Both the position numbers and the translations under genes were made by a program. A DNA stretch of 64,000 nt from Mytilus californianus (lineage: Eukaryota). The notes under the pieces are model-generated. The model was given only the letters and a program-made list of their open reading frames with translations. It was not told where the DNA came from and searched no databases. Shown here one piece after another: positions 1-64,000 of the stretch. Position 1 is the first letter of the stretch; the number at the start of each line of letters is the position of its first letter. The stretch covers positions 6,758,001 through 6,822,000 of the forward strand of contig NW_026262637.1 of assembly GCF_021869535.1 (NCBI RefSeq), in the 5' to 3' direction.

Positions 1-2
1 AT

Positions 3-1613
3 GCTGATTACGAAAATTTTGAAATGAGATCAGAAAACAATGAAATCATCGAAGAGGGCATCGATATTGAAGGAATACAGTTAGACGAAATTGATGGCAA
101 AGAAATTCACGGTTCATTTGATGAAGGAGGAAAGAAGAAAAAGGTTAAGGTTACATTTGAGGAAAACGAAATACTTGGGTCAGATGAGGAAAGCATTGCT
201 AGTATTAATTCGTCTGACGTCAAAGATGAAAATTTTGTTGAAACACACTCAAACAATTCTGGAATTCGTCGGTCGGAAAACAATGAAAATGATTTTGTTG
301 AAACTAAGAAAGTCATCAAAGTAAGTGAAATGCCTTCATTGCTTCAAGCGTTGGCCAAATCTGAATCACGTGCAGTAGTTATGGCTAGCGCAAATAAAGA
401 AAAAAGAACGATTGCTTCTGATCAATTGGACGTCCATGAGAAAATTGCCGTGAATCAAAATAAATCTAGGATCTTTTCCGATGATAGCGAATCAGAAAAA
501 GATACAGATAGTCACAAATCGGACGAATTTACCAAGATTAACGATACAGGTATCGATCAAACATATTTGCATACTCAAGAAGATTCCAGGGAACCCATTG
601 TAAAATCGGTTAGTACTTCTGATTCATCGGAAAACGGTTCTATGGATGAATTTGAAAATCTAAATAATATGAATGAGACTATTGGACAACACGGCAACAA
701 AGAAAATGACAATAAAGAACTAACATCTATACCGCCATTGCCAAATATACAACCTCCAGATTTACAAAATTTTCAATCGATGATTTCTTCAGATTTTGTT
801 ATGACAGAGACACCAATAGACGTAGCAGATGCCAGTTCAGGCGATGAATCTGCGTCATTTTCCAATGGCAGGCAAGAACATATAAATGCTGATTCCACCT
901 TTGAAGCCACCTCAATACCTCCATTACCGTTAACAAAACCTCCCCCAACATTTGAACAAAATTCAAATGATAGTTATAATGTTTTCGAAGACCATTCGAT
1001 ATCAAACGTTGACAGCGACAGCGAAAACAAATCTGACATGAGTGAAAATCACCCGACACCTCCGATTCCAGCATCCCCGCCGCCAATATTTCAGCAGAAC
1101 CAAACAGAATTTCCTTACGATTCGTTTACAGTAATGACGAAGCCAGGTGGAATCCATACTGAGGACCAATCTCAAAATAAGCAATTAGGCTCGTCTATGG
1201 ATGATATGGATGATGAATATGATGTTCTCACTAATGATGACTTGATATCAGTTTCATCAGATCCAGATGAACTCATGCATGAGTCCTACGTTACCAATAC
1301 ATCTGCAAATCCTCAGCTGATTACAAATATTGAAGAGTTACCAGAGGAATCAGATGTTGGGTCCGATGTCATTTCTATCTCGGATACTAATAGCGAACCC
1401 GGTGAATATGAAAAACAGACAGATACCGCGTTATCTAGTTCTGCCGTAAATGCTGAGGTAGAGCAAAGATTTTCCAAAGTTATTAGTAGTCCCAAAATAA
1501 ACTTTTATGACGCTGAAACCAATACAAAAGTTATCGCTAGTCCTAAAATAAACTTTGATGACACTGATTCATACAACGAAAAGAGTGATACTGATAGCGA
1601 GTCTTCAGTGTAA
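3..1613 (+). CDS. C-terminal part (probably terminal exon) of an acidic, Ser/Asp/Glu-rich, largely low-complexity protein; 5' end lies outside the window
   Basis: The 529-aa ORF at 24-1613 stays open to the window edge (GCT GAT TAC GAA AAT TTT GAA ATG from position 3). It is 1.6 kb without a stop in AT-rich DNA, ends at TAA 1611-1613, and has AATAAA at 1801-1806. No domain recognised. Confidence 0.8.
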   Translation, partial: ADYENFEMRSENNEIIEEGIDIEGIQLDEIDGKEIHGSFDEGGKKKKVKVTFEENEILGSDEESIASINSSDVKDENFVETHSNNSGIRRSENNENDFVETKKVIKVSEMPSLLQALAKSESRAVVMASANKEKRTIASDQLDVHEKIAVNQNKSRIFSDDSESEKDTDSHKSDEFTKINDTGIDQTYLHTQEDSREPIVKSVSTSDSSENGSMDEFENLNNMNETIGQHGNKENDNKELTSIPPLPNIQPPDLQNFQSMISSDFVMTETPIDVADASSGDESASFSNGRQEHINADSTFEATSIPPLPLTKPPPTFEQNSNDSYNVFEDHSISNVDSDSENKSDMSENHPTPPIPASPPPIFQQNQTEFPYDSFTVMTKPGGIHTEDQSQNKQLGSSMDDMDDEYDVLTNDDLISVSSDPDELMHESYVTNTSANPQLITNIEELPEESDVGSDVISISDTNSEPGEYEKQTDTALSSSAVNAEVEQRFSKVISSPKINFYDAETNTKVIASPKINFDDTDSYNEKSDTDSESSV

Positions 1614-1978
1614 ATTTTAAATTTCATATATTAATAATAATAGTTATTTATCTAAAATCGTTTTGTAAATCATGCATCCAAAAACTCGCGGTAAAAACAA
1701 CACTTAAACTCATGTTAATGTAGTGCATTGGTGACTATAATGACACCATACAGGAAAAGTTCAATGAGACAGCAATCAACCAACTCAAGCTCACAGAAGA
1801 AATAAACATCTATTGACTGATACATTTTGAGTTTTCAACCATAAAAAAATACCAAAAACATACGGTGTAGACTACATTCCACAAGTTTAGACAAGTTGAA
1901 GGGACGATTGAATTTATAAAACATATTCCTTTTATGGAAAAACAATACTGAAGACGATCACTGACCGAATATGACTTG

Positions 1979-2236
1979 AGACATACACATCAACCTGTTA
2001 AAAGTTTAACTCATCTTTAAGACATACACATCAACCTGTTTAAAGTTTAACTCATCTTTAAGACATACACATCAACCTGTTAAAAGTTTTAACTCATCTT
2101 TAAGACATACACATCCACCTGTTAAAAGTTTTAACTCATCTTTAAGACATACACATAAACCTGTTAAAAGTTTTAACTCATCTTTAAGACATACACATCA
2201 ACCTGTTAAAAGTTTGACTTATCTTTAAGACATACA
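1979..2236. repeat. Minisatellite, about 6 copies of a 41-42-bp unit
   Basis: Unit AGACATACACATCAACCTGTTAAAAGTTT(T)AACTCATCTTTA repeated head to tail with few substitutions. Confidence 0.95.
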
Positions 2237-3334
2237 ATCCTTAAGGGGAAAATTCACTCTCAATTATATTTTATTCCAACTAAATGACCCGTGATGAGCT
2301 ACATATCCGTTTACTCTGACCCGTGAGCAGCTACATATCCATATACTCCAGTTGAGCAAATCTACCTAGATCACAATAAACTTCACTTAAACTATAAATA
2401 AAAGACTATTTGAGTATACGTCAACTAGACAGCAAAAGCCAAAAAGCCTACGGTCTTTTACAAAATATATGTCTATATAATATTTCAATTTAATATCTAA
2501 TTTGAGAAGTCGAGAAAGGTACTGAATACATTAAGTATCACTTCTTCCCAATGTTCTGCAGTTGTGCAAGCACTGTTATTTCTGTATTGAAAATTCTATA
2601 AATAGATTAATAATACAAAAACCAATACCGGGGTATGGCACTAATTGTTGTTGCTGTTAGTAGTGTTAGTAGCTGGTATAACTTGGCGGTGATATGAGTT
2701 ACAATAAAAATATAACCCAGGTAAACCAAGGAGGTTAAAAAGTAGGATCGCAGGGGCCATCTGAAAAAAAAAGAGTAGTACACATTCAGAAAAATGTACT
2801 TAAAACTGGCACTGAAAAGTGTTCGCTCCCCTCTTGATCCACCGCTGGCTTTAATGATGAAAATTAATTAGATAGTGTAGTGGAGGTGTAACAAGAATAT
2901 ACATGCACCAGTTCTTACTAGTTGCTGCATTTTCGATGTTCTTAGTTATATCGCTCCAAATTTGAAAAGTACAAGCTGTCGTATTACCAATGTCATAATT
3001 CTAACCCAAAATACCACGAGTCTCTATATAAGTCCTATATCATTAGAACCTAATATAATTTTCTATATGATCACATTGACGGGTATGTGGATTGCACGAC
3101 TAAATAGGAGCAAATGTGGATGATTGATACAAATGTGGATGATTGATACAAGACTGAACCCCTAAAAAGTATGCATGTAAGTTAAAACTCAAAATTAAAT
3201 AATCATTAAATCCTCTTGAAATGGAATATCAGGTTGTCCGGAAGTATTGGTATGTCAAATAATGTATGTGGCATCCAATGTTAGACTACTCCAGCACCGG
3301 TTTCACTGGAAAATAAACTTAATCAGTAGATATA

Positions 3335-3975
3335 AAAATAAGAAGATGTGGTATCATTACCAATGAGACAACTCTCCAGAAGAGACCAAATGACATAGAA
3401 ATTATTAATAATAGGTCACCGTACGGCCTTCAACAATGAGCAAAACCCATATCGCATAGTTAGTTATAAATGGCCTCAAAATGACAAATGTAAAAAATTT
3501 CAAACGAGAAAACTAACGGCCTGATTTGTGTACAAAATAAAGAACGAAAAACAAATATGATATATAGCAACAAACGACAACTACTGAATAACAGGCTCCT
3601 GACTTGGGACAGGCACATACAGAATGTGGCGGGGTTAAACTAGTTTGAAGGCGCTAACCCTCCCCGAACCTGGGACAGTGGTGTAACAGTAAAACATAGG
3701 AACAAACTATAAAAATCAGTTGAAAAGGGCTTAGCTCATCCGATCGATACAAAGCAGAAATACATCTAACAAAAACACAGACCGGTTGTGGCAGGGTACG
3801 TATACCTCCCACAACAAGAAAGAAACCAAGTCAGTACAGATCTGGGAGTACTCGCAGTTACTGACAGCTAGTTTAACAATGTTTAAGCCAATAACAACTA
3901 ATAAAAAAAACATGCATCTAAGACTAAAATATCAATCAGTACACATCCAACACCCAATGGATTTAGTGTAAAGAC
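3335..3975 (+). mobile_element. Dispersed repeat family common in this genome (AAGAAGATGTGGTATGATTGCCAATGAGACAACTCTCCA... type), non-coding
   Basis: A long homologous copy lies at 46008-46370. Fragments lie at about 13270-13375 (-), 16290-16345 (-), 30975-31030 (+), 53625-53740 (-) and 57850-57880 (-). Confidence 0.8.
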
Positions 3976-4039
3976 GTATGCATTCCTAAGGGAACATTAT
4001 GTGATCCTCTGTTTGTAGACTTGTCCATTTATTCGTACG

Positions 4040-4330
4040 GGTTGATAATTGCATCTATCCCATTAAACTTGAAATAAAAGATACCACCAATATAGAGTGT
4101 GTCTGCTTCATACCTCGACTTAAAAAACATTTTGAGTCTCGTTGAAGAATTAAACTTTACAAAAAAGAGATGAGATAACTGTTCTCACTGTGTACTCTCC
4201 ATTTTTCACTATTTCATGTTGATTTTCGGATATTTCAGAGTTTGCGATCCATAATGTTGCTTAAAAGGAAGCAACAAAAACCAAGTGTTCCTAACGACAA
4301 AGTTGAATATGAATAAAAGGAGATTAGGGA
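4040..4330 (+). pseudogene. Decayed Penelope-like retroelement RT fragment (C-terminal RT region), a different lineage from the young element at 31-39 kb
   Basis: Frameshifted peptides VDNCIYPIKLEIKDTT / SASYLDL / RIKLYKKRD / NQVFLTTKLN resemble the IYPxELEIKDTT-SASYLDL-TKLYDKRDDF motif string that I recall from mollusc PLE RTs. Confidence 0.6.
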
Positions 4331-6283
4331 TATACGCCAGTTTAACAGTAAACCAACGACAAGAAAAACCAAAATATAGAGTGCAATTAACACACAGTTT
4401 TTAACAATAGACGGGGTTCTATACAAATTTCAAGCTCTAATTCACTCATCATCTGTTTGATGTTTTACGGACGCCAACAGAAATTAGTGGCCGTCACGAT
4501 GAAAACGAACAAACAATATTTACACGTCTAGTAAAAATGTAACCAATAGCGACAGAATAAACCAGTCGTTATATTCCGCTCGCTACATCAAGCGTTTCAT
4601 CCGAAAGGCTATTGGCCGCAAGAGGGAACACGTATATATATACAGTTTTCGATAATCGATTGCATAGACTTTTTGAATAAATTACTCAATCAATCAATCA
4701 AACTTTTATTTTTAACCAACTTATACGATTTGTGACAAAAACAACATTAACATAATGACAAAAAAAAGCATGTATAATCATATTAAACAAACTAATGAAA
4801 ATAGTTCAAAATTCAAATATGAGTCCCCTATCCTTAGTGCCAATGACTTTTTTATAAAGGAACCTATGCTTTCTACCTGTTTTTGTGTTGATGGGCAAAG
4901 AATATTTATCATTTTTTCATTTTCATTGAGGCTATTAAAATTTCTATACTTTTAGCCTTTGTTAATTTTTCAATACAAACTGGTCTAATGGAAGCGTTTT
5001 TCCTGCAATACAAAAGAAAATGTTTTTCATCCTCAATTGTATTGCAGGACTGACACAACCGGTTTTCCGTAGGGATTTTTAGGTTTCTCCCTTTTTCTAT
5101 TAATAAATTATGATGACTTAATCTTAATTAAGTGATATTACGTCTATTTTCAAATATATTAGAATTCAGATATGTTTCTATTTTATTACTTTGTTTTAAT
5201 GTTTTATATAATAGAAGTTTACTGCTATTATCTATTTTCTCAAATTTATATTTATATAATTTTTCATAATGATTAAGGAGTTTAACTTTTAATTCTATTC
5301 ATTGCTTAGTCAATTCAATTCAATTCAAAAAAGAATTATACCTTCGAGTGCTAAATCTAAAGATAAATGGGGTCGAAATTTTAGAAACTTTCTTAAAATT
5401 TCGGTTTGTTGGAAATTTCTATCCTTTGGACTAACATATTTAACTTTTTTGTTTCAAAAGATAAACACATGCAGAATTTTGTAAAAAGATTTGGAATATT
5501 TGCTTTACAAAGGTATATATACATGCTCTTAATTTGTGTAATAATTCTTTGAAAATAATTCATTTTTATTAAAATTTCATGATTTTTGTAAAAGACGGTA
5601 TTTTTTGCTACATATTTATCTAATTTAAAAAAAGTTCATCGTTGTTTTTTCATAAAAATTGGAACGAATAATCTTCGTACAGTATCAAATCGAATGTCCT
5701 TTTTAAGAAGAAGGGTCCATGTACTCGTTTTCAAGTTAATGATTAAATGCATCTGGATTCTTAGTTTAAGTTTAAACATATTTTATTTGCATAAACACAA
5801 ATTGGATGAGACACAAGTCAAACAGACTTATGAAGTCTTCTCCATTTAACATATTTAACAATACAATATATAAGAGCATGCATACATTACATATTATTTC
5901 AACATTTGTATAAATTGGACAGAAAAATTAAGTGGCAAAAAAGTAGTAGAGAGAGAAAAAATTAAAATAATAGAACACAAAAAAAAAGGAAATAAATTAA
6001 TAAAAAAAAATGCATCTTTTCCCCATATGTCGCCATTTGACGTCGCGAAAAATAACATATTACGTTAGCAATGTCATTACCTCCCCTGTAACTGTATCGT
6101 ATGCCCTTAAATCACAAAAAAAAATACCATTGCTTTCTTCTTATTAAAGTACCAACATTACGATCAGTTTCAATTCAAAGGTTATGTGAAGACAAATGAA
6201 TATTGTAATACATTTTCGAAAAAGGTACAGGAAAGAAATATTTGTTAGTAAAATTGTAAAACTAAATTGTGTTACCAACATTT

Positions 6284-7095
6284 TGATTGAGTTGACTGAG
6301 TTAATACTTGTTAATCAATCTTGTTCAATCGAATCTATCGTAACTATCGAGGGTTTGCGCTTTTTATTGAGGTGATTGAGTTGACATTTGTTGAAAAATC
6401 GCGTTCAATCGTATTTATCATAACGATCGAGGGTTTGCACGTTTTTACTGAGTTGATTGAGTTGGTATTTGTAAATCAATCGTATCTATCGTAACAATCG
6501 CGGGTTAGCAATTTTTAATTGCTTTGATAGAGTTGATATTTAATTTTCAATCATGATCAATCGTATCTGTCGTAACGATCGGGGGTTTTCAAATTTAATT
6601 CAGTTAATTCAGTTGATATTTGGTAATCAATCGTATAAATCGAAAGTTTGCAATTTTTATTGAGTTGATTGAATAGATATGTGTTAATCAATCGTGATCA
6701 ATCGTAACGATCGAGGGTTTGCAAATTTGATTGAGTTGATTGAGTTGATATTTGATAATCAATCGTGCTTAATCGTAAATTTCGTGATGATCGAGGGTTT
6801 GCAATTTATATTGAGTTGATGTTTGGTAATCAATTGTGTTCGATCTTTTCTATATCTTAACCATCGAGGTTTGCATTTTACTGAGTTTATTTAGTTGATA
6901 TTTGTTAATCAATCGCGATCAGTTGTATATATCGTAACGATTGAGAGTTTTCAATTTTAATTGAGTTGATTAAGTTGATTTGTGGTTATCCATTTTGATT
7001 AATCGTATCTATTGTAAAGATCGAGGAATTGATATGAGTTGACTTAGTTGACAGCTGGTTATCAGCTGTGATCAATCGTATCAATTGTAACAATA
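6284..7095. repeat. Degenerate tandem repeat, about 10-11 units of 60-81 bp (full unit about 80 bp)
   Basis: The landmark TCGAGGGTTTGC and its variants recur at about 6347, 6427, 6498, 6579, 6640, 6711, 6791, 6864, 6941 and 7021. Each unit has TTGATTGAGTTGAT and AATCAATCG. Confidence 0.85.
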
Positions 7096-7479
7096 AAGTT
7101 CTTATTACGTTCTGGGAAATAATATATTATTAGTATAATAGTCCCAGTTACCTTGTAATGAGTTGAATTGTAATCTGTCCAGGAATTACTTTTCCGTATC
7201 TTCCTGTTGATGAGTTAAATATGTTACCTTTTTATCACGTGGGGGTCTCAACCTACAAATTCGGGCGCAGATGTCCGACTGGGTTTTGTAATCCCCCCAC
7301 GCCATTTATATATTGAATTATGCAATAATCCCTACCCATTTATATATTTCATAAGAGAATCACAACCCATTTATATATATTTCCCGGCTATCGTGACATC
7401 TTATTTCAATGAGATGTTAACCTCATGGGACCCATGATTCATAATATGAGATAAAAAAAATCAGAACACAGTTTTTTTT

Positions 7480-9700
7480 AGCAGACATCTTAACAGATGA
7501 ACATGTATGACCCATTGACATATAATAAGTTAGAATAAACAGAGATTAAAGATATGGAAAACTACAAAACCTACAGAAATTTGACCTCTTCAAAAATATG
7601 GTCATCTAAACATTGCTAAAAGAGCATACTTTAAAAATGCGATTAAAACCGATCGCAACTGCAAACAGATATGGAAACACCTCAAAGATCTAAATCACTC
7701 GGGCAAAAATAATACATCACCAGTCTTAAAACAGATAATGATTATATTACGAATTTGACAGATATTGTTGAACATCTTAATGATCACTTTAGTTCTATAG
7801 GTCATAAATTAGTGCCTAATCCCAAAACCACTTTCTCTTCAGATAGTAAGTTTAGCATATCGTTTGTGAAGAGCATGATAAGAGAAAATGTCTGCTTTTC
7901 CCTCTATTCTGTTTCAATATCTGAAGTAATCAATGAACTTGTTAAACTAGATGTAAATAAGTCAACAGGGCTTGATGAAGTTGGACCGCGTATCCTTAAA
8001 CTATCTTCACCAATTGTATCTGAGTCGTTTGCACATATTGTTAACTTAAGTCTCTGTACAGGTATTTTTCCTGATAAGCTAAAGGAAGCTATAGGTTTAT
8101 ATCTCTCCACAAGGGTGGGGATGCACCTGATATGAACAATTATAGACCAATATCCATACTCCCAACCGTTTCCAAAATTTTTGAAAAATTGGTATTTAAG
8201 CAACTATATGCATATTTCTCAAAATTAAAGCTTCTTTAAGGCTGCAATCGGGCTTTAGATCTGGACATTCATGTAACACTGCCCTCCTTAAATTAATTGA
8301 TGCATGGCTTATTTAAATGCAAGGGAATATTTAACTTGTGCTCTTTTTCTAGACTTTAGAAAAGCATTTGATATTGTTAATCATCATATTTTACTGAGCA
8401 AATTACAAATGTATCACTGATGATCATGCTATTGATTCAATTTGGTTTAAATCTCATTGATTAGGAAGATTTCAAAAGGTAATGATCAATGATATTGAAT
8501 CTCATTTCAGAGAAGTTCAGTCAGGAATTCCACAGGGTTCCATACTAGGACCTACACTTTTTATAATATTTATCAATGATATATCTCTTGTGCTTGGAAA
8601 TGTTTCTTCTGAACTTTATGCTGATGATACAACATTATATAAGTCATCTCCATCAGTAACAGATTTGAATGCATTTATGAATGTAGATTTTTGTAATGTT
8701 ATGAATTGGTGTAATGATAATGATATGATATTCAATAGAGATAAGACTAAGTTCATGTTAATTCGTTCTAATAGACAAAACATCTTAGAAACAGAATTAA
8801 GTATCAAATTTGATGATGAACATATAATAGACGTCGTTCATAATCAAAAACGGCTAGGAATCCATATTGACAAATCTCTTTCGTGGGAAAATCAAATTGA
8901 CAAACTTTGTGCAGTAATCGTAAGCAGACTGCATCTTATGGGCCGACTAAAAGCATATCTTCCAGTAAGTAATCTCAAACTATATTATAATAGATATACA
9001 TACTTTCAATTATGGACTACTGCTGTGTTGTATGGGGAAATGCTTCAAAACTAATATTGACAAATTATACAAGTTACAAAAGAGGGCAGCAAGAATCGTT
9101 TTTAATGCAAGTTTTGATATCTCTTCATCAGATATGTTTAAAAAGTTAGGATGGCTTACCATTTATAATAGAATTAAATATTTTATGATAGTGATGGTTT
9201 ATAAGTGTATGAATAATCTAGCACCTGAATATTTATCTGAACTATTTTCAAGTTGTTCAGTTGTTAATAAATACGCATTTAGATCATCTTCCCAAAATAA
9301 TATATTTGTTCAACGATATGAAGCTAATAATGGTAAAAGAACATCTATGTATTCTGGAACCTTGTTGGGGAATTCCTTGCCTTTGACTTTGAAAGAAAGT
9401 AAAAGTATAAATGTTTTTAAAACAAAATGTCAAGCTTATCTCTTGAAAATACAAGAAGAGAACTTTTCGCAGTTTTAATGTAACAATTTTACTACAAATA
9501 TACTTTTTATTTAAGTAAATTGTAATTGTCTACCCGTACTATATATTTGCTCTTGTATGCAGTGTAGTATGTTTTTGCTTTATTACCCTTTTGTTTATGT
9601 ATTATTATCTTTTAGAAATTGTGTATTCTTATATGTAGATTAGAACACCACGGGGTGGATTAACTGTTTTGTTAACTGTGTAACCTTCTGAAAATAAAGA

Positions 9701-9737
<37 letters not shown>
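7480..9737 (+). mobile_element. 5'-truncated, decayed non-LTR retrotransposon (CR1/L2-group LINE) with RT remnants and intact 3' tail
   Basis: Broken ORFs 7755-8135, 8482-9054 and 9032-9478, plus NYRPISILPTVSKIFEK, QSGFRSGHSCNTALL, LDFRKAFDIVNH, GIPQGSILGP and YADD. AATAAA at 9693-9698 is followed by a (TTA)11 tail at 9703-9736. Confidence 0.9.
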
Positions 9738-11225
9738 AATTTCTACCTCCCTGAAATTGCACCCCATTGAAATATTTGACATTTCAAAAAAGTTACCCAT
9801 ACCAACAGGACGTCTCTGTATACTTTTATATAGGAAGAGAACCGCGATTAAGTAAAGGTAAGTAACTCCATTTGCCTCGTTCTCATGACAAGGGCAGATT
9901 TCTTTGGCAGACGATTGGTATATTGGTGATGATGTCAAATTAACAGATTAACGAAAGACCTTTATACCATAAATGAGGAACGACGGCAACCCCTCGAATA
10001 GTATGATCAATTTACGGAATGTTTTGTCACAGTAATACACTATACGTCTATGAAATACACCAAAATAAGTCACCATATGATTATGATTATGTCTTATGAT
10101 ACACAGTCACAGGCACTTGTTTCTGTAAAAACAGGGGTCACCATCATTTTTAAATTTCTTCAAAGAAAAATATTTTGATTCTGATATAATACAGGTTGGA
10201 AACAACCAATTGAGAGATATATTCTGTTGTAGAAAAGAAAAAGAAAAAATTGCCTTTTTAACTTATAAAGCCATGAATGATTAAAGGGGGAAATTCATTA
10301 TATTTGGAAAAACTTTTAATAAGATTACAATACATAAACTATTAATTTCCCCATAGGTGACAATGATAGCCTTTTTTGAGATAGAGACTTTAGAAAGTTA
10401 ATTTTTTTAACGAAACCTTACTACAATTAAAGAAAAGTTATTCGGACAGTATTTTTTGGTCCAAAAAATATAGGTTTCCGTGGCTTTTCTTAACGTAATT
10501 TGTACTTATCTCCCTTGCCTATCAATTCTGCACTTAAAAACATGTGTCTCATCTTAGCGTAGAAAAGACATCTCAGTTCCGTTATGGCTAAGGAAAATAT
10601 ATTATTTTGCCTTTGGTATAATGCAGAAAGTCTCTATTAATAAAAAATAACGGGTGCACATATCGACCAATCAGGATTAGCCATACCCTTAATTCTGAAT
10701 ACCATGTTATCTATCTTCATAAAATGGCTGCGCCCATAATATTTAATGGTTGATTGTAACCTATACAGTATTTAATATTTTCTAAAATCATGCAATTTAT
10801 GGTCCATAAGATGCACAAACATATATGCCACAGATATATCAACCTCAAAACTTTTTCTCATTACTCTATGAATTTTCACAATTTTTTATTTGAGGTGCAG
10901 ACCCCAGTCTAAAAATGAAAAAAAAAATCCTGTTTCTTTTTTAGTAAATGTGGTACTGCTAAAAAGGATAGATCTGAAGATAATGTCCATTTACTCCAAT
11001 GATTCTTTATATGTCATCAAGTACTGATTATATTGATACCAAAACCGATTCAATATGTAACTGCTACGGTGAATTTTATACAACAGTTTTAAAAGAAACC
11101 ATTTTCGTATAAAAGTACATTTTTGAAACAGACTATAGCATTTCAAAATATGAAAAATGTGAAAATATTTGTATTTTAACATTGAAAACTATTTTTTAAC
11201 TTCAAAATGTCATGCCTATTCCAAT

Positions 11226-11517
11226 TTTTATACGACCGCAAAGTCATATTGGTATGACGTTGGCGTTGTCGTTTAAAGACACATTGGTTTTCGCACTCTA
11301 ACTTTAGTTTAAGTGAATGGATCTCTATGAAATTTTACCATAAGGTTGAATACCACAAAAGAAAGGTTGGGATTGATTTTGGGGGTTATGGTACCAACAG
11401 TTAAGGAATTAGGGGCCAAAAAGGGGCCAAAAATAAGCATTTTTGTAACTTCCAGACATAACTTGTGTGTTAGTGTATGGATCTCTCTGACATTGTACCA
11501 CAAGGTTCCATATCTAT
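11226..11517 (+). mobile_element. Helentron-associated (HINE/DINE-1-like) non-autonomous element fragment
   Basis: Starts TTTTTATACGACCGCAAAGTCATATTGGTATGACGTTGGCGTTGTCG in a T-run. The internal core unit (AGTGAATGGATCTCTATGAAATT / AGTGTATGGATCTCTCTGACATT) is repeated. Confidence 0.55.
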
Positions 11518-12112
11518 CAATATTTTAATAAAATTTATGTCCCCAGATTAATTTTCCTAGGAAATCATGTCCATGTCATTAATATTCCTAGATAAAAACG
11601 TCCATGTCCTTTATTTTAAAAGGTAAAATTTAATGAAATAAATTATTTACATGTAAACAATGGAAATTCAATTTTTATGTTTTAATATTGTTCAAGAGTT
11701 GTGCATTAATATTTTAATAAAATTCATGTCACCAGACTAATTTTCCTAGGAATACATGTCTATGTCATTAATATTCCTAGGTAAAAACGTCCATGCCCTA
11801 CATGTATATTTTAATAGGAAAAAATTAATGAAACTTTCCAATCTTAACTAAGAAAATATGTTTTTTTGCTTCCTGAATGTAAACGTGTCCCAGACTTTTT
11901 TCCTAGGTAATCAAGTCCATGATCATAATTTTACTGGAAAAACAAGTATTAGGACAATTTTCCTAGGAATAAAAGTGCCAGACATATTTTACTGGCTAGG
12001 GACTTATTTTTCTAGGAAATTTTGTCCTGGGACTTACATTCCTAGTAAAATCATGGTCATAGACTTGATTACCTAGGAAAAAAAGTCTACTGGACCAAAT
12101 TTACTGTTACAT
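11518..12112. repeat. CCTAGG-motif-rich repeat block with a roughly 190-bp internal duplication
   Basis: 11518-11700 closely resembles 11706-11850, and TTTTCCTAGG / TTCCTAG recurs many times. Confidence 0.6.
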
Positions 12113-14434
12113 TTTGGCCTATTATCTTGAAAACTTAAAGAGATAGATAGACACTATAAAAAGCAAAAATGATCAGCAAGACAAGATCTACTTTTAAGTT
12201 AAATTTTGCAGTAATCGTTAGTAAACTCTTTAAAGGAGTGATTGCCCTTTTTTTGTGTTTTTGACAGTCATGAATTTTATGCTAGTCCACAATGTTAGAG
12301 AGTGTTCATTGTTCAAGATTCACATAGACCTGGGTGAGGGACAAAGGCTCTTCTATTTATTACTTTTGAAATTTCAATTTCATGCACACGGCCCGCGGGT
12401 GATTGCTTTATCTGTGCAATTCGATGAGTAAATTACACTAGCCTTTTTCATCACAATCCTTTAATGTATTAATGTTTGGATTCTGCTCTGGTGATCTAAT
12501 TAAAAAAAAATAGGTATAGTATGAACTTAGGAGTTTGAGCTGTTAACACTAGCTTATACATTCTGATTTTGATATCTAATGCAATGCATATTTATATAAA
12601 TTTAAACAGATAAATTGTGTGGTTTAGTTTAAATGACCATTAAGTCTTAAATGAAGATTTGTAAACAGATAGGTCTTTTTATCAAACACAATTATCCCTG
12701 TCATTTCAAAAGAACCATTTAATGTTACAGATCTAAATTGATAATTTTTATTGTATTCAGTCTGATTGAATTTCTGACTAGACCTGGTGTTATTCACCTG
12801 ACAAGTTCTAATCAGAGAGATATATCTAACGGTAGAATTTAACACTAGTATTTAATGCAATGATACCTCACAGTTTAGTCATAATATGTTATATAAATTT
12901 TGAATTGTATTCCTGTACTTTGGACTTAGACTAAGTTAATTCATGTAATTAATAATTTTGATTTACTGTAAAAATAAATAAATAAATGTTAAAATATACA
13001 ATATTCATTGATATGCAAGGAATAAAGGATTATTTCTATGTAAGTTTCCCAAATTCTTTCTATAAATTAAATGTGAAATATAACAGTGTATACATGAATG
13101 GTTTTGCTGATAGAACTTATCGCTATCTTGGAATCTGCGACATTTGAACTATTGACGTCATACAACAATCACTTTTGCATTGTTGGGTCAAACATTTTGT
13201 CTTGTGACGTCATGATTTAACAGGAATATATCTGTTATGGCCAATGATAACGGACAAATAGCAATAAGGTGTATTGTTGAAGGCCATACAGTGACCTATA
13301 GTTTGCTAAGCTTTATGTCATTTGGTCTCTGGTGGAATGTTGTCTCATTAGCAATCATACCACATCTTCTTAGATTATATTGATATGAAAATCTTTAAAG
13401 CTTGTTTCTTCAAATAAAATTGCAGTAATGTAAAATAACAAAATATGAATGTTAGAAAGTTATAAAAAGAAAAATAGACCAGTCAACCATGTGATTCTTA
13501 GCTTGTTGACTTATTTATTGTTTTTGAAATTTAATAAGTTGGGAAAATATAGCAGAAAACATATATCATGGGACAGACAAGAGGTCAGGCTTTATCTTAC
13601 CTTAAAGTACTCCTGCTATTGAACAAATAAATGGACATTGCTGACAGCAACATATCGTGACTGGCCTTGTCACCCCTTATGTACCCTGCTAAAATATAAC
13701 AGTGACTTTTGTTGTTGGAGTATGCAGTATTGTAATTTGTATCTCTTTAATTTTATGGTGATCTGTTCAAGATAAAAGTCCTTTGGGATGAAATAATTTT
13801 TATGCCCCAATTACGATAGTAGGGGGCATATTGTTTTCTAGTCTGTATGTCTGTTCATCTGTCGCATATCAGGTCACATATCAGGTTGATGTTTTAGTTT
13901 ACTATGAATTTATGGTCACATCAACTTTGTGAACTTTTTTTTAAACAGGGCATGGTTTCCAATGAACATACTCCTGTTATTTTGTCAATATGAAGTTGTG
14001 AGAGTTCTTACCATTGAAGACATTGCAGTTACTTGAAGCATTTTGAGCAGTACATGTATCTTTACTTTGTTCATTTATAATTAAAATTTCAGGTGTTTGT
14101 AGTGATATCCCATTTTCCAACTTATTTTGTCCCTCCTACTGTATGACAAGGCGGGGAATCTCAAGTTTAGTGATAATCCTTCTCATGTAATGTTGACAAT
14201 TAAACACCTTAATAACAGGTTAAAATGGTTTGATAAGCACTTTTAATTTTATTCTCATCAGACTTGGACAAAACTTATACGTAAAGCTGTTGCCAATCTA
14301 AACTAGAGACATCAACTAATTTGTGAGGTGTGTCCTACTTGTAAATTTTGTTACATGTTTGCCCTATAATGACTTAGAAAAGGAAGGAATGTGATAATGG
14401 CCTTGCTTTTTGTGTGTTTTTGCTGTGCATGTAT

Positions 14435-14589
14435 AGGGGTGGATCCAGCCATTTTTAAAAGGGGAAGTTTCAACCCAGGATAAAGTAGGGTTCCAACACT
14501 ACATTGTATGTCCCCATTCAAAAGCATTGTTTGTCAAAAAAAAGGGGAGTTCCAAACCCCGGAAACCCCCCCCTTCTGGATCCGCCTCT
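14435..14589. mobile_element. Short MITE with AGGGGTGGATCCAG...CTGGATCCGCCTCT inverted termini (PIF/Harbinger-like)
   Basis: 14-bp imperfect inverted termini around a 155-bp element. The TSD is unclear and the superfamily is inferred from terminal sequence only. Confidence 0.55.
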
Positions 14590-17500
14590 GATGTACTGAT
14601 TTTTGTGTCATGGATGGATACCCCATATCCTTTGTTTTTCTATTAAATTTATTTGGCCTTACTTTGGACTAAAATTTAAAGTTTTAATTTGAGATTGACC
14701 TTTTTTGTCTATTTTAATCACAGGTTTTCAATCAATCTAATTAATAGAATTAGTTCTCCGCACTTGCTCCTCATTTTCGTTTGGTTGTTTATATGTCGTG
14801 TGACGTACAAATGTATAACCAACTGAACGAAAATGAGGAGCAATTAAGTGCCATAAGTGTGGGGAACTAATTTTAATTAGATTGGATTTCAATTATGTTG
14901 AAATTTTGTTGACAAAATGAAAATCCATAATTATTATATCATCAAACAATGAAAACATTATATCTATTCAACATCAAACTAATAATTGATTAATAAAAAC
15001 ATTGAAGACTGTGAGGATGAACTTTGGTTTGACATCCTGTTTTCCCTATCATTTAACTATAATTCATATCAAAGTTTATAGACCCTTGTATAATGTTGTA
15101 ATTTAATTACACAAATTTCAAAGCAACATGTTGAAATAGACCATTTGATCATTTTACCTGTATGAAATTTAAATGTTATAAATTCTCTAAAGTTGTTGAT
15201 ATAAACGGTCTATTTACCTATATACTTATATATGACAAAAGTAAGCGTGTTTTATTGATCGGAACAGAAACGTCACAGTGTGTCCATCCATTTGTGCTTC
15301 ACTGATTAGAAGAAATTCTTATAGGAAGTATCCAAACACCTGGATTTCAGAACTGTGTATTTTGTGTTGTATTAATCATATTAAATCTGGTACAATGTAA
15401 TGTGTTAAATGAAAATAGATAGTTGTCACAAAGGATATATATATATATAATTGGAGAAAAGGGAATAATTTTAACATGTTTAAACTCATCTTATGATGGA
15501 TCCTGAAGGTAAAGTTAACAATTTCTGGCTTTAATTGATATAATTACAATGTCAGTATTTTTATTGATCAATTTTAATGTAAAAATCTTAGAATCAGTTT
15601 CTGATTGATTTCCTTCAACAGAAAAGCAAATTATTTCATTTGTTCTTCAATGTTGAGTGAAGCCTTTGGAAAAAAATAATAAGTTTCGAGCTTCATTAAG
15701 AATTATAATTATGCTTTATATGAATTTGATGTATTCAATGTTTCATTTAAAAAAAAATTACTGGATTAACAATAAATGTTATGTTGTGTTTATGAAGGTA
15801 TTATAATAGTTCAATTTTTTTTGTCTGACCTTAGATTCAGCCTATCTAATAGAAAACCAATGATTTTATAATTAAGTGAAAAAGTGATTTAATTGGAATG
15901 TCTATATCGATTTTTCGAAAAAAAATAATCAAAAATGATCCAAGTCAAAGCATTTATAATTATTAAAGTGCAACATCTAGATCTACAGACTTTAGCTCAT
16001 GAATTGTTGTATAAACAGAATTCAAAAACAATGTTTGTCTTGAAATGATTTACAGATTAAATATTGAGATTTAATACTATTAAAATAATTAAACTTAAAT
16101 GGTATTAATGCAAGTATAAATAGTTTACTAGTTAATAGTGTGGACTAGAGATACAACCCTCTCCACTAGTCCTCAAATGGTTGTCATATTCTCTAGTATA
16201 TTATAGCATAGATGTACATCTATGGTGTTGGTATAGGTTTTGATTGTAAAATAGGAGAGAAAGTATTTGGATCAAATTGTAAACTGTTTCATCTTTGGTC
16301 TCTGATGGATATTTGTTTCTTTGGCTATCATACCACATCTCCTAAATGCTTATTTTTATAGCTGAAATAAAGATATGTTATGTGAATGTCAACAATATAT
16401 CCAGCTAATACCAAATGACAGAATGACCACATCTATCATGTATATATAGGTCATTATAGTGTTCAACAATGATGAGAACTCTGAACTGTTAGGTCAGATG
16501 TCAAAGCTCTTAGTTGTGAAGAAAATATTGAAATATTAAGCTTCTGTTAAATAAGAATAGAAAGCTAAAGAACATGTATTTAAACTAATTGATCTTTTAT
16601 AAATATCAGATACATGTAGTTTAGCACTTAATTGTGGATAGTTTACAAATGTTTGCCCCTCAGACAGAAACTCAACAATTTAATAGGAATGATACGTAAT
16701 GCTTACAAGGTGTCATGCATAATCTTTGGACTTACAAATTATGTATAAGGATGTGGTCATGGTTACAGTAAAAGTTGTCTGAAATTTGATTGTATAACTT
16801 TAATAATAAATATGTTTAGAACAATGTAAATTTGAATGAGGATACAAAATTTTACATGAATGTAAAATCTTGTATGTGTCTGTACTGTCAATTCTTACAT
16901 ACAATGTATTTACAACACACAAAATGTACTAGTATTGTTGTAAAACCATTATGATTATTGACAATAGCCTGAACCTTATTGTATATAGACAGTCAACACC
17001 TACAATGTACCAGAATAGTAAACATGTCATAAATATTTACAACAATGTTATAAATTTAACTGAAATTAAAATTAAACAGAAATTACTATCTTGCACATAT
17101 TTGTACTTTAATTTCAAAAGTAGGTAAAGTATTATTAATTTGATGCTCACCCTCTCAAATTCAGTAAATATCCTTATTGTAAATGGTTCCAGTCAGCATT
17201 AGGAACTCTAGCATTTGACTACGATGACACAGTTTACAGTAGTTCTAATAGTTATTATAAGGGTTCTAACTTAAAATATGTAATAACATATAAAGAAAAT
17301 ATTTTAGAAAGAGGAATTAAAGCCATCAATGGTTTGTTTTGTTTTTTATCCTTTGAATTCATGCATACATACATGCATGCATGTATATGTTATGTATACA
17401 GTTCCTTTTACTTATCTGATGAACTTTCATACTGCCAAAGGTCAGTGGTTCTCTCTGGGCACTAGGACTTCCTCCGCCATATAGTCCATAGTGCTGAAAG

Positions 17501-20352
17501 TGGCATTAAACACCATCAATCAATAAATCCATACTGTGACCAAAGTAAAATATTTCAGAAACATGTTGTATGCCTTGAAATAGAGATCAACTTTATTGTA
17601 GCTTATTTCACCATCAATTTTTTAAAAGTACATTATTAAGCATTTACATTTATACATATTTTTCTTCTCAGCTTGCAACGTCAACTTAGCTTGTGATCTC
17701 ACATTAGGGTTTAGACAAACCCTCTGAAATTCTTTACTATGGCTATGAAATGTTTAAAAAATGTGCATAAATTAGACAGAAAAATTATCTGAATACATAA
17801 ACTTCTTTATAGGCTTTAGATTTCCATTACCTGCCAGTCCTTGGGGTCTCAAAAGAAAATTACACTTCAAATTGCTTTTGTAAAATGAATTTTAATTTTG
17901 ATGCTTCGATATAGGGACTTGTTCCCAGTGTAGACAATGTGGATCTTCTGAACTTCAATTCTAGTTCTAGTGCATTAATAGTTAGCTACAGGGATAAGTG
18001 CCTGTGATCTCTCCTACTATTTGGAGCCAAATGAACTTATAGATCTGGGCCTACAGTCATAAACCTTTACTCAGTAATCAAAGTACAAAATTTGTGTTCG
18101 AAACATCAAATCCAACATTTTGGCAGGTTGAATTCTGAGTATGATAATCATATTCCAAATTTTTATGACTGCGAGGCCTGGCATTAGTCCTAATTATAAA
18201 ATTGTAAAAAATATATTAGAGACATGTCATATGTACTATCTGCTTTCAACAAAGTCATTTATAGAAATCTTATTGGACAAACTGTAAAGGAAGTTTAGCT
18301 GCACTTGATCCCTCATGTTCATGTTTGAAGACAACAGGCTTTGTTGAATGTTTTTGGCAATATTTGCAATTGTTTAGTCACAGGTTATAGGTATTAAATT
18401 GATTTAATCCATAAACATTTAAATGTTGAGAAGGAATTATAAATAGGGTTTTGTTATAAAGTTTGAAGTAATAATTTAAAAAGACGGACATGGTTTAGCA
18501 AAATAGTTCCTGTCAAACTAGTTATGTCGATAATGACTGTTAGCTCAGGATATAATAAAGGTAAATTGATTTCTTAAAAACTCATTATCGAAAAAAGTTA
18601 ACATTGTTATAGTTCTCATTATCAGTCAAAGATTTTTATCATGAAATTACTGTTGCTAATTCTTTTTTATGAGCTTCAGTCCGTACAATGGCCATTTCCT
18701 TCTTGTATTGAAGATCTATACATTGGTAATTAAGCTTTTATAGTCAGAAATTTAAAACCAATATGTACTTCATGTTAACATATTTCATTTAAAAAAAAAA
18801 ATTGTATTTGTTAATTATGTATGTCCTTTTCGGGCAGCCTTTTTGATTTGCTTCCTTTTAAAAGTGCTTGAGCCTTGCAGAGTATTTTACGAACCTTGAA
18901 AGTCCAAGACCTACAATCCAACCTCAGTTAAAACAAAAATGATTAGTGAATATGTGTATAAATGTACAATGAATGTCATTATTTTAAAATGAAATGTTTC
19001 CCATTAAGTCCTTGTGATGTTTCAAAAGAAGCAAGCGCCCTTCCTTTTGTTAAACATATAATTTGCATCTAGTTGTTCCTTGTTTTTTCATATAAAAGGT
19101 TGATGTGGTTGTACTGATATATTTATAATTTATCATGAAATATGTTCAAATGTAGAAAAAAATTATTCTGCCTTTAATTGGTCCTTTATTTTGAACTAAA
19201 TACTTGAAATAATTCAAATAAGTATGAATTCTAGGAATTGTTAATGACTAATTAATGAGTTAGCAAGAACAGGACATGGAAAACCAATAATCTTAAGGTC
19301 AACAAAGTTTATCTTTTAGAAATGTTTGAAAAATTTCATCTTGTATACACTTCATTTTGTTTTTCACATGTTGGGGTCTTAGTTTTGCATTGCTGTACTC
19401 TAAATTTAAGAAGTTCTCATAATAAAATATATTGATTTCATTAAGAGGGTTAAATTTAACTATGTACATGTATAAGGGAAAAGAAAAATAATGATTGTTT
19501 TTATAATCAAAGAAAGAATGTAGATATTGGAAGTGAGTGTTTTCATAACCACTCAATAACAACTTTATAAAGTATAGAATATAGATTTTATGTCAAGAGG
19601 TAAAATCAATGATGAACCAAAATAATGTTATCAGTTTTATACTGTATAAGGAATACAACTGATATTGATTCAGTGACAAAGCATACAATTATATTATGTT
19701 CATGTGGTTAAATTAGCTTTAGCTACATACTACCAAACAAATAGGGCCAACATATTTGGTTATGTGTTTGCTTAGCCTGCTTTGAGATTTTTGGTCGAGT
19801 TTTTTCTTTTCCATTCTATTAATGTGAACACATGTATCTTCACCGACTTGTGATAAAAAAAACAAAATTTGAATACATTTATCATTACAATTCCCAATAT
19901 GTGATTTACACACAGACAGAGTTGTCTTCCTTGCAGACAGGTTTTCTGATATATTTGTCAAATTAGGTTTTCTTAAAATAACTTTGTGAATTGATGATAG
20001 TGGATAAGCATTGTAACTCAGTTTTCTTTCAAGCTTTGTCTTCAAATAGAAAGTCTTTACATTAGCTGTCATTTAAGATATTCTGTCAATATTGCAACAT
20101 TATGTTCAGACAATGCAAGGGCTGTATAGCCAGTCAAGGTCGTTAAAAACTCCCATCATCAACATTATTTTTAGTTGTCAACTTTGCACCCACCGTGCAA
20201 GACCCTCATGGGTAGTCCAGGTTGTTAAAAAAAAACCTTGTCGAACATAATTTTCTTCAGACAGACTGTTTGGAAGGTACATGTATAATGACAAATGGTG
20301 ATTGACGTGGTCAGAAGTCCCAGATTCTTTAACGTGTTTTTTTACTTAGCAG

Positions 20353-20448
20353 GTAATACAAAGAAGTTTCTGTATAGTGGTCCAAAGAAAGAAGACCAAG
20401 AGGAACAATGGACATTTTCTCCACGTAAACAACAGGCCTCTCCTAGAG
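20353..20448 (+). CDS. Exon of unidentified host gene A (phase 1-1): GNTKKFLYSGPKKEDQEEQWTFSPRKQQASPR
   Basis: Acceptor TTACTTAGCAG, donor GTACTT (weak). The phase joins in frame to 21456. Confidence 0.55.
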
Positions 20449-20885
20449 GTACTTTAAATAAGTCATATATTGATGGTTGACATACTTATTTACATGAATT
20501 AAATTAAATATGGAGTTATATCAATGAGACAGCTATTCAGTGATGACCTCTTTTAAGTCATTAGTAGGAACTCATTCTAAAAAGGCAGCTTAGCTCTTAA
20601 TGCCCCTTACATTGCCCCATAAGTTATAGAAGTGATAAGCTGTTAAAATATCCATGACCACAGTAGATCAGTATTTGAAATAATGAAAAAGGAGATGTAG
20701 ACATAAATGAGCCAGTCATGCCAGTAACCCACCTACACAAGTTTACCCAAAACTGACAATTTACCGTTAACACTTCATTCGACACACATACTGGTATATG
20801 TGAAAAAACAACAAAAAGAGACAGCATATATATATATATATATTTCAAATAACAAAACAATTGAAAATGCCAAATGTCACTTTCT

Positions 20886-20917
<32 letters not shown>

Positions 20918-21455
20918 AAGAAATGGATAACGAAATGTTTGAGTTATGATTTTAAAAGACAAAAGTTATGAAAAAAATCACTGACATGTTTTAGTCCATA
21001 AGCATTAAAAACATCAACATTTTTCTGATTAGGAGTTGTCACAAGAAAGAGAATGCCTAGTAAAATTATGGATATTTTGAACAGACCTGCCACCTTATAA
21101 TAGCTACTTATCTGAGGGATTTTGTCTTTGAGTTCGATGTCTGTAAAGGATTTTTTTCATGAAGCAAATTAACTATTTGCAAAAAAAAAAGGAAGAAAAA
21201 AAGAATAGTTGTTATATTCTGTTCACGTAGACCAAATACTTTCCAAAACTTAGGTCCTGGGTTCAATCCCAGCATGGTCAAACCAAAGACTTGGTATTTG
21301 CTGCTTCTCTGCTTAGCACATTGCATTTAGAAGTAAGAGCAAAGACTGATGGCCTATTTTAAGTTAATTATTCTTATTCAGTCTTTGCTAAGTTTTTTTA
21401 CTTTCAGCGTAAGGAATAATAACTTGTATGTATAAGCTGTGCTCATTTATTTCAG

Positions 21456-21590
21456 AAACACAGTTTGGTGTAGACGATGTATGGAGTATACAGAAAAATG
21501 TTTCTTTAGGAAAAAATATAAAGCCTTCTACAGATGGACTTAATCTGAAAGCAAACAATACTTATTACTCTAGATACGGGAATGTAAAAG
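21456..21590 (+). CDS. Exon of host gene A (phase 1-1): ETQFGVDDVWSIQKNVSLGKNIKPSTDGLNLKANNTYYSRYGNVK
   Basis: Acceptor TTATTTCAG, donor GTATGA, 135 bp, open frame. Confidence 0.7.
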
Positions 21591-23551
21591 GTATGAATTT
21601 TCACTGTGGTTATTTCTGAAAATAACCATTTGTGGTATTTTAGTAACACGTGAGTTCAAGATTTAATTTTCAGTGTGATGTTTGGTTCAACTGTTGTCTG
21701 TTCTATGTATGGAGAGTGCTGTGGTCTAGGCATGTTAAAGAACACATTCAACAACTCTCTGCAGCGTCTTGGTGGTGGCCTTTTGCAATGCAAGATTTAA
21801 ACTGCTTCTTTTTTTTTCTCTAGTAGGAAACCCCTTTCTAAAGTTCCTGGATTGGTGCATGTGAAAAGGCAATTTATTAATATACAAACATAAACTTTTT
21901 TTGTATATATGAAAAGGTATATCATAGGCTTTGTTAGGACAACTAAGTAAACAGTCCTTGAAAAGATCTATTTTGACTGATTTTCTTTACATGAGAACAA
22001 TATTTGTTTATAATTTCCCTTTGGAATTACTTCAAATGTTTAAAGCAAACATTTGGACATTCATGTGTTGAATTATTTCTTATCCTTAATCAGTAATTTA
22101 CAAGATACAAATCATTTAAAGACAACTTTAAAGTTTGTATAAATATTATTGACTGCATGTTTTTTTAAATCAAAAGTAAAATATATTTCTCCTACTTATT
22201 GTATGCTATAAAGGTTATCTTTAATGTCAATTTTACTTTCATGCTACAAACCATACATTATACTTAGTACTCATAAAGATTCACTGTCCTAAATCTCAAT
22301 ATTTACCAAACTATAGACCAAGATTTAAATTCTGAACATTAATGTGAACTTATTGATCATACTGTATGGTGTGAATATCAAATCTACAGATCTGAAGATG
22401 AGGTTTATTTTAATTTTATCATGTGAAATATAATCATGATAATACTGTCATGACACATATAGAAGTTAAAGCTTATTACAACCAAACAATTTATATTGTT
22501 TGGTATTAAAATAAGACAATAAAATTTTATATTTGATGTTTTTTGTATCAGATAGGGGATTCCCAATAGCATAAATATACAATTCACCACCATGAAAAGG
22601 TTAAAGAAGCAATAAATACATTGCACTGTTACACTTAAAATAATAAATGTAATGGGAAGAAGGGATATGAAGTATTAATTCATACTGATTAAAACTATGA
22701 AAAGGAACAGTGAAAGAATAAGGGGCCCTATAACTCTGTCTTACCATCCAGATGGTCAGCATGCCATATCCTTAAATTTGCGGTATAAACTGAGATTTTG
22801 TTAAACAATCTAAAATTTTAAGAAACAATTTTTTGTGCAAAGAATAAGATTTCTATGTAAATTGATAATGAGGTTAAACTTGCTATTCCATATTGATTAA
22901 ATTGTTTCTGTCGGTCACCATTCTCAAAAATTTGAGGTAAAAACTTCACAAATGCTGAAAAACATATTTATGAGCTAGGATTTACCAATTGATATATAAA
23001 TACTTCTCTTATTCTTAGCTGATTTATGCTTTTTTCTAACCTGTTGATTAATTTTTTTTTTAATCAACACGTGGTTCATTTGATCTCAGTTCTTCATTGA
23101 GTTATGATGTCAATTTTCTTGCTTGGAACCACTAAATTTCCTATTGTGACATCACGAAAAAAGGCAACTATGCCTGATGTTGTCACATTGAAAAAACACA
23201 TCTTTTTGCAGATCATTAAAAAAGAAAGATTAAGTTTGTCTGCATTATCTTTAGAAAAAATGATTCCACCACCAAATTTTGTGCTATATGACATGTATGA
23301 TATTTCTCCACTCTCAACAGTTAAATGTTGATGCCCCTGCCACAAAATGTCGGGAGGGCATATTTATTTTTTTGGTACTAGCTGCATAAAGAGATCATGG
23401 TTTGTCCAGCTATCTCATGTATCTCCTCCTACAGTTTTGGAGGTACATAGCTTTAATATTTTGTAGGATATTCATAATGGAGGTGTGCATGGCCACAGGA
23501 TTTTGATTTCTTTTAAATATGCTAAAAAGGACAGGTAGTTGGACTTAGTCA

Positions 23552-25267
23552 TTTTTAGCTCACCTGGCCCGAAGGGCCAAGTGAGCTTTTCTCATCACTT
23601 GGCGTCCGTCGTCCGGCGTCCGGCGTCGTCCGTCGTCGGCGTTAACTTTTTACATTTTGAACTTCTTCTAGAGAACCACTGAATGGAATGAAACCAAACA
23701 TGGCATGAATGTTCCTTATGAGGTGTTGACCAAGTGTTGTTACTTTGTAGCCGATCCATCATCCAAGATGGCTGCCAGCGGGGGACTTAGTTTTACATAG
23801 GACCCTATGGGAAATGCATACAAATGACTTCTTTTAGAGAACCACTGAATGGAATGAAACCAAACATGGCATGAATGTTCCTTATGAGGTGCTCACCAAG
23901 TGTTGTTACTTTGTAGCCGATCCATCATCCAAGATGGCCGCCAGCAGGGGACTTAGTTTAACATAGGACCCTATGGGAAATGCATACAAATGACTTCTTT
24001 TAGAGAACCACTGAATGGAATGAAACCAAACATGGCATGAATGTTCCTTATGAGGTGCTCACCAAGTGTTGTTACTTTGTAGCCGATCCATCATCCAAGA
24101 TGGCCGCCAGCGGGGGACTTAGTTTAACATAGGACCCTATGGGAAATGCATACAAATGACTTCTTTTAGAGAACCACTGAATGGAATAAAACCAAACATG
24201 GCATGAATGTTCCTTATGAGGTGCTGACCATGTGTTGTTACTTTGTAGCCGATCCATCATCCAAGATGGCCACCATCGGGGAACTTAGTTTAACATAGGA
24301 CCCTATGGGAAATACATACAAATGTCTTCTTTTAGAGAACCACTGAATGGAATGAAACCAAACATGGCATGAATGTTCCTTATGAGGTGCTGACCAAGTG
24401 TTGTTACTTTGTAGCCGATCCATTATCCAAGATGGCCGCCAGCGGGGGACTTAGTTTAACATAGGACCCTATGGGAAATACATACAAATGTCTTCTTTTA
24501 GAGAACCACTGAATGGAATGGAACCAAACATGGCATGAATGTTCCTTATGAGATGCTGACCAAGTGTTGTTACTTTGCAGTTGGTCCATCATCCAAGATG
24601 GCCGCCAGCAGGGGACTTAGTTTAACATAGGACCCTATGGGAAATACATACAAATGTCTTCTTTTAGAGAACCACTGAATGGAATGAAACCAAACATGGC
24701 ATGAATGTTCCTTATGAGGTGCTGACCAAGTGTTGTTACTTTACAGTCGGTCCATCATCCAAGATGGCCGACAGCAGGGGACTTAGTTTAACAAAGGACC
24801 TATGGGAAATACATACAAATGTCTTCTTTTAGCGAACCACTGAATGGAATGAAACCAAACATGGCATGAATGTTCCTTATGAGGTACTGACCAAGTGTTG
24901 TTACTTTGCAGTCGGTCCATCATCCAAGATGGCCGACAGCAGGGGACTTAGTTTAACAAAGGACCTATGGGAAATACATACAAATGTCATCTTTTAGAGA
25001 ACCACTGAATGGAATGAAACCAAACATGTTATGAATCTTCCTTATGAGATGCTGACCAAGTGTTGTTACTTTGTAGCCGATCCATCATCCAAGATGGCCG
25101 ACAGCGGGGGACTTAGTTTAACATAGGACCCTATGGGAAATACATACAATTGTCTTCTTTTAGAGAACCACTGAATGGAATTGAACCAAACATGGCATGA
25201 ATGTTCCTTATGAGTTGCTGACCAAGTGTTGTTACTTTGCAGTTGATCCATCATCCAAGATGGCCGC

Positions 25268-25298
<31 letters not shown>

Positions 25299-25607
25299 TT
25301 AGTTTAACATAGGACCCTATGGGAAATACATACAAATGTCTTCTTTTAGAGTACCACTGAATGGAATGAAACCAAACATGGCATGAATGTTCCTTATGAA
25401 GTGCTGACCAAGTGTTGCTACTTTGTTGCCGATTTACTGTTCAAGATGGCCACCAGGATATTTTATTAAATAACGGGACCAATATTAATCAAAATTTGGC
25501 CTCAATCATTATTTGGGTATCTGTTATGATTTTTATCTATCTTTACATGATTTCTAAAACCAAAGTAGAGTCAGGTGAGCGACACAGGCTCTTGAGAGCC
25601 TCTAGTT
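23552..25607 (+). mobile_element. Complete Helentron-associated (HINE-like) element carrying an internal 166-bp tandem array
   Basis: 5' subterminal IR AGCTCACCTG with hairpin GGCCCGAAGGGCC and a (CGTC/CGGC) microsatellite. 3' CAGGTGAGCG (25572-25581) and stem-loop AGGCTC-TTGA-GAGCCT (25586-25601). Inserted in T-runs. Confidence 0.85.
23670..25455. repeat. Tandem array of about 10.6 copies of a 166-bp unit inside the HINE
   Basis: AGAGAACCACTGAATGG and its variants start at 23670, 23836, 24002, 24168, 24334, 24500, 24666, 24831, 24996, 25162 and 25348. Confidence 0.95.
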
Positions 25608-25808
25608 TTGGTACTAGCTGCATAAAGAGATCATGGTTTGTCCGGCTATCTCCTCCTACAGTTACATCATCATACATAGTGTTAAATTTATAATTTCCTA
25701 TGGTCAGGTGGGGGCATCATTTGTGTCTTACAGACAGCGTAACAATTTCAAGTTGTATGCCAACATCACTGTTTGTCAAATCTAAAATATGCGGGGGGCA
25801 TTGTCCAT

Positions 25809-26966
25809 CAGTGTTCTCCATTTTTCACTAAGGTCAGATGGATGTTTTGAAAAAATCACTTGCAACCGGTCGTATTATTTTTTTTATACTTTTCCAACCG
25901 TTTTTTTTTTTACTGTGGGTGTTGTCACAAAAAGAATGGTTAGTATTGTATTCACATTTAATGGAATTGAATAGCAGATGGCTTTTGCAGGACTCCCTTC
26001 TCCTGCCAAGTTTCTGTCCTATTCCTTGCTTTAGTGCTGTATTTTTGGTACACAGAACAGTAACATCCTTCTTCTGTGACGATTAGCCATTTAAAGTCCT
26101 GTTCATATTTCTCAGCTTGGGAACAACCCCTCAATGTAATGACTATCCCTTTTATGAAGGATACTTTTCAAGAGATACAAATGAGCACATATTTATTTCA
26201 TTTACAGAAACTTTTTCCAAAGAACTATACATCTATTTGGTATTATATGGTCAAAACATATCCAAGATTTTTGTAATAATCCTGGACTTATATCTACTTT
26301 ATCATTAAAAAAAAGGGACCCTCTTTTAGAAAAGTTGTTCCAAATATTACATAACTGTATAATGTCTCATGTTTGTTGCTTATAGTTATACTATCATAAA
26401 TTATTGTTAATTGTAAATGCCCCCTGTGGGACCCTGATTGGAATAATAAACAGTTTGATTTGATTGGATTTTATAACGAGTTTTCCCCCTTTTAAGTTAA
26501 AAAATCTTAGTTTTTCTTTTTTCTTTTCTTCAACAATAAGACGACATCTTGTCACTCATTTAAGGAATATCCCTCATTAGGGGATTGTTCCCAACCTGTT
26601 TACCTTCTCGATCGCTCGCGTGTCTTTTCCGTTGTTTTGATACTTTTTTTTCAATTTTAACAATTTCAATACAACTATCCATTTTAGTTGACTTATTTTG
26701 CCTAAAGTTTTTCTTATCACCATCGTCATCTGCCTTTCTCTTCCCTCGAATAATAATAGAAAACATTGAAATTTGACGATCCGCCATTTTTGTCAATGAA
26801 AACAAATCAGCGAGGCGCGATTAGTATTCAAATTTTTACAGTGCAGAACCTAAAAATATCCGAAATTTGAAAAAAAAAGCCGACCACCTCCTAAAATGGA
26901 AAGGTGGTTGGCTTTCAAAAGAAGGTGGTTGGCACACCCAGCTTAAATGCCAAATAGAAAACACTG
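25809..26966 (-). mobile_element. Internally deleted hAT-superfamily DNA transposon retaining 5' transposase remnants
   Basis: 15-bp TIRs CAGTGTTCTCCATTT / AAATAGAAAACACTG (13/15) flanked by TGTCCAT on both sides. The minus strand reads MADRQISMF...KRKADDD and EKYEQDFKWLIVTEEGCYCSVYQKY...W...G...H, resembling the TTF-type zinc finger of hAT transposases. Confidence 0.7.
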
Positions 26967-28064
26967 TGTCCATATCTAGTTAAATATTTAAAACTCTCTG
27001 CGAGCCTTGCAATTTTAATTTTGAAAATTTAAGTGGCTTGAGTGGAGAAATATCATATCACACTCAATGCAGTGGTAGAATCATATATAGAAGTTATATG
27101 CTATATATTTTTATATATTTTCCAAATTTATTGATGTCAAACTGATAAATCATCTGTCAGCTGCCATCTTTAAAATGGATGCCAAAAACATCAGAAAAGT
27201 TCATAGAACTAGGACATAGAACAAGATATCATTAATTACTTCAGGTTGTCAAAATTTATTCTTCTGCCAACATTTTCAAAATGGCTGCCAAAAATAGTTA
27301 TCAGATTTCAAGGAAACTTGAAATCTCAATAGAATATATTATGAAATGATTTCTGATGTAAACAAATATCCCTCTACTCCTGTTTAAAAAAGATCTCTTG
27401 GCCACCATATCTAAAATCAGATTTTGGGGAAACAACATTTCTCTAACATAACATAAAATTTCTTCATGTTATTTATAGAACTTGGATGAAATTTTGACAA
27501 CTTATTATTTTGCTATTCATATATTACAAACTGATCATGTAATTAAACTACCCACAATGACTTGGATGTGCCAGTCTTTTGCTAGTGGACATATGCTATA
27601 CAGAATATTTGCTAAATTGCTTTGTTTGCATTAATGCTAATTATTTGTTTATAATTTAATTTTGGATGTAACACGTCTACTGATTGGCTGAAAGTTTTTT
27701 GTCTATCATCTCATAGACATAATTTTGTCATGTGACTGTGACGTCATCAACATTTTTTTTCATGATTTACTCCTTAAAAAAGGAATTTGGAATTGAATTA
27801 TAAGGAATGACTGTAATATTTTTTCTGTCATAAAAAATGTGGTGAACATTTAAAAGTGTGCACCACATTTTTTAGTCATCCCTTAAATGTGCCTCACGTG
27901 CAAGTGAGGCCCTTTCTGATATATTAGTGTTTTATTTAATTGCTATTTGTGTCATCATGACTTAATTACTACGTTATCTGGTTTGAAAAAAAAATATATG
28001 TAGTTAAAAGTATAATGCTGAATAACATTTCATTTTAGTTTCCACTACATACAAATGTGAAGAA

Positions 28065-29131
28065 AACGTTTAACCCCGCCGCATTTTTGCGCCTGTCCCA
28101 AGTCAGGAGCCTCTAGCCTTTGTTAGTCTTGTATTATTTTAAATTTTAGTTTCTTGTGTACAATTTGGAGTTTAGTATGGAGTTCATTATCACTGAACTA
28201 GTATATATATTTGTTTAGGGGCCAGCTGAAGGTGCAGGAATTTCTCGCTGCGTTGAAGACCTGTTGGTGACCTTCTGCCAGTCAGGGATATAACTCTATC
28301 GGGTTATTACAGGAAATAACTTGCATGTGTTATTACAGATATTTTTATGAGTTGTCTACTCTTTAAATCTAAAATTTTCTAAATCTGTAATAACATATGT
28401 TTGTTATTTGTAAAATAAATCATCAACATTTTAATTTTTAGTGGGCTCTAGGGAACTCTGGAAACTTTGCGCAGAAACTAAATGCATAGCCTTGATAACT
28501 AATTTTTGAATTAAATTAATACATTTATCATTAACCATGGTAAATCAATAAGACAAGGCTTTTAAGTGATAAACTTAGCTGTAATAACAAGGCTTAGTTA
28601 TTAAAGGCATGCAACTTATTATATGAGACACTTGGGAATTACTGGGAAGCTTGCGCAGAACCTCATTACATGCTCTGGTTATTATTTCTTACAATGAATT
28701 AAAATAAATTGTAATTAAGCATGAGGTATGTCTGAGCAAATGCTTTGGAGTGATATAGAGAAGCTGTAATAACACCCTTTAGTTATTACAGGCCAATTTT
28801 TTCTGTAATAACATAGGTGTTAACTATGCATGATTGTCAAAATATGAACTGTTATATCTTTCTATAGTTAAGTATACATAAAGACAATAGCAATATCAAT
28901 AGAACCTGTAAACATTTTAACAAAACTAATGATGTGTATTGTCCCTTTGAAACATGTAACATACATGCATAAGTTATCACAGGTCTTTGATTTTTTAGTC
29001 CACAGTAACAAACATATGTTATTTTTCTCTAATAACCCTATAGAGTTATATCCTTGACTGTCTGCTGTTGTCTGTTTTATGGTCGGGTTGTTGTCTCTTT
29101 GACACATTCCCCATTTCCATTCTCAATTTTA
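28065..29131 (+). mobile_element. Dispersed repeat (AACGTTTAACCCCGCCGC...CCATTCTCAATTTT family) split by a MITE: 28065-28278 plus 29061-29131
   Basis: Removing 28279-29065 restores GGTGACCTTCTGCTGTTGTCTG. The equivalent stretch is uninterrupted in the copy at 55406-55531. Confidence 0.75.
28279..29060. mobile_element. 782-bp MITE, CAG..CTG termini, 5-bp TSD (TCTGC), superfamily unassigned
   Basis: TIR CAGTCAGGGATATAACTCTATCGGGTTATTA / TAATAACCCTATAGAGTTATATCCTTGACTG (29/31). TCTGC at 28274-28278 and 29061-29065. Internal CTGTAATAAC / GTTATTACAG repeats. Confidence 0.85.
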
Positions 29132-29950
29132 CTTTATGTGTGTGGAAGAAACTCAATAGAAAGGATTAGTCAAAAACAAATTTTAATCTGCATTATTAGT
29201 CAGCATTTTATCAGTAGAATAATCCTAAACAAACTATGGTATTACAATTTTATAAGAAATATATTTTATTGATCCCTGCTGGGTACTTTTTATCCTTTAA
29301 TTAGATTTTAATTTGATTACAAAACGTTAAGAAGAAAAAAGGTTTTATAGTAAGTAGTTTGTATAAATACAGGTGTTGTAAATATAGAAAGTTAAACTAA
29401 TATTACATATATGAGAAATATTAGCTATAATCCTATCTGAAAATGATGATCCCTTAAATTTAATATGTATTCTATAGGCAAATACCGAAACTGTTAATGA
29501 GCAATGTGATTGCCCCTGAAATATATTTTTTTTCGAATTTTGTTGTTTTTTTATGTTATCTTTTTAACTAGAGATGCTAGGTGAAAAGTGTGAATTGTAA
29601 TCAGCATGATGAGATCTGTCTACCCTGAAAATTTGACAATTTGTTTTGAAGTTATTTTCCCTGAAATGTTGATTTTTACTACTTTTTGCAGTTTTGACTA
29701 ATCACAAAAACAACAGGAGTTAGATTTTAACATATAAATTGTAAAAATGATCAGCAACACAAAGAATGACGAGTAGGTGCATATCAAGGTTCTCATTAGC
29801 AGACTAGCTATTTTTTTCACTAGATGAGTGGTACAAGCACAGGTGTATCCATCTTGTTATTAAAAAAATATCTCAGTAAACTAATGCTGAAGCTGCAAAT
29901 ATTTTAAGACGTACCTTTTCAAAACTATTTATAATTTAAATTTTTTTTAG

Positions 29951-30016
29951 GTAAAGATGACTTGACATCAAACTTTGGGGGATCAAACTTCAAAGTTGGA
30001 AATGAAAACCAATTTG
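29951..30016 (+). CDS. Exon of host gene A (phase 1-1): GKDDLTSNFGGSNFKVGNENQF
   Basis: Acceptor poly-T+AG, canonical donor GTGAGT, 66 bp, in frame with both neighbouring exons. Confidence 0.75.
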
Positions 30017-31325
30017 GTGAGTGAAATGATACAACTATGTAATTTATAATTTATATGATGTATTGTGTTTCATTAGAAATGAATGGAATGTATAGAAATT
30101 GTAACAGAGAAAGAAAGCTTGTGTCAGGTGTTTTCATTGCATTTAATTGTCATTCTACTGGAGATAAACCAGTGTTTCATTCACCATAATGTTATGATAT
30201 TTACAAGATAAGAAATAAAATCAGCTAATTACAGGTAAATAATAGACCTTGGCTTTATGAATAGTATTAGGTATATATATATATATACATTATGTACCTG
30301 GCTAATTTGTATCTATAAGGAAAATAAATTTGTATGTATAGGTTCTTCATAATCAATAGGGACAACCAATGTATTAAACTTCAAGGTACAGTGAAACCTG
30401 TAAAAACCGAACCCAGACAATATATATACTTCAATATATACATTTCCACAATTAAACTGTTACTCCTCAGCAACACTTGTTGAAACAAATTTACTAAGCT
30501 TAACACATGTATGTATGAGGAATGTTTCAATTCAAAGTTGATCTGTTCTTTATCTAAATAAGTATTATGTCCTCTATTTATAGCTAATTATTAAAATTCC
30601 CCTCTTTTCCCTGTTTAGAAAGTTCAATGAAGATTATATATGCTTCATATAATTAAACTTCTATATTTGTCATGCATAGCAGTTTCATTATAGTGAACAG
30701 GATATTTGATAATCTTCTATGTATTGTATATAAGATTTCCATTGAAACTTCTATGTGAAAGACAGGATAAAAAATCCAAAATTTGATAAACTGTCAAGTA
30801 TAAACAATACCTTGTAGTCATTGATTTTATATCTGTATTTTGAATACTGCATAAGGCAGTTCAATATTATATCATGAGGATATCTGAAAACAAAACAGAG
30901 GACTATCTTGGTTCACAAAATGGCACTGTGTTAATAATTTGAAATCACGTTTACCTTAATATTTCTTTGTATAAAAATAAGGAGATGTGGTATGACTGCC
31001 AATGAGACAATTATCTACTAAAGTTCAATAAATTATTGTGTATATATTTCATATTTATATATTAATATTCATGACCTAATTGTTTAAATGATATTGTTCC
31101 TGTTATGAAATTTTTAAAACTCATTTTAAATTCAAGAATATATCTCCCTCAGGCAAAGCTCTGATTTCTTGTCCGCATTTGGCTATTATTTAGGTAATTT
31201 TTGGTTTTATCACTCTTCAAATTTTTGGTGGAATTTGATTTTCAATTATTTAGGCTTTGAGCACCACTGAAGAGACATTAATTGTCAAAATGGGCCCCTG
31301 GTGCAGTAAAAATTATAATACATGG

Positions 31326-31345
<20 letters not shown>

Positions 31346-31358
<13 letters not shown>

Positions 31359-33900
31359 GTCTGAATAATAGTCAACGATTTTTCCCACGAGGGCGCTGGA
31401 TCGTTACGAGTAACGATACACGTACACAATAAATAAATTATATAAACGCCTAAAAAGTGTACACAACAACACCAATAACAAAAAAAGGAACTATAAATGT
31501 AATTATTTATAAATATTTCGGATAACAGATATCCTTCATCAGTAAATATGATTGTGATGTTGAATGAATCATATATCAGTCTACTTAGATTAAACTATAC
31601 AAATCTTGAAATTTATACAATAAAAATGTCAAACCGAACATCAGGTAAGACGCTTGCACAATTCTAAATATGTGTTAAACACGACATAGGTTATATGACT
31701 AATTACAACAGAGAGTTCAAATATATGCTTTAAATAAAAATAATAATGTGCGATATGAACTAGCACAATTCTAAAGCTTTAACGGTGACGACAGTTATGA
31801 TGTTACAAGAACGATTGCGTCAATAAGAATTCCAAATAAACAGCACTGAACGATCTAAATTTGTAAATATTTCAAATTTGACAACGGTAGAGTAGTTGCA
31901 ACAGAGTCTGCGTATTTAAACATCGCAAACAAACGGCCGTTAAAATATAATAATAAATTTTGACTAAGGTTAACTAGTTGAACGTGGCTTGGTACTTTTA
32001 CATCCCTCAAAAAATTAAGCAATTTAAATTGGTATATTCAACAGATTTATTTTAGAGATGAGTAAGGTAAAGAAATAGAAACAGAGACTGTAATAAAAAG
32101 TAATACAACCCAAATGTGAAGCACTGCATGGAGTCGAACTACATCTTTTCATTTATCCCATTTGGTGCCAAAGTTGTTAATTTTCTTATCCAAAATCTTT
32201 CCCGAGTGAGTCTATCCTCCCTAGACCAAGCAGAGTTGTGGTCAATGATTGTAATGGTCAGTCGATTGAGATCTGCCTTAGTGTGGCCAGGGGATCTCAA
32301 ATGTCGACTGAGAGGGAGGTCTGGCTTGCATTGGTAGTCGCTACGATGACCATTCATTCGTTTGTGAAACGGCTGTTCTGACTCGCCAACATACTGTTTA
32401 CCACATTTACACTGTAGGAGATACACAACATTTGTAGTCTTGCAATTTACATTGCAAAATATGGTGTATTCTGTACCAGTGGAGTGACTGTTAAAAGTCT
32501 GGGTAACCAGTATTTGTTTGCAAGTCAGACATCGTTTGTTTCCGCAACCCTTGCAAGAGCCCACAGACGAAGAGCCTGCTTGAGAGGATAAATCAGCTCT
32601 CACCAGCAAGTCTTTAAGGCTTTTGGGCCTACGGAAAGCCAGTACAGGTGGCTCGGGAAAGATCTTGGATAGTTTAGGATGTTTTTCGATTTCTTTCCAA
32701 TTTTCGCGGATTAGGTGAGATAAGTTGTCAAATTTTGGATGGTAAGTCAACACAAAAGGCACCCTCCTGTTGACCTTTTTGACTTTATATTGTAAAAGTT
32801 CATCTCGGCTGATGTTGTTAGCACGAGAAAAACCTTTATCAATGTCTTTTCTTTTGTAGCCCCGATGTTTTAGGTGACCGCGAAGTTCTTGTAGTCGTTT
32901 TTTTGCAATATCGTTGGTGGAGCAAATCCTTTTTATTCGTATGGCCTGGCTGTAGGGAATGCTCTTGGTGCAATGTTTAGGGTGACAACTCAAAGGAGAT
33001 AGATATTGATGTTTGTCTGTGGGCTTGCAATACAGATCTGTAAATATGTTTCCATCCCTCACTTGCGTTGTAGTGTCAAGAAATGTGATCTTAGAGTCAG
33101 AGATTTCATATGTGAATTTTATTGAGGGATGGGCATCGTTGGCATGTTGAATGAACAAATTTAGTTCTTGTTCAGTATTATCCCACTTCATGTCAATATC
33201 ATCGATAAATCGGAACCAAGAGAGGGGTTGATAAAGAGAAGAATTGAGAATTCTCTGTTCTAATTTCCCCATAAAAATATTGGCATAAGACGGGGCCATC
33301 TTTGTTCCCATTGCTGTTCCATTAACTTGGAGAAAGTGTTCACCATTGAATGTGAAGTTATTGCATTGTAATACCAAAGTTAGAAGCTGGATGAGACATT
33401 CAGTCGGTGGATGTAAGGTGTTACGAGAGTTCCAGACTTCCCTACAGGCTTCAATACCATCGTCATGGGGGATGTTAGTATAGAGGGAGGTAACATCAAG
33501 CGAGACAAGGATCGTTTCAGGTGGGAGAGGGTTCAAAGATTCCATTTTCTTAAGATAATGTGTTGTGTCTTGTATATAGGATGGTAAATTTTCCACATAT
33601 GGTCTCAGATGAAAGTCAATAAATTCTGATATTTTCTCTGTAGGGTGGTCATTGGCGGAAACAATTGGTCTACCTGGATTATTGACTTTATGTATTTTGG
33701 GCAGAAGATAGAAACGCCCAGGCTTTGATTTTTCAGGTTTTAGATATTCAAATGTGTTTTCATCAATATGTCCCTCTTCACACATGTTTTTCAGGTTTGT
33801 GGTGATCTCTTTGTTGAATTGAGGGGTGGGGTCAGAGTCTAATTTCTTATAAAATCTCTCATCAGAGAGTTGACGTTCTGCCTCTTGAATGTAGTCACAT
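31346..33900 (-). mobile_element. Inverted, 5'-truncated PLE copy (element sequence from the position equivalent to 36734 through the 3' UTR/pseudo-LTR)
   Basis: Reverse complement of the downstream copies. From CDYIQEAE onward its protein sequence is identical to the full ORF. Confidence 0.95.
31504..31548 (-). ncRNA. Type I hammerhead ribozyme-like motif (inverted copy)
   Basis: Reverse complement of 35462-35506. Confidence 0.65.
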
Positions 33901-35662
33901 ATGAAATCTCTGACTCTAAGATCACATTTCTTGACACTACAACGCAAGTGAGGGATGGAAACATATTTACAGATCTGTATTGCAAGCCCACAGACAAACA
34001 TCAATATCTATCTCCTTTGAGTTGTCACCCTAAACATTGCACCAAGAGCATTCCCTACAGCCAGGCCATACGAATAAAAAGGATTTGCTCCACCAACGAT
34101 ATTGCAAAAAAACGACTACAAGAACTTCGCGGTCACCTAAAACATCGGGGCTACAAAAGAAAAGACATTGATAAAGGTTTTTCTCGTGCTAACAACATCA
34201 GCCGAGATGAACTTTTACAATATAAAGTCAAAAAGGTCAACAGGAGGGTGCCTTTTGTGTTGACTTACCATCCAAAATTTGACAACTTATCTCACCTAAT
34301 CCGTGAAAATTGGAAAGAAATCGAAAAACATCCTAAACTATCCAAGATCTTTCCCGAGCCACCTGTACTGGCTTTCCGTAGGCCCAAAAGCCTTAAAGAC
34401 TTGCTGGTGAGAGCTGATTTATCCTCTCAAGCAGGCTCTTCGTCTGTGGGCTCTTGCAAGGGTTGCGGAAACAAACGATGTCTGACTTGCAAACAAATAC
34501 TGGTTACCCAGACTTTTAACAGTCACTCCACTGGTACAGAATACACCATATTTTGCAATGTAAATTGCAAGACTACAAATGTTGTGTATCTCCTACAGTG
34601 TAAATGTGGTAAACAGTATGTTGGCGAGTCAGAACAGCCGTTTCACAAACGAATGAATGGTCATCGTAGCGACTACCAATGCAAGCCAGACCTCCCTCTC
34701 AGTCGACATTTGAGATCCCCTGGCCACACTAAGGCAGATCTCAATCGACTGACCATTACAATCATTGACCACAACTCTGCTTGGTCTAGGGAGGATAGAC
34801 TCACTCGGGAAAGATTTTGGATAAGAAAATTAACAACTTTGGCACCAAATGGGATAAATGAAAAGATGTAGTTCGACTCCATGCAGTGCTTCACATTTGG
34901 GTTGTATTACTTTTTATTACAGTCTCTGTTTCTATTTCTTTACCTTACTCATCTCTAAAATAAATCTGTTGAATATACCAATTTAAATTGCTTAATTTTT
35001 TGAGGGATGTAAAAGTACCAAGCCACGTTCAACTAGTTAACCTTAGTCAAAATTTATTATTATATTTTAACGGCCGTTTGTTTGCGATGTTTAAATACGC
35101 AGACTCTGTTGCAACTACTCTACCGTTGTCAAATTTGAAATATTTACAAATTTAGATCGTTCAGTGCTGTTTATTTGGAATTCTTATTGACGCAATCGTT
35201 CTTGTAACATCATAACTGTCGTCACCGTTAAAGCTTTAGAATTGTGCTAGTTCATATCGCACATTATTATTTTTATTTAAAGCATATATTTGAACTCTCT
35301 GTTGTAATTAGTCATATAACCTATGTCGTGTTTAACACATATTTAGAATTGTGCAAGCGTCTTACCTGATGTTCGGTTTGACATTTTTATTGTATAAATT
35401 TCAAGATTTGTATAGTTTAATCTAAGTAGACTGATATATGATTCATTCAACATCACAATCATATTTACTGATGAAGGATATCTGTTATCCGAAATATTTA
35501 TAAATAATTACATTTATAGTTCCTTTTTTTGTTATTGGTGTTGTTGTGTACACTTTTTAGGCGTTTATATAATTTATTTATTGTGTACGTGTATCGTTAC
35601 TCGTAACGATCCAGCGCCCTCGTGGGAAAAATCGTTGACTATTATTCAGACGTTTTATATAT
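33895..35662 (+). mobile_element. Partial direct PLE copy (3' RT, GIY-YIG and 3' UTR) serving as the upstream pseudo-LTR/partial tandem
   Basis: Matches the full copy from 37519 onward at an offset of 3624. Confidence 0.95.
35462..35506 (+). ncRNA. Type I hammerhead ribozyme-like motif in the PLE pseudo-LTR
   Basis: Stem I TATTTA (35462-67) / TAAATA (35501-06), core CTGATGA (35468-74), stem II GGATA-tctgt-TATCC, GAAA (35491-94), minimal stem III. Minimal hammerheads are an established feature of PLE pseudo-LTRs. Confidence 0.65.
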
Positions 35663-35738
35663 ATTTTTATTCTTAGTCTGTATCGAGTGATTTATCACGC
35701 GATCCGATTTTTCTTACAGCCTTACCACCAGGCAAACT

Positions 35739-38495
35739 ATGTCTTTTTTTAAAAAGCTTAGAGCTTTGAGTCTTAAAATAGTTAAAACCGAACATCATGT
35801 ATCAAATTTAAAAACTTATCTGTCTCAGGGTATTGTTCCGATGGGGCTTATTTTGAAAGCTTCACCCCTTACCACCGGTGAAAAATCTATCAGATTTATG
35901 GATAGATGGAATAATATTCTCCACAGTAGTTCCGTGAAATTGATGGATCTATTACACGCTGAAGCGTCTCATAAACATTTAAATTTACAAACTAGTTATA
36001 ACCATCTTTACAACAAATCATGCCAAGAACTTTCCGGTCCTGAATTGCTCACCATCAACGAGCGCCTCCATGACATCTTGCGCATTGAATCCCGGAAATT
36101 ACACAAAAAACAAATTAATAAATTTAAACGAGACGGCGTACTTTTAGACACTGTTGTAAGAGAGCAGACCACTTTAACTCTCAATCGTACCATCATAACC
36201 GGAAAAAAATCCCGGAATCGCCGATTCAGGAGAAAAAAACAAAGTTGCATGAACTCTACAAACACTGTAGTCAATTTGTCTTCAGTTGCTTTGTCGGAGA
36301 CCGAGACTAAGGTACTGTCAAAAGGTCTTAATTTTTGTCCCACGCCGGGCAAAATAGATTCTATACTTTTGGAGGATGACCTAGACAATTTAGCAAGATC
36401 CCTCAGAATCAAGGAATATTTTTCTAAGGACACCACAAAAAGTACCACTGATAGTGACACAAGTGATCTCGACTCAGATGACGACCAAGAGGATGTCGAT
36501 ATTCCCAGATTCAGGAAAAAAAGTTCATGGATTCCTAAACCCAGTAAATGTGCTACTTTAGAACATATTATTGACAAAATTAAATCCGACGTAACACATC
36601 TGTCCACTGCCACTTCCCAAACATTCAACAATTTATCGTCTGAAGAAAATGAAGCTGTGCGGCTACTTAAAAACAGAGACGACATTATAATAAAACCAGC
36701 AGATAAAGGTAGCGCTGTTGTCGTCATGGACAAATGTGACTACATTCAAGAGGCAGAACGTCAACTCTCTGATGAGAGATTTTATAAGAAATTAGACTCT
36801 GACCCCACCCCTCAATTCAACAAAGAGATCACCACAAACCTGAAAAACATGTGTGAAGAGGGACATATTGATGAAAACACATTTGAATATCTAAAACCTG
36901 AAAAATCAAAGCCTGGGCGTTTCTATCTTCTGCCCAAAATACATAAAGTCAATAATCCAGGTAGACCAATTGTTTCCGCCAATGACCACCCTACAGAGAA
37001 AATATCAGAATTTATTGACTTTCATCTGAGACCATATGTGGAAAATTTACCATCCTATATACAAGACACAACACATTATCTTAAGAAAATGGAATCTTTG
37101 AACCCTCTCCCACCTGAAACGATCCTTGTCTCGCTTGATGTTACCTCCCTCTATACTAACATCCCCCATGACGATGGTATTGAAGCCTGTAGGGAAGTCT
37201 GGAACTCTCGTAACACCTTACATCCACCGACTGAATGTCTCATCCAGCTTCTAACTTTGGTATTACAATGCAATAACTTCACATTCAATGGTGAACACTT
37301 TCTCCAAGTTAATGGAACAGCAATGGGAACAAAGATGGCCCCGTCTTATGCCAATATTTTTATGGGGAAATTAGAACAGAGAATTCTCAATTCTTCTCTT
37401 TATCAACCCCTCTCTTGGTTCCGATTTATCGATGATATTGACATGAAGTGGGATAATACTGAACAAGAACTAAATTTGTTCATTCAACATGCCAACGATG
37501 CCCATCCCTCAATAAAATTCACATATGAAATCTCTGACTCTAAGATCACATTTCTTGACACTACAACGCAAGTGAGGGATGGAAACATATTTACAGATCT
37601 GTATTGCAAGCCCACAGACAAACATCAATATCTATCTCCTTTGAGTTGTCACCCTAAACATTGCACCAAGAGCATTCCCTACAGCCAGGCCATACGAATA
37701 AAAAGGATTTGCTCCACCAACGATATTGCAAAAAAACGACTACAAGAACTTCGCGGTCACCTAAAACATCGGGGCTACAAAAGAAAAGACATTGATAAAG
37801 GTTTTTCTCGTGCTAACAACATCAGCCGAGATGAACTTTTACAATATAAAGTCAAAAAGGTCAACAGGAGGGTGCCTTTTGTGTTGACTTACCATCCAAA
37901 ATTTGACAACTTATCTCACCTAATCCGCGAAAATTGGAAAGAAATCGAAAAACATCCTAAACTATCCAAGATCTTTCCCGAGCCACCTGTACTGGCTTTC
38001 CGTAGGCCCAAAAGCCTTAAAGACTTGCTGGTGAGAGCTGATTTATCCTCTCAAGCAGGCTCTTCGTCTGTGGGCTCTTGCAAGGGTTGCGGAAACAAAC
38101 GATGTCTGACTTGCAAACAAATACTGGTTACCCAGACTTTTAACAGTCACTCCACTGGTACAGAATACACCATATTTTGCAATGTAAATTGCAAGACTAC
38201 AAATGTTGTGTATCTCCTACAGTGTAAATGTGGTAAACAGTATGTTGGCGAGTCAGAACAGCCGTTTCACAAACGAATGAATGGTCATCGTAGCGACTAC
38301 CAATGCAAGCCAGACCTCCCTCTCAGTCGACATTTGAGATCCCCTGGCCACACTAAGGCAGATCTCAATCGACTGACCATTACAATCATTGACCACAACT
38401 CTGCTTGGTCTAGGGAGGATAGACTCACTCGGGAAAGATTTTGGATAAGAAAATTAACAACTTTGGCACCAAATGGGATAAATGAAAAGATGTAG
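35739..38495 (+). CDS. PLE polyprotein: reverse transcriptase plus C-terminal GIY-YIG endonuclease, 918 aa, intact
   Basis: [34 protein letters not shown] and WFRFIDD (RT); Cys-rich linker [12 protein letters not shown], which points to the Neptune clade; [17 protein letters not shown]...RMNGH (GIY-YIG). Confidence 0.97.
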   Translation: MSFFKKLRALSLKIVKTEHHVSNLKTYLSQGIVPMGLILKASPLTTGEKSIRFMDRWNNILHSSSVKLMDLLHAEASHKHLNLQTSYNHLYNKSCQELSGPELLTINERLHDILRIESRKLHKKQINKFKRDGVLLDTVVREQTTLTLNRTIITGKKSRNRRFRRKKQSCMNSTNTVVNLSSVALSETETKVLSKGLNFCPTPGKIDSILLEDDLDNLARSLRIKEYFSKDTTKSTTDSDTSDLDSDDDQEDVDIPRFRKKSSWIPKPSKCATLEHIIDKIKSDVTHLSTATSQTFNNLSSEENEAVRLLKNRDDIIIKPADKGSAVVVMDKCDYIQEAERQLSDERFYKKLDSDPTPQFNKEITTNLKNMCEEGHIDENTFEYLKPEKSKPGRFYLLPKIHKVNNPGRPIVSANDHPTEKISEFIDFHLRPYVENLPSYIQDTTHYLKKMESLNPLPPETILVSLDVTSLYTNIPHDDGIEACREVWNSRNTLHPPTECLIQLLTLVLQCNNFTFNGEHFLQVNGTAMGTKMAPSYANIFMGKLEQRILNSSLYQPLSWFRFIDDIDMKWDNTEQELNLFIQHANDAHPSIKFTYEISDSKITFLDTTTQVRDGNIFTDLYCKPTDKHQYLSPLSCHPKHCTKSIPYSQAIRIKRICSTNDIAKKRLQELRGHLKHRGYKRKDIDKGFSRANNISRDELLQYKVKKVNRRVPFVLTYHPKFDNLSHLIRENWKEIEKHPKLSKIFPEPPVLAFRRPKSLKDLLVRADLSSQAGSSSVGSCKGCGNKRCLTCKQILVTQTFNSHSTGTEYTIFCNVNCKTTNVVYLLQCKCGKQYVGESEQPFHKRMNGHRSDYQCKPDLPLSRHLRSPGHTKADLNRLTITIIDHNSAWSREDRLTRERFWIRKLTTLAPNGINEKM

Positions 38496-39085
38496 TTCGA
38501 CTCCATGCAGTGCTTCACATTTGGGTTGTATTACTTTTTATTACAGTCTCTGTTTCTATTTCTTTACCTTACTCATCTCTAAAATAAATCTGTTGAATAT
38601 ACCAATTTAAATTGCTTAATTTTTTGAGGGATGTAAAAGTACCAAGCCACGTTCAACTAGTTAACCTTAGTCAAAATTTATTATTATATTTTAACGGCCG
38701 TTTGTTTGCGATGTTTAAATACGCAGACTCTGTTGCAACTACTCTACCGTTGTCAAATTTGAAATATTTACAAATTTAGATCGTTCAGTGCTGTTTATTT
38801 GGAATTCTTATTGACGCAATCGTTCTTGTAACATCATAACTGTCGTCACCGTTAAAGCTTTAGAATTGTGCTAGTTCATATCGCACATTATTATTTTTAT
38901 TTAAAGCATATATTTGAACTCTCTGTTGTAATTAGTCATATAACCTATGTCGTGTTTAACACATATTTAGAATTGTGCAAGCGTCTTACCTGATGTTCGG
39001 TTTGACATTTTTATTGTATAAATTTCAAGATTTGTATAGTTTAATCTAAGTAGACTGATATATGATTCATTCAACATCACAATCA

Positions 39086-39130
39086 TATTTACTGATGAAG
39101 GATATCTGTTATCCGAAATATTTATAAATA
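39086..39130 (+). ncRNA. Type I hammerhead ribozyme-like motif (3' copy)
   Basis: Identical to 35462-35506; CTGATGA at 39092-39098. Confidence 0.65.
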
Positions 39131-39327
39131 ATTACATTTATAGTTCCTTTTTTTGTTATTGGTGTTGTTGTGTACACTTTTTAGGCGTTTATATATATAT
39201 ATATATATACCTTGAAATTAATTTCAAATTGCAACTACCTTTCTCCCATAAAAGGGTATTATAAATGACTACATCATAATCTTGTTGACCAAAGGTATTT
39301 GCAATAATTATGATTTTATCTTTACAG

Positions 39328-39512
39328 GATCTACAGCAAACTCAACAAACAAATCATGGAATTATGAGAAGAGAGGATTTAGTTATTCTTCATTTGGAAC
39401 AGCAAACAATGGCATGAACTCTTATAATGGTACCCCAAACAGTACTAAAAACTCTCCACCATTTAGTCCGTTCGGCAATGCAAGGGGCAACCAAGATAGT
39501 TCATTATGGTGA
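39328..39512 (+). CDS. Terminal coding exon of host gene A: GSTANSTNKSWNYEKRGFSYSSFG...PPFSPFGNARGNQDSSLW*
   Basis: Acceptor TTTTATCTTTACAG, phase 1 matches the 30016 donor, TGA at 39510-39512, followed by AT-rich UTR-like sequence. Confidence 0.7.
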
Positions 39513-42500
39513 ACCATACATTTAGTAGCTTTAATATTGTCAGATAATCATTTCGGTTTACTTAAACATACTTCAGTGTACTTCTGACACCAAGTGTACC
39601 GAGTCATGTTGGCAGGTTTCTGCCTTGACATTACTACTACTATTCACTGTGCTAGTCGTAAAAAAGTGTTTTTTTTTAAAACATGTGCTATTTAAGAACT
39701 GGCTTAATGACTGGAGGTAAAACACAGAATAGTTGAATGGGCATTGGTTTGAAAGGCAATATGTTAACTTCTTCCCTGTTTGTAGTTACACATGATGGGT
39801 AACAGTTACTGTCTTACAGGATAATAATATTTTTATGCAGATAAAACCTGCAATAAATTGAAAATTGAAAGTTTCAGTAGCCTATTTCCAGTTATTTTAC
39901 ACATTCAATTTTTATTTTAGAAAATAGAAAGCTGTGATAGATCAATGATTAAATGAACTAACACAGAAAGTCAACTTTAATCTGTATACATTGTATTGCA
40001 AAGTTTCAACCTCCTTTCAGATGTTGCCAGTATTAATCAGTTATGTCTGAGACAATGCCAATCCCATAATGTAATACCCCTTTTGAATTGCTTCATTTTC
40101 ATCTATCTTGAATATATTTTAGGGTACTTATTTTTATGAGTTCCACATTAAAGAGGCAATCCACAAATGAATGTCCTATGAAAAACATGTAATTTTTTGG
40201 TTATATGAGTTATGATGGTGATATGATTCATTTTGATAAGCAACAAAAAAAGTTAAAATCATAAAATGAAGCACTCACCAAGAAATTTTGCCTGAACCAT
40301 GACTAGAAAATCACCAACCCTAATTATACATGTGTATTAGGTGTTTTTAAGATTTAATTTTTTTTGGGGTTTTTTGATAAAAGCTTTGTTAAAATAGAAA
40401 AGATACACAATTATAGTAGTTTAAAATCAAATGTTCAATAAGATGTATTGTCAAATTTTAAGTAGTGATTCCAAGTCTTGGACGTGATGTTTGCTTCGTT
40501 ACATATTGCCCATCTATTTATTTAGCTGACCTGTAGTGGACTGAAGTCCCTATTAGCTGTATTATATGCTTTTCATTTAGTTAAGCTTCAATTCTTCATT
40601 ACCTGGGTTCTGCTTAAATAAGGATAATAATTTTCATGTTTTTACTTTAGATAAAATTGATATTTTTTATTTGAGGATTGATATGCATCTAGATATTAGG
40701 AAAGAGATCTGATTTTTGTGTACAATGTTTGTTACATTCATTCTTAATATTTTACAGAGGACAATTTTAATGTCTTTCAACAATAACTACCCACCCTTGC
40801 CAAAACTCCATTGCTATGATTGAAAGTGCTATGCTCAAGACATGGGACTGATTCATAAAAAAAATATTTTTGAAACTAATGGCTAGTTCGTTTTTGTTTC
40901 AAAAGACCATGTTTTACAAAAATAGTCAGCCCTGGTATATCAAATGAAAAAAATATAAAGTTTGTGTACCCAATATTTGATGTTATCTGTTGACATGTGT
41001 GTTTTTAATGTATCAGTCCTATATTGTTAATATTTAAAATGAGTATAAATTAAGAAACTTCTTTACATGTTGAAGTGCTCAATAAAAACAAAACTTTATT
41101 CATTATCTTTGTTCTAACTTTGTCATGTAAGACAAGATTTTGAAACATAAGTTACAATTGTTCAAAGTTTGCAAGTTAAGTTTTAAAGTTTGTCTTCAAT
41201 AGTCACTGGAAATCTGGTTATATAATGAATAAAAATATTGTATTTGATATGATGATAGTGTAGGTAGATGATTATTTTTATTGTAATGAATAAATTATGA
41301 ATAACTATAGTGCATTTATTTTTCTTCTCAGTAGACATTCACTTGATGTGAAATATACTACTCATGACTTGCAATTATCTGTAATAGTTGCAATTATTTT
41401 ACGTGCATAATGTTGTTATTTCTGCTTTTTTGCATTTATTTCTTGTGTCTGAGAATAAAAGTTGTAATTTATTGATTTAAAATATTTTTAAAAATATTTT
41501 TTTATTAATATTAAATCTTTTTATTTCACAGGAACAATTTTCAGAAAGATGAATTTAAATCTTGTTTAAATTTTTGTTTTTAAATCATGATTTTTCAAAA
41601 GTATTAAAATAAATATAAAGATATCGAAATGTGTTAAAAATATTGCTGAATGATGTTAAATCTAGTAGATTTACTGATCAGATATTTAGAAAAAAAGATA
41701 TCCAAGTGCAAATGTGTAAAATTTTACATATAGTGACCTTCAAATAATTTTCTTCTTTTCAACAATGTCAAACTTATGTTGCTTTACATTAGTTTTGTGT
41801 TTAGGTGGTTTATTTCACGATATATATTTACGAATCAGTGGTCCCGTTCCTTTCACCAAAAAAACTGATAAGTCATTCTAAAATTTTCATGACTTCAGAG
41901 CAATTTTACTCTGACAAAAGATTTTTTGCATAATTTAGTTGCATTTGTTGAGTCTTAATTTGTTGTATTAAACTTAATTAAAGTTCTGTTGTAATTTTTG
42001 CATGAGTAGTAAAAAGAAAATAAAACAGAATTTTCAGTCAAATTTTAGTTATTTTATTTTAGTTGCATTTAGTTCCTATAATGAGACCATTTTCTTTTAT
42101 TATTTCTTGTTTTATGATAATTTCTAGCTTTATGCACTGCTATTAAACGTTAGCAATATCTATGAATTATTTAAGATGAAGATGTCCTATAGTACAGTAC
42201 TGTTACCAATATATCAGAACAATCGTTGATTTACTCAGAACATGGCATGATCATTTCATGCATGGAGCTTGTAGTTTTGCAAATGTAATGGTTTACAATG
42301 AAACTTTCTCTCAGCATTAGTTTTATACCAATTTTCATAGAAGTATTGTTGGAGATGATTTATTTTATCTTTATTTAAACCCATATGTGATTCACATTTC
42401 ATCTTGATATTAAAGATTTATTGTCCAGGCCAAATAAGTTTTTTGAGCATTTCATCAGTCCTATTTAACAGTAACTTGAGCCATAATAAGACCTTTACCA

Positions 42501-43879
42501 TAAGGACTGTATCTTTTATTATTGATATAATTGTTTAATATTGAGACAATTTAGCTTGGTATAAACAGGGAAGGGGAGATAATTCAAATGACTATCATTC
42601 TATTGAAAAGTTGCCAGGAACATAGTAAAAACTTTTTCGGATTCAAACAGCTTTAAAGGGTAAAGAAGGTTATGATATTTTTATTGAAATAGCCACAGCT
42701 TTCATAAACTACTTGATTTATTGTTACAATTTCAGGAAATGTTGCATATAAATAATACCATCAAAATTTGAAATGTGAGTTTCTTCTTTAGTGAAACTTC
42801 CTGTCACAATTTTTTCACAATAATATAAATGTCACAAAAACTTCTTAATTGAAAGATGTTACGTGAATAATCAACCAGTTTGTGACCTCAATATTGGAAT
42901 TTATGAAGTAAGGACTTCCTTATCAGTGTCCATTTCAAGAAAAAAGAATAAGAAAAAATCAAAATGCATAGAATAGTACAGAAAACAAGGAAAAAAGTAT
43001 CTGAACAGCTAACATTTGAAATGAAAGCTTTTTGCTGGTACAAACTCTTCATCACAATCTATATTTACCCAGATAGGATGGACTGGACCTCAAACTGTAA
43101 AGAATCTATAGCTTAAGATCACCTTCCCCTTGGTTAATAAGGATTTGAAAATTCATTACTTTGATAATTCAATGCTCTTTTTTTTGCCTGACAGTTATGT
43201 TTCCAAAGCTTAGCACTATTTGATATTTTAAACTGGGAAATAATTAGGCCTCATTTCTGAATAAAATGATACAATACAATTTTGTTTTATGTGAGAAAAA
43301 AAGAAGATAAAGATTGATTGTTTGCTTATGTCTAGTGGTAAATGTTTCATGCATTTTTAGGATGAGAAGATAATGAAAAGACTACAAGCAGAGTACTGTA
43401 ACAATAGCAGATATGGGTTTAAAATCCAGAAGTAAAAATATGACTCAAACATTTAACTGCAGTCATTCTAAACAATCTACAAACAAAACTGAATCCTCAT
43501 GCTACCTTCCAAATTAAAAAGGCAAATTTGTATACTATTTGTATAAAACTTTTCGTTTTAGAATGTTCAAGTCTCCAATAATTCATGTCTTTTATACAAT
43601 TGTATATGAGCGTCGATCAAGCACAATTATGTTCATTGTTATCGACATCATACTTTATAAGTTTTGTGTTTTGATAACTTTGCTAAGTACTAAGCTTTTC
43701 CTTCTATTAGGATTAAAAAACTCATCAAAGATACCAGTTTGATGATTTTGTAAACCAGTCACGCATTTCATCTTCAAAAGACTCATCAGTGACGCTCGAA
43801 TCAAGCTAAACGTAAGATCGACTAAGGTTATCCAATCAGAAAGAGTAAAACAATCAATAAGGCACTCACAATGCAGAAA

Positions 43880-44259
43880 GTTTTCTTAGTAATATCAGTT
43901 GATATCTTGTCATCAGAACAAGACACAAACTGTGAACTATTATGTGCAAAAGTAGATATAATCTGAGTAAAAGCTATCTATATTAGGGCTTATTACAAAC
44001 CACAAGAAAACGATACTGATAGTATCAATGAAATAAGTAGATTATTACAGAGAATACCAACACACAGTAATATTTGACTACTTTGAGATTTCAACCTCCC
44101 TAAATATGACTTGGTCAAACAAGAACTAAAACCCAATTGCAAATTCACAAATACATACAACAACTTTTTTTATATCATGAATGACCATAATCTTGAACAG
44201 GTGGTACATATACCAACAAGACAGGAAAACACACTAGATCTGTTGTACCTAAATCAGCC
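43880..44259 (+). pseudogene. Decayed LINE, APE endonuclease region (left part, interrupted by the TTAA transposon)
   Basis: NLEQVVHIPTRQENTLDLLYLNQP continues in frame after 51167 as LVQNIKTLPSLGTSDHDIV (APE C-terminal PTR..LD...SDH). Confidence 0.8.
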
Positions 44260-44363
44260 TTAAGGTGAGAGGTACGTAAATGAACGCCTCTAACGGAAAA
44301 CGGGAAAATTTGCGTTCGTTGTTATGAGAGTTATCCCCCTTACACCAGAAAAATATTTCCAAG

Positions 44364-47300
44364 ATGTCGGAAGATATTCCGCTTCGTCGGAAAAATGGTC
44401 AATTCGGTGGAAAAGTATTCAATTCTTCTCATCAAAATATAACAAAAAGTGTAGTTATTGTAAGTGAAATGTCTTGTCCGAGTGAAACATTGCTTCCCTC
44501 CCAAGAAAATGAAAGTAACTTGGCATGGCGTGATGGTCGAAGAGTGGTTGAGTTGGGGTTACTAGCTGACCAACTTAAAGCTTGCAAGGACTGCTATGCA
44601 CCATTATTTTTACACAACTGCTCAAAAGAACAAAGATACGGTCTCGGAAGTATTTTGTATATACCTTGTGGTAGCTGTCCCTACACAAACTTAATAAACA
44701 CTGGTAAACGGCACAGATCAGAGACTTCAAAAAAGGGAATGTTGATATGGGACGTGAATACAAAGTGTAGTATGGGTAAGAATATTACAAACACTTGCAT
44801 ATACACACAATAACAAATTAAAGCTCACACTAATACGTTGACTTTTTTTATTTTCATTCTAATTTTTGAAGTCGAAGACTCACACTTACAATATTGCATA
44901 CAAAGTCAAAGAGATAAATTCGTTTCTCAAAAGTAAAACAACTGTCAACGGTTGAAGGTATTCAACTCTTAACAAAAAAGAGGAAATACTCTTTTATATG
45001 CTTAATAATTATTATTCTTGATTTGACATTCGTGTTAGACAATCATTTTCTCACACAAATATAAACATTTGGATGTTCATACAAATAAAAAACCGTTGTT
45101 TACAGTGCTTTCTTTCACGTCCGCAATATGGTCTATAAATAGAAGTGGAAAGTGCTAGTACCGAGAGTGAAAAAAATAGGATTAAAACAAATAATTTTTA
45201 CTAAAAATATTGAACAAGAATTTTAAATTGTTGCGTGAAATGAAATTTACAAAATGTAATGTCGGAAATTACTTCCGAAGGGTAATTGAGCAAGAGAAAA
45301 GGAAAAGAAAATTGAATGCGAATCGAAATTGGGATGACATTGTGCACGGACAAACGGGAAGTAAAATGGTCTTTCAAAATAAACAAAAATTTATTACAAA
45401 AAAGTTTACACGTTTCTTTTAATTCAATTTGAAAGAAATATGATGAATAATGAGTTTCAAGCATGAAAATACGAGAAGGGAAAATTACGATTCCGCTGCA
45501 CGAAAATTATCCCTTACCGCCGCTTCAAAAATAAAATGATAAGCCAAGTTCATATAGTATACAGAAAATTCAGAAATTTGTGCGTGCATTGATTAATTTA
45601 TTTTGAAATAGGAAAAGTTATGTCACTAGTTATTGCGATTTCAGTAAAAAATGTATACAAATGTAGCAATTAGAATTTAGAATTAGAGGTTTTATTTTTT
45701 TTGCGATACGTATTTTTTAAGTACGAACATTTTATTAAAATGTCTTTCCAATAAACTTAAATTTTATTACATAAATCGGATATTTATGAAAGAAATCTTT
45801 GTTTAGCCTATTTAGATGCAGGAATGGGTCCACACCAGACAGTCAATTTCCTTGCTGGCATTAACATCCCCCCAATAGCAGTTAAGAATTTAAAGATAAG
45901 AGAAAGAGAAATCGGCAAATCCATAGAAAAATGTGCTGAAATGTCTTGTCAGAAAGCTCTACAAGAAGAAATAGATTTAAGCAGGTAATTCAAAATTTTA
46001 TATCTATTAAAAATAAGAAGATGTGGTATGATTGACATGCACTAAGACAACTCTCCACGATAGACATAATAGCACAAAATAACAACTGCATGTATAAGAC
46101 CGTAAGTCCTTCAATAATGAGAAAAACCCATATCGAATAGTCAGCCTCAAAAGGCCCCGAAATACTGTTAAACAATTCAAACGAGAAAAACTAACGGTCT
46201 GATTTATGTACAAAATAATAGACGAAAAACAAATATGTAACACAGCAACACACGACAACCACTGAATTACAGGCTTCTGACCTGGGACAAGCACATACAG
46301 AAGGTGGCGGGGTTAAACTTGTTTGAAGGCACTTACCCTTCCCAAAACTTGGGATAGTGGTGTCTCTAGTTTATAGTAATTAACCAATTTTAGAAAATGT
46401 CTTTATGAAGAAATAAATCATTGCAAATGGTGAACATCTAAAATTAAATCTTGAAGTGTCAATGGTTCAGTATTATGAAAAAATCAAACGAAATTCAGGC
46501 TTCTCCTCACAATCAATAATATATATAATGGATCCAGGCATCTCCTTACAATCAATAATATATATAATGGATCCAGGCATCTCCTCACAATCAATAATAT
46601 ATAAAATGGATGATAGTTTATAGATATATTGAAAACAAAGTTAATCTGATTGCCAGCTTGTAAGATTAAATAAACCTTGTTTATATAAACGGCCCATTAA
46701 CAAGAATCATATATTTTTAGAGATGAAGATGATCATTCAAATGGAACTTCAATAACAGTTTCTTTTGATGGTGCTTGGCAGAAAAGAGGAAGTGGAAGAA
46801 GCTACAGTAGCTTGACAGGTATACCTATATGCACTGGAAAACGATAAATAGCTAAAACAGAGCCCACTCCTCACACCCGAAAAAACGCTTCTTATTTGGT
46901 TAATGATTTTTTATGCCTAGAGGCTAGCCAAAGGGGGAATTAAGTGTTACCCTTGACCGTCCTTCCGTCCGTCCCATTTTTGTTTTCACAATCTTCTCAC
47001 CCACATTTAATAAAAGTAATCCTCAATGTTGAACACAACAATTTGCAGACATGCAGGGTTCAAATTTAGGCAGTGAGCCGCTTACTATTCTAGAGTTATG
47101 CCCCCTTTTAAATGGGAAAATTGTAAATGTTTTCGTTTCCCCACTCTATCTTACGTTTGCCTCATGTAAATTTTATGAATCTCATAAACATTACTGAGAA
47201 CCACAAATATTTCAAAGCTTTGGGTGGGGGCATTTGTGTACCCAGACAAATTCTTCTTTTCATTTTTGATATATATTTTTCAATAAGAATGCTGTTATAA

Positions 47301-50058
47301 ATTCTTATCGATTTTAAATTAATCTTATAATTATATTGGTAGGTCATGCTACAATGATAGGTGAAAAAACTGGAAAATGTGTGAGTCAAGGAACTAAATC
47401 AGCAGACTGCAGAAAATGTATGTATGTGGATGAAAAGGGAGATGGACATCACGATTGTAGGAAAAATCATACTGGAAGTGCAAAGTCGATGGAGTCAAAC
47501 TTAGCCGTTGAGATGGTGCAGGAGCTGCAGTGCAAAGGATGCAAAGTTTCCTGTATAATAATGGATGACGATACCACTACTCTGGCTAGACTAAAAGAAA
47601 ACATTAATTCTGACATTGTTAAAAGATCAGACAGAAATCACCAAAGAAAAAATATTGTTAGTGACTTATACCGCTTACATAAAAAACACAAAGGTAAATT
47701 GTCAACTAGTACTATAAGCTACTTGACAAAAGATTTAGACTATGCAATAGCCCAAAACAAGAACCGTGCAGAACAATTGAGCCAGAATATTTATTCAATC
47801 ATTCCCCATTCTTTTGGTGACCATTCTAAATGTGACTTATCGTGGTGTAACTACCATAAAGATCCAGAAAATTACAAACATAAAAGTCTTCCATATGGCA
47901 AAAATTTAAACGGAGAGGAAATGTTTGCCGATTTGTCAAAATTGTTTGATACTTACGCAAAGAATTCAGATAAATTAGCTAACTGTGGCAGCTCGCAAGG
48001 AAACGAATCCTTAAATCAAATAATCGCGTTAAAGGCACCAAAAGCAAAGCATTTTGGGAGTAGTGAATCCCTTCCTTTCCGAGTATGCGTGGGAGTAATT
48101 CAGAAAAACGAAGGTCGTTCTTATATACCACAAGTATATGAAGCTCATAAATTGTCACCTGGAAAATTTACAGTAATGCATACGGCAAAAATAGACAAAA
48201 AGCGCAAGCATGACAAAGTAAATGCAAGTACCCGGGAGGCGAAGAGAAAAAGACTTGTCAAAAAGGGAAAATTCAACTTGAATCTAAAGGCCAAAGAAAT
48301 ACGAGAAGGCGTAACATATGCTACCTCTATTTCTGCACCAGCAAAATCGAGTGAGAATGCTGAAGATATTTCACACATTCCTGATCCTGAACCAGAAGTG
48401 ACGGAAGATCCTATGTCTTTGAAAGACGAAACATTTGTTTACTTTGACCTTGAAACTACAGGGTTCGGTAAGAAATTAATTGTTTTTGTTGTTGGCTTTC
48501 TTTTATTATATTGTCAATAGAATCGTTATCCCTTTTCGGCTACAGGTTATTTTCTTATTTATTAAGAATTTAAACAGCCAGATCTTCTTTGATTTGAATC
48601 TAAGGTGACTAATCGGAAATTTATAAACAAGCGAGACCAGTCTGTTAACGTTACATGTAGGCATAATATTTTATATTTCGTATTGTCATTCAAAAAGGGA
48701 CAAAAGACAACTTGGAATAAAATGTGTTGCGTTTCTATACGACCTGAGTATATTACTAGAAATCTTTATAGTATCACAGTATATGAAATTTCTTAGTGTT
48801 TTTTTTTATATATCAATACTTAGGAGTTTGAATATAGTAATAATATCACATGTCTTTAACATTATGCATACATGTATGCACCTCTGCACGTTTAATAACA
48901 CTTGTCTCTTCAATAAATCAATTTATCTTATTTCTGATTTTATATATATAGTTACAGTATTTAGAAGAAATAAATTAAAAACAAAGAATAAATAGAGAAA
49001 TTAACTGAAATACAGAAATTCAGAGGAGACTACAAGATGAAAAAAAAAAACCCTTCACAACCGGAATCGCTATCATGTATAACGGGAAACAACAAATGTT
49101 TTTTTTTTCCTGCATGGGACTGTATGCGTTTCCGTTTGTATTGCTAAGTAATATAAACGATTGTAGTTTGTTACTGTGTGCATCGTAAGATGAATGAAAG
49201 GACGGCAATTTTGTAAGTATTAATATCAAAGACTTATTTTGAATTGTTTCGTTTTCAGGTACTGATTGTGATATTATTCAATTAGCTGCAGCATATGACA
49301 ACCAAAATTATAATCGGTATATGGTACCCGGTCAGCGTATCTCGCCATCTGCTTCTAAAGTAACCGGATTTTCAAAAAGTGGTTTAATTTTGTATAAAAA
49401 CGGGGAAATAATGCAGACGGACGAAGAAAGTGAAATTTTTAAACAGTTTATTTCTTGGCTTCCCAAAAAATGCATTTTGATTGGTCACAATTCAAAAATT
49501 TTTGATTCCAGAATTTTGACTAAGGCTTTACAAAATTATAATATCATGAAAGATTTTGAATTAAAATGCGGTGGATTTATTGACACCTTATCATTGACTA
49601 AAGAACTACTACCAGACAGAAAGACAAATAAGCAGTCATACAACCAGGAATCACTTGTAAAAGATATTGTTGGCATAAATTATGATGCACACAATGCCAT
49701 TGGCGATGTGCAATCCCTGCAACAGCTGATCAACACGCTAAAAGTCTCTCCAAGAATTCTAGAAAAACACAGCTTCTCTGTTCAGTACACAGTAAACATG
49801 ATCAGTAAGCTGCAGCTAACTAAATCTAGACTGGATACATTTAGCAACATGCCATCTACTTTTTGTTCAAAGACAATGCTGAACAAAATTGCCAGATCTG
49901 GTTTACGGTTAAACCATCTTATCCTTGCAGGAAATAGAGGAGGTGTTGATGGCATACGCGAATTGCTAACCGAACAGTTTGACGGGAAGCCCCGAGTTAC
50001 TAAAGACAAGAAGATACTAGACTCGATTTCAGAACACATTATGTCATTGAAAAACTAG
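44364..50058 (+). CDS. Spliced transposase-exonuclease fusion, 870 aa: join(44364..44775,45807..45984,46721..46818,47343..48467,49259..50058)
   Basis: All introns are GT-AG, phases 1,2,1,1 match, total 2613 nt, no internal stop. N-terminal CxxC..CxxC. Putative DDE: SFDGAWQKRG / IMDDDTT / SDRNH / QGNES. DEDDh: YFDLETTGFG / GHNSKIFD / FIDTL / HNAIGD. Confidence 0.9.
46008..46370 (+). mobile_element. Dispersed repeat copy (same family as 3335-3720) inside intron 2 of the transposase gene
   Basis: Collinear similarity to 3335-3700. Confidence 0.85.
46496..46612. repeat. 3 x 39-bp tandem repeat in intron 2
   Basis: CAGGC(A/T)TCTCC(T)..CAATCAATAATATATATAATGGATC starts at 46496, 46535 and 46574. 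Confidence 0.9.
46907..47255 (+). mobile_element. Short HINE-like element in intron 3 of the transposase gene
   Basis: TTTTTTATGCC start, CCGTCCTTCCGTCCGTCC microsatellite, 3' GGGTGGGGGCATTTGTGTACCC terminus. Confidence 0.6.
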
Positions 50059-51167
50059 AAAAAACATTGTCTGAACGCATATACTTTTGTTATTGTATTA
50101 CACGTTTAGTTTCTAGACGAAACACATTACAATTTTAAAATATTTGCATCAATTCACAATTTTCACTAAGATTAATTGAACAAAACCACGGATAAGAGAA
50201 AAGAGAAATGATAATTTGCATCAAACTTCCAAAATATCTTTTGTGTTGGGTTTTTACCTATCAATTACGTGTATCCCCTTTGCTTTTATAATATTAAACA
50301 CACCATTTAATTTTAGGATGAAAAATTAAATCAGTACTATTGGGCTCGATGTATGTGTTTATTTTTTTGTGTTGTGTTCATGTGCCATTGAAAACATAAT
50401 TATCAATACATATATGTGACCTACATCTACGTCGTACGACGGTCCATCGGCACATTGATGACTATTCAATTATTCTGCAACGATCAGGTAAAAGAAATGT
50501 TTGTTTTGTTTACTACTGTTTGTCTTTTGTTTTTTTTTTACAGTTTTTCCGTGGCATTGTCAGTTTGTTTTCGACTTTGGTACATTTCGTTTCCCTTATT
50601 GTGCAGCAGCAAATATTTCATGTATTTTCGGGTCGAAAATATAATCAATGAATGTATATCGTCATTATAATCAAAGAGACACCTTGATGTAGCGGTCGTT
50701 GTCTTTATTTGACAAGATTTCTATGTTGGTGACGATTCTGCTGATTGAGACTTGACGTTGCGTAATCCTTTTCGGCGACGTCATGTAATTTCTATCTTTT
50801 TTCAGTCAGCAACACCCTTTCAACGGCTGATATATAAAAAGAGAGTCCGGTAACCATAGGAAAATTATATATCAATGGAAAGGAAAATTCTATCATAAAA
50901 ACATTTAATTTTTATAGAAAAATTGTAGGAATGGTTTTAACTGCAGATTAAATTAAGCTTGAAATTTCTTATTTTTTGCGTAAATTTGACGTTATGTCTA
51001 TGTACTTCATGGTGTTATTCTAACATTTTCAAATGACTGTAACTTTTAAATTAGAACGGTTACCCACTCAAATTTTTCAATTTTTCTGTTTATTTTTAGA
51101 AGTTCTACGTGCATACAATTTCTTAAAAAAATCGGTGGACAAGCCATTTACGTACCTGTTACCTTAA

Positions 51168-52690
51168 CTTGTACAAAACATAAAAACACTACCTAGTCTT
51201 GGAACATCAGACCATGACATTGTCTTTCATGAAATGAACATAAAATGGGTAGAAAAATAAATCAATTCAAAAAAGCAGACTGGGACAAAATAGGTACAGA
51301 AGTGAAGAACTTCCAAGATGAATACTTTTCTCTGGGAATAACAAACACCACTACAGAAGAAAAGGGGCTGCTGATAAAAAAAAATACAACATATAGCAGA
51401 CAAAAATATTCCATCTAAAATATTGAAACAAAAACTAAATATTCCTTGGCTAACACTAGAAATAAAGAGACTACTAAGAAAAAGAGACAGAATATATCAG
51501 AAATTAAAATCAACAAAAGCAGAGCATAAATCAGATATTATCAAAAATTACAGATCTTTAAAACACCTAGTGCACTAAAAGCTAAGAAAATCATACAAGA
51601 AATATATAGAAAATATTATAATTGAAGACAGTAAACTGGAAGATAAACCCAGCAAGAAATTTTGATAATTCATAAAAAACAGAAAAGTGAAAACATAGAT
51701 GTATCACCACTAAAGGTAAATGGTATAACAAAAACAAACCCTCAAGATCAGGCTGAAGCATTGACTCTCAGTTTCACTCAGCACTTACCATACCTAAACC
51801 TTTAAAATTATCACACATTTGTGAACTGAAATAATTAGAATCAACAACAACACACACATTTGAAATGAAGCAAATCAATAATATCACTTCAGAAGGAACA
51901 TCCAAATTACTAAAAAACTTAAACCCATCTAAAGCAATTGGTCCAGACAACATATCACCTCATTTTTTAAAAGAAGTACACCATGAAATCTCTGCACCTG
52001 TAATATCTGACTTGTTTAATTCATCAGTAAATACAGGCACAGTACCAAACAACTGGAGAGAGGCCATGGTTGGTTACAGTATTCAAAAAAGGAGCAAAAT
52101 CTGAACCCGAAATTATAGGCCTATCTCCCCAACCTGTATTCTTAGTAAATCGTTAGAACACATTATTGAATCATCTATAATGAAACATCTAGATAATTAT
52201 AATTTACCATGTTTACCATACCCACTGCAGCATAGGTTCAGATCAAAAGTTAGCTGTGAAACACAACTACTAACATTCACACAACAAATACTCGATTATA
52301 TGGCAAACGGTAAACAAACTGACATAGTTGTTATGGACTTCTCAAAAGCATTCGATAGAGTAGACCACCAAAGACTTATCTTAAAGCTAAAATGCATGGG
52401 TATAAACAATAAAACATCAGACTGGATTAAGGCATGGTTATCTTACAGATTTCAAAAAGTGGTAGTTGACAGTCACACATCAAGTAGCGTTCCTCAAAGC
52501 TCTGTTCTTGGTCCATGTCTTTTCTTTATTTACATTAATGACATGCCAGACAACCTCAAAAGTAATGTTCGCCTCTTTGCAGATGATACATTGTGTATTT
52601 ATCAGTATCATCACTTACTGACTGCCACACCCTTCAACAGACTTACATAAATTGGAACAATGGGAGCAAGCATGGTTAAGATTTTAAATG
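51168..52690 (+). pseudogene. Decayed LINE (CR1/Jockey group), rest of APE, linker and RT; 3'-truncated
   Basis: SDHDIV, KAIGPDNISPHFLK, NYRPIS, SCETQL, DFSKAFDRVDH, VPQSSVLGP and LFADD across frameshifted ORFs 51865-52104 and 52180-52650. Confidence 0.9.
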
Positions 52691-53774
52691 TTCATATTCT
52701 TTCCTTTGGCAACACCGCACAAACTAGTATAAAATGTATGTAGATGTGTTCGCCACTGAATAAAAGTTCCCAGAACGTCCGAAGTGTATGAATATATGCA
52801 CAAAAAGAACTGAAAAAATGAGTAATATCTTTTGAACTGTTATACTCAAGTAAATTTGCCATTAGCTTAGTTAATTTGCTTGCTAGTTTTGTCTTTGTTA
52901 AATGTTGTTTAGTAAGAGTACTAAAAATACAATTTAGATTGTAATATGAATGGTAATATTTCCTTTGATCTTAGAGTGAGTTCACTTCGGTTATTTTAGA
53001 GGAGTGCATTAACTGAATGATTTTTTAGTTATTTCACTCTCCAATCCCGCTTATGTTATAATATGTTTTAAAGTGTCTCATAAATCTATTCTAAGGCTGG
53101 ATATTTTATCTCTGTTTTTATTATGAATGTTGTATATATATATATATATTGTTTGATCAAATATGTGACACTATAATAAAATGATTATTTATTTCTTATT
53201 CATTTATTTTTATTTTACATATAACTTGTCGTCTGTAATCAATAAACAATAGAAAACAAAGGTGGAGTTTGTAACTTGAAACTTTTCCTTTTTCATGCCA
53301 ATCTCAATTGACCAAATAACCAAACTTCTCAATTATGTCAATTAACAAAATTTTAAGTATATATGTTTGTTCTAACAGTGTATTTTTACCATACTTATCA
53401 TTTATCTGTAATAAATACTTATTACAGAACTCAATACACAACTCTTACCACCAGAAGTATGTTACATGTTTAATAAGCTTAAACATCGATTAAATGAAAA
53501 AGAGTAAAAATGTGATTGTGTTTCAAATACGACGACGAGGGTTTTTTTTAACGACCTTGACTACCCAAGAGGGTCTTGTTCAAATACGACAAAGTCGTGG
53601 CCTTTTATAGCCGACTATTCGGTATGGGGTTTTCTCATTGTTTAAGGCCATTTTGTTGCCTATAATTGCTACATCCACTCCATTTGATCTTTGGTGGATA
53701 GTTGTCTCATTGGCAATCATACCACATCTCTTTATTCTTATATCAACAGAAAAAATGTATAACACTGTCACACT

Positions 53775-54306
53775 ATCCGTATTTTCATGCCAGTACCGAA
53801 TTACTGGACACTGGGCTGGTGATACCAACGGGGACTATCAGTCCACCAACAGAGGTAATGACATTGTGATAGTAATAACATTAACGGTACCAATTTTTCT
53901 GCACCAAATGCGCATTTCGACAAACATGTCTCTTCAGTGATGCTCGAGGCCAAAATATTTGAAAATCTAAAACTTATTAAAATATGAAGAGCTTATAAAA
54001 GGAAAAAAAGAATAGCCAAAGTCTGGCAAGAAATCAGAGCTTTGTATGGGGGAGATATATTCATTTATGGAAAATAGTTTAATAAATTTTGTACAAATTT
54101 TTATAACACAATATCTGTATTTTCATGGCAGTATCGAAGTATTTGCTATCGGGCTGGTGATACTTCGGGGACTAACAGTCCACCAGCAGAGGTATCAACC
54201 TAGTGGTATTAATAACATTAACGGTACCAATTTTTTCCACCAGATGTAAATTTCGACACATTTTTATAACAATATTTCTGTCTTTTCCATGCCAGTACCG
54301 AAGTAC
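53775..54306. repeat. Roughly 338-bp unit in a partial tandem (1.5-2 copies)
   Basis: TTTTCATG(C/G)CAGTA(C/T)CGAA recurs at about 53781, 54119 and 54283. A related reverse fragment lies at 31140-31310. Confidence 0.7.
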
Positions 54307-54346
54307 TATGATAGAGACGATTTAGACTGTAAGGAAGTTGAACTTT

Positions 54347-55324
54347 GTTTAAGCTCACCTGACCCTTTTGGATATGCGAGTTATTATCGTCACTTGCCGT
54401 CCATTGTCGTTGTCTGTCACCGTATTTTTTTTCAAAGAACTTCTCCTCTGAAACTATTGAACAAATTTCAACCAAACTTGGGGTGAATGACCCTTATGGT
54501 ATCTAGTATCTATAACGTTTGTGTATTTTATTCAGTCAACAAACATGTCTGCCGTGATTAAAAATAAAAATATGGGGGTAAAATGCAGTATTAGCTTATA
54601 TATAAAAAACTAAAGCAGTCAGAGCAAAAATTATTTAAGTTAATCAATTAGTTAAGATTTATTATTGAAGATGTTGGACAACCCAATTTGAAGTTATTGC
54701 CCCTGAAATAATAGTTTTTATGAAATTTCTCAGTTTTTGGTTGTTATTTTGAAAACTATTATTGATAAAGAGAAATTTTAAAACAGCAAAAAATGTTCAG
54801 CCAAGTAAGTTCTAACAATAAAGCAAAGAACGGAATTCGTCAATTAATCCTTTATATGAGTTATTACCCTTGAAAGACTTTTTCTTAAATTTTAAAGTTT
54901 TTTCTCTCGCTCAGAAACTATGATATATAAACTGAAACTTCAAATAGCAAAATGTTCAGCAAAGTAAAACCTACAAATAAGTCAACTTGACCTAAAATGT
55001 CAATCATACCTTATATGAGTTATTGGCCTTGAAAGATGATTTTTGAAATATTTTTTTTTGTTTTCGGAGAAACTGATAGATAGAGAATAACTTCAAACAG
55101 CGCAAATGTTCAGTAAAGTAAGACCTGCGAATAAGTCAACATGACCGAAAATGTTAAATGATTCCTTATAGATGATTTTTACCAATGTTTTATAATTTTA
55201 TGATGATCTGTTAAAGGCCTTTTTAAACGTGCATTAATATACATTACATAGCAAAATAATCATTGATACAAGATATACCAATAAATTACAGGTGAGCGAT
55301 TCAGGCTCATAGGAGCCTCTTGTT
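54347..55324 (+). mobile_element. HINE-like Helentron-associated element with degenerate internal repeats
   Basis: 5' AGCTCACCTG; 3' CAGGTGAGCGATTC-AGGCTC-ATAG-GAGCCT-CTTGTT, the same terminal architecture as 23552-25607. Confidence 0.8.
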
Positions 55325-55405
55325 ATATATTGGGTCAGATCAGACCTAGATTATTGAGCTTTGCCAAGGTCATGGTTTTGAATCGTTATATATATGCTAC
55401 ATATA

Positions 55406-55531
55406 TGGACGCCTCCGGGTGCGGGAGTTTCTCGCTGCATTGAAGACCCATTGGTGGCCTTCGGCTGTTGTCTGCTCTATGGTCGGGTTGTTGTCTCTTT
55501 GACACATTCCCCATTTCCATTCTCAATTTTA
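55406..55531 (+). mobile_element. 3' fragment of the dispersed repeat also found at 28065-29131
   Basis: GGTCGGGTTGTTGTCTCTTTGACACATTCCCCATTTCCATTCTCAATTTTA is identical to 29081-29131. Confidence 0.85.
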
Positions 55532-56256
55532 CAGTAAAAATTGGAATTCATGGAGATCCAGAATCCTAGTACAAATTATACAAATTGCAATTATAATTTC
55601 TAGTTGTAGAAATTAGAATTATGTGTCATACTAATTAAAATCCAGTACAAATCAAAATTTCAAATATCTACTAGTAGAAATTGGGATATTCAGAAATGTA
55701 CTAACTGTAGTATGTTTTAGTAGATCGTACGGATTTATAAAGGTATCTTTATTTACAAAACATATATGTATACGGTACAGGTGTTAAGCGGGTTACTGTT
55801 GGGGGATACAAATTTGATTTCAAGCAAATGAGGTTACTTCCAGAACGCCCAGTCGAATTTATTATTGTAACGCAACAAAATCTCTGGCGGATAACATTAC
55901 ACCAATCCCCTGTCTCTCCACCCTGAAAACAGGAATGACAAATAAAGTTACTTAGCATAAATTGCAAATGACAAATTCTTACCGGTTTGAAGAAACCCAA
56001 AGCAAAGCAAAACTCATTGCTATATTTCATCTCAAATTCACTGTGCACCGTCAATTATTTGTAGTAGACAATATCATTAAAATACAAAGCATTTACAAAC
56101 ATTTGAACAACGACAGAGGAAAATTTCAGGAATATAATGTATTAATGTGGTGCGTTATTCGGATGAACCGCGTATATATTTTGTCGTGTTCCATGTAATA
56201 AAGTGTCATTAATATTTCCTTTGCTTGTAAACCAACATTTCGGGATGAACCTAGGG

Positions 56257-59028
56257 CACGGGTGTTATTCGGTTTATCGAGAGAAATGATCGTGAAAGAA
56301 TACCTAACGGTGGTCAAGTATTGCGATTGGATCGTGAAAGCTCTTGTATAGGATCGTGAATTCAATCTTATCGAGAAGAAATATACAAGGTCAATTATTA
56401 ATCTAATTCAATTAATTACACGGACAAATTTACAACAAAATAAAACGGTCTGTCAAAATGGTTCAACATTATGACCAGTATGTGAGAAAATCCAGGTTTA
56501 AAAGTACATCGTGTTTACAAAACTACAAAAGGCAGATTGCTCCTCGACATTTCAATGAGTTTAAAAATGTAAACAAACATGATTTTTTTCATAAATCGAA
56601 TGACTAAACTACTTTTCTACAAAAAAGGTCATTTCATTTGAATGAATCAAATGGTTCTCAAAGTGAGTTTGTGAAAGCATAATAAAAAAAATTGTAACAA
56701 AAGAAATGTTTACACAAAATTGATATTTCGGATCGTGAAAGATCACGTACCGCATTTTGAAGATCGTGAAAAGGATCGTGAAAGATCTGATGCTACGAAG
56801 ACGTTCAAATCATTCTTCAATTATATGATAATTTATATTTGTTATTGGTATAGAAAAAACTAGATTTGCATGACTAACCCGGGTCTCTTTTGTTGGTGAA
56901 TATGGCTATAATCGTGCAATGCCATTTGATCCAATTATCTTATAATACCACACAGACTAGGTGAATTATAGCAATATCAGTCTATTTGTCCGACCTTCAT
57001 AAGTTTTATTTTCTTATACAAATTTAATAATTTTCATTTCTCATTTTTATGCCCATTGTATTTATAAAGCGAAGATCCTCAATAAATTTAAGCATTTCAA
57101 AGTATTAATATATTCAGACCTCGACTGTGCCTTATTTCATAGATCAAGGTTTTAGTTTTGTGGTCAAGTCTGTATCGCGGATTCGTTTACCTATAGGTTA
57201 ACTGTATTTGATGTAAGTTATGATTGTAAGGTGTACATTTTCGACTAGAAAGGTTTCAACTAACCTTGACCTCATTATCATGCATCACTGGGCAATGTTT
57301 ATTTTGTGGACTTTGGTCTTTTGCTTATATACCTGTATGCTATAGGGCCACTGTATTTTTTGTATGGTGTATATGTCTGTCTGCATGTTTTATATATGAC
57401 GTTGGCCTCATTTTCATGGTTCATTGGTCTTTGATAAGTTTTCATGGTTTTGTCAGTTTATCAGATACTAAAAGCAATAGTTTAATTGTATTTGATATAT
57501 TGAATGATAGTAAGATGTCTATGTCTGACTGTCGGTCAGGGTTCATATACTTTCGACCTTATGTTCCGAATTCATTGGCCAAACATTAAATTTAGATTTG
57601 TCAGTTTTTAAGGTAGGTGTAAGCATCAGAACCACTATATTTGGTGTACGGGATGTTTGTACCGGTCTGTATGGCATGGTTCATCTTACTTTGGCCTCTT
57701 TTTTATGGATCATTGATAATCTTAAGCGTATGTGACACTTCTAGTAAAACCCTTACTATTACAGACGTTCAACGTAATACTATCATAATTAAAGCAGACA
57801 AGACATTTCAGCATTTGTGCTCTGGTATTCTTTACTCTGTAATAAATTGTTATCTCATTGGCAATCATTTCACATCTGCTACGTTGTATATAAAAATACA
57901 TATATAGAACTTAAGAAAGTACTGTAACACAAAAGGTTGTATGGGTATCGTTCAATCTCATATTGTTAGTGAAATATGCTGTTTTCGCTATTAGATATGG
58001 TTGATGGTTAACTTTTTGCGATTAAACGTTGCATACCCATAGTATTGTCTAAATAGTGGCGATAAGCAGACAGGTCTGTCTGAATTGTACTAGACCGATT
58101 CTTAGAGCTGAATTTTTCACACCCGAACTGACAAAGGTATGATATCGCTAGACATATCAGTTCAGATTCAGTAAAAGTTGTCACGATTGAGAATAGAACT
58201 TAATCGGTTAAATTACAGTTCAAGTTGGGCATCCCAGTTGAAGTACGTTGAATGAAAATTTACCCACTAAGTTTGGTACAATGACGTTTAGCTATTGTGA
58301 AATGACTTAACAAACAATTAATTAGAAATAACGTTATCTTTGTACCTTGTTAGTTTGTGTCGGTGCAGGCCACAAAAAAAATAATAATAAAAAAATGAAA
58401 GCTTTAATGTTGGTTTTTATCAAAAAAGTTACACGCTTCCATCAGCTGCAAGTATATCAATTGGTAAAAGAAATATTGTTTTCTGATTATTAAGTCTGGT
58501 CACGCCTTATCTTTCACGATCAAAATAATGCGTTGCCTAATCTTTCACGATCAAGTTTGATGAAAAATCAACAAAATTCAAGGTTTTCATAAACAAGTCA
58601 ACGGTTTCAAGGGAAGAGCATACTTTTATTTTACTATTCTATCAGACAAACCAAAGATTAAGTTTCAAATATATCATGGTATATTGGAATGTGACCATTA
58701 TAGGTACAAAAAGCGTGTTTTTTTTAATTAATCCAATAGACATGTATTGCGCCTTTTGTATTTCCTCATAAAGTACTGCATATTTTCTTTATCTTATTAC
58801 ACTGTATTGTTGAGAAAGTTGAATCAATTTGACAGACATATTTGTTTTTTCGGATTTGTTCCGCGTTTTGAAAATTCAGCGATTTTTTTCACAGATTTTC
58901 AAGTAGAAATTACATTTAATTACATTCACGATCCGATATCAGATCTTTTACGATCCAATCGCAATGCTTGACCACCGTTAGGTATTCTTTCACGATCACT
59001 TCTCTCGATAAACCGAATGACACCCGTG
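56257..59028. mobile_element. Non-autonomous Transib-like DNA transposon (CAC..GTG termini, 5-bp TSD TAGGG, about 105-bp TIRs)
   Basis: CACGGGTGTTATTCGGTTTATCGAGAGAAATGATCGTGAAAGAATACCTAACGGTGGTCAAG.. matches the reverse complement of 58925-59028. TAGGG at 56252-56 and 59029-33. No transposase ORF. Confidence 0.8.
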
Positions 59029-59209
59029 TAGGGACAATGAAGTAAAAGTAAATGAAATCACGTAAAACTTGTCCAAATTAATGCAAATCCTCAAGACGTT
59101 CAAGGTTAGATAGACTATAATATTCTAAAAATTTAAGAGCATTTATAAAGTTCCCATGCTGATCTGCAAATTCTTAGCATGTGGCGTTTTCTGAAATTTT
59201 TGAAAAATA

Positions 59210-60575
59210 TAGATTCAAGATTCAATTGTTTATTAAAGTCTCACCACATACATACAAGTATAAACACATTATAATATCAAGTACACAATATAAAAATTTA
59301 GAATGCATGTGCCATTCTTAAAAGAACTATGAGAGACTGTTATATACAATTATAAAACAACAGAATTAAAACATAATTTTGTTATTTACACAAAACATAA
59401 AAGTGCAATATCACCATGCACATTCAAGGATAAAACCTGTTACATGTACATAAAAAATAACAATGATTTTTTAACAGTATAAGATACTATTTCGTCGCAA
59501 TAAAATATTATGGCAGGTTTTGGCAACAGAACTACAAACATTTTCATTTTTGAACAAAATATAAATTTTTCATCATCTGACAAAGTTAAAAACATATTAT
59601 TATGTTGAATTATATCAATAAATAAAGACTGCCTTAAATCTTCATATAATGGACATGTTAACAGTACATGTTTTTCATCTTCTATATCATCACAATTGAA
59701 ACATAATCTTTTATCTAAATCTAATCTTTCGTAACGACCAGTTTCAATTTTTAAAGGTGCTACTCCACATCTAAATTTCGCATATGCACTGCGATATCGA
59801 ATAGGTATATTTTGCAACAAATATTGTTCAGTAGAGTATGAAAATTTAAACAATTTATAAGTTCTCAACTTATTTCCTTGACCATAAGAATCAAGCCTTG
59901 TACTCCATTCAGTTTTATAATTATCAAAAATATTAACTTCTAACTGATAAATTATATTTTTATCCAGTATATAATCATCTACATTACAAAATCTGTCCAT
60001 ATTGTAAAGTTTCAACATATCTATAACTTTATAACTCCAATTTTTAATTTTATAACTGCTTTTTCTAATTGACCATATAAATACTTTATAATTTATCCTG
60101 TTTTTATCCATTTTTTGTACATCTTGCCCAGTGTCTTAAAATGTTAGACCACTGTTTAACATATGGAAGCTTCCAACCCCTGTCACCTGTAACAGCATCA
60201 TTGGGGGTATACTTTCCAACTCCCATATAAAATCTCATGGCTCGGTTCTGAACTGCTGAGATGCAGGAGAACTCACTTGTACCCCAAATAGCTGAGCCGT
60301 AATTGATGACTGACCAAACTACAGTGTCAAACAATTTGGTAAAAATATTGTGTTGAAAGCCACCATGTGCTTTACATTTTACTATAAGAAGGCCTAATGC
60401 CCGACTTGCTGACTTTGCAACTGCCTTTGCCATAACTTTATAATCTAAAAATTCATTTAATACTAATCCTAAATATTGATAGCTAGAAACATAATCAATG
60501 ACTTCACCATTTATATTAAAAACAAAATCTGATCTTATCACAGAAGGGTTTCTAAAATGCATGATTTTTGATTTA
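59210..60575 (-). mobile_element. 5'-truncated LINE: RT C-terminus plus CCHC-type C-terminal motif and 3' UTR
   Basis: ORFs 60104-60562 and 59440-60111 (frameshift) give SYQYLG, YGSAIWG, VQNRAMR, KLRTYKLFK and RLCFNC..IEDEKHVLLTCPLY. The minus-strand tail reads AATAAACAATTGAAATCTTGAATCT. Confidence 0.85.
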
Positions 60576-61588
60576 TAAAAATTAACTTATTTTAATTTGT
60601 AGTAATACAATGAAAGGCAAGAAAGGGGTTTTCTCTCACTAATTAGTCTTAGAAATATAATCATAACAATTTTTAATTACCGCTGTATGTGCGATTACAA
60701 AGATTGATAAAAAATGACAATACTTTACCTTCGAAAATATTGCTTGGATTCTTTATTACCATGATTATGTAACAACAACTAAGTTAATTTATTTTGGTCA
60801 ACTGATAAGTTCTAATAGATATATAAGTACATGCTGGTTTAAGTTTTAGCATTTATTTCAAGTATTGTTTTCGCAATGACGACACTATTTTGCCACCTGT
60901 GCAGTGTTATAGTTGTTTTTGTTATATTTAATGGTAAGTTTACATAAATCTGATTTGAATTGATATAATGAAATATAAGCATATTTGTCGTGAATTATTT
61001 CTCGAAAAAATTTCATCTTTGCCTGAGGGAGTTGGAACCTTAGTTTTACTCATTTATATATTTTAAAAAATCTATCAACGAAAACATGTATGTGATATGT
61101 AGATATACCAGGTCTCGCTCCTTTTTGAGTCAATGCGATTCTCTCGGTTTTTGTTTGGTATCTTCGTCTTTTCGTTAGCGAGTCACGAAATTTGAACATA
61201 GGTAAATTACTGTTGTCTTAATAAATCATGTCAGTGACGAGGCACTGACTACCGGCCAATTATACTCGTGATTCTTACAGCAGCGGTACTTACTTTGTGA
61301 TAGTAAAGAAACAAGTGCGTCCGAAATGCATGCCTAGATTTACCTTTAAAGGGAACGCTGAAAAAAAAGAAAAAAACAATAATGAAAAAAAAAAGTATGT
61401 ATAAATGCTTTAGGAGATATATGTAACGGGACGTTCAAAGGAATAAATTGCCAAAAAAATGTACATTAAATAATTAAATTCAGGATTTACAGATTAAAGA
61501 AATTTACATGTACCTCCCTATTCTTCTCCGATGTACAACAGTTCATTGAAATATGATGCAAATCAAATATAGCTTTCAAAAAGATTAA

Positions 61589-62218
61589 AGGACACCGGCT
61601 CGCTGTTTTAAAAACTTTTCTCGTATATCCAGATTTCAAAAAGTCTAAAATAAACAATCAACAATGCATGGACTCGATACTATGTGTCAACATTTTGTGT
61701 GTATTTTTGTCTAGACGTCATTTAGTTAACCATCGAGTTGACCTCCGAAGACTGCCGACGGTCATATAACCCAATAAAAACATAAATATTGAGATAGCGA
61801 ACACGTGCAAATGGATTTTTCTAGATCTGTTTGATTTCATATCAAAGGTTAGACTAATATGTTAATCATCGTTTTTACCTGTATAAGAATGAGTTTTGTG
61901 GATCGAATCAGCCAACAAAAATGGTTGACCCTGTTTTCACTTTCAATGTTGACATTCTTTTCGTTTTAATAGCTGAACACGCCTTTTTTGTGTAACCCAT
62001 CTTTCGATAAGGAGTTAAACTGAAGGTCACATGAATACGGATTCAATGAGGTTGAAAGTAAATAATTCAACAGCGATGTTTCTTAGCTTAATTTGACAAA
62101 ATTGAACCAAACTGGCTGCTAAAAGCGAATTATTATTTCACTATTTCACTTTCATTAATGATTGAACCGAAACAAAATCATATCTTAATTTTTTTTATAT
62201 CTCGTAGCTAATGCCCCT
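61589..62218. mobile_element. 630-bp TTAA-flanked MITE with AGG..CCT termini (Kolobok-type non-autonomous)
   Basis: TTAA at 61585-88 and 62219-22. Degenerate TIR AGGACACCGGCT / AGCTAATGCCCCT. Confidence 0.5.
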
Positions 62219-62966
62219 TTAATGTTCGATTTAAAGATTGTTTAGTCAAACGAGATTTCATGACGGTCTTTGCACTTTGCCGGGAACGTGACCTCTCCTA
62301 GTTATCATAACTGGCTACGAGTTATATACTTATACGAAAGTTTTAAAATTAGTTTTATTTTAATGAATCTAGAAGAATCTTTTTTTTACGTCAAAAGTAA
62401 ACACTTAATGACGAAAATGATATATTCCAATATACCCTGTGTGGTTTTTTTTTGCAGAAAAACAAAATATGTTTTCTTCTATAATTTAGCAACTTATACA
62501 CAAAATACTCATCAAACGTTTAAAACAGAAAAAATTTTCCATTTCATAGAAACATGATGTGATTACATATTTGTCTAGGAATCCTTTGATTTTGCATTAG
62601 TAATAACCTCAGATTGCCTTAGTCATATTACTGCCGCGGGAAAATAACTGGTTATCATGCTCTATGTTTATATCGTCACAGTTACGTTTTGACGAAGACC
62701 GAGCAAAATCCATATCTGTACAAGCCATGTATAATTTGCAAGACTTACTGAAACAATATAATTTCTATTGAGTTGATGCTCTCAATCCGATATGAGTATT
62801 TTTGTGAGATTCGAAACGATACCAGGACCAGCATGAAAAATGTCATGTTTAAAAAAAAAATATTCTCTGAATTATTCTTGAAATATGAAAAAAAAGGTTT
62901 GCATATACAAATAAATGTAACAGAATAGTTCAGATCATTCTTAAAGCTTTCTCTTTATTTAATAAG

Positions 62967-63155
62967 TTCAAGTTGAAGGATGCAGTGAAGTTTCAGGCTG
63001 GACAGGCTGGAGTTCCTGCTCAAGGTCATGTGGTTCAGGTACAAGGACAAAGACAAGGAGATGCTGTAGTAGCTGGTATTTTTTGGGGTTTTGTCTTTTT
63101 GGGTCGAGGTATACGGACTCCAGTACATCATCCTGTAGTACACAATGTTGTACAG
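62967..63155 (+). CDS. Exon encoding a thrombospondin type-1 repeat (host gene B; other exons not identified)
   Basis: The frame from 62969 reads QVEGCSEVSGWTGWSSCSRSCGSGTRTKTRRCCSSWYFLGFCLFGSRYTDSSTSSCSTQCCT (WxxWSxCSxSCGxGxRxRxRxC). Acceptor CTTTCTCTTTATTTAATAAG, donor GTATAT, symmetric phase 1-1. Confidence 0.85.
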
Positions 63156-63294
63156 GTATATATATATTTATCTTCTTTGAAGAGAGAAATAAAATTATTG
63201 TAAAGGATTTCCAGTTATTATTGCACGTCTCTTCGCATGCATTGCAATTCGTCCCAATAGTATGGCAAGCCGTTGTGGAATTTATTCCCTATTT

Positions 63295-63616
63295 ATTAAT
63301 ATTAAAAAATCATTTATTAATATTAAATATTATTTTTTAATATTAATAAATCGATTTTTTAATATTAATAAATATTTTTTAATATTAATAAATAGGTAAT
63401 TTTTAATATTAATAAATGGGTTTTATTTATTAATATTAAATATTCAATTTTTAATATTAAATATTCGATTTATTAATATTAAAAAATAATTTGTAATATT
63501 AAAAAATAGATCCTATTTATTAATATTAAAAAATCATTTTTTAATATTAATAAATCATTTTTTAATATTAATAAATCATTTTTTAATATTAATAAATATT
63601 TTTTAATATTAATAAA
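63295..63616. repeat. AT-only minisatellite, about 20-23-bp units centred on the palindrome TAATATTA
   Basis: TTTTTAATATTAATAAATCA-type units, about 15 copies. Confidence 0.85.
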
Positions 63617-64000
63617 TTCAACAAGAACCTACTATATCAATAGGATTTTCAACAAGTACTTGCTATAAATATAGGACATTCAACAAGTACCTTTTATAAC
63701 TAAATAACATTCAACAAGTTCATACTATAAAAAAGCAAATTCAACACGTAACTGCTATGTGTCTAAGACATTCAACAAGAGCCTAATTAACCGATAGGAT
63801 ATTCAAAAAGTACCTGCTATAACTATAGGACATTCAACAAGTACCTGCTATGACTATAAGACAAGACATTAAACAAGTAACTGCTATATCTATAGGATAT
63901 TCAACACGTGACTCCTAAATCTATAGGCCATTTTACAAGAACCTACTATATCAATAGGATTTTCAACAAGTACTTGCTATAAATATAGGACATTCAACAA
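63617..64000. repeat. 31-bp satellite with an apparent 10-monomer (314-bp) higher-order repeat, running off the window
   Basis: TTCAACAAG-type monomers start at 63617, 63648, 63679, 63710, 63740, 63771, 63802, 63833, 63869, 63900 and 63931. Monomer 11 onward copies monomer 1 onward almost exactly. Confidence 0.85.

What the first reader, a model, noticed from the sequence alone, without database searches (positions are those of the whole stretch)
44260..51167. Complete TTAA-flanked DNA transposon with a hidden, intact five-exon 870-aa transposase gene
Seen: TTAA duplications, 19-bp TIRs (17/19) and GG..CC ends delimit 6900 bp. The ORF track shows only three unrelated-looking fragments. Two further small exons (45807-45984, 46721-46818) join them through GT-AG introns with matching phases into one stop-free CDS containing the putative first catalytic Asp (SFDGAWQKRG). 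Established: a TTAA TSD with RR..YY termini is the Kolobok hallmark (piggyBac has TTAA but CCC ends), and a D/CxxH motif after the second Asp (here DRNH) occurs in the Kolobok/hAT/MULE/P group. Inference: an autonomous, potentially active element. Proteins with the DGxWQKRG signature are often auto-annotated as Mutator-like, so these termini could reassign or define the lineage.
Basis: partly seen in the sequence, partly recalled or inferred. Interest (0 to 1): 0.85.

Follow-up and report, generated by a model that had tools for sequence, protein, structure and literature searches.

The report
KolobokD transposon in a mussel genome
This is an intact 6.9-kb cut-and-paste DNA transposon of the California mussel, of the already described KolobokD type, whose transposase is fused to a 3'-5' exonuclease; it is an ordinary new family member, but its exonuclease module turns out to be the closest relative of the vertebrate PML-like (Plex9) exonucleases.

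Summary
TTAA repeats (44260-63, 51164-67) and 19-bp inverted ends (17/19, GG..CC) bound a 6,900-bp element. Five GT-AG exons give a stop-free 870-aa protein.

The window is Mytilus californianus. RefSeq already annotates exons 2-5 (XP_052088170.1, 727 aa); only exon 1 is missing there.

Copies in M. coruscus (one) and M. trossulus (two, 99.9% identical) sit at different sites with the same ends and TTAA on both sides. So do two copies of a 40%-identical scallop family.

The Kolobok reading is right, but the lineage needs no reassigning. Repbase Kolobok-1/-9_CGi carry the same SFDG(A/G)WQKRG, CCHC-finger and DxxH signatures. Kojima & Bao (2022) already named transposase-plus-DEDDh-exonuclease elements KolobokD.

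This finding left out the C-terminal third: a complete DEDDh exonuclease plus a PML_C (SAM-like) tail.

dN/dS of 0.15 against M. coruscus and the near-identical M. trossulus copies point to a recently active family. Activity of this particular copy is not shown. Other first-stage notes of this scan (unchecked) report similar elements elsewhere in this genome.

Side result: the exonuclease module is 36-41% identical to fish and shark Plex9/PML-like exonucleases. No paper in the searched library links the two.

The parts
44260..44263 (.). Left TTAA target-site duplication
   Evidence: Similarity to the M. coruscus and M. trossulus copies starts exactly here.
44264..44282 (+). Left terminal inverted repeat, GGTGAGAGGTACGTAAATG
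   Evidence: pair I6. Identical in M. coruscus and M. trossulus; the first ~70 bp are nearly invariant across the three species.
44364..44775 (+). Exon 1: start codon and N-terminal Cys-rich region. It covers PF20700 profile positions 1-79 and is absent from the RefSeq model.
   Evidence: Pfam. Same N-terminus and same e1/e2 junction peptide in M. coruscus P0151. An RNA-run contig joins 44775 to 45808 (X20 record 17).
45807..45984 (+). Exon 2
   Evidence: The e2/e3 joint 45984>46721 (GT..AG) is seen in contigs of two RNA-type runs.
46721..46818 (+). Exon 3, with the first catalytic Asp (D213 in SFDGAWQKRG)
   Evidence: D is present in 53 of 54 aligned relatives.
47343..48467 (+). Exon 4. It holds the CCHC finger (C252, C255, H266, C268), D304/D306, D326xxH329, the second zinc finger (H385, H390, C393, C398), catalytic E451, a basic linker, and exonuclease motif I (D598, E600 at 48446-48454).
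   Evidence: Pfam PF20700 positions 173-357, E 1.7e-35. Conservation. 2,466 relatives in the representative library.
49259..50058 (+). Exon 5: the rest of the DEDDh exonuclease (D687, H749, D754), the PML_C / SAM-like domain (49867-50046) and the stop codon
   Evidence: Pfam RNase_T, Exu_RNase_H_like and PML_C 7e-15. PDB Plex9 hits at 2e-24. DEDDh columns invariant. AF2 model pLDDT 95.7; best structural match Plex9.1, TM 0.91.
51145..51163 (-). Right terminal inverted repeat (plus strand reads CATTTACGTACCTGTTACC)
   Evidence: The last 32 bp are invariant in three Mytilus species.
51164..51167 (.). Right TTAA target-site duplication
44384..44414 (+). Two subterminal copies of TCG[GT][CT]GGA[AC]AA. 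A third copy lies at 51132-51142. They are possible transposase binding sites.
   Evidence: The motif occurs only three times in the 64-kb window, all subterminal in this element. Their function is untested.
51168..52650 (+). Right part of the non-LTR retrotransposon into which the element inserted (the left part ends at 44259)
   Evidence: RVT_1 at 52180-52647, E 4e-18. The open frame runs from 44111-44260 across a single TTAA into 51168 onwards.

Best explanation
An autonomous cut-and-paste DNA transposon of the Kolobok superfamily, KolobokD lineage, in Mytilus californianus. It is inserted at a TTAA inside a decayed non-LTR retrotransposon.

**The protein.** One five-exon gene encodes an 870-aa protein made of:
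- an N-terminal Cys-rich DNA-binding region;
- an RNase H-fold DDE core (D213, D304/D306, E451) with the Kolobok-typical CCHC finger, the D326xxH329 signature and a second zinc finger inside an all-helical insertion domain;
- a basic linker;
- a complete DEDDh 3'-5' exonuclease (D598, E600, D687, H749, D754);
- a SAM-like PML_C tail.

**Shown here.** The anatomy, the family membership, the TTAA/GG..CC boundaries at six independent insertions, purifying selection on the ORF, and very recent copying of the family in M. trossulus.

**Inferred.** The transposase binds the 19-bp ends (perhaps also the subterminal TCGGTGGA-type motifs), excises the element and reinserts it with a 4-nt stagger at TTAA. 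The fused exonuclease trims 3' ends of transposition intermediates, as Kojima & Bao proposed.
For: **Boundaries.**
- TTAA plus 17/19 inverted ends, unique in the region.
- Same ends and TTAA at non-orthologous sites in M. coruscus and at two sites in M. trossulus whose copies are 99.9% identical.
- A 40%-identical Pecten maximus family has two 99.5%-identical copies, also with TTAA and GG..CC ends.

**Gene.**
- 870 aa, stop-free.
- Exons 2-5 equal XP_052088170.1.
- Splice sites are conserved in M. coruscus.
- The e1/e2 and e2/e3 joints are seen in contigs of RNA-type runs.

**Family.**
- Full PF20700 coverage in the full-length orthologues, E 1e-78 to 1e-83.
- Motif-by-motif match to the curated Repbase Kolobok-1/-7/-9_CGi alignment rows.
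- The C/DxxH motif and both zinc fingers described for KolobokD are present and conserved.
- The fused DEDDh exonuclease is what defines KolobokD.

**Fold.**
- Best matches for the transposase core are the IS256-type ISCth4 transposase (Z 11.1) and Hermes hAT transposase (Z 10.3); P element scores Z 7.4.

**Selection.**
- dN/dS is 0.15 with dS 0.21 against M. coruscus.
- The ends are nearly invariant while introns are 81-89% identical.
Against: - No transposition event of this very copy was observed.
- Only one exact copy of its protein is on record in the assembly.
- A raw-read RNA run of the species showed no exon coverage in the 6% sampled.
- The RNA contigs that show splicing differ by about 3% and may come from sister copies or another Mytilus sample.
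- No empty site could be recovered: no paralogous LINE copy was in reach, and the reads tool was limited to 6 kb.
- No Kolobok transposase has been studied biochemically as far as I know, so the chemistry and the role of the exonuclease are inferences.
Confidence: 0.92

Rival explanations
1. An intact-looking but immobile relic: a single old KolobokD insertion in M. californianus that is no longer transcribed or mobilised, perhaps because it is silenced.
For: - Only one locus encodes this exact protein.
- There is no exon coverage in the sampled raw RNA reads.
- Its introns carry nested high-copy repeats.
- It differs by 7% in protein from the recently copied M. trossulus element.
Against: - No stop, frameshift or catalytic substitution in 870 codons.
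- All splice sites are intact and the ends are identical to those of the recently copied M. trossulus element.
- dN/dS of 0.15 shows the lineage has been filtered for function.
- A contig in run X15 carries the same left end joined to a different flank, so at least one more copy exists in that sample (record 9).
Confidence: 0.35
2. A domesticated host gene (transposase-derived, with an exonuclease) rather than a mobile element.
For: - NCBI annotates it as an ordinary protein-coding locus, LOC127725289.
- The coding sequence is under strong purifying selection.
Against: - It keeps both inverted ends and the TTAA duplication.
- The related copies in M. coruscus and M. trossulus lie at different, non-orthologous sites.
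- M. trossulus has two 99.9%-identical copies.
- This copy sits inside a decayed LINE.
Confidence: 0.03
3. A Mutator-like (MULE) or piggyBac element, as the Pfam name 'Mutator-like transposase' or the TTAA target might suggest.
For: - The only transposase Pfam hit is PF20700 'Mutator-like transposase'.
- The best structural match is an IS256-type transposase, the bacterial kin of Mutator.
- TTAA is also the piggyBac target.
Against: - The duplication is 4 bp (TTAA) at six of six insertions, not the roughly 8-11 bp that I recall for Mutator-type elements.
- The ends are GG..CC, not the CCC..GGG of piggyBac.
- There is no hit at E <= 0.001 to any other transposase family (MULE, Transposase_mut or piggyBac models would have been listed).
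- The core matches curated Kolobok rows motif by motif, including the zinc finger between C/DxxH and E that MuDR, P and hAT lack.
Confidence: 0.02

Closest known systems
KolobokD lineage of the Kolobok superfamily (Kojima & Bao 2022, Mob DNA 13:24, PMC9587614)
   Same: - TTAA duplication and RR..YY ends.
- DDE core with C/DxxH, a CCHC finger after the first Asp, and a zinc finger before the last Glu.
- A DEDDh (DnaQ-type) exonuclease downstream of the transposase that resembles exuperantia and TREX.
- Found in molluscs, arthropods and cnidarians.
   Different: - Nothing essential differs.
- I did not find this Mytilus family named in the paper's text or in its supplements as held.
- The paper does not mention the PML_C/SAM-like tail or the similarity to PML/Plex9.
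Repbase Kolobok-1_CGi, Kolobok-7_CGi and Kolobok-9_CGi (Crassostrea gigas)
   Same: The same signature strings are seen in Data S5 of PMC9587614:
- SFDG(A/G)WQKRG;
- TGK..C..CR..C..H.C(R/K)K..N;
- S(A/S)K(S/A)ME;
- (I/V)MD(N)DSTT;
- (C/S)D(R/S)NH;
- H(V/L)(F/Y)G(D/E)..H..C..W C;
- GS(S/T)Q(A/P)NES(L/F)N.
   Different: - A different host and family.
- Identity could be judged only by eye from the printed alignment, not computed.
Vertebrate Plex9 / PML exon-9 exonuclease module (Mathavarajah et al. 2023, PMC10123124; PXL domain, PMC13659232) and Drosophila Exuperantia
   Same: - DEDDh fold.
- 36-41% identity to fish and shark Plex9-like proteins.
- Plex9.1 is the best structural match: TM 0.91, rmsd 1.4 A.
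- An exonuclease followed by a SAM-like/PML_C domain, as in PML-1 and Exu.
   Different: - Here the module is fused to a transposase inside a mobile element and keeps all catalytic residues.
- Human PML and Exu have lost the catalytic residues, and teleost Plex9 lacks the PML_C tail.
piggyBac
   Same: TTAA target and duplication.
   Different: - No piggyBac transposase domain.
- GG..CC ends rather than CCC..GGG.
- C/DxxH-type core.

Membership tests
Kolobok superfamily | [quoted passage not shown] | tested here: met
   TTAA on both sides in the window, in M. coruscus (1 copy), in M. trossulus (2) and in Pecten maximus (2): six of six insertions.
Kolobok superfamily | Termini 5'-RR .. YY-3' | tested here: met
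   GG..CC in the Mytilus family and in the Pecten family.
Kolobok superfamily | [quoted passage not shown] | tested here: met
   D213 (53 of 54 where aligned), D306 (78/78), D326 and H329 (78/78), E451 (77/78).
Kolobok superfamily | Zinc finger between C/DxxH and the last E (absent in MuDR, P and hAT) | tested here: met
   H385, H390, C393, C398 are conserved in 77-78 of 78 sequences. Feature as defined.
Kolobok superfamily | Sequence similarity to curated Kolobok transposases | tested here: met
   Motif-by-motif agreement with the Kolobok-1/-7/-9_CGi and Kolobok-1_ADi rows of the published alignment. Compared by eye; no score could be computed because Repbase is not available here.
KolobokD lineage | DEDDh (DnaQ) exonuclease encoded downstream of the transposase | tested here: met
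   Fused in frame. D598, E600, D687, H749 and D754 are invariant in 28 sequences. Pfam RNase_T / Exu_RNase_H_like. PDB hits.
KolobokD lineage | CCHC zinc finger just after the first catalytic D | tested here: met
   C252, C255, H266, C268 are conserved in 73-76 of 78 sequences. Feature as defined.
KolobokD lineage | Placement inside the KolobokD clade in a phylogeny of Repbase Kolobok cores | not testable with these tools
   The Repbase/Data S5 sequences cannot be loaded as tool inputs.
Mutator / MULE (MuDR) | Long target-site duplication (about 8-11 bp, from my own knowledge of the family) and a MULE-type core without the zinc finger before E | tested here: not met
   4-bp TTAA at six insertions. 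The zinc finger is present. At E <= 0.001 the only transposase family listed is PF20700, so no MULE or Transposase_mut hit.
piggyBac | piggyBac transposase domain (DDE_Tnp_1_7) and CCC..GGG ends | tested here: not met
   No such Pfam hit. The ends are GG..CC.
Active (transposition-competent) element | Observed new insertions, excision, or insertion polymorphism of this copy | not tested
   Only indirect evidence: an intact ORF, dN/dS 0.15, and 99.9%-identical paralogous copies in M. trossulus.

The most novel reading that the evidence does not exclude
The two-domain tail of KolobokD transposases (a DEDDh exonuclease plus a SAM-like PML_C domain) may be the source of the vertebrate PML exon-9 / Plex9 exonucleases, and possibly of insect Exuperantia. 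On this reading, a module now used by jawed vertebrates to restrain retrotransposons was domesticated from a DNA transposon.

**Evidence here.**
- The mussel module is 36-41% identical to fish and shark Plex9-like proteins (E down to 1e-69), against about 20% for TREX1.
- Plex9.1 is its best structural match.
- It carries the Pfam PML_C domain.
- Vertebrate Plex9-like sequences form one clade that groups, with moderate support (84/87), with bivalve transposon-borne exonucleases.
- The PML papers place the origin of the module in jawed vertebrates and name no source.
- No paper in the library connects Kolobok with PML or Plex9.

**Not excluded.**
- The opposite direction: an early capture of a host EXO-SAM gene by Kolobok. 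A hemichordate has tandem stand-alone copies without a transposase.
- The tree is poorly rooted.
Probability: 0.35. Interest if true: 0.7.

Novelty: new member of a known kind. Interest (0 to 1): 0.35.

Why it matters
**The element itself.** It is a clean, complete reference copy of a little-studied transposon lineage.
- In the searchable library, KolobokD is mentioned in a single paper.
- The family appears to be recently active in Mytilus, which is useful for annotating mussel genomes.
- It could serve as a candidate for the first biochemical study of a Kolobok transposase and of why it carries an exonuclease.
- It also shows that the Pfam label 'Mutator-like transposase' (PF20700) covers Kolobok elements.

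**The wider point.** This is the side result: the transposon's exonuclease-SAM module is the nearest known relative of the PML-like exonucleases of vertebrates. That gives a testable source for a domain whose origin the PML literature leaves open.

Tried and rejected
- **Other copies in the window.** None; the TIR pattern hits only the two ends.
- **Paralogous empty site.** The joined flanks were searched against the window and all fetched loci, and only the flanks themselves matched.
- **Pfam on the immediate flanks.** The 50-aa and 29-aa flank pieces gave nothing, so the 'endonuclease domain' identity of the insertion point is my inference. Only the RT domain 1 kb downstream is confirmed.
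- **Wasp relative.** P0094 (Eretmocerus) has no TTAA-flanked inverted ends at 14/18 or better within 10 kb. It was left aside.
- **Raw RNA reads.** Run X21 covered only the nested repeats, not the exons. The joint table was truncated, so e3/e4 and e4/e5 were not seen as explicit joints.
- **Rfam.** No match on 43500-52000.
- **Bacterial promoter/terminator scan.** Irrelevant for an animal genome.
- **Region search for full-length PML orthologues.** It returned only 12 proteins and no PML.
- **Profile search of the PDB.** It did not reach human PML.
- **Foldseek on the transposase core.** Nothing below E 0.001. Only the exhaustive aligner gave clear transposase matches.
- **Supplement search.** 'KolobokD' found no row names in the paper's supplements as held.
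- **Exonuclease outgroups.** The three outgroups in the exonuclease tree did not behave as an outgroup.
Full report
**What is there.**
The window is from Mytilus californianus: locus L007, from assembly GCA_021869535.1, is 100% identical over 43260-52167. TTAA lies at 44260-44263 and at 51164-51167. Just inside are 19-bp inverted ends matching at 17/19, beginning GG and ending CC, so the element is 6,900 bp. A scan of all TTAA pairs around the gene for inverted ends returned only this pair.

**The gene.**
The exons are 44364-44775, 45807-45984, 46721-46818, 47343-48467 and 49259-50058. It gives 870 aa.
- Residues 144-870 are identical to RefSeq XP_052088170.1 (LOC127725289, 727 aa), which starts at a Met inside exon 2.
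- Exon 1 is supported in three ways. It matches Pfam PF20700 positions 1-79. The annotated 886-aa M. coruscus and 872-aa M. trossulus proteins start with the same peptide (P0151 aligned; P0216's PF20700 domain begins at residue 60), and P0151 shows the same e1/e2 junction. A contig of an RNA-seq run joins 44775 to 45808 (X20 record 17).
- The e2/e3 joint (GT..AG) is seen in contigs of two RNA-type runs.
- X20 contigs break at the exon 4 and exon 5 acceptors, but those two joints were not listed explicitly.
- All ten splice sites are conserved in M. coruscus.
- The exon 4/5 junction joins exonuclease motif I (FDLETTG) to motifs II and III, which is an internal check on that junction.
- One raw-read RNA run gave no exon coverage in the roughly 6% sampled.

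**Independent copies fix the boundaries.**
- In M. coruscus (L001), similarity of 85-91% starts at the TTAA and stops at the other TTAA. The flanks are unrelated and the ends are identical.
- In M. trossulus, two copies on different chromosomes are 99.9% identical over 7.54 kb. They encode the same 872-aa protein and are each flanked by TTAA.
- A scallop family only 40% identical in protein has two 99.5%-identical 9.5-kb copies with TTAA and GG..CC ends.
- That makes six insertions out of six.
- In the window, removing the element and one TTAA leaves an open frame running from the left flank into the right flank of a non-LTR retrotransposon. Its RT domain lies 1 kb downstream.

**What it is.**
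Pfam calls the core 'Mutator-like transposase' (PF20700; full-length coverage in the orthologues at E 1e-78 to 1e-83). The published Kolobok alignment (Data S5 of Kojima & Bao 2022) shows otherwise.
- It contains the Repbase rows Kolobok-1_CGi, -7_CGi, -9_CGi and Kolobok-1_ADi with the same strings as here: SFDG(A/G)WQKRG, the CCHC finger, SAKSME, MD(N/D)DSTT, (S/C)DRNH, H.FG.H..C..WC and NESLN.
- That paper defines Kolobok by TTAA duplications, RR..YY ends, C/DxxH, and a zinc finger before the last Glu that MuDR, P and hAT lack.
- It names the lineage with a fused DEDDh exonuclease KolobokD, found in molluscs, arthropods and cnidarians.
- All of these features are present here and conserved in 78 relatives.
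- The predicted core (pLDDT 91) is an RNase H fold with a helical insertion. Its best matches are the IS256-type ISCth4 transposase (Z 11.1), Hermes (Z 10.3) and, lower, P element transposase (Z 7.4), as expected for the C/DxxH group.

The hope that these termini would reassign or define a lineage is not: that work is published.

**The part this finding left out.**
Residues from about 590 to 870 are a DEDDh exonuclease with all five catalytic residues, followed by a Pfam PML_C domain (E 7e-15).
- By sequence the nearest solved structures are deposited as 'exodeoxyribonuclease III': 9L85 (E 2e-24) and zebrafish Plex9.1, 9MRC (E 5e-20). TREX1 scores 1e-6 and Exu 3e-3.
- The AF2 model (pLDDT 95.7) superposes on Plex9.1 at TM 0.91 and rmsd 1.4 A.
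- It aligns over both domains with the Exuperantia EXO+SAM structure.

**Is it active?**
Shown:
- The ORF is intact and has all catalytic residues.
- dN/dS is 0.15 (dS 0.21) against M. coruscus.
- The ends are nearly invariant while introns are 81-89% identical.
- The family copied itself very recently in M. trossulus.
- A contig in run X15 (organism A, the label of the best DNA holders) carries the left end joined to a different flank (record 9).

Not shown: any movement or polymorphism of this particular copy.

The role of the exonuclease is inference. It may process the 3' ends of intermediates, as Kojima & Bao suggest. By analogy with TREX1 and Plex9, it may instead clear DNA that would alert the host or belong to competing retroelements.

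**Side result.**
- The module finds fish and shark proteins named PML-like, 'three prime repair exonuclease 4' or 'exodeoxyribonuclease III' at 36-41% identity.
- In a tree of 53 exonuclease domains the vertebrate sequences form one clade (84/71). That clade groups (84/87) with bivalve transposon-borne domains. Deeper nodes are unresolved and the outgroups are poor.
- One 'stand-alone' Mytilus exonuclease is really the tail of a second KolobokD family.
- A hemichordate has three tandem stand-alone genes with no transposase.
- The PML papers place the origin of the domain in jawed vertebrates and name no source.
- No paper in the library links Kolobok to PML or Plex9.
- The homology itself is solid. 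The direction of transfer, domestication or capture, is open.

**Verdict.**
This is a correct and careful observation of a new family member of a known transposon lineage. Interest in the element itself is modest. The relationship between the exonuclease module and PML/Plex9 is the part worth following up.

Other first-stage notes of this scan describe similar Kolobok+DEDDh elements elsewhere in this genome. I did not check them.

Noticed in passing
window 46008-46360 (intron 2): A very high-copy repeat. Its DNA word depth is 3e4-2e5, against about 30 for the rest of the element, and it is also abundant in the RNA runs. It is present in the M. coruscus copy too. There is no Rfam match.
   Followed up: partly
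window 46496-46611 (intron 2): A 39-bp unit repeated three times in tandem, 94% matches.
   Followed up: no
window about 46850-47200 (intron 3): A second repeated stretch (DNA word depth 750-2500), shared with the M. coruscus copy.
   Followed up: no
window 44384, 44404 and 51132: The motif TCG[GT][CT]GGA[AC]AA occurs three times in 64 kb, always on the plus strand and always subterminal in the element. The sites may bind the transposase. The left pair lies inside exon 1.
   Followed up: partly
window 44111-44259 and 51168-52650: The host of the insertion is a decayed non-LTR retrotransposon (RVT_1 at 52180-52647). Its frame is restored, with an in-frame TAA, when the element and one TTAA are removed.
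   Followed up: partly
L001 14550-17801 and 19041-19864: The M. coruscus copy carries an extra ~3.2 kb in intron 4 and ~0.8 kb in the 3' region relative to the window's copy. A 1-nt indel near the stop lengthens its protein by 16 aa.
   Followed up: no
L006 around 9896 and 17431: One M. trossulus copy sits in a palindromic target: its left and right flanks are reverse complements of each other.
   Followed up: no
L009 7437-8012, 10082-10906, 15544-16176: The hemichordate Glandiceps talaboti has three tandem exonuclease genes with no transposase nearby. The middle one is intronless and has EXO+PML_C; the upstream one has only an RNase_T hit. They bear on the direction of exchange between hosts and KolobokD.
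   Followed up: partly
L008 5073-11695: A second Mytilus KolobokD family, 50-70% identical in protein. Only its exonuclease tail is annotated, as a 336-aa protein (P0183).
   Followed up: partly
P0217 (Merluccius polli, 887 aa): A fish protein with four tandem Plex9-like exonuclease motifs, probably a fused tandem gene array.
   Followed up: no

What the first reader, a model, noticed from the sequence alone, without database searches (positions are those of the whole stretch)
48430..50058. Transposase fused in frame to a catalytically complete DEDDh 3'-5' exonuclease
Seen: the last exons encode ExoI YFDLETTGFG, ExoII GHNSKIFD, FIDTL and ExoIII HNAIGD, followed by a helical tail (KIARSGLRLNHLILAGNRGGVDGIRELL..GKPRVTK). 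ExoI is split from the rest by intron 4. Established: D-E..D..H..D defines DnaQ/TREX1-like DEDDh exonucleases, and exuperantia and the PML C-terminus carry related, often inactive, folds. Inference: a cut-and-paste element carrying its own proofreading-type exonuclease. It might trim donor or target ends, destroy excised DNA fragments and so evade cytosolic DNA sensing, or act on RNA. It could also be a source of host Exu/PML-like domains. This is my best candidate for an under-described system in the window. Kolobok sub-lineages with accessory nucleases may already be catalogued, so novelty needs checking.
Basis: partly seen in the sequence, partly recalled or inferred. Interest (0 to 1): 0.85.

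Follow-up and report, generated by a model that had tools for sequence, protein, structure and literature searches.

The report
Mussel KolobokD transposase–exonuclease fusion
This is an intact jumping gene of the California mussel whose cutting enzyme is fused to a working-looking DNA-trimming exonuclease; the design was already described in 2022 ("KolobokD"), but its exonuclease module is closely related to the exonuclease module of the vertebrate PML/Plex9 proteins.

Summary
Window 44264-51163 is a 6.9-kb TTAA-flanked cut-and-paste transposon in Mytilus californianus, nested in a decayed LINE. Its intact five-exon gene encodes 870 aa: a Kolobok-type DDE transposase, a basic linker, a DEDDh 3'-5' exonuclease (EXO) and a SAM-like PML_C tail.

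- **Splicing:** intron 4 (48468-49258) splits ExoI from the rest. Contigs of three runs, one a declared RNA-seq library, remove it exactly. They come from related copies, not this one.
- **Active site:** D598, E600, D687 and H749 are invariant and D754 at least 90% conserved in 63 homologues with 36% mean identity.
- **Selection:** dN/dS against a non-orthologous M. coruscus copy is 0.14 for EXO and 0.13 for the tail.
- **Fold:** the AF2 model (pLDDT 96.6) matches zebrafish Plex9.1 (Z 27.6), Exuperantia (25) and TREX1/2 (22).

Novelty of the architecture is low. Kojima & Bao 2022 (PMC9587614) named this lineage KolobokD, so this is a new member of a known kind. The scan also noted two more such elements elsewhere in this genome.

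One point appears in no paper I could search. The whole EXO+PML_C module aligns end to end (33-34% identity) with shark and paddlefish PML-like proteins. All vertebrate PML-like/Plex9 sequences form one clade whose sister group is transposase-linked. The direction of transfer is unresolved because the tree is unrooted.

The exonuclease's role is inferred: trimming 3' ends during transposition.

The parts
44260..44263 (.). left TTAA target-site duplication
   Evidence: The LINE reading frame is continuous once the element and one TTAA are removed. Homology to the M. coruscus copy stops exactly here.
44264..44282 (+). left terminal inverted repeat GGTGAGAGGTACGTAAATG (5'-GG terminus)
   Evidence: (I5). 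It is identical in M. coruscus L001.
44364..44775 (+). exon 1: start codon and N-terminal Cys-rich region (CKDC...CGSC); start of PF20700
45807..45984 (+). exon 2 (acceptor corrected to 45805-45806)
46721..46818 (+). exon 3: first catalytic D (SFDGAWQKRGSG, D213)
   Evidence: The exon 3-exon 4 junction is seen as a loose end of an X1 contig.
47343..48467 (+). exon 4: CCHC zinc finger, second D (IMDDD), DxxH (SDRNH), HHCC zinc finger, catalytic E (GNES), basic NLS-like linker (48197-48271), ExoI FDLETTG (48443-48463)
48468..49258 (+). intron 4 (791 nt, GT..AG, phase 1), between ExoI and the rest of the exonuclease
   Evidence: It is skipped exactly by contigs of runs X1, X3 and X7, with zero depth inside.
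49259..50058 (+). exon 5: rest of the DEDDh exonuclease (ExoII 49486-49506, ExoIII 49690-49707), SAM-like PML_C tail (about 49867-50046), stop codon
50059..51144 (+). 3' UTR and subterminal non-coding part of the element
   Evidence: Transcript contigs reach about 50308. No further ORF with homology was found.
51145..51163 (-). right terminal inverted repeat (GGTAACAGGTACGTAAATG on the - strand; ...CC-3' terminus)
   Evidence: The same two mismatches occur in the M. coruscus copy.
51164..51167 (.). right TTAA target-site duplication

Best explanation
Window 44264-51163 is an intact, apparently autonomous member of the KolobokD lineage of Kolobok DNA transposons in Mytilus californianus. It inserted at a TTAA inside an old LINE. 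One spliced mRNA encodes a single 870-aa protein with these parts in order:
- an N-terminal Cys-rich region;
- a DDE transposase core with the Kolobok DxxH motif and two zinc fingers;
- a conserved bipartite basic (NLS-like) linker;
- a catalytically complete DEDDh 3'-5' exonuclease with a SAM-like (PML_C) domain, the two-domain EXO/SAM arrangement seen in Exuperantia and reported for PML-1 PXL (PMC13659232).

Shown: the element boundaries, the gene structure, splicing of the fusion, conservation of the active site, purifying selection on every part, and the fold.

Inferred: because the exonuclease is covalently tethered to a probably nuclear transposase, it most likely acts in cis on 3' ends of DNA made during excision or integration. 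It could trim non-transferred-strand or flank overhangs, or clean the TTAA gaps. Its closest solved relative, Plex9.1, has been crystallised bound to ssDNA (9mrd), and Plex9 proteins are reported as active exonucleases. I put about 0.9 on the identity and about 0.4 on this particular role.
For: - **Boundaries:** a 19-nt TIR pair, 2 mismatches, flanked by TTAA on both sides (I5). The LINE endonuclease frame (...TLDLLYLNQP*LVQNIKTLPSLGTSDHD...) is restored when the element plus one TTAA is removed. The M. coruscus copy has the same TIRs and TTAAs in unrelated flanks.
- **Second family:** a divergent family with PF20700 and EXO-PML_C ORFs has three copies at least 99.5% alike, each TTAA|GGTGGAG...CTCCACC|TTAA.
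- **Gene:** five exons, all GT-AG, 870 aa, no stop codon. It equals XP_052088170.1 from residue 144.
- **Splicing:** the joint 48467/49259 appears in X1, X3 and X7, and X7 is a declared RNA-seq library.
- **Kolobok signature:** in 16 transposases the invariant residues include D304/D306, D326-x-x-H329, C252/C255/C268 (H266 is at least 90% conserved), H385/H390/C393/C398 and E451. These match the description in PMC9587614.
- **Exonuclease:** invariant D16, E18, H99, D105, D131 and H167, with D172 at least 90% conserved, in 63 sequences. AF2 pLDDT is 96.6. Matches are Plex9.1 at Z 27.6, rmsd 1.2 A, 36% identity; Exu at Z 25; TREX1/2 at Z 22.
- **Two-domain arrangement:** the whole module superposes on an Exuperantia cluster model at TM 0.85 over residues 1-288.
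- **Selection:** dN/dS is 0.16 for the transposase, 0.20 for the linker, 0.14 for EXO and 0.13 for the tail, at dS 0.20.
- **Recurrence:** 29 of 39 long homologues carry the transposase. Atlas clusters with PF20700+RNase_T+PML_C occur in Mollusca and Cnidaria.
Against: - No biochemical data exist for any Kolobok transposase or KolobokD exonuclease, so the end-processing role is inference only.
- The transcripts that show splicing are 90-97% identical to this copy and carry indels not divisible by three. They come from other, probably degenerate, copies or from a sister species. Expression of this exact copy is not shown.
- The two TIRs differ at 2 of 19 positions, although identically so in M. 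coruscus.
- The NLS is predicted from a basic motif only.
- I could not compare the element with Repbase KolobokD consensus sequences.
Confidence: 0.85

Rival explanations
1. The exonuclease works like TREX1/Plex9 rather than as an end-processing subunit. It would degrade free DNA: excised or abortive transposon DNA, micronuclear or cytosolic DNA, or retroelement cDNA. That would lower the host damage response or DNA sensing, or suppress competing retrotransposons.
For: The closest solved relatives are Plex9.1 and TREX1/2. Plex9 proteins suppress L1 retrotransposition and complement a TREX1 knockout (PMC10123124). The mussel genome around the element is full of LINEs and Penelope-like elements.
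Against: The domain is always fused behind a transposase through a conserved basic NLS-like linker. That points to a nuclear, transpososome-bound enzyme rather than a free cytosolic one. No experimental data exist. A benefit to the host is hard to select for at the level of a single transposon family.
Confidence: 0.2
2. The EXO-SAM module acts on or binds RNA, as in Exuperantia (mRNA localisation) or ERI1-type RNases. It could target the element's own mRNA to the germline or trim small RNAs that silence it.
For: The EXO/SAM two-domain arrangement is that of Exu. Kojima & Bao also report similarity to ERI1.
Against: Exu is a pseudonuclease that has lost the DEDD residues (PMC13659232). Here all of them are conserved across 63 sequences. 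Sequence similarity to Exu (E 3e-3) is far weaker than to the Plex9-type exonucleases (1.8e-24).
Confidence: 0.07
3. The fusion is an annotation or reading artefact. Exon 5 would belong to a neighbouring host exonuclease gene, or the locus would be a domesticated immobile host gene.
For: Many database homologues are short EXO-PML_C-only proteins (111 of the 150 best). Prokaryote-style gene callers split the two halves.
Against: The exon 4-exon 5 joint is seen in RNA contigs. ExoI lies in the transposase exon, so exon 5 alone lacks two catalytic residues. TIRs and TTAA enclose both halves. Copies sit at non-orthologous sites in two species. The short homologues interleave with fused ones throughout the tree.
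Confidence: 0.02

Closest known systems
KolobokD lineage of the Kolobok superfamily (Kojima & Bao 2022, Mob DNA 13:24, PMC9587614)
   Same: It has a TTAA target duplication, 5'-RR...YY-3' termini, and a DDE transposase with the DxxH motif. It has a zinc finger before the catalytic E, a CCHC zinc finger after the first D, and a DEDDh (DnaQ) exonuclease downstream of the transposase. It occurs in molluscs, and it is similar to Exu and TREX.
   Different: Nothing essential differs. The paper gives one short section without a survey, a domain dissection or expression data. Added here: the SAM-like PML_C tail, the intron that splits ExoI, splice evidence, dN/dS, a confident structural model, and the close tie to vertebrate PML-like/Plex9 proteins. 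Placement against Repbase consensus sequences could not be tested.
Fish Plex9 ('PML-like exon 9', annotated TREX4 or exodeoxyribonuclease III) and the C-terminal DEDDh exonuclease of PML (PMC10123124); PML-1 PXL domain (PMC13659232)
   Same: Plex9.1 is the closest solved structure (9mrc/9mrd, Z 27.6, rmsd 1.2 A, 36% identity). All DEDDh residues are the same. The PML_C tail scores 55 bits, against 48-69 bits for shark, bowfin and paddlefish PML-like proteins. End-to-end alignment with paddlefish and shark PML-like proteins gives 34% and 33% identity, E 5e-50 and 7e-42.
   Different: Those are host genes, either free-standing or fused behind a TRIM/RBCC module. Here the partner is a transposase inside TIRs. 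Teleost Plex9 lacks the tail, and amniote PML has lost the catalytic residues.
Drosophila Exuperantia EXO-like + SAM-like domains (PDB 5L80)
   Same: It has the same two-domain EXO/SAM arrangement (Foldseek alignment of 331 columns; VIA Z 25; Exu cluster model TM 0.85 over residues 1-288).
   Different: Exu is a pseudonuclease and RNA-binding host protein. Sequence similarity is weak (E 3e-3, 18-21% identity).
TREX1/TREX2 3'-5' DNA exonucleases
   Same: They share the DEDDh fold and catalytic residues (Z about 22; phmmer 1e-6).
   Different: Identity is only 20-24%. They have no SAM-like tail, are dimeric host enzymes, and are not transposon-encoded.
Other Kolobok lineages with accessory nucleases: KolobokE (PD-(D/E)xK lambda-exonuclease-like) and KolobokP (His-Me finger endonuclease)
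   Same: They follow the same principle: a Kolobok transposase joined to, or accompanied by, a second nuclease.
   Different: The nuclease folds and polarities differ. Lambda-exonuclease-type enzymes are 5'-3', and His-Me is an endonuclease.

Membership tests
Kolobok superfamily / KolobokD lineage | [quoted passage not shown] | tested here: met
   TTAA lies on both sides here, in the M. coruscus copy and in three copies of a second family. The empty-site frame of the host LINE is restored.
Kolobok superfamily / KolobokD lineage | Termini 5'-RR ... YY-3' (unlike piggyBac CCC...GGG) | tested here: met
   5'-GGTGAG...GTTACC-3'. The second family has GGTGGAG...CTCCACC.
Kolobok superfamily / KolobokD lineage | DDE triad with the C/DxxH signature between the second D and E | tested here: met
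   D213 (SFDGAW), D304-306 (IMDDD), D326-R-N-H329 and E451 (GNES). The second D, DxxH and E are invariant in 16 transposases; the first D lies in a column that only some of the 16 rows cover.
Kolobok superfamily / KolobokD lineage | Zinc finger between DxxH and the catalytic E, plus a CCHC zinc finger after the first D (Kolobok P, E, D and 5 only) | tested here: met
   H385/H390/C393/C398 are invariant. C252/C255/C268 are invariant and H266 is at least 90% conserved. The definition is in PMC9587614.
Kolobok superfamily / KolobokD lineage | DEDDh (DnaQ) exonuclease encoded with the transposase | tested here: met
Kolobok superfamily / KolobokD lineage | Transposase groups with the Repbase KolobokD families in a phylogeny | not testable with these tools
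DEDDh (DnaQ-like) 3'-5' exonucleases | ExoI D-x-E, ExoII D, ExoIII H-x4-D | tested here: met
   D598, E600, D687, H749 and D754. They are invariant or at least 90% conserved in 63 sequences.
DEDDh (DnaQ-like) 3'-5' exonucleases | RNase H-like alpha/beta fold | tested here: met
   AF2 pLDDT 96.6 and pTM 0.90. Z is 27.6 to Plex9.1 and 22 to TREX1/2.
DEDDh (DnaQ-like) 3'-5' exonucleases | Metal-dependent 3'-5' exonuclease activity | not testable with these tools
   This needs a biochemical assay.
PML C-terminal exonuclease / Plex9 / PXL (EXO+SAM) family | EXO domain followed by the PML_C (PF25244) SAM-like domain | tested here: met
   PML_C scores 55.2 bits against a cut-off of 27.1. End-to-end alignment to paddlefish and shark PML-like proteins.
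PML C-terminal exonuclease / Plex9 / PXL (EXO+SAM) family | Host gene: TRIM/RBCC N-terminus (PML) or a free-standing single gene (Plex9), vertically inherited in jawed vertebrates | tested here: not met
   The N-terminal partner is a transposase. The module lies inside TIRs and at non-orthologous sites. It falls outside the vertebrate clade (97 SH-aLRT). It is therefore a relative of the family, not a member.
Mutator/MULE superfamily (suggested by the Pfam name PF20700 'Mutator-like transposase') | 8-11-bp target duplications and MULE-type TIRs (from my own knowledge of MULEs) | tested here: not met
   The duplication is a 4-bp TTAA and the TIR is 19 nt. The Pfam name does not reflect the superfamily.
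piggyBac superfamily (the other TTAA-specific transposons) | piggyBac DDD transposase and CCC...GGG termini | tested here: not met
   Pfam gives PF20700 and no piggyBac-type family. The termini are GG...CC.

The most novel reading that the evidence does not exclude
The EXO+SAM (PML_C) module of vertebrate PML (the C-terminal exonuclease/PXL domain) and of fish Plex9/'TREX4' exonucleases descends from a domesticated KolobokD transposon module. A retrotransposon-restricting and nuclear-body protein would then have taken its nuclease from a DNA transposon near the origin of jawed vertebrates.

Evidence not excluding it:
- End-to-end 33-34% identity between the mussel transposon module and shark and paddlefish PML-like proteins, the same level as between KolobokD families.
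- All 31 vertebrate sequences form one clade (97), and its sister group is transposase-linked (joint support 97) within a much deeper transposase-linked radiation.
- PML is reported to appear first in jawed vertebrates (PMC10123124), while KolobokD occurs in cnidarians, molluscs and arthropods, with related EXO-PML_C proteins in a hemichordate.
- No searchable paper links PML or Plex9 with transposases.

The tree is unrooted. A root on the vertebrate stem would instead make the host lineage the sister, or the donor, of KolobokD.
Probability: 0.45. Interest if true: 0.7.

Novelty: new member of a known kind. Interest (0 to 1): 0.4.

Why it matters
As a transposon annotation this is ordinary. 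It is a well-preserved KolobokD element in a mussel, and the lineage was named in 2022.

It matters for two reasons. First, nobody has tested why a cut-and-paste transposase would carry a 3'-5' exonuclease. This intact copy, with defined ends and conserved catalytic residues, is a ready substrate for such tests. Second, the module is the closest non-vertebrate relative found here of the PML/Plex9 exonuclease domain. It keeps both the active site and the SAM-like tail. The origin of the PML C-terminus thereby becomes a testable question: domestication of a transposon nuclease, or capture of a host gene by the transposon.

Tried and rejected
- **Pfam name:** the 'Mutator-like' label suggested a MULE. 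I rejected that on the TTAA duplication, the termini and the Kolobok zinc-finger signature.
- **piggyBac:** rejected; there is no piggyBac domain and the termini are GG...CC.
- **Separate host gene for exon 5:** rejected.
- **Full-length PML, Exu or TREX1 sequences for rooting:** not obtained. Two searches for longer or more distant relatives returned no full-length PML, Exu or TREX sequence. I did not type PDB sequences in by hand. The tree therefore stays unrooted.
- **Careful IQ-TREE search:** it did not finish after 743 s, so only quick-tree SH-aLRT supports are given.
- **KolobokD family names or Mytilus KolobokD entries:** a search of the supplements of PMC9587614 found none.
- **Literature:** searches for KolobokD, PML+Kolobok, exuperantia+transposase, TREX3/4 and PDB codes found no paper linking PML or Plex9 to transposons. 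The library holds only open-licence PMC papers and bioRxiv.
- **Raw-read RNA run X21:** it gave no reads on the exons.
- **Other copies in the window:** none.
Full report
**What is there.**

The window is AT-rich animal DNA (32% GC). RefSeq protein XP_052088170.1 of Mytilus californianus is identical to residues 144-870 of my gene model, so the source is the California mussel.

On the + strand, five exons with canonical GT-AG borders give an uninterrupted 870-codon reading frame:
- exon 1: 44364-44775
- exon 2: 45807-45984
- exon 3: 46721-46818
- exon 4: 47343-48467
- exon 5: 49259-50058

I first placed the exon 2 acceptor at 45822. I moved it to 45807 because the extra AYLDA restores an xxLDAGxG motif that homologues keep.

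ExoI FDLETTG ends exon 4. A 791-nt phase-1 intron (48468-49258) follows. Exon 5 carries GHNSKIFD, FIDTL, HNAIGD and the helical tail.

**It is a transposon, and its ends are exact.**

A 19-nt inverted repeat (GGTGAGAGGTACGTAAATG / GGTAACAGGTACGTAAATG) sits at 44264-44282 and 51145-51163. Each arm abuts a TTAA.

Removing the element and one TTAA restores a continuous, though decayed, LINE endonuclease reading frame...TLDLLYLNQP*LVQNIKTLPSLGTSDHDIVFHEM....

A copy in M. coruscus (L001, protein P0151) has the same TIRs with the same two mismatches, and the same TTAAs. Its flanks are unrelated, and similarity ends exactly at the TTAA on both sides.

A second, divergent family comes from an unidentified eukaryote (L002-L004). 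It has a PF20700 ORF followed by an EXO-PML_C ORF. Its three copies are at least 99.5% alike, lie at different loci, and each reads TTAA|GGTGGAG...CTCCACC|TTAA. So wherever I could look, this DDE+DEDDh pairing is bounded by TTAA and GG...CC termini.

**Classification.**

Pfam calls the N-terminal 400 residues 'Mutator-like transposase' (PF20700). The element nevertheless meets each published Kolobok criterion:
- a TTAA target duplication;
- RR...YY termini;
- a DDE triad with DxxH;
- a zinc finger between DxxH and E;
- a CCHC zinc finger after the first D, restricted to a few lineages that include KolobokD.

These rest, with the definitions in PMC9587614.

That paper (Kojima & Bao 2022) already names the lineage with a DEDDh exonuclease KolobokD. 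It reports the lineage from molluscs, arthropods and cnidarians. It notes similarity to Exuperantia, TREX and ERI1, and suggests the nuclease degrades transposition intermediates from the 3' end. It is the only paper in the library that uses the name. The architecture is therefore known but barely studied.

**The fusion is real.**

Contigs from three public runs, one a declared RNA-seq library, skip 48467 to 49259 exactly at GT..AG, with zero depth across the intron. One contig also runs from exon 3 into exon 4.

These transcripts are only 90-97% identical to the window. They carry indels not divisible by three, so they come from other copies or sister species. They prove the splice pattern of the family, not expression of this copy.

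An exhaustive HMMER search with exon 5 found 1868 cluster representatives at E below 1e-3. Among the best 150, 29 of the 39 proteins of at least 400 aa have the Kolobok transposase N-terminal of EXO. Named examples come from Mytilus species, Saccostrea, Mizuhopecten, and the wasps Trichogramma and Venturia. ESM-Atlas clusters with PF20700+RNase_T+PML_C are mostly molluscan or cnidarian.

**The exonuclease looks active and is under selection.**

In 63 EXO-tail sequences with 36% mean identity, these columns are invariant: D16, E18, H99, D105, D131 and H167. D172 is at least 90% conserved. In the full protein these are D598, E600, H681, D687, D713, H749 and D754.

AlphaFold2 on that alignment gives pLDDT 96.6 and pTM 0.90. 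Structural matches are:

| Target | Z | Other measures |
|---|---|---|
| Zebrafish Plex9.1 (9mrc/9mrd) | 27.6 | rmsd 1.2 A over 180 residues, 36% identity |
| Exuperantia | 25 | |
| TREX1/2 | about 22 | |

The full two-domain model superposes on an Exuperantia cluster model over residues 1-288 at TM 0.85. The tail is a bona fide PML_C domain (55 bits, cut-off 27).

Against the non-orthologous M. coruscus copy (dS 0.20), dN/dS by region is:

| Region | dN/dS |
|---|---|
| Transposase | 0.16 |
| Linker | 0.20 |
| EXO | 0.14 |
| Tail | 0.13 |

All parts are equally constrained. That is what one expects if the whole fusion protein is needed for propagation.

**How it probably works.**

The domain order is shown. 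It runs: Cys-rich N-terminus, DDE core, a conserved bipartite basic stretch (KKRK...KRKRLVKKGK; family consensus KRK...KRKRL), EXO, then a SAM-like domain.

The role is inferred. A 3'-5' exonuclease tethered to a probably nuclear transposase most plausibly acts on 3' ends produced during excision or integration. Its nearest relatives make DNA the likelier substrate: Plex9.1 has been crystallised bound to ssDNA (9mrd), TREX1 degrades DNA, and Plex9 proteins are reported as active exonucleases.

Two rivals stand. One is a TREX1/Plex9-like clearing of free DNA or retroelement cDNA, since Plex9 suppresses L1 (PMC10123124). The other is an Exu- or ERI1-like role on RNA, which is less likely because Exu has lost the catalytic residues that are conserved here. 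None of this can be settled by computation.

**The part that may be new.**

By sequence, the module is far closer to fish Plex9-type exonucleases (phmmer 1.8e-24) than to TREX1 (1e-6) or Exu (3e-3).

A profile search recovered proteins annotated PML-like, or as partial PML, from sharks, paddlefish and bowfin, and a partial PML from sturgeon. All of them keep both EXO and PML_C. The mussel module aligns with them end to end: 34% identity and E 5e-50 to Polyodon, 33% and 7e-42 to Heptranchias. Their PML_C scores are no better than the transposon's.

In a quick maximum-likelihood tree of 99 modules, all 31 vertebrate sequences form one group (SH-aLRT 97). That group joins 12 transposase-linked sequences and one distant row (P0186), a set that includes a second Mytilus family and the ERZ family with proven TTAA/TIR ends (joint support 97). 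The whole sits among many deep transposase-linked lineages.

The tree is unrooted, and I could not obtain Exu or TREX outgroups. A root on the vertebrate stem would make the host lineage sister to KolobokD, or its donor, so the direction of transfer is open. The taxonomic pattern favours domestication only moderately: PML is reported as gnathostome-only, while KolobokD occurs in cnidarians, molluscs and arthropods.

The PML/Plex9 papers never mention transposases. No searchable paper combines PML with Kolobok in this sense.

**Verdict.**

The architecture itself is already described (KolobokD), so this copy is a new member of a known kind. Interest is moderate. It rests on the untested function of the tethered exonuclease and on the possible transposon ancestry of the PML/Plex9 exonuclease module.

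The scan's first readers also noted two more such elements elsewhere in this genome, which I did not check.

Noticed in passing
window 47059-47127 (intron 3): A core of about 40 nt has very high depth in RNA runs: word depth up to about 9000 in X1 and 62 raw reads in X21. Reads run on unlike the window on both sides. It is probably a piece of an abundant expressed repeat inside the intron.
   Followed up: no
window 46496-46611 (intron 2): A 39-bp unit is repeated three times in tandem at 94% match.
   Followed up: no
window 43990-44259 and 51168-52200: The transposon sits inside a decayed LINE. The endonuclease-domain frame is split by the insertion and carries several stop codons. A reverse-transcriptase-like ORF (KAIGPDNISPHFLKE...) follows from about 51865.
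   Followed up: partly
L001 10092-14116 (M. coruscus copy): Intron 4 is about 4 kb there against 791 nt in the window, so something was inserted into the intron. The copy also has a 1-nt deletion near the C-terminal end of the gene. A weak Phage_integrase-like ORF lies upstream at L001 4228-4707.
   Followed up: no
L002-L004 (ENA ERZ25072999, unidentified eukaryote), about 4246-10880: A second family with PF20700 and EXO-PML_C ORFs, 6.6 kb, has three copies at least 99.5% identical at different loci, each flanked by TTAA. It looks recently active. Its exonuclease falls in the sister group of the vertebrate PML-like/Plex9 clade.
   Followed up: partly
proteins P0003, P0005 (Anabrus simplex) and P0189 (Merluccius polli): These long proteins hold three to five tandem copies of this EXO domain and show no transposase similarity. 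They may be arrays of duplicated exonuclease units or merged gene models.
   Followed up: no
window 30017-39327: Other first-stage notes describe a Penelope-like insertion in an intron upstream of this element. I did not examine it.
   Followed up: no
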